34,879 nucleotides of DNA, taken from a bacterium. Lineage in GTDB: Bacteria > Elusimicrobiota > JBDRMW01 > JBDROU01. This document shows, one piece after another, positions 1 through 34,879 of the stretch. The stretch spans positions 1-34,879 of the forward strand of contig JBDROU010000016.1 of assembly GCA_043809745.1 (NCBI GenBank). The letters run 5' to 3'. Position 1 is the stretch's first letter, and each line of letters begins with the position of its first letter. The notes below the pieces were generated by a model. It searched no databases, was not told the DNA's origin, and saw only the letters and a program-made list of their open reading frames with translations. The position numbers and the translations under genes are program-made.

Positions 1-830
1 AGTATCCGGTTCTGCAGGTAGAGCCTTACAGCCCTTGCCAGCACCAATCTCTCGAGATCCTTGCCCTGACGGATTAAATCATCCACATGATCCCTGTGAC
101 TTACCTTTGCTACTTCCTGAGCTATTATAGGCCCAGCATCCAGCTCTTCTGTTATAAAATGACTGGTTGCCCCGATAATTTTAACGCCTCTTTCATAGGC
201 ATTATGGTACGGCTTAGGACCTGAAAAAGCAGGCAAGAATGAATGATGAATATTAATTATTTTATTAGGATATTTTGAAATAATCACCGGACTTATAATC
301 TGCATATATCTGGCTAAAACAATGAAATCAACTTTATTTTTTTCAAATTCATGAAGTTCATTTTTTTCTTGTTCTAATTTATTATTTTTGTCTTTTCGAA
401 AAACCTTAAAAGGCACATTAAATGAATCCGCCACAGGCTTTAGATCATCATGGTTGCTAATGATAACAGGCACCTCAACCTCCAGCTCACCCGAAATCTT
501 CCTTAGTAACAAATCATAAAGACAATGATCATATTTCGAGACCATTATTCCCATTTTAGGAACCGTATCGGAGAATTTAAGCTCCCAATTCATCTCAAAT
601 TTCTTTGCTACAGGTGCAAAAGCCTCCGCTAACTTTTCTTTTGGGATCTTAAAGCCTTCCAGCTCCCATTCAATGCGCATGATAAACATTCCCTGCTCAG
701 GATCAGTATGCTGATCAGAATGAACGATATTACCATTTTGTTCAAACACAAATTGAGAAATAGCTGCTACAAGCCCTTTTTTGTCCTTGCATGATAGAAG
801 AAGTGTTGCTGTTCGATTATTTTTTGTCAT
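1..830 (-). CDS. purU: formyltetrahydrofolate deformylase (PurU), C-terminal end cut by window edge
   Basis: Reverse complement of 828-830 is ATG. Translation MTKNNRTATLLLSCKDKKGLVAAISQFVFEQNGNIVHSDQH... shows an N-terminal ACT domain followed by formyltransferase-core motifs (IHHSFLPAF, IIGATSHFITEELDAGPII). There is no stop before position 1, so about 276 of an expected roughly 280-290 aa are visible. The start overlaps the stop of the upstream ORF (817-819) by 14 nt. It is absent from the ORF track because it runs off the window. Confidence 0.85.
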   Translation of the reverse strand, partial: MTKNNRTATLLLSCKDKKGLVAAISQFVFEQNGNIVHSDQHTDPEQGMFIMRIEWELEGFKIPKEKLAEAFAPVAKKFEMNWELKFSDTVPKMGIMVSKYDHCLYDLLLRKISGELEVEVPVIISNHDDLKPVADSFNVPFKVFRKDKNNKLEQEKNELHEFEKNKVDFIVLARYMQIISPVIISKYPNKIINIHHSFLPAFSGPKPYHNAYERGVKIIGATSHFITEELDAGPIIAQEVAKVSHRDHVDDLIRQGKDLERLVLARAVRLYLQNRI

Positions 831-2088
831 CTGTACCGTCCTCGTTAACTGTATGTCTTAACTCCCAATCATTATCGACCTTATCCCAAATATGGGGCGA
901 ACGAAACTTATCACAAAGTTCATGGAAATTTTCTGGATCCAAACCGATATAATCCATAATTTCATTAAAATACTTTTCCGGAAACTCACCATCAAATCTT
1001 TTTACCAGCGCTTTACCTTCCTCCCGTGTCAAGTGTTTATTTCTTATTTCCTGGGAAGCATCATATGTTGCTCTGCCGATCCCGAATTTAATAAATGTTG
1101 TGTAGTAGTGTAAATCATCAATCTTATCATCAATACTGTTATATTTACTGTATGTCCCCTGGGTGCGGAACGGACGGGCTTGAAATCCGGTATTCTCTAC
1201 CGCATAGTAATATGTTTCCTGCGGTACCCACTTTTTATAATATCCTAAATAATGGACTTCAATGTTAGATTTTTCTAATTCCTCAAAAGACGCCGGCAGA
1301 TAGACTAAAATATCTGCCAATTCAATATTGTATTTCTCTGTTAGCTCTTTAACGGATACCCCGCCAAGATATACTTCGTTTATATGATTCATGGTATAAT
1401 AAGATTTATCCCGCAGAGAAGTAGCATTATCAGCAATAGGATTACCGTACTCAGCTTCATTCTCACCGTATAATATTAGAGAAATATTATATTTTAAAGC
1501 TATTTTCGGCGCCAAATTTTTTTGGCCTAATATAAATGTCTGGAAAGGATGCAGCAAGTTCTCAATTGAAAGTTTGGTCAAAAGTTTTATTACCCTGCCG
1601 TTCTGATTGAAGCTAATATTATCAAAACCGCCTACTTCAATCCATTTGCGAAAATTCTTATACCCATAATCAGTATACAAAATAGGAGGCCATGTAACAG
1701 TTAAAGGATGCATGCCGTATTTGTACTTTAAGATATGCGCGGTAAAACCACTGTCCTTTCCTCCACTTCCGGGCACTATACAATCATAATATCCATCTTT
1801 CCTTCTGTGCTTATCTAACAATTTAAGCAATGCTTCTTCACGTTGTCCCCAATCAATATGCTCTTTTACTTCCACCGCTTTGCAGGAATCACATAAGCCA
1901 TCTTCATTAATATGCAGAGTCTTGTGTTTCGAGTCTTTATTATGTTTAAATTCGATACTTGATGTAGGTCTCTGATTTGACATAACACAACGTTTGCAAA
2001 ATATTACCTTTTCCGGAAGCCCGTATTTAACTTCTAACTTTTCTATATTCATATTTACTTTTCCGCTTTCTTTAATTTCGCCGCCCAC
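817..2088 (-). CDS. N-acetyl sugar amidotransferase, WbuX/WbpG/PseA-like PP-loop ATP pyrophosphatase
   Basis: 423 aa ORF. A CxxC pair lies near the N-terminus (FCKRCVMSNQRP...LCDSCK). A PP-loop motif VPGSGGKDSGF follows, typical of the WbuX/WbpG/PseA/PtmG family. The track start is GTG at 2088, which overlaps hisH-like by 34 nt. An alternative ATG at 2052 (MNIEKLEV...) would give a 2-nt gap instead and is equally plausible. Confidence 0.8.
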   Translation of the reverse strand: MGGEIKESGKVNMNIEKLEVKYGLPEKVIFCKRCVMSNQRPTSSIEFKHNKDSKHKTLHINEDGLCDSCKAVEVKEHIDWGQREEALLKLLDKHRRKDGYYDCIVPGSGGKDSGFTAHILKYKYGMHPLTVTWPPILYTDYGYKNFRKWIEVGGFDNISFNQNGRVIKLLTKLSIENLLHPFQTFILGQKNLAPKIALKYNISLILYGENEAEYGNPIADNATSLRDKSYYTMNHINEVYLGGVSVKELTEKYNIELADILVYLPASFEELEKSNIEVHYLGYYKKWVPQETYYYAVENTGFQARPFRTQGTYSKYNSIDDKIDDLHYYTTFIKFGIGRATYDASQEIRNKHLTREEGKALVKRFDGEFPEKYFNEIMDYIGLDPENFHELCDKFRSPHIWDKVDNDWELRHTVNEDGTDDKK

Positions 2089-2720
2089 TGTTTATATATT
2101 TCCAATCCTTTATCGGCACTCCTTTCAGGATGGAACTGGACAGCGAAAATATTATCCTTATACATACTCGAACAATATGAGAGATCTCCATAAAAAGAAG
2201 TTGACAATACAAATTGTTCTTCCGAAGGTTCAGCATAATAGGAGTGAACAAAATACATACACTCACCCTTGCCGCAATTGCTTAAAGGAGAATCCGACCA
2301 GACATCGCTTCTCAAATTTTCAGGCATATAAATCCCATTCCAACCGACATATGGCACCTTAGCTTTTTTTCTCATGCCGCCTTTGAAGAAAAGCCTTTTA
2401 ACTCTTCCTTCTATTATATTTAATCCTTTATGCAATCCAAACTCCTCGCTTTCGCTCATAAGCAGCTGCATACCCAAACATATACCCATAAACGGTTTGC
2501 CGCTACCGATAAAATCCTTTATTACTTGTATTAATCCCAGGCGTTTAAGGTTTTCAACCGCATCACCAAAGGCCCCAACACCAGGCAGAATCAATCCTCT
2601 AGAATTTAATATCACATCCCTTTCAGAAGTAATTATACAATTTAATCCCGTTATTTCACAGGCGCGTTTTACGCTGAACAAATTCCCCATCCCATAGTCA
2701 ACAACGGCAACATCAATCAT
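2055..2720 (-). CDS. HisH-like class I glutamine amidotransferase (WbuY-like partner of the sugar amidotransferase)
   Basis: 221 aa. GATase1 features are present: a nucleophile-elbow GICLGMQ and a C-terminal HPE(R)S triad region (VQFHPERS). Similar to the imidazole glycerol phosphate synthase glutaminase subunit. The 4-nt overlap with the hisF-like gene upstream implies coupling. Confidence 0.85.
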   Translation of the reverse strand: MIDVAVVDYGMGNLFSVKRACEITGLNCIITSERDVILNSRGLILPGVGAFGDAVENLKRLGLIQVIKDFIGSGKPFMGICLGMQLLMSESEEFGLHKGLNIIEGRVKRLFFKGGMRKKAKVPYVGWNGIYMPENLRSDVWSDSPLSNCGKGECMYFVHSYYAEPSEEQFVLSTSFYGDLSYCSSMYKDNIFAVQFHPERSADKGLEIYKQWAAKLKKAEK

Positions 2721-3595
2721 ATTGCATTTTCCATTTTGTTAAATCGAGATTTTATTCCGGAACCGGCTAAATATTCTTTAATTTCATTCAAACCTGCAGG
2801 CTGTACCTTTGAAAATTCTTTTTTACTCTTCAAAAATTCTATATTACCTTCATCAGTACACCTTCTATCTGAGCCATCCAGTAATATTTTAATAGCATCG
2901 TAATGCAAAATAGAAGCCATAGCGACCGCATCCGCATTGCCATCTTCTATAACTTTTCTTATATGCTCTTTTTTACCTGCACCGCCGCTCGCAATAACCG
3001 GAATTGAAACCGCATTAGAAATCATACGGGTTAATTCAATATCGAATCCAAACCCGGTTCCATCCCTATCCACAGAAGTAAGCAGTATTTCACCTGCGCC
3101 GAGTTCTTCGACCTTCCTTGCCCATCCTAAAACTTCAACACCCGTAAACTCCCTTCCATTATTAGTAAATGCCAGGTAACGGCCGTCAGATTCTTTTATT
3201 GCTTCTATTGTGATTACGATAGTGGAAGCTCCGAACACTTTTGAAGCTTCCTTTATAATTTGAGGGTTTTTTATGGCTTCGGTATTTAGCGCTACCTTAT
3301 CAGCACCGCAGCGCAGGACCGCCCTGATATCTTCGATTGTTCTTAATCCGCCACCAACAGTAAGCGGAATAAAGACTTTTTCTGCAGTTTCCTCGATGAA
3401 CCGATGAAGGCTGTTCCTATTATACAAACTTGCCACCGTATCAATATATATCAGTTCATCAGCATTATTCTCATAATAATATTTAGCGAAATCTACAGGC
3501 CTGCCTAAAACCCTTAAACCCTCTAAATGAACACCTTTTACTAAATTAGGACCTTTTATATCAAGCCGTGGAATAATCCTGATATTATTTTGCAT
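2717..3595 (-). CDS. HisF-like cyclase subunit (WbuZ-like), with C-terminal extension
   Basis: 292 aa. It has a (beta/alpha)8 HisF signature (RIIPRLDIKG...LVKG; phosphate-binding GGGLRT; ASGGAG). Together with the preceding HisH-like and WbuX-like genes it forms the triad known from O-antigen and flagellin-glycan loci (Pseudomonas WbpG region; Campylobacter Cj1314c-1316c). Confidence 0.85.
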   Translation of the reverse strand: MQNNIRIIPRLDIKGPNLVKGVHLEGLRVLGRPVDFAKYYYENNADELIYIDTVASLYNRNSLHRFIEETAEKVFIPLTVGGGLRTIEDIRAVLRCGADKVALNTEAIKNPQIIKEASKVFGASTIVITIEAIKESDGRYLAFTNNGREFTGVEVLGWARKVEELGAGEILLTSVDRDGTGFGFDIELTRMISNAVSIPVIASGGAGKKEHIRKVIEDGNADAVAMASILHYDAIKILLDGSDRRCTDEGNIEFLKSKKEFSKVQPAGLNEIKEYLAGSGIKSRFNKMENAI

Positions 3596-4298
3596 CGTCT
3601 CCGGATTTCTTTTTCAGGTACTCTGCATAATCAAAGTCATTTTGACTGTCTATATCTACCGACCTTTCGGGAGGCATTATATATGCAAATGTTTTATTAC
3701 CAAAGAAACTTTTATGTTTTCTTAAATAACCGCCATACGCAATATATATTGCTCCGTTGACCCTATAGAACCGCGGGAGTCCTTGCCTATACTCACTTAT
3801 TTTATTCAGCTTTAGAAAGCCTTTCATGCGCTTATCAGAATCTATCCTATTTGACAAATAAGGATGATGTTCCGCAGCGCAAACGGAAACAACAGATTCT
3901 GCCTTCTTGCTTATAAATAATTTGAGCGCAGAATCAATATCTTCTGCTGTCCTTAAAGGCGAGGTAGGCTGGAGGAGCAATATGACATCATATTTACTGC
4001 CTCTGGTTTTCAACCAATTTTCCGCATGCAAAATAACATCTATCATCGGCGATTGATCTCTGGCAAGATATTTCGGCCTCTTAAATGGGACCTCGGCTCC
4101 AGCTTTTCTTGCTTCAAAGGCTGTTTTTTCATCATCTGTACTCACAATAAGACTGTCTATATATTTACTTTTTTTGGCTTCGCTTATAGTCCAGTTTATT
4201 AACGGTTTGCCTAAAAAAAATTTTATGTTTTTTTTTGCTACTCCCTTTGATCCGCCTCTGGCTGGTATTATACAGATTACTGATTTATTTTTTATCAT
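3585..4298 (-). CDS. legF: acylneuraminate cytidylyltransferase family (CMP-nonulosonic acid synthetase; CMP-legionaminic acid synthetase candidate)
   Basis: 237 aa. The N-terminal IIPARGGSKGVAKKN motif is diagnostic of the NeuA/CMP-Kdo-like cytidylyltransferase fold. The stop lies 3 nt from the start of the NeuC-like gene. Confidence 0.85.
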   Translation of the reverse strand: MIKNKSVICIIPARGGSKGVAKKNIKFFLGKPLINWTISEAKKSKYIDSLIVSTDDEKTAFEARKAGAEVPFKRPKYLARDQSPMIDVILHAENWLKTRGSKYDVILLLQPTSPLRTAEDIDSALKLFISKKAESVVSVCAAEHHPYLSNRIDSDKRMKGFLKLNKISEYRQGLPRFYRVNGAIYIAYGGYLRKHKSFFGNKTFAYIMPPERSVDIDSQNDFDYAEYLKKKSGDDAK

Positions 4299-4301
4299 TT
4301 T

Positions 4302-5504
4302 TCAGTTATCCCCGGACAGCCGCTCAATTTCAGAATCCGGCTTTAGATCATAAAATACTTTTTTTGTGTCTTTAATTTTGCCTACATATTTTTTAAGTAT
4401 TTTGTAAATTTTTCCGGCCGCGTTACCGTCACCATATATATTCTGCACTCTGCCGCACCTAATCTTAAATTCTCTGCTTAATGCTTTTTTTACAGCCAGT
4501 TTAATTGTTTTGTTTGAAGGCTCGCAATCAATTATGCTTTCTGCCCGGATTCTGCCTTTCTGCCTGTCACCTATATTAACGGTAGGCACGCCAAATGTCG
4601 GGACTTCAATGATGCCGCTTGATGAATTGCCTATTACAGCATCCACATACTTAACGGTTGAAAGATAATTCAGCTGGCCTAATGATGTAAAAGCTTTAGC
4701 TTTATAGGAATATTTCTTAACATAATTATCTATAAGCTTTAAGATTATCCTTCCAAAAGTGTCAGCATTGGGTTTAGTAAAAATTATTTTAAGGTTTTTG
4801 AAACTGCTCAATACTTTTAACAGTTCTGTAAACTGTTTTTCCGAAGTATTGTCCTCTAATGTAACCGGATGGAAAGTAACTAATACCGTATTTTTCCCAA
4901 ACTTGAAGTCTAAAACCCTTTCTAAAGCTGATTTAGTAAGCAGTTTCATCTTTTTTATATTATCTATACCCAGCGCACCGACGTTAAATACCCTATTAGG
5001 AAACTCGCCAAGCTGTATCACCCTTTTCCTGTATAATTCAGTGGATACAAAATGCAGCTGGCTCATCTTGGTGACTGAGTGCCTTATGGCATCATCAAAC
5101 GCTCCCTCAGTCACCTCCCCGCCGTGTATATGCGCAATTGGTATCCTGGCAATAAAAGCGGCAAAAGCCGATGCAAGTGTCTCGAATCTGTCACCCAACA
5201 GTATAAGAAAATCCGGTTTCAGCCTTTCAAAGGCTTCTCCGAAACCGGCCATCCCCAATCCTGTGGATTTCGCGATACTTACTTCGGTATCGCTTGAAAG
5301 CAGCATCTCTACTTTTTCATCTATCTTGAAGCCGTCTTCCTCAATCTGCTCAAATGTAAGCCCGAACTCCGGGGATAGATGCATGCCTGCGGCAACAATC
5401 TGCAGCAAAAACTCATTTTTTGATTTTATCTTTTTTAATAAAGGGAATAATATACCATAATCGGCTCTAGTTCCGGAAACAACCGCTATCTTTCTTTGTT
5501 TCAT
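4302..5504 (-). CDS. legG: UDP/GDP-N-acetylglucosamine-type 2-epimerase (hydrolysing), NeuC/LegG family
   Basis: 400 aa. The N-terminal KIAVVSGTRADYG and HIHGGE motifs mark non-retaining, hydrolysing 2-epimerases of the NeuC family. The gene sits between a NeuB-like synthase and the CMP-transferase. Confidence 0.85.
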   Translation of the reverse strand: MKQRKIAVVSGTRADYGILFPLLKKIKSKNEFLLQIVAAGMHLSPEFGLTFEQIEEDGFKIDEKVEMLLSSDTEVSIAKSTGLGMAGFGEAFERLKPDFLILLGDRFETLASAFAAFIARIPIAHIHGGEVTEGAFDDAIRHSVTKMSQLHFVSTELYRKRVIQLGEFPNRVFNVGALGIDNIKKMKLLTKSALERVLDFKFGKNTVLVTFHPVTLEDNTSEKQFTELLKVLSSFKNLKIIFTKPNADTFGRIILKLIDNYVKKYSYKAKAFTSLGQLNYLSTVKYVDAVIGNSSSGIIEVPTFGVPTVNIGDRQKGRIRAESIIDCEPSNKTIKLAVKKALSREFKIRCGRVQNIYGDGNAAGKIYKILKKYVGKIKDTKKVFYDLKPDSEIERLSGDN

Positions 5505-6508
5505 ATATTTATCAAATCATCCTTCTTAAAGTTTCTTTTTGCTCTTTTACCTATAACAGTATCCCAGCTCATAGGGGAGATCCCCTTACCCGGACGTTTC
5601 ACGCATAGGTTCCCCGCGCTAAACCTTTCACCTTTTTTTATATTCTTTGCAGCAATTATGCTTTTTCTGACTATTGATATGTTTTTCATTTCTGAAGCAG
5701 ACGGCCTTTTAATCCCGTCTCCGAGCGCTCGCTCTATGTTCCTTATGCTTTCTACCATCATCATAAACTCCCTCGGCTCAAGACTTGAGCTATGATCGGG
5801 TCCCGGCATATTCTTATCAAGCGTAATGTGTTTTTCAATTACCCTGGCTCCCATAGCAACAGCAGCCACGGCTATCTCAATTCCTAAGGTATGGTCAGAA
5901 TATCCAATATCCATTTTGAAAGTATTTTTTAATGTTCTCAACGCATTGAGATTAACATCCTTCATAGGCGTAGGGTATTCAGTATTGCAGTGCAGCAGCA
6001 CAATATCTTTTTTGCTTGTGCCGCTTTTTGTCAGTATCTTTATCGCATCCCTAATTTCACCAATCTCGGCCATTCCGGTGGACATTATTATCTTATTCTT
6101 AAAAGAACCTATTTCTCGCAAGTAAGGCAGATTCGTTATTTCACCCGATGGAATCTTGAATATCTTCAATCCCAGATCGTGCAGCAGATCTATACTCTCC
6201 AGATCGAAAGGGGATGAAAGAAATTTAATTTTCTTCTCTTTGCAATACCAATTAAGCTCCGCGTAATCGCTAACAGACAGTTCTAAACCCTTAAGCATCT
6301 CATATTGAGATTCTCTATCAGCGGTGTTTTTCATTTGATATAAAGCCTTCTGCGCGTAAGGCGAAGCAATTAAGTTCGCCTTAAATGTTTGAAACTTCAC
6401 AGCATCGGCATTGGCTGACTTGGCAGCATCAACCAGCTTCTTTGCTGTTTTCAAGGAACCATTATGATTTACGCCAGCTTCCGCAATTATAAATACACAA
6501 TTATTCAT
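5501..6508 (-). CDS. legI: N-acetylneuraminate/legionaminate synthase (NeuB/LegI family) with C-terminal SAF domain
   Basis: 335 aa. The N-terminus VFIIAEAGVNHNGSL and the HCNTEYPTP / GYSDHTLG motifs match the NeuB TIM barrel. A C-terminal antifreeze-like (SAF) domain is also present. The gene overlaps its neighbours by 4 and 8 nt. Confidence 0.88.
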   Translation of the reverse strand: MNNCVFIIAEAGVNHNGSLKTAKKLVDAAKSANADAVKFQTFKANLIASPYAQKALYQMKNTADRESQYEMLKGLELSVSDYAELNWYCKEKKIKFLSSPFDLESIDLLHDLGLKIFKIPSGEITNLPYLREIGSFKNKIIMSTGMAEIGEIRDAIKILTKSGTSKKDIVLLHCNTEYPTPMKDVNLNALRTLKNTFKMDIGYSDHTLGIEIAVAAVAMGARVIEKHITLDKNMPGPDHSSSLEPREFMMMVESIRNIERALGDGIKRPSASEMKNISIVRKSIIAAKNIKKGERFSAGNLCVKRPGKGISPMSWDTVIGKRAKRNFKKDDLINI

Positions 6509-7142
6509 TTTTTCTCTTTACCTCGCATGGATTCCCGAAAGCTATAACACCATCTCCTATATCTTTTACAACTACGCTACCGATCCCGATCACAGTTTTG
6601 TTTCCGATTCTTAAATTTTGCTTTACAGTGCTGTTGGCGCCTATATGAGTACCGCTTCCGACGCTTACCCCGCCGCATAATACCGCCCCCGTGGAAATAT
6701 GCGATGAATCGCCGATAACGCAATTATGCTCAATTATAGCCCTGGTGTTAATTATGCAGTTGCTGCCGATAACCACCCCGGAGTTTATTATAGAACCGGT
6801 TGCAACAAAATTGCCCTCTCCAATATTTATTGACGGCGATACAACCGCCCTGCGACTTATTATATTAGGCAGTATAAAACCTATTTTTTTCACCTGGCTG
6901 AATAACCTTTCTCTTACAATCTGATCATCTGTACTGCCCACAGTAATAAAACATCTCTTCACACCGTTGTCAAAATATATCTTTAATACTTCATCCGTGC
7001 CAATAACAGCTATGCCGTCAACCTGATTATCTTTACCCGGCAGCTCCGTAATGCCAGCTATTTCATAATCATTCTGCTGCCTAATTGTATCTATAACCAC
7101 AGCACAGTGACCGCCGCCGCCTACAAGTATTATCTTTTCCAT
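6501..7142 (-). CDS. legH: left-handed beta-helix sugar N-acetyltransferase, PglD/NeuD/LegH family
   Basis: 213 aa. An N-terminal Rossmann-like KIILVGGGGH is followed by hexapeptide repeats (IGEGNFVATGSIINSGVVIGSNCIIN...). This is the architecture of PglD/NeuD-type acetyltransferases acting on 4-amino-4,6-dideoxy-HexNAc. Confidence 0.8.
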   Translation of the reverse strand: MEKIILVGGGGHCAVVIDTIRQQNDYEIAGITELPGKDNQVDGIAVIGTDEVLKIYFDNGVKRCFITVGSTDDQIVRERLFSQVKKIGFILPNIISRRAVVSPSINIGEGNFVATGSIINSGVVIGSNCIINTRAIIEHNCVIGDSSHISTGAVLCGGVSVGSGTHIGANSTVKQNLRIGNKTVIGIGSVVVKDIGDGVIAFGNPCEVKRKNE

Positions 7143-7185
7143 TTATTTCAATCCTTTAACCGTGTTTGGTTGCGGTTTTCAGGTT

Positions 7186-8241
7186 TTAACCAAACCTTTT
7201 AAGAGTTTCCTGAATATCTTCCCACTGACCAACATCCAGCCAGGAGTTCTCCAATACCGGATACACCCCAACATTTTCGCCTCTGTGTATATAATTATTT
7301 ATTAGCTCCGTTATATGATGAAGTTTATTGTCGGGGATATCCTTTATAACCTCGGGCTCGAGCAGATACATACCGGTATTGACCAAAAAGTTGTATTCGG
7401 GCTTCTCCTTAATCTTTTTAAGCTTCCCGCCATCACCAAGCTCACAGACACCGTAGTGTATGGTATATGACTTCATTGAGCTGACCAGCGTAACCTTATT
7501 TTTGTTTTCTCTGTGAAATTTTAATATATCCGCATAATCCGCCTCTATTAGAATATCGCAATTAGTTACAAAGATTGTTCTGCTTACATTATTTTTAATC
7601 ATATACAAACTTCCGATTGTGCCAAGCGGTTCTTTCTCTTCAATATAATTTATTACATAATCATGTTCAAAATAATCAAAATGGGCCCTTACCATATTTG
7701 CCTTATAAAATATGGACACATAGAATTCTTTACATCCATACTTAGCAAAATTTTCTATTATTCGTTCTATTATCGGCTTTTCATTTATTGGGATCAATGG
7801 TTTAGGAATTATTCTTGTAAACGGCGACAATCTGGATCCCCGGCCGCCGGCCATTATAGCAACATCGGCATCCAATTTATCATATTCCCGCGTTTCAGCG
7901 CTGAATAGATCTATCCACCATCTGGCAGTCAGCACTTTGTTATTTTTATCAACTACGGGTATGCAATCTACCCTATTAACTACCATTAATTCTTTTATTT
8001 CGTCTAATGTAAACTGCTCTTTAACAAAAATAGGGTTCTTGTTCATTACCTCACTCACAGGGCTTTCCAGTTTATTTTTGTTTACTATCCATCTTCTTAT
8101 ATCACCGTCCGTCACTACCCCCAGCAATTTATTTTCATCATTAACAACAAATAATATTTTTGAACCTGCATCGTTAAGCCGCTTTAATACCTGCGGCAGC
8201 TCCATCCCGGGATTTATTAACACATTGCTTAACATTTTCAT
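7186..8241 (-). CDS. ptmE: CBS-domain sugar-1-phosphate nucleotidyltransferase (PtmE-like GlcNAc-1-P guanylyltransferase candidate)
   Basis: 351 aa. Tandem CBS motifs form the N-terminal half (ILFVVNDENKLLGVVTDGDIRR; VNRVDCIPVVDKNNKVL). An NTP-transferase core follows (AIMAGGRGSRLSPFTRIIPKPLIPI). This domain combination is characteristic of Campylobacter PtmE, which feeds the GDP route to legionaminic acid. Confidence 0.7.
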   Translation of the reverse strand: MKMLSNVLINPGMELPQVLKRLNDAGSKILFVVNDENKLLGVVTDGDIRRWIVNKNKLESPVSEVMNKNPIFVKEQFTLDEIKELMVVNRVDCIPVVDKNNKVLTARWWIDLFSAETREYDKLDADVAIMAGGRGSRLSPFTRIIPKPLIPINEKPIIERIIENFAKYGCKEFYVSIFYKANMVRAHFDYFEHDYVINYIEEKEPLGTIGSLYMIKNNVSRTIFVTNCDILIEADYADILKFHRENKNKVTLVSSMKSYTIHYGVCELGDGGKLKKIKEKPEYNFLVNTGMYLLEPEVIKDIPDNKLHHITELINNYIHRGENVGVYPVLENSWLDVGQWEDIQETLKRFG

Positions 8242-9404
8242 TATGATTTCTTTAATCCTTTCAATACCGCAATAACAGTATTTATATTGTATTCAGTTAA
8301 ATTAGTGCTGCAGGGTATGTTCAAAACCCTGTCTAAAAAGTAGAATGCTTTTGTTATACTATAGCATTGGCTGCAATTATACGGTTTTTGTAAATGATTC
8401 GGGTACCATATAGGCCTGGTTTCAATACCTTTTTCTTTAAGCTTATGCATTAAAAGCTCTTTATCCATGCCGTACTTATCTTTATCTACTACTATCGAAT
8501 ACATCCAGTAATTTGACCTGGTATTCCTCGGGGAGTCGAGAAGAATTATACCATCGATATCAGCCAAGCCTCTTTTATAATACTCATAATTTTTGATTTT
8601 AATCGATATAAATTCTTCTATTTTTTCCAGCTGGGCTAATCCAATCGCGGCATGTATATTTGTTAATCTAAAATTATAACCAATATTATCATGCTTGTAA
8701 TTTAACGGATCATCTTTAGCCTGATTGGTATAATATCTTGCCTTTTTGGCCAGACCCTCATCGTTTGTGACTATCATGCCGCCGCCTCCGGCAGTAATTA
8801 TTTTATTGCCGTTAAAAGAATATACACCGCAATCACCGATGGCCCCTGTAAATCTATTGTTATAAAGTCCAGCCGTATAGTAAGAACCCAAACTTTCAGC
8901 CGCGTCTTCGACAATCTTAAGCCTGAATTCTTCAGCTACACTCATTATCTTATGCATATCACAGGGACTGCCGTACATATGAACAGGGAGAACCGCTTTA
9001 ATTATTTTACCGGTTTTCTTATTTTTAAGTCCTCTCTCGGTCTTTACGCATTCATTACTGCAAAACTCACGCAGTTTCTGCGCATCCAAATTCATAAATT
9101 CATCACAATCCATAAAAACAGGATCTGCATTTAAATATTTTACAGCGTTAATGGTAGCAATAAATGCTATAGTCGGAACCAGAACCTCATCATTTGATCT
9201 GACCCCAACCAGCTGCAAAGAAATTTGGAGAGCGCTGGTCCCATTCATGCAGGCAACCGCATATCTACTGCCGGTATACTCGCAAATCTTATTCTCGAAA
9301 CTATCCACAAATTTGCCTGCAGAGGAAACCCAGCCTGTATCCAAACATTCTTTTACATATTTCCATTCATTCCCGCAAATATTAGGTTCTGATAATGCTA
9401 TCAT
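8241..9404 (-). CDS. legC: DegT/DnrJ/EryC1/StrS family PLP-dependent sugar aminotransferase (LegC/PglE-like)
   Basis: 387 aa. The motifs match fold-type I sugar aminotransferases, including the PLP-lysine region SFNGNKIITAGGGGMIVTND. Confidence 0.85.
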   Translation of the reverse strand: MIALSEPNICGNEWKYVKECLDTGWVSSAGKFVDSFENKICEYTGSRYAVACMNGTSALQISLQLVGVRSNDEVLVPTIAFIATINAVKYLNADPVFMDCDEFMNLDAQKLREFCSNECVKTERGLKNKKTGKIIKAVLPVHMYGSPCDMHKIMSVAEEFRLKIVEDAAESLGSYYTAGLYNNRFTGAIGDCGVYSFNGNKIITAGGGGMIVTNDEGLAKKARYYTNQAKDDPLNYKHDNIGYNFRLTNIHAAIGLAQLEKIEEFISIKIKNYEYYKRGLADIDGIILLDSPRNTRSNYWMYSIVVDKDKYGMDKELLMHKLKEKGIETRPIWYPNHLQKPYNCSQCYSITKAFYFLDRVLNIPCSTNLTEYNINTVIAVLKGLKKS

Positions 9405-9412
9405 ATCTGGTT

Positions 9413-10396
9413 TTATCTTTCCTTCTGCCTTTTATACCATTCCCAAATTTTTACAAGCCCCTCTGACAAAGGCATTTTCGGCGAATAATTCAATAATCTT
9501 TTCAATTTAGTTATGTCCGGGCATCTGCGCTTTGGAGATCCTTCCTGAACACCAGCAGGTTTAATTGTAAGCTTGGGATTAACTAAACTGACAATCTTTT
9601 CAGCTAAATTCTTAATAGTTATCTCTTCATCACCGTTACCAACATTAACTGTTTCACCTGCGGCTCCTTCAGACTCTGCAAGCCCTATGGTTGCCTCTAC
9701 CGCATCAGAAGCATAGCAAAATGCCCTTGTATGATCTATAGAGAACACCTCTAAAAATTCATCGCTGTTCTTAGCCTTTATTATCAGTTCTGGTATAACA
9801 TGGTCGTAACCCATTCTCGGGCCGTAAACGTTATGATACCGCACAATTGTAATTGGCACATTATATTTAGCCGAATACTGATAACATGCGGATTCGCCCG
9901 CTATTTTGCTTAATGCATATGTCGTTCTAGGGGACCTGATATCATCCAAACATAAAGGAACTTTTTCATCTGTAGGGATAGGGACGCCGAAGTGCTTTGA
10001 TGTACCAGCATAAACTTCACTTGTAGATGCAAATACGAATCTTTTAAGTTTCTTTTGGGTGGACTTAACCCATTCAAGCAGATTAAACAGTCCGGTTGTA
10101 TTCTCTATAAGCACCCTGTCCGGTCTTTTAATCACATTTCTTACGCCAATCAGCGCTGCCAGATCATAAATATAATCATAATCTTTATCTAATTTTTTGA
10201 ATGCATTCTTACTCGTCAAATCCGCTTTTATAAATTTTATATCATATTTGCCAATTAATGCTTTTATTTCAGCATCTATTTTGCCTCTTTCAAGATTGTC
10301 AATTATATGAACATTATTCTTATCATTATGCAAAAGGGCTTCAAGCATATGAAAACCTATAAATCCTGCGCCACCGGCTATCAGTATCTTGCTCAT
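9413..10396 (-). CDS. legB: NAD-dependent extended-SDR nucleotide-sugar 4,6-dehydratase/epimerase (LegB candidate)
   Basis: 327 aa. It carries the N-terminal GGAGFIGFHMLEAL Rossmann motif and a catalytic YALSK (YxxxK). Its size and its position next to the aminotransferase fit Campylobacter LegB. The sequence alone cannot exclude a 4-epimerase. Confidence 0.7.
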   Translation of the reverse strand: MSKILIAGGAGFIGFHMLEALLHNDKNNVHIIDNLERGKIDAEIKALIGKYDIKFIKADLTSKNAFKKLDKDYDYIYDLAALIGVRNVIKRPDRVLIENTTGLFNLLEWVKSTQKKLKRFVFASTSEVYAGTSKHFGVPIPTDEKVPLCLDDIRSPRTTYALSKIAGESACYQYSAKYNVPITIVRYHNVYGPRMGYDHVIPELIIKAKNSDEFLEVFSIDHTRAFCYASDAVEATIGLAESEGAAGETVNVGNGDEEITIKNLAEKIVSLVNPKLTIKPAGVQEGSPKRRCPDITKLKRLLNYSPKMPLSEGLVKIWEWYKRQKER

Positions 10397-10406
10397 TTTG
10401 CTTCCT

Positions 10407-11930
10407 TTAATAGCTGTTCCAGTGCCCCTTGCCTACGCCGCAAATCTTAAATCCATTTTTTTTCAGAAGCCTGGCTTTATAATCATCTATTACGTTGCCG
10501 CAATCAACAACCAAACCCTTTGGTTTTAGCAGACTTTTATAATAGTTTACGCTCAGTCTGCTATATTCTAAATGATTCGCAGTTAATATAACAGCATCAA
10601 CTTTGTTTTTAGCAAGTAATCTTAAATCATTCAAGACCGGCAATTTCAACTCAGGCCAATAACTTACAATTGGATCATGAAGTAGCACAATCCCGCCATT
10701 TTTCACGCATATTTTGTAGAATAACTCACTCGGCGAAAATCTTGTATCGGCAACATCTTTTAAATAGGACACCCCCATAAGGAGAATTTTCCTGCCTTTC
10801 AATTTGCCTAAATTATTTTTCAACAACTTGAACGAATGAAACGGCATCTTATCATTAATATTAATTGCTCCGACCGACATCCCTAAATGTTTGCCTTTAT
10901 GAAAAATCTTTCGCGCTGCCCAATCTGCTATTAATGAATCTTTTGTAAGGCAATAACCTCCAACACCAAAACCGGGCAGCATTATATTGTTGTGAGTGGA
11001 GCGTTTTTTTATTCCTTCAATTACCTCGAATAAATTAACACCCGCAAGTTCAGCAAATTCCGTCCACTCTTGTATAAATGCTATATTTAATGCCCTGTAC
11101 GAATTCTCAAGCACCTTGCCCATTTCTGACGCGGTTATGTTGCCAAGCTCGGTAAGCGGGTAATCTTTCGTATTAATTATAGAACTAAAGAATTCCTTTG
11201 CCTCTTTCTTGGACGCATCATTAATACCTGAATAAACCCTGTAATATGAAACGATACTCTTCAGGTAGTTTTTCCCGGGCATGACCCTCTCGTAGGAATA
11301 AACCAGTTTAGGGATTTTAGTTTTAAATCCTCTCTTCTTAAATACTGCCTTAAACAAAGGCGCGATCATATACTCGCATATACCGGGAGGCATCGTAGTC
11401 TCTATAATAACCAGACAGGAGGTTTTTATCCTCATCGCAATCTGGTGCATAGAAGTTAGAAGAGGCCTCAAGTTAATACTGCTGTCCTCTACAAAACCCA
11501 ATTTTCCTTTTCTGACATCCAGATTAATATCAACAATAATGATATCCGCGGCAGAATAACCGTATTTATCCGCTGTCGCCATAATATTACCTGACGAGAA
11601 GCTTTTCTTAAATGTATTTGTTAAATCTATATCATTGCTTTTTATAGGAAGTTTGCCGTCATTGATCATACCAACCCTCCAGTATGCATCAATTTTCGGG
11701 AGGTCCATTCCTATCACAGCAAACTTATGCTTATTATTCTTATTCCTGGCAGAAGCCACCGCCGTAAGCATCGCGGATCCGACAAAACCCAATCCCTGAA
11801 CAACCACCAGCTTCTTGCCTTTATTCTTTGAGATAAATTCAGTTATGCCTTCCTTGTCATTAGGATTTTTCGAAAAGTGATATGATTCACCAAAAGGCGA
11901 CGCAGAAACTAACATTTTTTTGTGTTTCAT
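10407..11930 (-). CDS. nucleotide-sugar dehydrogenase (UDP-glucose/GDP-mannose dehydrogenase family; UDP-HexNAc 6-dehydrogenase candidate)
   Basis: 507 aa. It has the Rossmann motif GLGFVGSAML, the central ERVMPGKN, and the catalytic-Cys motif GGYCLTKD, shared with Ugd/WbpA/WecC-type dehydrogenases. An N-terminal extension of about 35 aa is present. Confidence 0.8.
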   Translation of the reverse strand: MKHKKMLVSASPFGESYHFSKNPNDKEGITEFISKNKGKKLVVVQGLGFVGSAMLTAVASARNKNNKHKFAVIGMDLPKIDAYWRVGMINDGKLPIKSNDIDLTNTFKKSFSSGNIMATADKYGYSAADIIIVDINLDVRKGKLGFVEDSSINLRPLLTSMHQIAMRIKTSCLVIIETTMPPGICEYMIAPLFKAVFKKRGFKTKIPKLVYSYERVMPGKNYLKSIVSYYRVYSGINDASKKEAKEFFSSIINTKDYPLTELGNITASEMGKVLENSYRALNIAFIQEWTEFAELAGVNLFEVIEGIKKRSTHNNIMLPGFGVGGYCLTKDSLIADWAARKIFHKGKHLGMSVGAININDKMPFHSFKLLKNNLGKLKGRKILLMGVSYLKDVADTRFSPSELFYKICVKNGGIVLLHDPIVSYWPELKLPVLNDLRLLAKNKVDAVILTANHLEYSRLSVNYYKSLLKPKGLVVDCGNVIDDYKARLLKKNGFKICGVGKGHWNSY

Positions 11931-11988
11931 ACTCTAAAAGTATAATAAATAAATTCAACGTAGTACATACTGAGATCGCTCACACTTG

Positions 11989-13164
11989 CTAAATACGTGT
12001 TACATTCTCATAAAGATCCTCTAATTTACTTATCATAAGTTGCACAGAAAATCTCATTAAACCGTTTTCCTTGCTTGTTACGTAACTTAAAGCTTCTTTC
12101 CCGAATCTTTCCCTTTTATCTTTATCATTCGCCAAACTTAAAACGGCTTCTCCTAAAGCCCTATAATCACCTGAAGAAACCAAAACTCCTGTCTTCCCGT
12201 CTAAAACTACATCCTCCACACCGCCAACCCTTGTCCCCACAATAGGTTTACCCAAAGCAGAAGCCTGAACATAGACTTTGCCCATACCTTCATTCAGCGA
12301 TGCCATCGCGAATACATCAAATATACTCATAATCTCCGGAGCATCTTTCCTTAAGCCCAGAAATTTCACGCTATACTCAATACCGAAATGCTTAACTAAT
12401 TTTTCAAGCATATCCCGTTCACTCCCATCGCCAACAATTAGCAAAACAGCATTTTTATTTACTTTCAATACCTCATTAAAAGCTTTTATAAGTGTTTTAT
12501 TGTCTTTTACCTTTTCTAATCTGGTAACGGTACCTACAACAAAATCATTCTCGGATATGCCTATCGAACTCTTTACTTTTACCGCATCAGTATTCATTGA
12601 AATATAATAATCAATATCAACCCCGGAATGGATTGAGATGAATTTTTCTTCTTTAGCTACACCGAATGAAACATGTTCATCTATACCTTTCGGGGTAAGA
12701 GTAATTATTTTTTTAGTGATCAAAGCTGTTATCTTTTCTAATAGTACAAACAACGCGCTTTTCAATCTACCGTAATAACCGTAAAAAACATGCCCGTGCG
12801 GAGTATGAATAATGGCCTTGGTCCCCGCAAAGAAAGCCGCCCATCTGCCAATTATACCTGCTTTTGATGCATGTGTATGGACAATATCAAATTTATGCCT
12901 CCTAATAAAAAATAATAACCAGAAAAATGCCAAGATATCTTTAATAGGATTTATCTGTCTTACCAGATAAGAAAGATAATGCACATCAACTTCTTGTTTT
13001 TTTATAAATTCCGATATGCTTCCATCGGGATCATTAGTTGGACCGGAAATTAATAGATTATCAAACTTATCATTTCTAATATGCGAAACTGTAAGTATAG
13101 TGTTTTCCGCCGATCCTCCTCTATCAAGACGGGTTATAATATTAAGAATTTTTATTTTTTTCAT
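11989..13164 (-). CDS. GT4-family (GT-B, retaining) glycosyltransferase
   Basis: 391 aa. The C-terminal domain shows the EX7E-like region NEGMGKVYVQASALGKPIVGTRVGG. The 4-nt overlap with the acetyltransferase gene upstream suggests coupling. Confidence 0.8.
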   Translation of the reverse strand: MKKIKILNIITRLDRGGSAENTILTVSHIRNDKFDNLLISGPTNDPDGSISEFIKKQEVDVHYLSYLVRQINPIKDILAFFWLLFFIRRHKFDIVHTHASKAGIIGRWAAFFAGTKAIIHTPHGHVFYGYYGRLKSALFVLLEKITALITKKIITLTPKGIDEHVSFGVAKEEKFISIHSGVDIDYYISMNTDAVKVKSSIGISENDFVVGTVTRLEKVKDNKTLIKAFNEVLKVNKNAVLLIVGDGSERDMLEKLVKHFGIEYSVKFLGLRKDAPEIMSIFDVFAMASLNEGMGKVYVQASALGKPIVGTRVGGVEDVVLDGKTGVLVSSGDYRALGEAVLSLANDKDKRERFGKEALSYVTSKENGLMRFSVQLMISKLEDLYENVTRI

Positions 13165-13622
13165 AACTGTTTCTTATTTATGGGTTTTGCCGGATTCCCT
13201 GCAACCACAGCGCCGTCAGGCACATCCCTGGTTACAATAGAACCAGCACCTACAACAGAATTCTCCCCAATTATAACACCCGGAAAGATAATAGAACCTG
13301 CCCCAATAAAAGCTCTCTTTTTAATAACAATAGGGGATACAATTTCACGGCTTCTGTCGTGCGCAGAAATAATTACTCTGAAGGATATCATAACCCTGTC
13401 TTCAATAGTTATTAATTCTGAAAAATCCGCATCTATAAAGCAATCCAACCCTATATATACCTTTTTGCCTATATTTAGGCCCATGCATCTGTAAAGAAAT
13501 ATTCTAACTATACGTATAAAACAAAACCTGCCCAATAACTGGCAAAGCTTTCTAAATGTCAGCTTAAAGATACCTGTTTTCACTTTATTCCTGTAATCTA
13601 CCCAGTATATTTTATCATTCAT
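13161..13622 (-). CDS. hexapeptide-repeat (LbH) sugar O-acetyltransferase, WbbJ/LacA/WcaF-like
   Basis: 153 aa. Repeated [LIV]-G-x4 hexapeptides (IGAGSIIFPGVIIGENSVVGAGSIVTRDV) are followed by the typical C-terminal VVAGNPAKPI. Confidence 0.8.
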   Translation of the reverse strand: MNDKIYWVDYRNKVKTGIFKLTFRKLCQLLGRFCFIRIVRIFLYRCMGLNIGKKVYIGLDCFIDADFSELITIEDRVMISFRVIISAHDRSREIVSPIVIKKRAFIGAGSIIFPGVIIGENSVVGAGSIVTRDVPDGAVVAGNPAKPINKKQL

Positions 13623-13641
13623 AAATTTCCTCTCATTTTGA

Positions 13642-14793
13642 TCAGTTGCCGGAAACGCGAATTATCAACTCTCTTATTTTATTTGCCGCCGCATCTCTAT
13701 TCAATTCAGATTCCACTCTCTTGCGCGCATTGAAACCCATCTCTTCTGATAAAGTTCGATCCCCCAGTAATCTGTCTACCGCTTGATATATCTCATCTTC
13801 ACTCTCGGCATCTACCAGTATTCCCGTATCACCGTGAACTACAGCATCTGTCATGCCTCCATTACTGCCGCCTATGGCTGGTTTTGCGCAGGAAGCTGCT
13901 TCTATTAATGCTATGCCGAATCCTTCCACTAAATCGGCTCCCATATTTTTGCTTGCCATAATAAATATTTCGCAACTCCTGTAATAATTCACAAGTTCAT
14001 TTTCATCCGCTAAACCTGCAAATATTACTTTTTCCTGCAATTTATTTTTTTCCACCAAACTGACAAGCCTATTTTTTTCAGAACCTTTTCCCACAATATA
14101 GTAATAGACATTATCATATTTATTCAAAATTTTTGGCAAAACACTGATTACTGACGCATGACCTTTGTGAGGGTCTAACCTCCCGACAGTTAACAATATT
14201 CTCTTTGCCGCTATATTGAGCCTGCTTATAAATTCTTCCGAAGGTCTGCCCGGCGAGAATTTGTCTTTATCCACTCCGGGAAGAATTATTTCAATTTTTT
14301 GAGGCTCAACTCCCAGCTCAACAAGTTTATTTTTACTGAAATGACTAATTGTAAATACAATCTTAGCTTTATTAAATGTTTTTATTTTCAGCGCGGCCAG
14401 CAAAAATTTGATTCTTCTTCTTAATGTAGTCCTATCATCCAAATAATCAGATCCGTAGGCGGCGCAATAATAGTCAAATCTTAAAATATGCGACAGTATA
14501 AACGCGATAAGCCCGCAGGGGAACCAGACCGAACAAAATATCTTTCTATACTTTTTAAATATAATCAGAAACAAAAGATATAAAATAAAAGTAATCTCGC
14601 GTATAAAAGCAATGTTTAATACTCTTATGGTTTCGAAAGGATTTCTTTTATCATAACTCTCAGCACCTTTCATTAACGGCGCTAAAATAAGCACTCCGTC
14701 CTGTTTAGAAAGTCCTAAACCTAAGTCTTCGGTATATGAAGCGATGCCGCCAAAAAGCGGCCTGTAATCTGTTGCAAAAATTATTATTTTCAT
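13642..14793 (-). CDS. GT4-family glycosyltransferase
   Basis: 383 aa. The N-terminal half is hydrophobic, i.e. membrane-associated. The C-terminus carries EX7E (EGFGIALIEAASCAKPAIGGSNGG). Confidence 0.75.
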   Translation of the reverse strand: MKIIIFATDYRPLFGGIASYTEDLGLGLSKQDGVLILAPLMKGAESYDKRNPFETIRVLNIAFIREITFILYLLFLIIFKKYRKIFCSVWFPCGLIAFILSHILRFDYYCAAYGSDYLDDRTTLRRRIKFLLAALKIKTFNKAKIVFTISHFSKNKLVELGVEPQKIEIILPGVDKDKFSPGRPSEEFISRLNIAAKRILLTVGRLDPHKGHASVISVLPKILNKYDNVYYYIVGKGSEKNRLVSLVEKNKLQEKVIFAGLADENELVNYYRSCEIFIMASKNMGADLVEGFGIALIEAASCAKPAIGGSNGGMTDAVVHGDTGILVDAESEDEIYQAVDRLLGDRTLSEEMGFNARKRVESELNRDAAANKIRELIIRVSGN

Positions 14794-14794
14794 T

Positions 14795-16654
14795 TTAATC
14801 CGAAAAATTCCTGAACCATAACTCTAAATTAAGAAGCGCCCACAGCTGATCTGTAAATAACCCCCTGCCGGAGTTATGTCTTTGAATCATAGACGCAACA
14901 TAATTATGATTAAAAATCCCTCTTTTCTTGATACTTTCTTCCGAAAGAAATTCTTTAATATAAGATTGAAGATCGTCCTTTAACCACTGGCTTAAAGGTA
15001 TCATAAAACCAAGCTTTCCCCTGTTCATTATTTGCGAAGGCAGCATATCAGACATAATCTTTTTAAATAAATACTTTAATTTTAAACCCTTGGTCTTTAA
15101 TCCTAGCTCCACCGATCCCAGCAGTTCCACCAATCTATGGTCCAATAAAGGCACCCTAAGCTCCAGCGAATGAGCCATACTCATTCTATCTGCCATACAA
15201 AGCAGATCATCTGCCAGATATGATTTGACATCCACATAATAGAGCTGCTGAAGTTGTTCAACATCTTTAGATTTATCAAAATATAACTCAAGCGGATTAA
15301 ATATATCACCCTTACTTAGCTGTTGATTAAAATCTTTTGAAAAAAGCATATCTCTATTTTTAACAAAGCTCATCCATTCTATGTAGGCTTTATCAAACTC
15401 TTTATTGCCAGCTCCTGTAAAACGCTTAAGCCTTCCGGCCGTATTCGCACTCGAAGTCGATTCAGGTAATAAATTAATTATCCCGTTCAGTATGCTCCTA
15501 ATAAATGCTGGAAATTTCTTATATAAAAGAAAAAACTTTGCGCCTAAATAACGCGGATACCCTGCAAAAAGCTCATCGCCGCCTATTCCGGTAAGCGCGA
15601 CTGTTACATGTTTAGAGCTGGCTTGCGAAATCAAATAAGTAGGAATACTCGAAGAATCCGCAAATGGTTCACCATAAGTTTGCACCAAAGCCGGTAATAT
15701 ATCCACAACCTTTGGCTCCAGTATGTATTCATGATGTTCTGTATTAAACCGTTCTGCTACGCACCTTGCAAATTTAAGTTCATTGTAGGAAGAATATTTT
15801 TCCTGGTACCCAATTGAAAAAGTCTTAACTTTTTTTACATATTCACTCATAAGAGCAACTATCGCAGAGGAATCCATACCTCCGCTTAAAAAAGCTCCTA
15901 AAGACACATCGCTCATTAGATGCTTCTTAACTGAATCTCTAAGCAAATATTTTATTCTATTTTTTATATCCTCTTGAGGATACTCTATACTTTTACACGA
16001 TAGATCCCAATATTGCTTTATAGAAATATTGCCATTTTGCCAAACAAGATAGTGACCCGCCAAAAGCTTATGAATATCCTTATATATACTTTTTGGAGCA
16101 GGAATATATAAAAGATCAACAAAATTATAAACACTGCTGTAATCTATTTCCTTTTTTATATCCTGTACAGCAAACAAAGGTTTTATCTCTGAAGCAAAAT
16201 ACAAATTCCCATTTTTTATCGAATAATAAAGCGGTTTTATTCCTACTCTGTCTCTAGCTAAAAGCAGCTTACCTTTAGTTTTGTCCCACAGCGCAATACT
16301 ATACATTCCTTCCAATTTTTCCAGGAATGATTCTTTATACTCTTCATATAAATGAGGTATTACCTCGGTATCTGTTTTAGTATAAAAGGAATGCCCTTTA
16401 CTAATTAAATCTTTTTTCAGTTCTTCAAAATTATATATCTCTCCGTTAAAAATTACCCAAATATCCCTAGTTTCATTATGTATTGGTTGGGCTCCTGTTG
16501 CCAGATCAATTATCTTTAGGCGTCTCATGGCTAAAGAAATATCATCATCGATATAAAATCCATCCTCATCAGGCCCGCGATGAATCATAGCCTGATTCAT
16601 TTTTGCAAGCACAGCCCTGTTCCTTAATCCTGCAATACCGCAAATCCCGCACAT
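14795..16654 (-). CDS. asnB: asparagine synthase (glutamine-hydrolysing) family amidotransferase (AsnB/WbpS-like)
   Basis: 619 aa. The sequence begins MCGICGI, with the Ntn Cys at position 2. A PP-loop SGGMDSS is also present. AsnB paralogues of this kind in glycan loci usually amidate uronic acids. Confidence 0.85.
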   Translation of the reverse strand: MCGICGIAGLRNRAVLAKMNQAMIHRGPDEDGFYIDDDISLAMRRLKIIDLATGAQPIHNETRDIWVIFNGEIYNFEELKKDLISKGHSFYTKTDTEVIPHLYEEYKESFLEKLEGMYSIALWDKTKGKLLLARDRVGIKPLYYSIKNGNLYFASEIKPLFAVQDIKKEIDYSSVYNFVDLLYIPAPKSIYKDIHKLLAGHYLVWQNGNISIKQYWDLSCKSIEYPQEDIKNRIKYLLRDSVKKHLMSDVSLGAFLSGGMDSSAIVALMSEYVKKVKTFSIGYQEKYSSYNELKFARCVAERFNTEHHEYILEPKVVDILPALVQTYGEPFADSSSIPTYLISQASSKHVTVALTGIGGDELFAGYPRYLGAKFFLLYKKFPAFIRSILNGIINLLPESTSSANTAGRLKRFTGAGNKEFDKAYIEWMSFVKNRDMLFSKDFNQQLSKGDIFNPLELYFDKSKDVEQLQQLYYVDVKSYLADDLLCMADRMSMAHSLELRVPLLDHRLVELLGSVELGLKTKGLKLKYLFKKIMSDMLPSQIMNRGKLGFMIPLSQWLKDDLQSYIKEFLSEESIKKRGIFNHNYVASMIQRHNSGRGLFTDQLWALLNLELWFRNFSD

Positions 16655-16664
16655 TTTTTTTATC

Positions 16665-18620
16665 TCACTTAATTAAATTTAAATAATACTGTTCTATATC
16701 ATGAATCATTTTGCTTAGATTAAATTCTTTATTTGCAACTTGATGCGCATTTTTACCTATATTTTTTCGAAGGTTTTCATCTTTTAATAATATCTTTATT
16801 TTTTCTGCCAGTTGTTCAGGCATTCGCGGCTCTACTACTAATGCACTTTCATTATCTTTAACCATCTCAACTACACCATTAACCTTTGTTGCTACAATAG
16901 CTTTTTTCATAGCCATAGCTTCTAACAAAATAAACGGGAATCCTTCGGAAATGCTGGATAACACCATTACATCAATTGCAGACAGTATCTCAGGAATATC
17001 CTCTCTTAAACCTAATAAAATACAGTTGTTTTCAAGATTTAATTCATTAATTTTCTCTATAATTTTTTCTTTCTCTTCACCGTCACCAACAATAAGTGTT
17101 TTTGCATCAGGAAAATCCTTTATCACCTCAGCGAAAGCGTCTAAAAAGTACAGATGTCCTTTTTGAGGAGTCATTCTGCCAATTAATCCTATAAGCGGTT
17201 CATTTCCCAAACCAAACTCATTTCGAATCTTATTATTTTCATATAAAGACGGATTAAACTTGCTTAAATCAACTCCGTTATAAATATTTTTTACTTTATA
17301 TGGCGAATAACCGGACTTATCTATTAAATCTTCCGCTAAACTTTTCGATACGGTTATTATGCCGTCTGCCAGATAATAACTTATTTTATCCGCCGCTAAA
17401 TACACCCTTTTCTTTATTTTGCTTACAGGATAATCATACAGGGAATTATGAACTGTGGATATTATCTTAGATTTAACCAGAAATAATTTGGTTAAACGCG
17501 CATAGAAATTAGATCTTGCTCCGTGCGATTGAACAATATCAATATTATTTTTTTTAATGTAATTTGCCAACTTTATAACAGATCTTACACTGAATAACTT
17601 TGTCATATCCACAATTGTTGAGTGTTGGCCGAACTCCTTTAATTTTTCAATCAGTTCGCCGTAATACGGGCATACCACATCCAGCTCAAATAGATTTTTA
17701 TTTAATTTTTGGATTATATATTTTAGATAAACCTCACCGCCAGCCCACTCGCTGGAACCGGTTATATGCAATATCTTTATCTTCCTGTTGGCATTATTTA
17801 GATCCTTTGTCTTTGACGCAACCACCCTAATTGAATTTCCCAGATTAATTGAAGTCAGTTTATATATCCACCAGCCAAAAAATGACAATAACTTTATTAC
17901 TTTTTCTTTATAACAAGTCCTTATAAAAGCCGCCTTTCCCAACACTATAGCTTTTACCTCAAATCCTGCAAGCGATAGGAGCCTTTTCATCGTCTTATGG
18001 CTGAAATAATAAAAATGCTCGCTAACCTCAGAATTTGAGCGCAATTTTGCAGGCCTCAATATTTCCAGTAAAAATCTTATATTCGGGACCTCTATAAACA
18101 ACAAACCGTCATCGGCTAAGCGTTCTCTTGCTTTTACCAGCAGTTCTAACGGATTTCTAAGGTGCTCAAGCACATGCCATAACGCAACCGCATCAAATTT
18201 TTGATCTGCGTAAGGCAGATCATTATTTTCTCCAGATTCAACATCAAATGAGTAATGCTTTTTACAGTATTCCAAAGCATAATGTGATACATCCGCTCCC
18301 TTAACACTCCAATTACCCTTTTCAGCCAGATCCAAAAAGTATCCCATACCGCATCCGATATCCAACAAAGACCCTTTTTTCTTAAAACGTTCTACAAATT
18401 CTAATCTCTCTTTATTTGCTTTTATCAATACATCCTTGGTTATTTCCAGATTGGCCATATATTCATTTTCGTATAATTTCCCCTGCTCTTCCAAAGTAGC
18501 CCTGGGGGATACAAAGACTAAACCGCAGCCCCTGCATTTATTCACAGTATATTCTCTCTTTTTGGCAAGTATTTTTTTTCTTTTAGAATCGCAAAGTATA
18601 CAATCAACCTTTTCAGGCAC
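16665..18620 (-). CDS. fusion protein: N-terminal Zn-ribbon + class I SAM-dependent methyltransferase, C-terminal GT4 glycosyltransferase
   Basis: 651 aa. A CxxC...CxxC pair lies at the N-terminus (CILCDS...CRGCG). SAM motif I LLDIGCGMGYF follows, then an acidic-Leu motif. A hydrophobic linker (about aa 240-265) precedes a complete GT4 domain (ILHITGSSEWAGGEVYL; EGFPFILLEAMAMKKAIVATKVNG). Confidence 0.75.
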   Translation of the reverse strand: MPEKVDCILCDSKRKKILAKKREYTVNKCRGCGLVFVSPRATLEEQGKLYENEYMANLEITKDVLIKANKERLEFVERFKKKGSLLDIGCGMGYFLDLAEKGNWSVKGADVSHYALEYCKKHYSFDVESGENNDLPYADQKFDAVALWHVLEHLRNPLELLVKARERLADDGLLFIEVPNIRFLLEILRPAKLRSNSEVSEHFYYFSHKTMKRLLSLAGFEVKAIVLGKAAFIRTCYKEKVIKLLSFFGWWIYKLTSINLGNSIRVVASKTKDLNNANRKIKILHITGSSEWAGGEVYLKYIIQKLNKNLFELDVVCPYYGELIEKLKEFGQHSTIVDMTKLFSVRSVIKLANYIKKNNIDIVQSHGARSNFYARLTKLFLVKSKIISTVHNSLYDYPVSKIKKRVYLAADKISYYLADGIITVSKSLAEDLIDKSGYSPYKVKNIYNGVDLSKFNPSLYENNKIRNEFGLGNEPLIGLIGRMTPQKGHLYFLDAFAEVIKDFPDAKTLIVGDGEEKEKIIEKINELNLENNCILLGLREDIPEILSAIDVMVLSSISEGFPFILLEAMAMKKAIVATKVNGVVEMVKDNESALVVEPRMPEQLAEKIKILLKDENLRKNIGKNAHQVANKEFNLSKMIHDIEQYYLNLIK

Positions 18621-18636
18621 TTTCAGGCTCCTTAAA

Positions 18637-19842
18637 TTATCTGCTATTTTTTAACTTTTCATATATTTGCACAATAGTATTAGCATTTTCTTTCCAGGTA
18701 TTCCCGTTTAATATAAACTCGCGAGCTTTATTTTGAAGAACTTCAACCTTTGATTTGTCATTCCATAAACCTATTATCTTATCAGCCATATCCCTATAAT
18801 CATCCGGATTAAACACCTCCAAACATTGCGCTTTATTAATTAATTCCCTTAACGGATCTATATCGCTTACCACAACGGCTTTGCCGCAGGATAAATAATC
18901 ATATATCTTCAACGGTGATGCTTCATCCCTTGTAGAGAGCATTGGGGCCAAGCATATATCCATGGCATTTATATAGTACGGAACCTCCGAATAAGGGATT
19001 TGGCCGGTAAACGTAAAATAATTGCTTAGCCCTTTTGTTTTTACTTCCAGCTCCAACTTTTCTCTCATCACACCATCACCAACTATTAGAATATTAATAT
19101 TTTTAATATGGGGAATAATAAAATCAACAGCTTTTATAACCAGCCCGATTCCCTGATATTCAAACAATGTACCCGCAAAACCCGCTATAAACAAATCCTC
19201 GCTTATATTAATTCTTCGCCGGCATATTTTTTTATCTAATGGTTTAAAATGCTCCGGATTACTTGCGCTTTCTACAACAGATATTTTGCTCAAAGAAATA
19301 TTATGCAGTCTCTCTATAAGTGATTTTATACGAGTTGTTATGGCAACAATATGATCACAGTTTGAGAAATTTATATGATTTATAAACCATAAATAGCAAT
19401 ACCTTAACTTGGCATATATGCCATTTTTTATGTTTTGATATGGATTGCCATTTACTTCAAAAAAAAGTAATGCTTTTTTGAGCTTGGAAAAAAAAAGAGG
19501 AACTAAAGAGATAATAGGCCTGCAATAAATTAGATCCGGTTTTATTTTGGATGATACCTCAAATAACTTAAAGAATAACAACAAATTAAAAACTAAGGGC
19601 CTTAAGATTGGAAAATTAATGGTTTTCACATTTACTATATCCGATTTTATATCACCCGCCTTTTTTTCATAATTCGGAATAAATACATTAACTCTATTTC
19701 CTGCGCTGGTTAAGTTATCCGCTAATTCAAATACTTTTCTATGACCGCCCATATCCCCCTTAACAAAGGGATCATAAATATAAGATATAATAAATATATT
19801 ATAATTCAATGGATTGGAATATCTAAGCCTGTTTCTTGGCAA
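18637..19842 (-). CDS. GT4-family glycosyltransferase
   Basis: 401 aa. A GT-B N-domain begins near the start (NIFIISYIYDPFVKGDMGGHRKVFELA). The C-terminal region has a GT4-like acidic motif (RDEASPLKIYDYLSCGKAVVVSD). The 20-nt overlap with wzx could be reduced by an internal ATG at 19752. Confidence 0.7.
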   Translation of the reverse strand: MPRNRLRYSNPLNYNIFIISYIYDPFVKGDMGGHRKVFELADNLTSAGNRVNVFIPNYEKKAGDIKSDIVNVKTINFPILRPLVFNLLLFFKLFEVSSKIKPDLIYCRPIISLVPLFFSKLKKALLFFEVNGNPYQNIKNGIYAKLRYCYLWFINHINFSNCDHIVAITTRIKSLIERLHNISLSKISVVESASNPEHFKPLDKKICRRRINISEDLFIAGFAGTLFEYQGIGLVIKAVDFIIPHIKNINILIVGDGVMREKLELEVKTKGLSNYFTFTGQIPYSEVPYYINAMDICLAPMLSTRDEASPLKIYDYLSCGKAVVVSDIDPLRELINKAQCLEVFNPDDYRDMADKIIGLWNDKSKVEVLQNKAREFILNGNTWKENANTIVQIYEKLKNSR

Positions 19843-21322
19843 TTTTTGCCTTTAATATCTGTACAATATTTGCAAGGATACCGCTTCTTTTGTTTGTCAT
19901 ATACAAAAGCATAATAGAAGCTGCGAAAAACAAAATTACTTTAGCAGTTAAATTAACAAAATAAGACATACTCATTGCAACTTCTCCCGCAAAAATCAAA
20001 TCTAACAACAAAAGCACCGAAACACTGAATGCTATCGGGAACAGCATTTGAAAAAGAAACTTCATATGTTCTAGCCAGCCGCCGAAATACTTTACAAAAA
20101 CGAAAATACTTAAAATAATAAGATAAATCAAATATGTAATCCCTGTCGCTGCCGCTACCCCAACTATACCCCAACCAACTTTGATAACGCTGTAATCGGC
20201 AACTACCGCAACCGCAAGCGCGAATACTTGCAACAGTAAATTTGTTTTTTGCTGGCCGATTGTATTAAGAAAATTTCCAAGGCTGACTGTTAAGCTGATA
20301 AAAATAATACCTAATACCATTACCTGCGCTGTTAATATGCCTGGGACGTAAGCAGGCAAAACAAAAGTCACTCCGGCAGGTATTAAAAGATACAAGGAAC
20401 CGAGCATAATAGGAAAGAGATATGCCAAAATAATAGTAGGCTCTAAGACCATTCCTTTCAGGGCCATTACATCCTGCGTTTCCCCGTATCTTTCATTAAA
20501 ACGCGGATATAAAACTTCATGTATAACAAGAGGCCCCAGGTATACAAAACCCGTAGCCATCAAGCCTATGCCGAAGTAACCGAGTTCTGTATTTCCAAGA
20601 TATTTTGCTATCATAAATCTATCAACAGTGGTCATAAGCGTAAATATAAATCCGATTAACATAATAGGAAAACCTACTTTTAATATTTCCCATGTCTGTT
20701 TAAAATCAAATAAATAATGCAGTTGAAAATCTTTTTTTCTGTAAACAAAATAAATCAATATCGCAAATGCCAAAAGATTCGCAAAAACCCTGCCTGTTAT
20801 ATTTATATAGTAAACAAATATTACAGCCAAAAATATGTCAATAATATTGCGCCAAAGGCGCATCTTGCTTAATATCGTAAAATTACTGCTTGTTCTATAT
20901 AGAATTTCATAATATTGATAAATCTGCTGAAACAGAATAACAAAAGGCACCAGATACATCGCGGAAACATAATTTTTGGGAAAACCGGGAGAGACTATAT
21001 AAACAACCGCTGCGCTTACTGCAAACAGCAGAATACTGTTTAATCCCACCATAGTTAACCCGCCGTTTCTTAACCGGTTCACCTGCTGCAAATCATTCTT
21101 GCCGGAAAAGTACGGGATCTCCCTGTTTAATCCTTCAACCAGACCCCAGGAAGCAGAAAAACTATAAATTAATACTATTTGTAAAGCCCGCCAAAATCCG
21201 TAATGCTCCGGGCCTAAAAGTCTTGCGACCAGCATACTGCCGAAAAATATGAAAAACCTGGCGGTTATCATTCTTACAAAATATTGAGACGAATCGATAA
21301 TCACTCTTTCTCTAATAGACAT
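19823..21322 (-). CDS. wzx: MOP-superfamily polysaccharide flippase (Wzx-like)
   Basis: 499 aa. The protein is almost entirely hydrophobic, with about 12-14 predicted TM helices. The pattern is typical of O-unit flippases of the polysaccharide biosynthesis protein family. Confidence 0.8.
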   Translation of the reverse strand: MSIRERVIIDSSQYFVRMITARFFIFFGSMLVARLLGPEHYGFWRALQIVLIYSFSASWGLVEGLNREIPYFSGKNDLQQVNRLRNGGLTMVGLNSILLFAVSAAVVYIVSPGFPKNYVSAMYLVPFVILFQQIYQYYEILYRTSSNFTILSKMRLWRNIIDIFLAVIFVYYINITGRVFANLLAFAILIYFVYRKKDFQLHYLFDFKQTWEILKVGFPIMLIGFIFTLMTTVDRFMIAKYLGNTELGYFGIGLMATGFVYLGPLVIHEVLYPRFNERYGETQDVMALKGMVLEPTIILAYLFPIMLGSLYLLIPAGVTFVLPAYVPGILTAQVMVLGIIFISLTVSLGNFLNTIGQQKTNLLLQVFALAVAVVADYSVIKVGWGIVGVAAATGITYLIYLIILSIFVFVKYFGGWLEHMKFLFQMLFPIAFSVSVLLLLDLIFAGEVAMSMSYFVNLTAKVILFFAASIMLLYMTNKRSGILANIVQILKAKIAKKQA

Positions 21323-21357
21323 GTTTCCTTCTTCTTCTTGTTTATTTTAAATAAGGA

Positions 21358-23247
21358 TTATAAGATCTTTCCAATCGCCTCTACAACACGAGAGGCAGCC
21401 AGCCCATCCAGGCCAAAAACATTATTTAATAAATATTCTCTTCTCCCTGCTTTAAGTCTTTCCCTTACGGCTGCATCCATCAATACCGAATTTATAGCTT
21501 TCTTAAGATCTTCCACTAGATAAACACCGATCGCTGCACCGTTTTCAGTATAGTCAATAATATCAGACTTCGCATTTTTTAGGTCTATCTGAATAAGATC
21601 TTTGTCCATAACAATCGCTTCATAACCAACGGTAGAAAAGAAAGTAATTACAAGATCACTGATAAAAAGCAGCTCCCATATATTAATTTTTTTCACAAAC
21701 GTAATATCTGCATTGCCCGCTTCTTTCGCGATCCTTAAGTATTTTGATTCATTGTAATCGTTAGGATGTAATTTTATTATTATTTGACTATCCGGAATAT
21801 ATCTCGCGGCCATAAAAGCCACCCTGCACACATCATTTATATCCTTTTGCCTTAAATATACCGTAACCGGTTGAGTCGCTATAGTAATAACCTTCTTATT
21901 TTTATTAATCGATAATTTATTTAGTATTTCACTTCTGTCGTATAACTGATCTTTGCCTTGAATAAAATCAAACCTGGGCTGCCCGGTGACAAAAATCCTT
22001 TCTTCCCCGGCACCATGCCGCATCAAGATACTTTTAGATTTATTGCCGTCGCAAGCCACAAAATCCGCATAGATCGGCTCCAGATCTTTTAATCCAGATA
22101 TAAATGAATTTTGGATGTTCATTGTCTTAACGCCCAGTTTTCTTGCAGATTCAATCAACATCCTCTGAAAAGGAGAGCAATCATCCGTTATCAACAGACA
22201 ATGGATATTCTCTTGATTAAAAAACTCTGTAGACATTAAATTAATAAGAATCAGCTCATATACAGTATCCCTAATAGAATCAAGATATTTAATAAACTCG
22301 CCCCACACATTTACGCCCAGAATACTTATATCTTCCTGATTTGGCGCATCTCTTAATCTTTCCCATGTATCATCGAACTCTTTTTTAAGCTTCTTATACT
22401 TTTTAACTAGTCCGTAATTAGCAAATCCCGCTAAACTTAAATATTTAATCCCGCTAAGATTTAGTTTTCTGCAAGCCGCCGAAAACCTCCTTTCAATAAC
22501 AACCGGTGTGTATTCAGAATGTTGATCGATCTCGTTAATTACAGGTATAACTATATCCGCGAACCGTTCATCAAGCGTAAGAATCCCTATCTTCTTATCT
22601 CCTTTTTGTTCTCTTTTATAATTTTTGTTATGAGCTTTCGCTTTGAAGATATCGAACAGCAAATACATTTTGCTCAAGGCGCTATAAATAATCAACGGTA
22701 TATAAAGGACCACTGATTTATTAAATATCTTTACTTCCCTTTTCTTCAATCGGGCATTGAAATACCTATCCCACAAATTACTTTTCTCTAATTTAGCATT
22801 ACTCTGTTTTGACATTTCTTCTGTTACATATTCATATGGATCATATTTCCACATCAAAATTCTTGTAGGCTTAAATTTATCTAAAATATACCTTTTATGC
22901 CTGATGTATTCTATTGCTGGTATTAGAAACTCAAGGAATATTTTTGATTCAAATATATTCCAAAAGAAACATCCATCACAATAAGATATTTCTTTAACAA
23001 AAGGATTGTTCTCCAGCTTATCCATAATCTCATGCGCGTCACGTATCCCATGGCTCCATTTGTAGTTAGGCGAAATTAAATCCTGCTCGTTATGATAATA
23101 CAAAGCAGGCCTTTTCATCTGCAATATTTTTCCATGTAAACCGATAATATCTATGGATGAGGGTATCTCTTCTAATTTTATAATTAGTTTATCAATTCTT
23201 TTTTTGCTTAACTTATCCGCAATTATTACCAATTTTTCTTTTGCCAT
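21358..23247 (-). CDS. TagB/TagF-like (CDP-glycerol glycerophosphotransferase-family) GT-B protein; candidate polyol-phosphate or nonulosonic-acid transferase
   Basis: 629 aa, soluble. The C-terminal half carries a family-like KLHP(N) His motif and an SDLVITFFSTVGYEAIVMDKDLIQID block, which resemble the TagF catalytic domain. No D/E-D/E-G sialylmotif was found. Confidence 0.45.
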   Translation of the reverse strand: MAKEKLVIIADKLSKKRIDKLIIKLEEIPSSIDIIGLHGKILQMKRPALYYHNEQDLISPNYKWSHGIRDAHEIMDKLENNPFVKEISYCDGCFFWNIFESKIFLEFLIPAIEYIRHKRYILDKFKPTRILMWKYDPYEYVTEEMSKQSNAKLEKSNLWDRYFNARLKKREVKIFNKSVVLYIPLIIYSALSKMYLLFDIFKAKAHNKNYKREQKGDKKIGILTLDERFADIVIPVINEIDQHSEYTPVVIERRFSAACRKLNLSGIKYLSLAGFANYGLVKKYKKLKKEFDDTWERLRDAPNQEDISILGVNVWGEFIKYLDSIRDTVYELILINLMSTEFFNQENIHCLLITDDCSPFQRMLIESARKLGVKTMNIQNSFISGLKDLEPIYADFVACDGNKSKSILMRHGAGEERIFVTGQPRFDFIQGKDQLYDRSEILNKLSINKNKKVITIATQPVTVYLRQKDINDVCRVAFMAARYIPDSQIIIKLHPNDYNESKYLRIAKEAGNADITFVKKINIWELLFISDLVITFFSTVGYEAIVMDKDLIQIDLKNAKSDIIDYTENGAAIGVYLVEDLKKAINSVLMDAAVRERLKAGRREYLLNNVFGLDGLAASRVVEAIGKIL

Positions 23248-23264
23248 AATGTTAACTAGTAAAT

Positions 23265-24710
23265 TTAAGCCATTTTTTGAATAACCGGCTTAACGACCCC
23301 TTGATCCCTCACAGGATCTATTTCAATGTCATATAATTTTGGAAGGCTGAATACGACTGCTGTCAAAAACCAAAAAGGTTCCATTATCCTTACAATAATA
23401 AACGTATTAGCTCCAAGGGCTTGAAACATGATGCCGATTAAAATAAAAATAAGACCGAGAGAAAGACTTTTTGATAATGGATGGTCAATTTGCTTATAAA
23501 TCTTCCATGACTGCTTGAATATGGTAATAACAATAGCAAAAAATATCGCCAGGCCTATTATCCCCATCTCACCCAATATCCTTGGATACTGAGCATCAAC
23601 CAGGCCGACACCTGTTGCGCCATACCCCAAGAACGGCCTCTTAGGGAAGAAGTCTTTAATTATCCATTCATAATTACCCAATCTCATAGCAGTGGAAGGT
23701 TCAAGCAGTATTTCCTTGCCAAATACATTAATCTTTCTTGTTCCATAAACGTAATCAGCGCCTTTAACAGTATAGGCTATTCTTTCTGTAACCGCTTGTT
23801 TTGTTGTTATTGAAAACACCGAATAAAAAAGCGCGCCCGCCAAACATGCCCCTATTAGCAGCACTCTTTTACTTCTTGCCAGGAACATAAAAGAAAGAAT
23901 TAAAATCCCAAGTCCTATATAAGAAGCCCTGGAAAGCGTTAAGAAAAACGGATTAATTATAAAAATAATCAAGCCCCAAAAAAATAGAGTTATTTTCCCG
24001 GAATATTCGGAAAGAAAACCAAAAATTAGCCCAAAAACGAGCAAATAATAACCTCCAAGCGTTCCCGGTTCAGCATAAGTCATACCTTCCTCTTTGCCTA
24101 TAGGAGCTTCAAAAGGAGCTGTCAGGCGGTCAACACTTCCTATCTGTGAGTACGCGTATAATGTCACAATCACGCAAGTAAATACTCCGGCGTAAAGATA
24201 GAGTTTAAGCAATCTTTTATCGTTAACATTATTAAGGACCAGAAAAAAGAGCATGTAATATTCAAAATATTTGAGCACAAAAAAGAAACTGCTTGCGGCA
24301 TTTATGTCGCCGCGGTAAATTCCAAGTGTGGTTGAAATGGCCGCTACAACTGAATATGCAATAAGCAGTTTGTTAAGCGGTGTTTTAATAGTAAGCCCAA
24401 TTTCTTTATTTATTGCTATTTTCACTAACCAGGAAATAAATACAAGTATTATCAGAAAATCATCTATTCGTATTACCAGCTCCTTTCTTGACAGCTGCGC
24501 AATAGGTATCTCAGGAGAAAGCATCATAGATAAAACCAGTATTACAATAGCTATATGAGGCCGCACAAATGTAGTAAATGTTAGGAAGAGCAATCCCGCT
24601 AAAGCCAGCGGAATAAACATTGAGGATGTTGCAGTAATAAACTTGCCTACCCATATTGAAATGAGCGCAAAAACAATCAAAAGCGCTGCGGCCTGCCAAT
24701 TACGGCTCAA
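23265..24710 (-). CDS. wzy: O-antigen polymerase/ligase-family membrane protein (Wzy-like)
   Basis: 481 aa with about 11-12 TM helices. A larger periplasmic loop lies in the C-terminal third, as in the Wzy_C/O-antigen ligase family. It lies between wzc and wzx. Confidence 0.75.
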   Translation of the reverse strand: MSRNWQAAALLIVFALISIWVGKFITATSSMFIPLALAGLLFLTFTTFVRPHIAIVILVLSMMLSPEIPIAQLSRKELVIRIDDFLIILVFISWLVKIAINKEIGLTIKTPLNKLLIAYSVVAAISTTLGIYRGDINAASSFFFVLKYFEYYMLFFLVLNNVNDKRLLKLYLYAGVFTCVIVTLYAYSQIGSVDRLTAPFEAPIGKEEGMTYAEPGTLGGYYLLVFGLIFGFLSEYSGKITLFFWGLIIFIINPFFLTLSRASYIGLGILILSFMFLARSKRVLLIGACLAGALFYSVFSITTKQAVTERIAYTVKGADYVYGTRKINVFGKEILLEPSTAMRLGNYEWIIKDFFPKRPFLGYGATGVGLVDAQYPRILGEMGIIGLAIFFAIVITIFKQSWKIYKQIDHPLSKSLSLGLIFILIGIMFQALGANTFIIVRIMEPFWFLTAVVFSLPKLYDIEIDPVRDQGVVKPVIQKMA

Positions 24711-26611
24711 GTTTTATTTTCCTCCTTCTTTTGGCCGGCCTCATTATAATATTTATAGGTAGAGTAATAATATCCATAGCGAGATTCCATCTCCGACGCC
24801 CTTATATCGTTTAGCACCACACCTAAGATGTGCGCTTTTGTGTTCTCTAATTGTATTTTAGTTCTCTTTAACGCCCCTCTTGCCATCTTCCCAACCTGGT
24901 ATACAATTATTACTGAATCTACTTTGTTTGCAATAATCATTGAATCTGCAAAAAGCAAAACCGGCGGACAGTCAAGCACAACCAAATCGAATTCTTTTTT
25001 AAACTGCGCTAATAATCTTCCTATTTCTTCAGAATTAAGCAGATCCACAGGATTGGGAGGGATGGAACCACAAGTTAGTATTTTAAGGTTTTCTAAGCCC
25101 GGAGACTTCAAAACACTCTCAACACCCATCTTCCCCATCATAAAATCCGAAGTACCTTTAATCACATCCTGCCATTTAACATTGCCTTGTAAGATATTGG
25201 TCAATCCCATTTCCTTAGGTAAACCGAAGATTTTGCTTACAGTAGGCCGTCTTAAATCTAATTCAATTAAAAGCGTTTTTATGCCCACCATAGAAGCGGA
25301 TATAGAATAATTCATAGATGTAACACTCTTCCCCTCATTCACTCCAGAACTTGTAAATAATACCGAAGTGCCCCTCTTTTCCGCAGTCCCAAGCTTTACA
25401 TTTGTTCTTAATGTATGATACGCTTCAACAAAAGGAGAACGCAGAGAATGGAAAAATATAAGCGAGTTATACATCTTATCGTACTTTTGTACTTTACTCG
25501 CACCGCCTTTAGATAGTAATGACCTTTCCTTTTTGTCGAACTCAATGTGAGGAATAACCCCTAATACGGGAATTTGAAGGAATGCTTCCACATCTTCTAT
25601 TGTACCTATAGAGGTATCAAGATTTTCTGTTATCAATGCAAATATCAATCCTAGCAGAATGCCCATTAAAATACCTATCATCATATTAAGTTCTTTATTC
25701 GGCCTTACAGGATAAGTGGGAATAGCGGCAGGGGATATTAAGACAATGTTTTGGGATTCATTTGCTTCGGCTAACTCAGCATCTTTATATTTGCGTTTAA
25801 GAAGCATAAATGCCTCTTCATTAATTTTTACATCTCTTACAAAACGAGCTAACTCCAATTCGCTTGCCGGCAGCTCTTTTAATCTTTTCTCTATTTTTGC
25901 TATTTGACTGCTTATTTTTCTCACTTCAGGATGAGCAACAGTATATTTTTTAAGTAAATCGTCCTTTTGCTCCTGAAGTCTTAAGAACCTGCTTGTCAAT
26001 TGATCACCTAACCCTGTAACCTCGTTATTCTCAACAAACTCTCTTCTGGTTTCTTCAGTTATTTTAAGCTTTTCTTCCGCTTGCCTTAGTTGTTCGCCAA
26101 TAAATTCTTTTATTTCGCGGCTGTTTTTAGAGCGCGCTTCTAAATTCTTGGACATAAAAGCCTTAACTGCTTCGTTAGATAAAACAGCCGCTTCTTCAGG
26201 ATTTGTAGAAATACCAACAATCTGTATAAGGTTAGTATCCCTTACCCTTTTGGCTTCGATCTTTGAACCTACACGGCCTATAATGCTGTCTATCTGAACT
26301 CTATCTGTTAAACCTTCCAGAAGACCTAAATTTTTTGCCAATTCCTCATAAACGATCGGGCTGTTGATAATTCTAACATACGTAACCGTTTCAGTCCATG
26401 AATCATAACTGGCAAATTCTATTCCTAAATCCCTGCCTAATTTGGTACCCCTCTCTATCTGTATAGTAGCTGATGTTTCAAACACCGGATCCTGCAAACT
26501 CGTATATATAAATGTAGAAAGCAGTACAAATACAAAGGTAAGAGTAACGGTAAGATACCGTCTTTTTATTATTCTCCAGTAATCATGCAGATTTAATTCA
26601 TATTGGGCCAT
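24707..26611 (-). CDS. wzc: polysaccharide co-polymerase / bacterial tyrosine autokinase (Wzc-like, PCP-2a)
   Basis: 634 aa. It has an N-terminal Wzz-like domain with two TM helices and a coiled-coil periplasmic region. The C-terminal P-loop ATPase has Walker A SSGVNEGKS, and the tail is tyrosine-rich (ESRYGYYYSTYKYY). Confidence 0.85.
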   Translation of the reverse strand: MAQYELNLHDYWRIIKRRYLTVTLTFVFVLLSTFIYTSLQDPVFETSATIQIERGTKLGRDLGIEFASYDSWTETVTYVRIINSPIVYEELAKNLGLLEGLTDRVQIDSIIGRVGSKIEAKRVRDTNLIQIVGISTNPEEAAVLSNEAVKAFMSKNLEARSKNSREIKEFIGEQLRQAEEKLKITEETRREFVENNEVTGLGDQLTSRFLRLQEQKDDLLKKYTVAHPEVRKISSQIAKIEKRLKELPASELELARFVRDVKINEEAFMLLKRKYKDAELAEANESQNIVLISPAAIPTYPVRPNKELNMMIGILMGILLGLIFALITENLDTSIGTIEDVEAFLQIPVLGVIPHIEFDKKERSLLSKGGASKVQKYDKMYNSLIFFHSLRSPFVEAYHTLRTNVKLGTAEKRGTSVLFTSSGVNEGKSVTSMNYSISASMVGIKTLLIELDLRRPTVSKIFGLPKEMGLTNILQGNVKWQDVIKGTSDFMMGKMGVESVLKSPGLENLKILTCGSIPPNPVDLLNSEEIGRLLAQFKKEFDLVVLDCPPVLLFADSMIIANKVDSVIIVYQVGKMARGALKRTKIQLENTKAHILGVVLNDIRASEMESRYGYYYSTYKYYNEAGQKKEENKT

Positions 26612-26645
26612 TGGAATAATCGAACCTTTTTATACGCGCTCTCAC

Positions 26646-27818
26646 CTAATTAGAGGCAACAATAATTAATAATATAAAATTAACGAACGTAAGCCAGGGT
26701 ACAAGCTGCTGCATAAACCACGTTGACTTAGCAAAACCCTTTTTTGGCACATAAACTGTGTCACCCGGTTCAAGTTCAATATCAAGATCAAATTGATTCT
26801 TGTCTAAAACTTTGTTCATATTTACTTCATAAACCTCCATATTGGGAGCTTTTCCTCTGTATACCTTGACCCTTTGTGTTACAGCTTCATCGGTGAATCC
26901 GCTTGCCAAGGTAATTACTTCCAATATCTTTAATCCCTTCTTATGCTTATATGAACCGGGATTTTCAACCTCCCCTATAACATATACATCTTTTTCAATT
27001 TTACCGACCTCTACCACGTCACCGGGAAAAAGTGTAAAATCTTTTGTAAAATCTCCGCTCTTAAATACATCTTCAAGATTTAACTCGAATACCTTCCTGT
27101 CTTGGCCCTCTCCCCTATATACCCTTATATCTCTAAGGTTAGCTTTATCTGTAAACCCTCCTGCTTGAGATATCGATTCAAGCAATCGAATCTCATCTTT
27201 ATAATCGTGGTCGCCCGGCCTTGTTACTTCACCGGTTAAAAATACTTTCTTTTTGCTGTACCTTTTTACAGCTATGGATACCTCCGGCTTAGAGACATAA
27301 ATTTTAAGTTTGTTCACAAGTTCTTTTCCCAATTTCTCTTTAGTTTCCCCGCTTGCTAAAACCTCGCCGATCATTGGCATTGTAATTCTGCCGTCCGGCT
27401 GAACTATTACCTCCCGGCTCAATTCCTCTGCGGGATATACTATAATACTCAACAAATCTCCCACTTCTATCTTATAATCCTTTAGATCAGTTAACTTCAC
27501 AAACTCAACTTTCGGCTTTGCCTCCGGTTTTTCAACCTTAACTGCTGGGGATTTTAATGGTTTTTGTCTAAGAGCTTGTAATTTATTATACTCTTTCTCT
27601 ACTATTGACAGATCCACACCGTATGGATCGTATTTAGATTTAATTCTATCAAGAATAACCATAAGATCGTTTGGTTCTGCGCCCTTCGCCTTTGCCTTTT
27701 CATAATACTTCATTGAGTTCTCAAACTGCTCGTAAATATCGGTCTGCGCTAAACCATTACAGGATATTCCCGTAATAAAGCTAAAAATTAAAAAACTGAA
27801 TAATAATATTTTTTTCAT
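26646..27818 (-). CDS. wza: outer-membrane polysaccharide export protein (Wza-like; Poly_export + SLBB domains)
   Basis: The most likely start is ATG 27818 (MKKILLFSFLIFSFITGISC signal peptide). The track's longer form begins at TTG 27839. A Poly_export-like motif IEVGDLLSIIVYP is followed by repeated SLBB-like units and a C-terminal amphipathic/hydrophobic helix. The ATGA overlap with the upstream gene gives start 27818 against stop 27815. Confidence 0.8.
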   Translation of the reverse strand: MKKILLFSFLIFSFITGISCNGLAQTDIYEQFENSMKYYEKAKAKGAEPNDLMVILDRIKSKYDPYGVDLSIVEKEYNKLQALRQKPLKSPAVKVEKPEAKPKVEFVKLTDLKDYKIEVGDLLSIIVYPAEELSREVIVQPDGRITMPMIGEVLASGETKEKLGKELVNKLKIYVSKPEVSIAVKRYSKKKVFLTGEVTRPGDHDYKDEIRLLESISQAGGFTDKANLRDIRVYRGEGQDRKVFELNLEDVFKSGDFTKDFTLFPGDVVEVGKIEKDVYVIGEVENPGSYKHKKGLKILEVITLASGFTDEAVTQRVKVYRGKAPNMEVYEVNMNKVLDKNQFDLDIELEPGDTVYVPKKGFAKSTWFMQQLVPWLTFVNFILLIIVASN

Positions 27819-28222
27819 TTTACATGTATAACCGAACAAACCTTACCATCAGGATTTGTCCCTTTCTGTAAATTTGTTGGATCTAAAATCTCCATATCAT
27901 CAACTATAAAATTGTACCCGAAGCTCTCCATAGGAAGTTCTTGTATTATATACCAATTATTCGCGTTTTGCTTCTTCATGGGCTTTTTGTACCACTGCGT
28001 GAAATCACCAATTATTTCAACCTTGTTTGCGGGTGCTTCATATCGAAATATTATTTTTTTCTTCTGCATTTCTTGATTTACTGCTTCTTCCACTCCTTCC
28101 GTTTTTACAGTTTTACTAAGAAAAACTTGACCAGCATTAAACTTAACTAATAACGCCCCGACCGTAGCAACCATCATTATTAACAATACAATTACCAAGA
28201 TTGAGAAAAAAAAGTTCTTCAT
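27815..28222 (-). CDS. small membrane-anchored protein with CBM48 / AMPK-beta glycogen-binding-like domain
   Basis: 135 aa. An N-in TM helix (FFFSILVIVLLIMMVATVGALLV) is followed by IIFRYEAPANKVEIIGDFTQW...WYIIQELPMESFGYNFIVDDMEILDPTN...SVIHVK. This matches the AMPK1_CBM/CBM48 pattern (FRW..GG.EV.L.GSFN.W....L......F.....LP.G.H.YKF.VDG.W..DP). The gene is ATGA-coupled to wza. Confidence 0.65.
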   Translation of the reverse strand: MKNFFFSILVIVLLIMMVATVGALLVKFNAGQVFLSKTVKTEGVEEAVNQEMQKKKIIFRYEAPANKVEIIGDFTQWYKKPMKKQNANNWYIIQELPMESFGYNFIVDDMEILDPTNLQKGTNPDGKVCSVIHVK

Positions 28223-28630
28223 TTATTGATACTCTTTTATTTTCTCTACTACTGAATACACCAACTTCTGCAGCTCATTAACTTTGTTTTCAAGTAAAAC
28301 AGGTGTTGCCGTACCCTTTGTGCAAACCATTGACTCTAACTGCAAAAGCTTTTTTTCATGCATATCGCACCTTGACGCAAGGTCATTAAGCCTGTTTTCT
28401 ACAATCTTAAAAAGCGTATTAAATTCTTCATTGGCCATTCTTTTCATATTCCCTCCGGGTTTAACTGCTTTTTTAGATGGTTTATCTTCTATTATGAATT
28501 GTATAAATAGAAATGCTAAACCAAGTTCCATCAACAGTAAGATCAGTAAAATAAATATCGGGAATTGGCTTAGGAAAAGTATCAGTTCTTTCATAAATTC
28601 TTCAATACGTAATTTAATACTATACTGCAC
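28223..28630 (-). CDS. hypothetical small membrane protein (one TM helix + C-terminal coiled coil)
   Basis: 135 aa. It has a hydrophobic segment (ILFLSQFPIFILLILLLMELGLAFLFIQFII) and a heptad-like C-terminus. Its stop abuts the start of the CBM48 gene with no gap. No family was recognised. Confidence 0.45.
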   Translation of the reverse strand: MQYSIKLRIEEFMKELILFLSQFPIFILLILLLMELGLAFLFIQFIIEDKPSKKAVKPGGNMKRMANEEFNTLFKIVENRLNDLASRCDMHEKKLLQLESMVCTKGTATPVLLENKVNELQKLVYSVVEKIKEYQ

Positions 28631-28655
28631 TAGCTGTATTTAATACTACAAGAAT

Positions 28656-28680
28656 TTCCGTATTATGTCAATTTACGGAA
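28656..28680. other. 7-bp inverted repeat (TTCCGTA-n11-TACGGAA) spanning the stop codon of the HD-GYP gene
   Basis: The repeat was read directly from the sequence. It lies in the 42-bp gap between the HD-GYP gene and the small membrane-protein gene. No U-tract follows on the minus strand, so it is not a canonical intrinsic terminator. Confidence 0.25.
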
Positions 28681-29968
28681 TGACTACCCAGTTATGCGAC
28701 AGTAAATATAAGGCAAAGTTTTTATCTTTTACACGAATCTTAGTCTCATCAACAGGCCCAATAATCTGAAGCACAGGATTATGAATTAAATTAACCCTCT
28801 TTTTTGGCTTAAGGCGGTCATAATCTAGGGTAATAATTATATCTATCTGCGGCCTTAGAGGATATTGCGGATTTACAGCAACGACCTCAGCTATCTCACC
28901 TGAACTCAAACGCACATAGCTGCCTATAGGGTAGAGACCTATTATCTCAATAAATTTTTTTGTTAATTGAATATTAAAATCATTGCCTATCTCCCTTCCC
29001 TCTACCAGCCATCTGCAGACATCATGCGGGAGGAATCTGCCTCTGTAAGCTCTGTGATGGCTTAAGGCCTCATAAGTATCAAGCAACCCTATAATCTGCG
29101 CATAATTATGAATCTGTTCGCCTTTTATACCAGTTGGATATCCCGCTCCAGTCTGGCGTTCATGGCATTGATATACAACTTCTGCAATCAGCCTTTTCAA
29201 TTCTTCGGAAATAAAACTCAAGCCATAAATAATTTTTCTGCCTTCTTCTGAATGCTTTTTAATTTCTTCATATTCACTTTCGCTTAAACGCTCTATCTTG
29301 CTGATCAGTGCTGTTTTTCTAACTAAACCAAGATCGTGCAGTAATGCCGCTAACCCAAGATCAACGCATTCTTCTTTATTGTACCCTACAGCTAACCCTA
29401 AGCGGATAGATAATATACATACATTCACAACATGGCTGTACAAGTATTCAGGCGTTGTTATCCTGTTGGTAAACCGTAAAATAAAGTTATCATTGTCCGC
29501 AAACTTGTTTACAATATTTTTAATAAGCTCGAACAATTTTGAATCAAAATATTTATGATCAACATTTACAGTGCGGTAAAACTCTCTCACGCTTTTTAGC
29601 AGCCCAAAATACAACTCATTGGCCTCTTTATCCAACCTCGGATCTTCCGATTTTTCTTCCTGCCTAATCTCTTTGAGTTCACTAATGCCTATATCAACCG
29701 GAGGCATGGATACTTTCTTAGCGAAATGCAGTCCTTCTGAAGGTTCTTTTTGCATTCCTTTTCCTAAATCATAAGTTTGTGAATAAAATTTTGCCGGTGC
29801 TGGCGGGATAGACACAGGAGTGGCGGACTGCGGCGGCTGGGCGGGTGGTGCTGATGATTGTTGTTGTATTACTGGACCCTCAGGTTGAGGAAACGAAGTT
29901 GGTGAGCGTTCCTTCTCAAGCTGCTCAATCACCTTTTTCTTTTTTAATATATCAGAAATTCTTACCAT
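28673..29968 (-). CDS. HD-GYP domain c-di-GMP phosphodiesterase with Pro/Gln-rich N-terminal region
   Basis: 431 aa. The HD motif is LAALLHDLGL and the GYP motif is HERQTGAGYPTG. The N-terminal region of about 60 aa is low-complexity (PTSFPQPEGPVIQQQSSAPPAQPPQSATPVSIPPAPA). No REC domain is present. The gene overlaps the histidine kinase gene by 17 nt. Confidence 0.8.
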   Translation of the reverse strand: MVRISDILKKKKVIEQLEKERSPTSFPQPEGPVIQQQSSAPPAQPPQSATPVSIPPAPAKFYSQTYDLGKGMQKEPSEGLHFAKKVSMPPVDIGISELKEIRQEEKSEDPRLDKEANELYFGLLKSVREFYRTVNVDHKYFDSKLFELIKNIVNKFADNDNFILRFTNRITTPEYLYSHVVNVCILSIRLGLAVGYNKEECVDLGLAALLHDLGLVRKTALISKIERLSESEYEEIKKHSEEGRKIIYGLSFISEELKRLIAEVVYQCHERQTGAGYPTGIKGEQIHNYAQIIGLLDTYEALSHHRAYRGRFLPHDVCRWLVEGREIGNDFNIQLTKKFIEIIGLYPIGSYVRLSSGEIAEVVAVNPQYPLRPQIDIIITLDYDRLKPKKRVNLIHNPVLQIIGPVDETKIRVKDKNFALYLLSHNWVVIP

Positions 29969-31334
29969 GCTGGTTTATGTTGAAGTATAGTTTTACTACA
30001 GTCCCTTCATCACTTTCCACAGTAACTGCTCCATTGTGTATCTTCATAGTCCTTAAAACATTATATAGACCCAATCCCTGATGATGCGATTTCGTTGTAT
30101 AATATGGTTTAAATACAGAGTCTAACTGCTCTTTAGCTATACCCACTCCGGTATCGGTGACTGCAACACATACATTATTTATTTTCTCGTGAAATGAAAT
30201 CTCCACTGAAATCTTACCATCTTTTATTACTGCTTCCACTGCATTATTGAGTATATCTTTTACAGCTCTAACAATTGAGCTTTTATCTAAGATAACTTTC
30301 GGGATATTACTCTTATATTTTTTCTCAATACTAATAGATCTCTCGCGAAAAATAGGTTTAAGCTCTATTATAATGCTTTCTATCATATGCTCAATATTTT
30401 CTTCCTTAAAAGTAAGAGGTTTTCTGGTAGATACATCAAGGAAGTACAAAAGCATGCTCGACACCCTCTTTAATTCCGTTAATATCTGTACCAGTTCATC
30501 CAACAATGATTTATTTATTTTTCTACTTCCAAGCAGATTATTATAATAAATGATAATTTCAGTAATTATATCATGTAATTTAAGCGAAAAAGCGGTAGAT
30601 AAACCCTCTTGTTCCTGAAATTCTATCTCAAATCTAGTTTTTAACAATGCAAGCTCTGCTCCAGATTCATCGATTTTTTTCTCGAGCTCCTGCTTCGTCT
30701 TCTCTTTTTCCGCCAACAGTTTCTGCTCTTTCCCATTAATAATTTCTTCTAATCTATGCCTTTCTTCTCTTGCTTCTTCCAGTTGGGCTTCCAACTGCTT
30801 TTGCTGTTTTTCAAAATCCTCTTTTATGCTGGCAGTTTTTCTTTGAAGAGCTTCCTTCTCCAGCGCCAGATCAAGCATTATCTTCTGGCTTGCAAGGGCT
30901 ATAACAGCAGAAGGAGAGTGCAGCTCTGTCTCCTCGAGAACTTCACCCGGCATCAACCCTTTCCTGAGTATTATATTTCTTTTCTCCAGCTGCTGTATTT
31001 TTCTCTCAAGCCCGGATTGGGTTTGCACATTCTCCACTTCTTGTATTTTTGATTCCAGCTTTTGTTCATAAAGTTGTTTATCTTCGCTATAACGGTTTTC
31101 CAGCTCATGAATTCTAAATGTAAGGTTTCCCAGGGAAGATTTTAGGTTTGTTGATTCGCTTCTTAATGATTCCTTTTCTTGCTCAGCATTCTTAAAACGT
31201 TCATTCCAGAATAATCTCTCGTTTTCATATTTATTCTTCCAGTACTGAGGCGGCAAATCAAAAACCGAATCGGCAGGGCTATCCGTCTTTTGCTGATTAT
31301 AGTCGTCTTTTTTGATATTTTCTTCTTTATCCAT
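29952..31334 (-). CDS. cytoplasmic sensor histidine kinase with long N-terminal coiled coil (no TM, no cognate response regulator nearby)
   Basis: 460 aa. About 250 aa of E/K/Q-rich heptad sequence forms the N-terminal half. A putative H-box is KLHDIITEI. A complete HATPase_c domain follows (N-box ILNNAVEA, G1 DTGVGI, F-box VFKPYYTTK, G2 GLGLYNV). Confidence 0.75.
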   Translation of the reverse strand: MDKEENIKKDDYNQQKTDSPADSVFDLPPQYWKNKYENERLFWNERFKNAEQEKESLRSESTNLKSSLGNLTFRIHELENRYSEDKQLYEQKLESKIQEVENVQTQSGLERKIQQLEKRNIILRKGLMPGEVLEETELHSPSAVIALASQKIMLDLALEKEALQRKTASIKEDFEKQQKQLEAQLEEAREERHRLEEIINGKEQKLLAEKEKTKQELEKKIDESGAELALLKTRFEIEFQEQEGLSTAFSLKLHDIITEIIIYYNNLLGSRKINKSLLDELVQILTELKRVSSMLLYFLDVSTRKPLTFKEENIEHMIESIIIELKPIFRERSISIEKKYKSNIPKVILDKSSIVRAVKDILNNAVEAVIKDGKISVEISFHEKINNVCVAVTDTGVGIAKEQLDSVFKPYYTTKSHHQGLGLYNVLRTMKIHNGAVTVESDEGTVVKLYFNINQHGKNF

Positions 31335-31340
31335 ATTTCA

Positions 31341-31346
31341 TCCCCT
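31341..31346 (-). promoter_or_regulatory. Shine-Dalgarno-like site for the histidine kinase gene
   Basis: The minus-strand sequence reads ...ATAGGGGATGAAAT-ATG, placing GGGGA 6-7 nt upstream of the ATG at 31334. Confidence 0.4.
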
Positions 31347-31533
31347 ATGTTATTATATAATAATACCATTTTAATAAAAATATATTAATTAATTTAATAG
31401 GCCTGTTTTTTAACATCCGGAAGAACTTCTTTAGATAAACTTCATAGGAATTTCTTACTTACGGCAAGCATATCAAAAACCACAAAGGATTCTGCCGAGG
31501 CGCGAACTTTGTGAAAAATCTTTTAACAGATTA
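31347..31533 (-). promoter_or_regulatory. AT-rich intergenic region; probable promoter for the polysaccharide/regulatory operon and end of the upstream two-gene module
   Basis: This is the only sizeable non-coding gap (about 200 bp) on the minus strand between 1 and 34641. It is very AT-rich (ttattatataataataccattttaataaaaatatattaattaatttaat). The minus strand contains several TATAAT-like hexamers. No precise -35/-10 pair can be asserted. Confidence 0.3.
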
Positions 31534-32688
31534 CTAAGAAATTTTATCCCCGCAATTTGGACAAAATTTTGAACCTTGAGCGACTTCAACATTACATTTG
31601 CCGCATTTCACAGATTCAATCTTTACTTTATTCCCGCAATTTGAACAAAATTTCGAATTTCCTTCTATTTCGGTATCACAATTAGCGCATTTAATCTTGG
31701 GTTTCTCAACGGTTTTACCGCAATTGGAACAAAACTTTGAGCCTATCGGTACCGCTGTGTTGCAGTGAGGGCATACTATCCCCTGGTTCCCAGCCTGTTG
31801 ATTCTGCTGTTGTGCATTACCCATCATCTGATTTGCCATCTGACCGAAACCCGCCCCCATCCCCATTCCCATCCCCGCACCCATACCAGCACCCATCATA
31901 CCGCCCGCAGCGCCTTCATTTTTAGCCGCTCCTTCCATTGTGTCAAATGTCCTCTTGGTTTTATAAAGTTGATCGCCCATAAGCTTATACTCGGCTTTTT
32001 CGGCGAGCATTTTCTTCAATTTTTTAACGCTTTCATCTTCCTCAGGAACGTTAATTGAGCTTAAATAAAAGTTTACAATTTCAATTCCAAAATTAGCGAA
32101 TTCTCCGCTAACGCTTTCCTTTAAGGCTTTGGAAATTTCGTTGAGTTCAGTGCTGATTGTTAATATTGATATTTTATCATTTATTATTTTTTCTGATATA
32201 TAATCTTTTATTTTGGACATTAGTACGCCGCGAAAATAATCGAGTATGTTTTGCGCGGTAAATTCCGTCATAGTTCCAACCATACCGACAACAAGTTTTT
32301 GTGAATCATTCACCTTCATCCCGAATTGGCCGAATGCCCTGACCGGCACAAAAATTTGATATGCCGGTTCCAGAATAGGTATCGGCTCCCGCGTCCCCCA
32401 TTTTAGATCCATGTTTACTGCTTTATTGATATAATAGATCTCTGCTGCAAACGGTGTTTCATTCCCGAAAGGAATATTCACCAAGTTTCTTAACAATGGG
32501 ATATTGGCAGTTTTCAGCGTATGCGTACCGGGACCGAGCGTATCCAATATCTTTCCACCCTTAAAGAAAAGGACCTCCTGAGCCTGATTCACAATTACCT
32601 GTGTCCCCCATGATAACTGATCACTGGCCCACCTCCATACAAATACATCACCGGGTCCGTCATACTTAACGCGATCGATTAATGCCAT
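31534..32688 (-). CDS. SPFH/Band-7 family protein (YdjI-like, Band_7_1-type) with Gly/Met-rich linker and three C-terminal zinc ribbons
   Basis: 384 aa. The N-terminus MALIDRVKYDGPGDVFVWRWASDQLSWGTQVIVNQAQEVLFFKGGKILDTLGPGTHTLKTANIPLL matches the YdjI-like SPFH family. A low-complexity stretch GAAGGMMGAGMGAGMGMGMGAGFGQMANQMM follows. The C-terminus has three tandem CxxC-x11-CxxCG units. Confidence 0.75.
   Translation of the reverse strand: MALIDRVKYDGPGDVFVWRWASDQLSWGTQVIVNQAQEVLFFKGGKILDTLGPGTHTLKTANIPLLRNLVNIPFGNETPFAAEIYYINKAVNMDLKWGTREPIPILEPAYQIFVPVRAFGQFGMKVNDSQKLVVGMVGTMTEFTAQNILDYFRGVLMSKIKDYISEKIINDKISILTISTELNEISKALKESVSGEFANFGIEIVNFYLSSINVPEEDESVKKLKKMLAEKAEYKLMGDQLYKTKRTFDTMEGAAKNEGAAGGMMGAGMGAGMGMGMGAGFGQMANQMMGNAQQQNQQAGNQGIVCPHCNTAVPIGSKFCSNCGKTVEKPKIKCANCDTEIEGNSKFCSNCGNKVKIESVKCGKCNVEVAQGSKFCPNCGDKIS
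31537..31779 (-). repeat. three tandem ~84-bp coding repeats (zinc-ribbon modules)
   Basis: The DNA repeats ccgcaatttggacaaaattttgaacc / ccgcaatttgaacaaaatttcgaattt / ccgcaattggaacaaaactttgagcc at about 31550, 31635 and 31718. They encode C-x2-C-x11-C-x2-C-G units separated by KIK/KIE linkers. Confidence 0.7.
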
Positions 32689-32718
32689 AAAAACCTCCGT
32701 TAATTAAAATTTTATACT

Positions 32719-34641
32719 CTATCCTGCTCTGTATTTCGCTAACTCCTTCATTCTACAATATATTTCAGTACGTTTTCTATTTATTTGTAAGTTTACATCT
32801 GTTTTTGAAAGGCTGATACTCTTGCCAAAAGATTCCAGGAAATGACGCTCATCTTTTGAAATATCACCTTCAGCAAAGCTCATCTCAATCATCTCATCCA
32901 GCCAAACCCTGCCCTCTTTAAAACTTGAAGGATTTGGCATATCAATAGTACCGGCTTTATATGAAGCTGTAATTTCATCCAAATTTTGTTTAGGTAGTTT
33001 TCTCTTTGCCATATAAGATCTAATATATTTCATCTCTTTATCATCGATTTTGCCGTCTGCCATCATAACTGAATATATCCCATAAAGAAGGGCAACCGGA
33101 TCAACAACTTCAGGCAGTTTTATCTCTTCACATCTGGATTTAGCTTTCTCCTTCAACCTCATATCATTCCATTCTGTCCTGGTTATAATTGAAGAAAGCA
33201 TCCATTCTTTATTTTGATTTGCGACTTCCAGGCCGCAGTATTCGCATACAGATTGCATATTCGATGTAACCGGAGCCCCGCAACCCGGGCAGTGCGATGA
33301 TTGCAACCCCGATTCTGCATTTGTTTTTGCATTGCGCTTGCGTGAAAGCGTAAAAACATGGGAATAGAAATTTTTACTTGTATTTTTTTGCGGTTTGCCG
33401 TCAATATTTACAACCTTATACCCGCTCCAATTTATCAGGACATCTACCGTATCTAATAAATCTCCCTGGCAGACACGGCTTACTTCGGATACTCCGATGG
33501 CTATCTCATCATAATAATAATTCTCTTTCTTTATAAATGAATCAACCGAATCACAAAAATCTGCTACGGCCACCTTTTTCAAGAAATCCGTTTTCCCAGC
33601 AATTAATGCTTTATGATAACGCCAGAATATCACTGATGTCCGGTCTTCTACGAATTGTATGTTAAAAGCAGGATCCAGCTGTTGAAACTCCCATACACCG
33701 GGTATTTCTGAGATGCCTTCGCGTACGCGCCATTGTGACTCCTGCGTAATTTTTGAAAGAATCCAATCATATTCCCCGGAAGAGATGAGCGAGTTGCAGG
33801 AATCACATTTCACTGTATCGCTCATCTTCAGATAAGCTCCGCAATTCGGGCATGACCCTTCTATTAACCCGGGTTTTTCAGATGTTTTTGCTCCAGGCCT
33901 TCTTAAAAAAGTCCAATATTCCACAAAAGTTACGTTAGAAATATTGCTTCCGCGCACAATTCTTTTTGTCTCTGTAGAAATCCAGTAATCAACGGCTGAG
34001 GCATAAATCTTAATATTTATCGTTTCAAAATATGAATCAGATTGAACCGACACAATTTCACATTTATTAACCGCCATATTCTTCATTATATTAGCAATCT
34101 TCCATTTGTTCTGAATTTCGAATTGTATATTATATCGTTCTACAACACCATCTGAAACAAATGCCTGCACATTTTCCATATTTTTTTGTATCCAGGCTTC
34201 CTGAATCTTAAAGAAAGCGATGCGCACCCGTTTCAAAAACTTATCAGGATCAAATGACGGATCATGATTTTTTATTTTTTTATAAGATAAATTTATCATT
34301 GTTTCCGTTTGCCGCTGCCTGCCCCTTTTTATGGTATTTGAAACATGTACATCTTTTACTTTAGAACCGCCTTTCCATGAAAAAATCACAAACATAACCA
34401 GCAGCGGAACACCAATCACCGGATTTCTGAAAGCCAGATATATTAAAAGGCCCAATATATCGCCGCCACCGCTTCCGCCTCCACTGCCGTAATTACCGCC
34501 TCCACCGCCAAAAGAATCGCCGCCTCCGGCGCGCGCCCATACATATTCACTAATAAATACCAAAATCTCCGCTGTAATAAGAATAAAAATAAAGTTATAT
34601 TTTTTTATTAAATGTTTAATTCTATTTATAAAAACACCCAT
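32719..34641 (-). CDS. membrane protein: TM - Gly-rich segment - TM, then 2 x (Tim44-like/NTF2-like domain + zinc ribbon), then C-terminal TerB domain
   Basis: 640 aa. Two hydrophobic helices flank GGGDSFGGGGGNYGSGGGSGGGD. Tim44-like module 1 is RIAFFKIQEAWIQKNMENVQAFVSDGVVERYNIQFE...VTFVEYWTF, followed by CPNCGAYLKMSDTVKCDSC. Module 2 has the analogous region plus CPGCGAPVTSNMQSVCEYCG. The C-terminus has a TerB signature (VALLYGIYSVMMADGKIDDKEMKYIRSYM...EGDISKDERHFLESF). The stop lies 30 nt from the SPFH gene start. Confidence 0.65.
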   Translation of the reverse strand: MGVFINRIKHLIKKYNFIFILITAEILVFISEYVWARAGGGDSFGGGGGNYGSGGGSGGGDILGLLIYLAFRNPVIGVPLLVMFVIFSWKGGSKVKDVHVSNTIKRGRQRQTETMINLSYKKIKNHDPSFDPDKFLKRVRIAFFKIQEAWIQKNMENVQAFVSDGVVERYNIQFEIQNKWKIANIMKNMAVNKCEIVSVQSDSYFETINIKIYASAVDYWISTETKRIVRGSNISNVTFVEYWTFLRRPGAKTSEKPGLIEGSCPNCGAYLKMSDTVKCDSCNSLISSGEYDWILSKITQESQWRVREGISEIPGVWEFQQLDPAFNIQFVEDRTSVIFWRYHKALIAGKTDFLKKVAVADFCDSVDSFIKKENYYYDEIAIGVSEVSRVCQGDLLDTVDVLINWSGYKVVNIDGKPQKNTSKNFYSHVFTLSRKRNAKTNAESGLQSSHCPGCGAPVTSNMQSVCEYCGLEVANQNKEWMLSSIITRTEWNDMRLKEKAKSRCEEIKLPEVVDPVALLYGIYSVMMADGKIDDKEMKYIRSYMAKRKLPKQNLDEITASYKAGTIDMPNPSSFKEGRVWLDEMIEMSFAEGDISKDERHFLESFGKSISLSKTDVNLQINRKRTEIYCRMKELAKYRAG

Positions 34642-34805
34642 TTGTTTTTATACTCCTTTACTTTAATAGTATAAATGAATAGTACTGTTTTTCAAGAATA
34701 AGTATTAGTCCGTGGCAATCCCAGTTTTTTAAGTTAACCTTGACCACGCATTATTCACTTAGTATAATTTTATTGAAAATAGATTTTAGTAAATTTTTTC
34801 AAACA

Positions 34806-34811
34806 GGAGGG
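34806..34811 (+). promoter_or_regulatory. Shine-Dalgarno (AGGAGG) for the plus-strand lipoprotein gene
   Basis: AGGAGG is followed by an 8-nt spacer (gcaaaaat) and then ATG at 34820. Confidence 0.6.
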
Positions 34812-34819
34812 CAAAAATA

Positions 34820-34879
34820 ATGAAATACTTAATTACAGCCTTGCTTTTCGCAGCTTTATTAAGTTCCAGCGGATGCGTT
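34820..34879 (+). CDS. 5' end of a probable lipoprotein gene (runs off the window)
   Basis: The sequence ATGAAATACTTAATTACAGCCTTGCTTTTCGCAGCTTTATTAAGTTCCAGCGGATGCGTT translates to MKYLITALLFAALLSSSGCV. This is a signal peptide ending in a lipobox-like LSSSGC. It is the only plus-strand coding start in the window. Confidence 0.6.
   Translation, partial: MKYLITALLFAALLSSSGCV

Follow-up and report, generated by a model that had tools for sequence, protein, structure and literature searches.

The genes at the head of the EPS locus analyzed here look like a rare partner swap in a widespread, undescribed c-di-GMP module, and not like a two-component system. In most relatives of the HD-GYP protein encoded at this locus, the upstream partner is a TIGR03015-like ATPase; in the window lineage, to judge from gene position, a GHKL kinase-like (HK-like) protein appears to fill the ATPase slot.

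The window, which is an entire MAG contig of 34.9 kb, contained genes encoding the HK-like protein, the HD-GYP protein, a small membrane protein, a CBM48 protein, Wza, and Wzc, all on the minus strand and in that order (Table 1), and about 25 tightly packed EPS genes followed the head genes in the same direction. The coordinates stated in the first-pass annotation were confirmed, as were the 17-nt overlap of the first two genes and the gaps at 28631-28672 and 31335-31533. The proposed association with wza/wzc was also supported by domain matches (including TIGR03027), with wza and then wzc lying directly downstream of the head genes. The region 28223-31334 had been described as holding four genes; it holds three, and the second small membrane gene is the CBM48 gene, which wza overlaps by 25 nt. 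Three loci are known for this lineage, namely the window, L001, and L002. The product of the third gene gave no match to Pfam and NCBIfam; its true start is probably M13 (ATG 28592-28594), giving a product of 123 aa. Its ortholog in L001, which begins at the equivalent of M13, was 54% identical, and the one in L002 was 37% identical. The CBM48 gene has an ortholog in L001 (39% identical). No riboswitch was identified, as an Rfam E-value scan of 26400-34879 gave nothing relevant.

Table 1. Coordinates of features at the head of the EPS locus.
Feature	Position	Strand	Evidence or remark
AT-rich gap upstream of HK-like gene, 199 nt	31335..31533	-	Weak extended -10 promoter-like site 31360-31388
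HK-like protein, soluble, 460 aa: helical/coiled-coil N-terminus, DHp-like hairpin, GHKL (HATPase_c) domain	29952..31334	-	Pfam HATPase_c 3.9e-19; AF2 pLDDT 81
HK-like residues 29-268, long predicted helices (29-126, 141-268)	30531..31250	-	AF2 secondary structure
DHp-like helical hairpin, residues 235-302	30429..30632	-	Acceptor column on L251 (30582-30584)
CA (GHKL ATP-binding) domain, residues 310-452	29979..30407	-	pLDDT 94-98
HK-like stop/HD-GYP start overlap, 17 nt	29952..29968	-	Possible translational coupling
Divergent HD-GYP-domain protein without REC, 431 aa	28673..29968	-	Pfam HD_5 1e-18; phmmer to PmGH 4mcw 4.9e-16
N-terminal helix MVRISDILKK..., residues 1-21, HD-GYP subfamily signature	29906..29968	-	AF2 helix 4-21
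Pro/Ser/Gln-rich disordered linker, residues 22-88	29705..29905	-	pLDDT below 50
Helical N-domain/stalk, residues 95-168	29465..29686	-	Related to helical part of DUF3391 (Bd1817 family)
HD-GYP catalytic-type domain, residues 172-343	28940..29455	-	Residue-level alignment to 4mcw
C-terminal beta-rich domain and terminal helix, residues 345-431	28676..28936	-	AF2 strands 351-406, pLDDT above 90
Sigma-70-like site TTGACA-17-TAGTAT	28643..28671	-	Directly downstream of HD-GYP stop, upstream of third gene
Small membrane protein, one N-terminal TM helix and C-terminal coiled-coil-like region	28223..28630	-	KD19 2.98
Membrane-anchored AMPK1_CBM/CBM48-type carbohydrate-binding protein	27815..28222	-	Pfam AMPK1_CBM 8e-11; KD19 3.15 at residues 8-26
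Wza-type outer-membrane polysaccharide export protein	26646..27839	-	Poly_export and SLBB; TIGR03027 189.6 bits, cut-off 180
Wzc-type chain-length determinant/tyrosine autokinase	24707..26611	-	Wzz, GNVR, AAA_31; TIGR01007 174.9 bits, cut-off 108

The pairing of the HK-like and HD-GYP genes, treated as a real unit in the first-pass annotation, was borne out by the two other loci of the lineage, in which order and tight junctions are kept. The gene order of L001 (HK-like, HD-GYP, small TM protein, CBM48, wza) was that of the window, and L002 contained HK-like, HD-GYP, and the small TM protein in this order; the two genes overlap by 17 nt in the window and by 8 nt in L002, and are separated by 7 nt in L001. 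Synteny of the pair with the third gene, the CBM48 gene, and wza persisted at 51-68% HD-GYP identity. Additionally, the link to Wza/Wzc export was strengthened by two unrelated loci with members of the same HD-GYP subfamily, one ordered ATPase, HD-GYP, Wza, Wzc (L061) and the other Wza, Wzc, ATPase, HD-GYP, with a 17-nt overlap and a nearby GGDEF gene (L062); a further relative lies amid polysaccharide genes (L006).

In most relatives, the upstream partner was a TIGR03015-like ATPase of the PEP-CTERM-type AAA kind (E-values of 1e-68 to 1e-73, although the matches of 231-248 bits are below the TIGR03015 cut-off of 324.5). Its gene overlaps or abuts the HD-GYP gene in five loci (L004, L005, L059, L061, and L062), and ATPase and HD-GYP are fused in one protein in P0088. 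The partner was not kinase-like in any of the eight relatives with examined gene neighborhoods, and no AAA_22 gene was found in the window. TIGR03027, which the window Wza passes, is the XrtA/PEP-CTERM export protein model. The window resembles XrtA/PEP-CTERM EPS loci in its Wza and in an HD-GYP protein whose relatives are coupled to TIGR03015-like ATPases beside Wza/Wzc, but no TIGR03015-like ATPase, exosortase, or PrsK/PrsR was found in it.

The AF2 model of the HK-like protein showed a confident DHp and CA fold that closely resembles those of ZraS and HK853, and the best Foldseek match was the ZraS cytoplasmic domain (TMt 0.88, rmsd 2.2 A), while a search among 1.84e9 representatives revealed no close homologue. 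The description of a soluble protein with a coiled-coil sensor-like region of about 250 aa held up, with helix predicted over residues 29-268 and no TM segment (maximum KD19 of 1.19). This region is rich in E (19%), L (13%), K (11%), and Q (9%), and is broken at residues 127-140; the second helix runs unbroken into DHp helix 1 in the AlphaFold model. The CA boxes were all present at invariant columns (alignment A3), comprising the N box (N364), G1 (D394-x-G-x-G398), F408, and G2 (G420-x-G422), and these motifs are kept in the L001 and L002 orthologs.

The hairpin gave a different picture from the histidine kinase proposed at first. Its sole histidine is H254 (30573-30575), in the context H-D-I-I-T, and the acceptor column fell on L251 by phmmer against HK853 and by MAFFT with 39 HKs, or on I257 or I262 with other aligners, so that H254 was never on it across four independent alignments. 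HATPase_c was the only domain matched; no HisKA-type match appeared, and searching with the DHp segment by itself at E<=10 did not change this. Only the L002 ortholog covers the H-box, and it has Gln where the window protein has H254, for which reason this non-conservation rests on n=2. On these sequence grounds, the label "histidine kinase" is doubtful.

The HD-GYP protein was modeled by AF2 with a pLDDT of 83 and pTM of 0.79, and Foldseek matched it to DvhD (top), PmGH, PA4781, and Bd1817. In an alignment of 120 sequences (A2), M1, R3, S5, D6, I7, K9, and K10 predominate in the N-terminal helix. What had been called a Pro/Gln-rich tail is really an internal disordered linker (P 19%, S 13%, Q 12%) between this conserved helix and the helical stalk, and its length and sequence differ among relatives. 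The stalk matched the N-regions of DUF3391-containing relatives (hhalign probability 83%, E-value of 8.5e-6), some distant HD-GYP matches carry PF11871, and the Foldseek alignment with Bd1817 spanned about 258 columns. [quoted passage not shown] The C-terminal beta domain contained the conserved motif YPxGSxVxLxxGExAxV...N...PxRP and gave nothing significant in a profile search of PDB sequences (best E-value of 0.13). The first-pass annotation was correct that the protein has no REC domain, but this absence is not unusual, as about 100 relatives have the same architecture and HD-GYP proteins without REC are ordinary; the N-terminal region of the Bd1817 family is also known to carry variable Pro-rich inserts (bioRxiv 10.1101/2021.11.05.467447).

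Canonical HD-GYP proteins carry the signature HHExxDGxGYP, plus HDxGK. The motif of the window protein reads CHERQTGAGYP, and the HDxGK lysine is Leu. Its best PDB sequence match is PmGH of Persephonella marina (PDB 4mcw), an active tri-iron c-di-GMP phosphodiesterase with which it shares the HD-GYP fold, the GYP motif (G276-Y277-P278), and the guanine-reading Arg (R306/R309, equivalent to the guanine-contacting R314/K317 of PmGH). An alignment of its motifs to the catalytic metal-binding residues held for seven of the eight PmGH ligands (E174, H179, H211, D212, H239, H269, and D297) but not for H276, which is replaced by C268 (29165-29167). It also differs from PmGH in T172 and L215 at the positions of D183 and K225, in an N-terminal domain that is not GAF, and in the extra C-terminal beta domain. 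Alanine at D183, K225, or H276 abolishes PmGH activity (PMC4159591), and the c-di-GMP phosphodiesterase function proposed at first, with its role in c-di-GMP turnover, is doubtful from these replacements. The motif YQCHER, and hence Cys268, is identical in three of three orthologs, and this cysteine could itself be a metal ligand, in which case the protein may well have real phosphodiesterase activity; the Lys and the HH pair were both present in only 21 of the 120 sequences of A2, all more distant (closest P0045).

These features suggest that the HD-GYP protein most likely senses c-di-GMP, or hydrolyzes it only very slowly as a "trigger" phosphodiesterase, rather than serving as a bulk hydrolase. 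Its top structural match, DvhD of Desulfovibrio vulgaris (PDB 9rbz), shows that an HD-GYP domain can serve purely as a c-di-GMP receptor, binding the nucleotide without hydrolysis and signaling through helical stalks (PMC13090378). In DvhD, however, HD is replaced by SQ and HH by MN and no metal is bound. The window protein is much less degenerate, since HD, H269, and the remaining ligands are still in place; DvhD, moreover, is a PAS protein that spans the membrane and belongs to a Lap-like adhesin system.

Systems of the RpfC/RpfG type consist of a sensor kinase and a REC-HD-GYP response regulator. The window shares with them kinase-type and HD-GYP proteins that are encoded together and tied to extracellular polysaccharide production, but its HD-GYP protein is without REC and its HK-like protein without a recognizable H-box; therefore, His-Asp phosphotransfer between the two is impossible as encoded. 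The HK-like protein shares the DHp-CA fold with pseudo-histidine kinases of the DivL type, in which the acceptor His is missing; DivL acts via protein-protein contacts. CckA is a c-di-GMP-binding kinase. The orphan kinase SgmT also binds c-di-GMP and governs the composition of the matrix (PMC3509222). To DivL, CckA, and SgmT alike the HK-like protein is related only through the generic kinase core, and no c-di-GMP-binding site or receiver partner was found for it.

A true orphan histidine kinase, with H254 as its autophosphorylation site and an unlinked response regulator as its target, acting beside an HD-GYP phosphodiesterase active through a Cys268 ligand so that both set the c-di-GMP level and EPS expression, is an unlikely explanation, albeit one with several points in its favor. 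H-[DE]-x-x-[TN] is the kinase/phosphatase motif of HisKA kinases, H254-D255-I-I-T258 fits it, and H254 could be a genuine acceptor if the hairpin were shorter by about 3-5 residues. The fold near ZraS/HK853 with every ATP-binding box, the metal ligands and GYP motif retained, and the Cys268 kept in three orthologs are consistent with such a kinase and enzyme, and in one locus with the HD-GYP subfamily (L059) genes for a PAS-HisKA kinase and a single-domain receiver immediately precede the ATPase/HD-GYP pair. However, the missing HisKA match, the position of H254 off the acceptor column, its replacement by Gln beside conserved CA motifs, and the three replaced residues that are essential in PmGH all argue against it. 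As the first-pass annotation had stated, no receiver is encoded nearby (zero Response_reg domains in all window ORFs of at least 120 aa), although the rest of the genome may carry a response regulator gene.

It is improbable that the HK-like protein phosphorylates its neighbors instead of a receiver, that is, the HD-GYP protein (at the R-I-S-D motif or the linker) or the small membrane proteins. SpoIIAB/RsbW are GHKL Ser kinases, and the mitochondrial PDK/BCK kinases are comparable precedents; an ATP-binding domain that is intact and conserved where the acceptor His is not, the translational coupling, the conserved Ser5-Asp6 beside a long disordered linker, and a weak similarity to HATPase_c_2 (E-value of 0.006) would suit this role. 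Nevertheless, that N-terminal motif is common to about 100 relatives, whose examined partners are not kinase-like, the fold agrees with DHp-CA histidine kinases and not with anti-sigma-type kinases, and the HATPase_c_2 match is below threshold. There is likewise a slim chance that the pair is transcribed separately and adjoins an EPS operon with its own promoter, the adjacency having no direct functional meaning. The sigma-70-like site right after the HD-GYP stop might allow the EPS genes to be transcribed from a promoter of their own, as a lead only, and the gap between HD-GYP and the third gene is 78 nt in the window (if M13 is the start) and 170 nt in L001; in L002 it measures 249 nt and includes a TATAAT. 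Promoter-like sites were, however, no more numerous in the scan than in shuffled sequence, and no minus-strand terminator-like site was found between the genes. The synteny retained within the lineage and the recurrence of distant subfamily members beside Wza/Wzc also argue for a functional link, with which an own promoter would be compatible.

The explanation that we prefer, tentatively and at a little short of an even chance, is a lineage-specific version of the widespread module, in which the HD-GYP protein and its ATP-binding partner would act as a c-di-GMP-sensing complex controlling EPS export. Here, a divergent HD-GYP protein would be translationally coupled to the upstream ATP-binding partner beside Wza/Wzc, the partner in this lineage being a soluble, presumably dimeric, coiled-coil DHp-CA protein predicted to bind ATP without a canonical phospho-histidine box. 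Gene content, motifs, folds, and synteny are observations; from them we infer that the two proteins may bind each other, with the nucleotide state of the HD-GYP protein, upon c-di-GMP binding, and the ATP-dependent state of the partner under mutual control, and both the direction of signaling and the target are proposed on the same footing. The complex would influence EPS assembly and export via Wzc/Wza at the post-translational level, and its signal may pass through the two small membrane proteins, one contributing a cytoplasmic coiled coil and the other a periplasmic CBM48 module.

The kinase-like and HD-GYP genes precede genes 3 and 4, wza, and wzc on one strand (see table), and approximately 22 more co-directional polysaccharide genes lie 3' of wzc, including genes for glycosyltransferases, a flippase, a Wzy-like polymerase, and an asparagine-synthase-like amidotransferase, as well as a nonulosonic-acid pathway and a WbuX/HisH/HisF-like trio. 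The first-pass annotation had described an orphan histidine kinase and a REC-less HD-GYP phosphodiesterase at the head of an exopolysaccharide (EPS) operon. The genes are present as it described, but its range covers three of the four head genes, with the CBM48 gene (gene 4) lying just outside. Its statement that no response regulator is encoded nearby was borne out, as no receiver (REC) domain was found in any ORF of at least 120 aa across the 34.9-kb window, which spans an entire MAG contig of 34,879 bp.

Features of the window, of related loci (L004-L062), and of the HD-GYP protein (in residues of its AlphaFold model, AF2)
Feature	Position	Strand	Remark
Tim44/TerB/zinc-ribbon membrane protein, 640 aa	32719-34641	minus	first in transcription order
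SPFH (Band_7_1) protein, three zinc ribbons	31534-32688	minus	5' of 199-nt gap
Kinase-like gene, 460 aa	29952-31334	minus	after 199-nt gap
HD-GYP gene, 431 aa	28673-29968	minus	17-nt overlap with kinase-like gene
Small membrane protein gene 3	28223-28630	minus	short gap after HD-GYP gene
Membrane-anchored CBM48/AMPK1_CBM protein, gene 4	27815-28222	minus	directly before wza
Wza	26646-27839	minus	
Wzc	24707-26611	minus	
Nonulosonic-acid genes: dehydratase, DegT aminotransferase, CBS-nucleotidyltransferase, PglD-like acetyltransferase, NeuB, 2-epimerase, CMP-transferase	817-10396	minus	
TIGR03015-like ATPase gene coupled to HD-GYP	L004:2338-3168		
TIGR03015-like ATPase gene coupled to HD-GYP	L059:6157-7008		
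TIGR03015-like ATPase gene coupled to HD-GYP	L061:5197-5994		
TIGR03015-like ATPase gene coupled to HD-GYP	L062:5109-6017		
HD-GYP-adjoining ScmC cassette	L004:4798-10585		
HD-GYP-adjoining ScmC cassette	L006:9082-11266		
HD-GYP-adjoining ScmC cassette	L058:8518-10948		
HD-GYP-adjoining ScmC cassette	L059:9615-12371		
HD-GYP-adjoining ScmC cassette	L060:8140-10779		
Short N-terminal helix	HD-GYP residues 4-21		AF2
Disordered segment	HD-GYP residues 22-88		AF2; pLDDT <50; P 19%, S 13%, Q 12%
Helical stalk domain	HD-GYP residues 95-168		AF2
HD-GYP domain	HD-GYP residues 175-343		AF2
Five-stranded beta domain and terminal helix	HD-GYP strands 351-406		AF2

Genes 3 and 4 and wza abut or overlap, and no minus-strand terminator-like site was found between any of the head genes through wza. 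Because a TTGACA-17-TAGTAT site lies at 28671-28643, directly 3' of the HD-GYP stop codon, the EPS genes may possess their own promoter there; this sequence match is a lead only, as the promoter and terminator scans were not enriched relative to shuffled sequence. The gap after the HD-GYP gene measures 170 nt in L001 and 249 nt in L002, the two other contigs of the window lineage, and comparison of the three intergenic regions revealed no obvious common element. No c-di-GMP riboswitch or other Rfam RNA element was detected in 26400-34879, intergenic gaps included. In L002 (1960-2140), the 3'-terminal ~25 nt of the HD-GYP gene and the ~60 nt that follow ('cgtaactgggttatccttgactagg...gggacagtccccattcc') are tandemly repeated two to three times before gene 3, which may be an assembly artefact or a real tandem duplication.

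Upstream of the 199-nt gap, the SPFH protein has its zinc ribbons and a Gly/Met/Gln-rich stretch at the C-terminal end, and the first product in transcription order has a Gly-rich N-terminus and carries TerB and Tim44-like domains together with zinc ribbons. These two genes look like a stress- or membrane-associated pair with no relation to EPS.

In the gene 3 product, a single strongly hydrophobic segment at the N-terminus precedes a Lys/Arg-rich stretch and a helical region; by the positive-inside rule, the C-terminal part should be cytoplasmic. The true product is probably 123 aa long, because the orthologs begin at the equivalent of Met13. The gene 4 product is anchored at its N-terminus and carries a CBM48/AMPK-beta-type carbohydrate-binding module, which is presumably periplasmic. 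Gene 4, which L001 also has, overlaps wza by 25 nt; a Wza/Wzc system with a periplasmic polysaccharide-binding accessory would be unusual. The nonulosonic-acid pathway in the distal operon is of the legionaminic/pseudaminic type, and the same region encodes a WbuX amidotransferase and its HisH/HisF-like partners; these imply a polymer with an acetamidino-modified sugar. Additionally, a SAM-dependent methyltransferase domain and a GT4 glycosyltransferase are fused in a 651-aa protein of the EPS cluster (16665-18620, minus strand).

XrtA/PEP-CTERM exopolysaccharide loci comprise a PEP-CTERM-type Wza, a chain-length determinant/tyrosine kinase, a TIGR03015 ATPase, an exosortase, and PrsK/PrsR. 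The Wza of the window passes TIGR03027 (189.6 bits, cut-off 180), its Wzc scores under the PEP-CTERM-specific cut-offs, and searches of the window turned up no AAA_22/TIGR03015 ATPase, exosortase, or PrsR. Similarity to PrsK is confined to the CA domain of the kinase-like protein (62 bits, cut-off 300).

The kinase-like protein matched solely HATPase_c-family domains in Pfam (3.9e-19), and no HisKA. Its AF2 model (40-sequence alignment, mean pLDDT 81) shows two long helices (29-126 and 141-268), the second of which continues straight into a helical hairpin (275-302), followed by an alpha/beta ATP-binding domain (310-452, pLDDT 94-98). With Foldseek, the C-terminal half aligned with the cytoplasmic DHp+CA part of ZraS (TMt 0.88, rmsd 2.2 Å, 230 columns) and also matched HK853, KinB, WalK, CusS, and DivL. 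Because of this fold and the lack of any hydrophobic segment in the protein, its earlier description as soluble, with a coiled-coil input and a DHp-CA core, is correct. The invariant or near-invariant residues N364, D394xGxG398 (G1), F408, and G420xG422 (G2) are all present. The protein therefore has the fold and ATP-binding features of a class I histidine kinase, but an acceptor histidine is not clearly recognizable.

The isolated DHp segment had no HisKA, HisKA_2, HisKA_3, or HWE match at E<=10. The acceptor column fell on L251 (phmmer against HK853; MAFFT with 39 kinases), on I257 (local-pair MAFFT with 35 short kinases), or on I262 (BLAST with protein P0317), and H254, the sole His of the hairpin, occupied it in no alignment. 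The name histidine kinase suits the DHp-CA fold and the ATP boxes but is doubtful, as the evidence on the acceptor leans against it. H254-D255-I-I-T258, three residues past L251, fits H-[DE]-x-x-[TN], the motif of HisKA kinases, and a hairpin shorter by 3-5 residues would bring H254 into register. The heptad register of helix 1, in which I256, I257, I260-262, Y263, and Y264 are very hydrophobic, fits both the L251 and the H254 registers.

Relatives of the kinase-like protein are extremely rare. Apart from the protein itself, only generic kinases matching through the CA domain, and no ortholog, were returned by two word-indexed searches (with the single sequence and with a three-sequence profile) of 5.8 billion proteins, by an exhaustive phmmer search of 1.84 billion representatives, and by pattern scans of contigs from metagenomes and GTDB genomes. 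Exact look-ups of the window kinase-like and HD-GYP proteins retrieved no other contig. The only orthologs are partial genes in L001 (C-terminal 105 aa, 51% identical) and L002 (C-terminal 254 aa, 29% identical), found via the HD-GYP gene on the same contigs. In L002, the CA motifs are well conserved, H254 is replaced by Gln, L251 is Leu, and a His lies six residues earlier. At the family level, this comparison, of two sequences only, argues against a conserved phospho-acceptor.

The HD-GYP protein matched Pfam HD_5/HD and, in the PDB, the active c-di-GMP phosphodiesterase PmGH of Persephonella marina (4mcw; 4.9e-16), V-cGAP3, and PA4781. In its AF2 model (120 sequences, pLDDT 83, pTM 0.79), the Pro/Gln-rich stretch lies between the N-terminal helix and the stalk; therefore, it is an internal linker and not a tail, as it had been called. 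No Response_reg match was found in the protein, and the helix, the disordered linker, and the helical stalk precede the HD-GYP domain. A profile search of PDB sequences for a PilZ-like identity of the C-terminal beta domain gave nothing significant. The absence of REC stands but is unremarkable, because most Pfam HD-GYP proteins lack any other recognized domain (bioRxiv 10.1101/2021.11.05.467447).

Seven metal ligands of PmGH are kept, namely E185, H189, H221/D222, H250, H277, and D305 as E174, H179, H211/D212, H239, H269, and D297, together with the GYP motif (276-278). The c-di-GMP-contacting residues Y285, R314, and K317 correspond to Y277, R306, and R309, the last two being guanine-binding in PmGH, and R306 is present in 119 of 120 relatives. 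Three other residues are replaced, D183 by T172, K225 by L215, and H276 by C268; in PmGH, the substitutions H276A, K225A, and D183A each essentially abolish c-di-GMP hydrolysis (PMC4159591). The signature reads C-H-E-R-Q-T-G-A-G-Y-P against HHExh(D/N)GxGYP, with HE and GYP kept, the first His changed to Cys, and D/N changed to Thr. Cys268 could still bind metal.

Across the 120 best relatives, the residue aligned with H276 is H in 51, E in 36, V in 12, I in 9, and C in 5, and the one aligned with K225 is M in 64, K in 21, and L in 17. Both the Lys and the HH pair are kept in 21, all of them more distant matches (closest, P0045), and the Lys, the first His, or both are missing in the other 99. 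YQCHER is common to all three window-lineage orthologs. The replacements are thus a trait of the family, and the protein lacks one defining feature of catalytically competent HD-GYPs, the Lys/Asp pair, with the HH pair ambiguous. Nucleotide and metal binding are likely retained, and efficient c-di-GMP hydrolysis is doubtful. The designation as a c-di-GMP phosphodiesterase is doubtful: the seven ligands, GYP, and R306/R309 are in keeping with it, but the Asp, Lys, and first His essential in PmGH are replaced.

About 100 relatives share this architecture and an N-terminal M-(V)-R-[IL]-S-D-I-L-K-K motif, and, by source-given names, the HD-GYP relatives belong mostly to Omnitrophota, Elusimicrobiota, Deltaproteobacteria-type, and other uncultured lineages. 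We read eight independent neighbourhoods. An AAA_22 ATPase gene lies directly 5' of the HD-GYP gene, with an overlap or a gap of a few bases, in L004/L005, L059, L061, and L062; these ATPases match TIGR03015 ('XrtA/PEP-CTERM system-associated ATPase') with E values of 1e-68 to 1e-73, under the trusted cut-off. Protein P0088 (595 aa) is a natural ATPase and HD-GYP fusion. This coupling and fusion suggest a role of the uncharacterized TIGR03015 family in c-di-GMP signalling. The gene order is ATPase, HD-GYP, Wza, and Wzc in L061, and priming transferase, Wza (TIGR03027, 223 bits), Wzc, ATPase, and HD-GYP in L062, with a GGDEF gene 3 kb away; in L006, the HD-GYP gene lies among polysaccharide genes, including one such ATPase gene. 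The general pattern is an ATP-binding partner with an HD-GYP protein of this subfamily at Wza/Wzc loci, whereas in the window lineage the usual slot of the AAA ATPase is taken by a GHKL kinase-like protein. No paper linking PEP-CTERM loci and HD-GYP proteins was found in the literature searched.

A cassette encoding ScmC (PF27840), PqqD, a radical-SAM-SPASM protein, and a 48-65-aa peptide lies just 3' of the HD-GYP gene in five of the eight neighbourhoods, all with more distant members of the subfamily, and resembles a SynChlorMet-like RiPP maturation cassette; its ScmC-like protein is weakly similar to HprK-related kinases. In L059 (4332-6154), a PAS-HisKA-HATPase kinase and a single-domain receiver are encoded directly 5' of the ATPase/HD-GYP pair, which hints that the subfamily can come under two-component control via a stand-alone receiver.

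The likeness to RpfC/RpfG is in theme only, because the window pair has neither a REC domain nor a recognizable H-box. Having no N-terminal receiver, the HD-GYP protein falls outside the RpfG family, and its kinship with the Bd1817 family (DUF3391-HD-GYP) is only a loose one. The N-terminal DUF3391 domain consists of four strands and two long helices. The stalk of the window protein matches the helical half of this domain (hhalign 83%), but no PF11871 match and no N-terminal strands in AF2 were found. Variable Pro-rich inserts have already been described in the Bd1817 family (bioRxiv 10.1101/2021.11.05.467447). The top structural neighbour is DvhD of Desulfovibrio vulgaris (PDB 9rbz), which is far more degenerate and whose HD-GYP domain is a non-hydrolysing c-di-GMP receptor (PMC13090378). 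For the kinase-like protein, DivL-type pseudo-kinases are the nearest functional analogy.

We tentatively favour a protein-protein signalling module in which a c-di-GMP-binding HD-GYP protein and an ATP-binding partner together modulate assembly and export that depend on Wzc/Wza. Our observations cover gene order and synteny, the tight junctions, the folds, the motifs kept and lost, and an ATPase that is recurrently coupled or fused to the HD-GYP protein; we infer complex formation, ligand binding, and the target. The HD-GYP protein would bind c-di-GMP with slow or no hydrolysis and would be physically coupled to the upstream partner, here a dimeric coiled-coil DHp-CA protein. The two small membrane proteins may take part in this modulation. 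The first-pass model in its canonical form, in which His254 would be a genuine acceptor acting on an unlinked regulator and the HD-GYP protein an active phosphodiesterase with Cys268 as a ligand, seems unlikely: the match of H254 to the HisKA motif fits it if the hairpin is shortened, but the segment has no HisKA-type match, and H254 is off the acceptor column and is Gln in L002.

It is improbable that the kinase-like protein, whose ATP boxes are intact and whose acceptor is unclear, directly phosphorylates the proteins encoded next to it. We give equally little credence to the mere adjacency of separate transcription units, to be set beside the candidate promoter after the HD-GYP gene and the terminator-free junctions. 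The favoured signalling module also admits a bolder and rather doubtful version, in which an HD-GYP c-di-GMP receptor with impaired catalysis has an obligatory partner, and a GHKL pseudo-histidine kinase took over this role from the PEP-CTERM-type AAA ATPase. The window would then show a single version of a general, hitherto undescribed 'ATPase + HD-GYP sensor' switch, which would gate Wza/Wzc-dependent polysaccharide export post-translationally and, in other lineages, also act on radical-SAM/SPASM peptide-maturation cassettes.

In synthase-type systems (cellulose, alginate, and Pel), c-di-GMP is well documented to control exopolysaccharide secretion; such control is, to our knowledge, much less documented for Wzx/Wzy-Wza/Wzc pathways. 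These results suggest that a whole divergent HD-GYP subfamily is tied to Wza/Wzc loci via a coupled ATP-binding partner, and that in one rare lineage this partner is a kinase-like protein with no recognizable H-box. Omnitrophota, Elusimicrobiota, and other uncultured groups commonly have such HD-GYP proteins. The pair of kinase-like and HD-GYP genes is rare, with three known loci, and the broader association of HD-GYP, ATPase, and Wza-Wzc is apparently undescribed so far. The source organism is uncultured and the functional claims are inferential, and caution is advisable with the automatic annotation of such genes as 'histidine kinase' or 'c-di-GMP phosphodiesterase'. If true, the module would represent a new class of c-di-GMP effector, with an HD-GYP domain as the receptor and an ATPase as the output, and would provide another natural pseudo-histidine kinase as well as a function for the unexplained TIGR03015 'PEP-CTERM-associated ATPase'.

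Follow-up and report, generated by a model that had tools for sequence, protein, structure and literature searches.

Two adjacent genes of a bacterial genome raise the question of whether a membrane protein made of duplicated Tim44-like domains and a soluble SPFH protein act together, and in which process. The genes, which we call A and B, are located on the minus strand of the stretch of DNA that was analysed (hereafter the window; 34,879 nucleotides, GCA_043809745.1 JBDROU010000016.1:1-34879), as are all the features of A and B given below. Both open reading frames were confirmed. Gene A (32719..34641) encodes a protein of 640 aa comprising a transmembrane (TM) region, two Tim44-like domains each associated with a zinc ribbon, and a TerB-like domain. 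Gene B (31534..32688) encodes a soluble SPFH protein of 384 aa, which is of the YdjI/SamI type.

A previous reading of the sequence alone (hereafter the sequence-only reading) had described two adjacent minus-strand genes 30 nt apart, bracketed by the only real intergenic regions of the window and next to a divergent lipoprotein gene, and this layout holds. The A-B spacer (32689..32718) is 30 nt long and carries a GGAGG ribosome-binding site. Among the gaps that separate the listed ORFs of 120 aa or more in the window, those around the pair are the largest (199 nt downstream and 180 nt upstream), and a lipoprotein-like ORF, divergent from A, begins at 34822. Shine-Dalgarno-like motifs precede both genes (AAGGAG before A and GGAGG before B), and a scan revealed no terminator-like site in the 30-nt spacer. 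Upstream of A, in the 180-nt divergent intergenic region, a promoter-like site, TTGAAA-16-TATACT (34668..34695), shows 10 of 12 consensus matches; it is a consensus match only, and promoter-like sites are no more numerous in the region scanned than expected from shuffled sequence. No intrinsic terminator was found after B by the scan; by eye, all that is seen 3' of B is a weak CACAAAG/CTTTGTG stem with a T-run behind it. No riboswitch or other RNA of Rfam matched at the gathering score in the whole window.

With regard to protein A, the TM segments and the Gly-rich insert read from the sequence were recovered as two hydrophobic segments flanking a Gly-rich stretch. Segment 1, defined by hydropathy (residues 11-36; 34534..34611), ends in a conserved A36-R37-A38|G39 motif. 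Across 78 A-family sequences, R37 and G39 never vary, and conservation at A36 and A38 is 90% or higher. This segment is either a signal peptide, in which case A would be cleaved at this motif, or the first arm of a TM hairpin. The Gly-rich low-complexity stretch (residues 39-60; 34462..34527) is predicted to be disordered, with residues 38-58 below a pLDDT of 50 in the AlphaFold model. Its Gly-richness is kept across the A family, and it is probably located on the outer side of the membrane. Segment 2 (residues 62-93; 34363..34458) is the membrane anchor according to both hydropathy and the model, in which it runs on as a long basic helix to residue 126.

The following part of A exhibits two related units. 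Unit 1 (residues 112-302; 33736..34308) combines a Tim44-like NTF2 fold with the ribbon C264-C267...C279-C282, and unit 2 (residues 303-490; 33172..33735) is a divergent second Tim44-like/zinc-ribbon copy, with C451-C454...C466-C469. Both Tim44-like domains of the sequence-only reading are borne out: PF04280 matches residues 119-253 above the gathering score (E 1.3e-21) and, although the second domain is not detected by Pfam, hhalign aligns residues 112-302 with residues 303-490 over 173 columns (99.9% probability, E 9.5e-32). In the AlphaFold model (pLDDT 85.7, pTM 0.81), the two units show the same secondary-structure order and form two alpha+beta cones, both beside the membrane helix, with a zinc ribbon inserted before the last strand of each. 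The two ribbons have a CxxC-x11 spacing, and both Cys4 ribbons are invariant. The best structural matches of A are Tim44 and mL45, which are membrane-associated proteins. The cones of A may bind lipids. A protein identical to A is named 'TIM44-like domain-containing protein' by NCBI, and the scores of A with NCBIfam NF033778 and NF033779 (TimA / Tim44-TimA adaptor) are far below the cut-offs of the two models (46.5 vs 80 and 28.5 vs 200).

The C-terminal domain of A (residues 515-640; 32722..33099) is all-helical and TerB-like. The TerB assignment, also made from the sequence beforehand, is marginal in Pfam (PF05099, residues 522-616, 25.4 bits for a cut-off of 24.4), yet it is recurrent, most A homologues carrying precomputed PF05099 and/or DUF533 matches. 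In A itself, the same region is matched weakly by DjlA and also by DUF533, and its helices are predicted at a pLDDT of about 77-96. A sequence search with this domain against solved structures gave no match, and TerB is not among the top fold matches of A.

Protein B comprises a Band_7_1 SPFH domain (residues 18-220; 32029..32637; PF13421, 155.2 bits for a cut-off of 24, E 2.3e-45), a Gly/Met/Ala/Gln-rich low-complexity linker (residues 246-303; 31780..31953) and three zinc ribbons (residues 304-384; 31537..31779; three Zn_Ribbon_1 matches). No hydrophobic segment was observed in its hydropathy profile. The 58 residues of the linker include 16 Gly, 10 Met, 10 Ala and 8 Gln. The YdjI-type SPFH domain, the Gly/Met-rich linker and the number of ribbons had been correctly recognised from the sequence; the ribbon spacing had not, as it is CxxC-x10-CxxCG, the x11 spacing being that of the ribbons of A. 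Ribbons 2 and 3 match an 84-nt DNA repeat (D1; 31543-31608 vs 31627-31692, 73% identical). Among B homologues, the number of ribbons varies from 0 to 3, and a GYF_2 domain is present instead in some A-linked homologues, so the ribbons are not part of the conserved core of these proteins.

Taken together, the pair looks like an undescribed relative of the membrane-stress module formed by SamG and SamI in Bacillus, where YdjGHI have been renamed SamGHI. Compared by BLASTP with YdjI/SamI of B. subtilis (taken from locus L084, which was retrieved with the published ydjG primer sequence), B shows 23% identity over 346 residues (E 4e-24), and the two proteins are homologous. Like B, YdjI has no TM segment, and in both proteins the SPFH domain is joined by a Gly/Met/Gln linker to C-terminal zinc-ribbon sequence. 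The YdjI linker, MANQMM..NQQ, has a composition similar to that of B, but YdjI exhibits one ribbon and B three. In both systems, the SPFH gene is in an operon, a probable one for A and B, with the gene of a membrane-anchored zinc-ribbon protein, which in A has an NTF2 fold. YdjG is described as having two zinc ribbons, an NTF2-like domain and a TM segment (PMC11237479), and A contains all three types. Beyond the TM segment, both proteins also end in a short Gly-rich sequence, ...MMGGGF in YdjG and GGGDSFGGGGG... in A.

Nevertheless, A is twice as large as YdjG, and its domains are arranged in the reverse order, starting with the TM region; in A, a ribbon is inserted inside each cone, the Tim44-like unit is duplicated and a TerB-like domain is added. 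The hosts differ as well, with Elusimicrobiota, PVC bacteria and Gammaproteobacteria for A and B, and Firmicutes for SamGHI. Homology between A and YdjG was considered and, at the level of sequence, rejected, as BLASTP and hhalign align the ribbons only (20-24 columns, 91-94% probability). The YdjG model (pLDDT 57.8), built from a shallow alignment of sequences with 66-99% identity, is too poor for a fold comparison with A, and its Foldseek matches are meaningless. The genes pspA and ydjH (TPM domain) are absent from the neighbouring genes of the window according to Pfam, and tblastn with PspA and YdjH gave no match, either in the window or at the A loci; the co-occurrence with pspA envisaged in the sequence-only reading was not observed at these loci. 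As B is homologous to YdjI and YdjG is described with the domain types of A, we read the pair as a variation on a known type of system rather than as a new one. The earlier statement that it is not a described system therefore stands only in part: a literature search on the Tim44/TerB/SPFH pairing found no paper (a 2012 paper on Ter systems, outside this search, may mention the architecture), but there is a precedent in YdjI and in the domain types of YdjG.

The A family is uncharacterised and comprises 1804 clusters (50% identity) at E<=1e-30, which are found in Elusimicrobiota, PVC bacteria, Planctomycetota, Fermentibacteria and some Gammaproteobacteria. Linkage to SPFH genes was counted in the 10 kb flanks of 81 A loci from a scan of species-representative genomes, and a Band_7_1 gene was present in 19 of them. 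Within this distance, such a gene was found at none of the 30 loci of Fermentibacteria, at none of the five of Planctomycetota and at one of the 15 of unclassified MAGs, and one Psychromonas genome has A with no SPFH gene within 10 kb. The A/B pairing is therefore lineage-restricted. The A/Band_7_1 adjacency is a recurrent feature of Elusimicrobiota, Psychromonas/Colwellia and PVC bacteria; the gene order takes two forms, and the flanking genes are unrelated. In Psychromonas, Colwellia and Elusimicrobiota loci, B orthologues (SPFH domain 58-73% identical) are located 12-67 nt downstream of A, and five further loci have a B orthologue within 0.3-4.2 kb of A. In the second arrangement, observed in the PVC group and in Thermodesulfobacteriota, the Band_7_1 gene shares the strand of A and precedes it by 54-290 nt. 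It belongs to a different subfamily, 27-33% identical to B, with a tail consisting of a GYF_2 domain or of zinc ribbons. The constant partner of A in linked loci is the SPFH domain, while the tail and the gene order vary.

When the loci were examined from the side of B, with homologues 47-80% identical to B, an A homologue was found directly upstream in five of six cases; upstream of the B homologue P0210, an unrelated multi-TM protein is encoded in the place of A. The pair is also adjacent at the locus of a close A homologue (P0004). The flanking genes of the pair differ in every locus examined, and its usual neighbours in B-centred loci are housekeeping genes, such as those of tRNA synthetase, SLT/LysM, LexA, SMC and ATP synthase. 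These observations agree with the independent two-gene unit of the sequence-only reading, whose conservation as neighbours holds in several phyla and fails in Fermentibacteria and Planctomycetota.

The A/Band_7_1 adjacency has evolved or been retained in at least four phyla, involving two SPFH subfamilies and both gene orders, always with the two genes co-oriented and separated by short spacers; this is hard to explain unless they are functionally linked. We lean towards an explanation in which A and B constitute a two-gene operon for a complex at the cytoplasmic face of the inner membrane. One or two N-terminal helices would fix A in the membrane, with only a short Gly-rich peptide outside, and its two Tim44-like cones, two ribbons and TerB-like domain would be located directly under the membrane. 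B would be expected to oligomerise and to reach the membrane solely via a partner. This partner would be A, which would contact B and anchor it, and possibly regulate it or be regulated by it. There is a parallel in B. subtilis, where YdjI is soluble, forms membrane foci that require the membrane proteins YdjG and YdjH, and recruits PspA (PMC8581546); SamG and SamH thus recruit soluble SamI, which in turn restrains SamGH signalling (bioRxiv 10.64898/2026.02.06.704340). By analogy, the A-B complex would likely monitor or stabilise the cytoplasmic membrane during envelope stress, with no PspA encoded next to it; the scaffold or sensing role suggested in the sequence-only reading would likewise follow from this analogy.

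Alternatively, A could be self-sufficient, either as a lipid-binding or lipid-transfer factor or as a membrane-proximal stress sensor acting via its TerB-like domain, with B being a common, functionally separate neighbour that is at most co-regulated. About three quarters of the species-representative A loci have no SPFH gene in their 10 kb flanks, which indicates that A can work without an adjacent B. The full-length architecture of A is conserved across the 1804 clusters whether B is nearby or not, and JGI labels relatives of A as 'predicted lipid-binding transport protein (Tim44 family)'. However, a self-sufficient A would make the recurrent adjacency hard to explain and leave B with no membrane anchor of its own, and we consider this alternative rather unlikely.

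The possibility, raised in the sequence-only reading, that the pair serves phage defence, or a Ter-type stress/defence response with TerB and SPFH proteins protecting the membrane from infection, gained no support and appears very improbable. It could be invoked from the TerB-like domain of A, from a weak PADLOC match of B to LeoBC (E 3.8e-5, 21 bits), from a phage CII-like regulator ORF between A and B in locus L004, and from HEPN/AbiU2 or BrnT/BrnA genes a few kb off in two related loci. Yet the LeoBC match is limited to the helical and low-complexity part of B, PADLOC gives no match for A, and the neighbours of the pair are usually the housekeeping genes listed above rather than defence islands. 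No terZABCDE-type genes were found in the window neighbours (Pfam) or among the called genes of the listed related loci. Moreover, several phyla share the sequence and architecture of the A family, which is broadly conserved, whereas defence genes tend to be patchier in their distribution.

A tie with the genes downstream of B, including a polysaccharide export locus, for instance as a scaffold for Wza/Wzc/Wzy, would have to rely on the local context. B is followed, in order, by genes for a HATPase_c protein (kinase-like) and an HD_5 protein (HD-GYP-like) and by a Wza/Wzc/Wzy/glycosyltransferase cluster; the window genes are on the same strand as the pair, the lipoprotein-like ORF being divergent, and SPFH proteins such as StlP organise polysaccharide synthases (cited in bioRxiv 10.64898/2026.02.06.704340). 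However, the 199-nt gap between B and the kinase-like gene contains a promoter-like site, and polysaccharide or kinase/HD genes are found beside the pair in none of the approximately 90 related loci inspected, which makes this tie very unlikely. That the pair senses or buffers zinc or another metal through its five Cys4 ribbons (two invariant in A, three in B) and the TerB-like fold, proposed to be metal-binding, is very unlikely, given that the ribbons of B homologues are variable or substituted by GYF_2 and that no metal transporter or regulator is consistently nearby.

The proposed anchoring of B by A can also be compared with other systems. In SPFH-NfeD (QmcA-YbbJ) and HflK/C-FtsH, an SPFH gene is likewise located beside that of a membrane protein it is thought to organise. 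In contrast to these classical SPFH proteins, B belongs to the Band_7_1 branch and has neither a TM segment nor a long coiled-coil tail, and no adjacent NfeD or FtsH gene is present in the window or in the other loci, except for an NfeD1b-type gene between A and B in locus L038. Compared with the Tim44 C-terminal domain, mL45 and alphaproteobacterial TimA (PF04280), A has two tandem copies, each with an inserted ribbon, as well as its own TM anchor and a TerB-like tail, and it shows no link to protein import or ribosomes. DjlA resembles A in being anchored in the membrane and carrying a TerB-like helical domain on its cytoplasmic side, and the role of the domain in DjlA is undefined (PMC11709261). 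A differs from DjlA by the absence of a J-domain and by its TerB-like domain, which occupies the C-terminus, far from the TM segment.

Many bacteria have soluble Band_7_1 SPFH proteins, but to our knowledge experimental work on them has been confined almost entirely to B. subtilis. A is a candidate SPFH partner that is different from YdjG/YdjH and much more widespread. If A recruits B, this would be the first function for bacterial duplicated Tim44-like proteins and for a TerB-like domain outside ter operons. A broader and more doubtful reading, which we regard as possible, is that the A family is an unstudied, widespread inner-leaflet sensor of the cytoplasmic membrane whose duplicated Tim44-like cones read the lipid state, and which in several phyla recruits a soluble Band_7_1 SPFH scaffold. 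It would then form a PspA-independent system of membrane maintenance distinct from SamGHI, and A would be the missing receptor for YdjI-type SPFH proteins outside Firmicutes. The pair is present in cultured strains of Psychromonas and Colwellia.

Proteins A and B are encoded by adjacent minus-strand ORFs at 32719..34641 (640 aa) and 31534..32688 (384 aa), which are separated by 30 nt and are each preceded by a Shine-Dalgarno-like motif. In the window listing, all ORFs of at least 120 aa that are not nested in a longer minus-strand ORF lie on the minus strand, and the widest gaps among them are the two that border the pair (199 nt and 180 nt). TTGAAA-16-TATACT, a promoter-like motif, precedes A. 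A plus-strand ORF whose product begins with a signal peptide of the lipoprotein type (MKYLITALLFAALLSSSGC...) runs divergently from 34822 and is cut by the window end; a strong promoter-like TTGACC-17-TATAAT motif is located near it, at 34740..34768. No Rfam family matched anywhere in the window.

With regard to A, both domain types that had been claimed from the sequence were matched by Pfam: Tim44 at residues 119-253 (E 1.3e-21) and TerB at residues 522-616 (25.4 bits for a cut-off of 24.4). Zinc ribbons were matched weakly at residues 263-288 and 446-470, with no Pfam match between the two. The second Tim44-like domain, also claimed earlier, emerged from profile-profile comparison, in which residues 112-302 align to residues 303-490 over 173 columns (99.9% probability, E 9.5e-32). 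A thus contains one unit in tandem duplicate. In the confident AlphaFold model, built from 78 homologues (pLDDT 85.7, pTM 0.81), each unit comprises helices followed by a curved sheet, with a Cys4 ribbon inserted before the last strand. The eight ribbon cysteines are all invariant in the family alignment.

The N-terminus of A exhibits two hydrophobic segments, 11-36 and 62-93, flanking a disordered Gly-rich stretch. The Gly run is immediately preceded by an AxA motif (A36-R37-A38, 34531..34536); in the alignment of 78 homologues, R37 and G39 are invariant and A36, A38, G40, and G41 nearly so. This motif resembles a signal-peptidase site. The N-terminus may be a signal peptide that is cleaved off, or it may form a hairpin. 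Cleavage at A36-R37-A38, if it occurs, would leave the Gly-rich N-terminus outside the membrane. In either case most of A is probably cytoplasmic, which agrees with the basic residues after the second segment and with the four-cysteine ribbons.

Protein B exhibits a Band_7_1 domain at residues 18-220 (155 bits in Pfam), followed by a 58-residue Gly/Met/Ala/Gln linker, and its hydropathy profile shows no hydrophobic segment. Its C-terminal end consists of three zinc ribbons with the spacing CxxC-x10-CxxCG; the x11 spacing given in the sequence-only reading is that of the ribbons of A. Ribbons 2 and 3 are encoded by a tandem repeat of 84 nt with 73% identity (31543..31692), and the visibility of this repeat at the DNA level suggests a recent duplication. 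Among B homologues, the number of zinc ribbons varies from 0 to 3.

Using the published ydjG primer sequence (PMC8581546), we fetched the Bacillus subtilis pspA-ydjGHI locus from a metagenome. B is a homologue of YdjI: the two align over 346 residues with 23% identity (E 4e-24) and share an unusual linker (MANQMM...NQQ) and a terminal zinc ribbon. YdjI is soluble, forms membrane foci that depend on the membrane proteins YdjG and YdjH, and recruits PspA (PMC8581546). A 2026 preprint, which renames ydjGHI samGHI, argues that SamI restrains SamGH signalling (bioRxiv 10.64898/2026.02.06.704340). Ravi et al. assign to YdjG a pair of zinc ribbons, one NTF2-like domain, and a TM segment, and they class YdjH as a TPM-domain protein (PMC11237479). 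A exhibits the domain types so described for YdjG, but their order is reversed, the unit is duplicated, and a TerB-like domain is added; in sequence and profile comparisons of the two, only the zinc ribbons align.

The A family is large. Searching 1.84 billion cluster representatives with the A profile returned 1804 proteins at E<=1e-30; nearly all of the best 150 are similar in length to A, with most of the profile matched in one stretch. Homologues of full length, at about 620-700 aa and 33-44% identity, are numerous, and a protein identical to A, from an unclassified bacterial MAG, is annotated as "TIM44-like domain-containing protein". At least 562 A-family loci are present in species-representative genomes, covering Elusimicrobiota, Fermentibacteria/Aegiribacteria, Victivallales/Lentisphaerae, Kiritimatiellae, Verrucomicrobiota, Planctomycetota, and Thermodesulfobacteriota, and including the cultured genera Psychromonas, Colwellia, and Haloferula. 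The B family is larger still (5831 of 8000 scored candidates at E<=1e-10). Public annotation of the relatives of both proteins is limited to generic domain names.

Using tblastn and phmmer, we located Band_7_1 genes within the fetched flanks of 19 of 81 A-centred loci. The linkage of A with Band_7_1 genes is real and recurrent, yet restricted to some lineages: such a gene is present in Elusimicrobiota (7 of 9 loci), Psychromonas/Colwellia (4 of 6), the PVC group (6 of 13), Thermodesulfobacteriota (1 of 1), and unclassified MAGs (1 of 15), but not in Fermentibacteria (0 of 30) or Planctomycetota (0 of 5). Two arrangements occur. In the first, a B orthologue with an SPFH domain 58-73% identical lies downstream of A, at 12-67 nt in six loci and 0.3-4.2 kb in five more. 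In the second, seen in the PVC group and Thermodesulfobacteriota, a member of another Band_7_1 subfamily precedes A by 54-290 nt, with both genes on one strand (directly upstream of the A match in L015, L027, L028, L031, L036, L041, L054, and L070). This protein is canonical (260-313 bits to Pfam), is 27-33% identical to B, and ends in a GYF_2 domain or zinc ribbons. The B orthologue of locus L091 also exhibits GYF_2 instead of zinc ribbons.

Starting from B homologues (47-80% identical), an A homologue was found immediately upstream in five of six look-ups; the sixth showed an unrelated multi-TM protein in that position. The loci collected provide at least 15 A-B pairs (from L004, L005, L020, L044, L052, L061, L082, L089-L092, L094, and others). 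B lies 33 nt downstream of the close A homologue P0004 and 30-67 nt downstream of A in three Psychromonas genomes. The complete genome of Psychromonas sp. PT13 (L037) has the A gene, with no SPFH gene within 10 kb. In L004, the locus of the closest A homologue, a 178-aa ORF (4094..4630) separates A and B; it shows a sub-threshold match to the phage regulatory protein CII (Phage_CP76, 24.5 bits for a cut-off of 26).

Of the readings considered, these observations best support one in which A anchors the soluble SPFH protein B to the membrane and perhaps also acts as its sensor. A would hold B at the membrane by direct contact, its Tim44-like cones may sense lipids, and the pair could have a role in membrane stress. 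By analogy, the pair would correspond in function to SamG(H)/SamI, but with no PspA adjacent. The earlier reading had proposed a check for co-occurrence with pspA; neither PspA nor TPM genes accompany the pair in the window or the A loci, and an NfeD gene does so only in the Elusimicrobiota locus L038. There, a gene for an NfeD1b-type protein (11707..13149; NfeD1b_N, NfeD_membrane, and NfeD domains) lies between the A and B homologues, uniting the classical SPFH partner with the pair.

The main rival to the anchor reading is that A works alone, as most A loci have no SPFH neighbour. A metal module has little support, as does the phage-defence role raised earlier. Membership of the polysaccharide locus likewise has little support: because the flanking genes differ at every locus examined, the pair moves as a unit unconnected with that locus, and the independent two-gene unit proposed from the sequence is supported.

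Systems in which a soluble SPFH scaffold has its own membrane partner are a known type, and the pair is not surprising in principle. In the literature searched, the pairing of a Tim44/TerB protein with an SPFH protein was not found described. The anchor reading offers a specific hypothesis for the large uncharacterised A family, testable in the cultured bacteria that carry the pair.

Beyond the pair, a minus-strand gene at 29952..31334 encodes a protein that combines coiled coil and HATPase_c domain and has no HisKA match; it overlaps by 17 nt an HD_5/HD-GYP-like gene (28673..29968, minus strand). These two genes (28673..31334) look like a separate signalling pair before the Wza/Wzc/Wzy polysaccharide locus. 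Two abutting minus-strand ORFs of 135 aa (27815..28630) separate the genes of the HD protein and the Wza-like exporter, one without a Pfam match and the other exhibiting an AMPK1_CBM glycogen-binding module.
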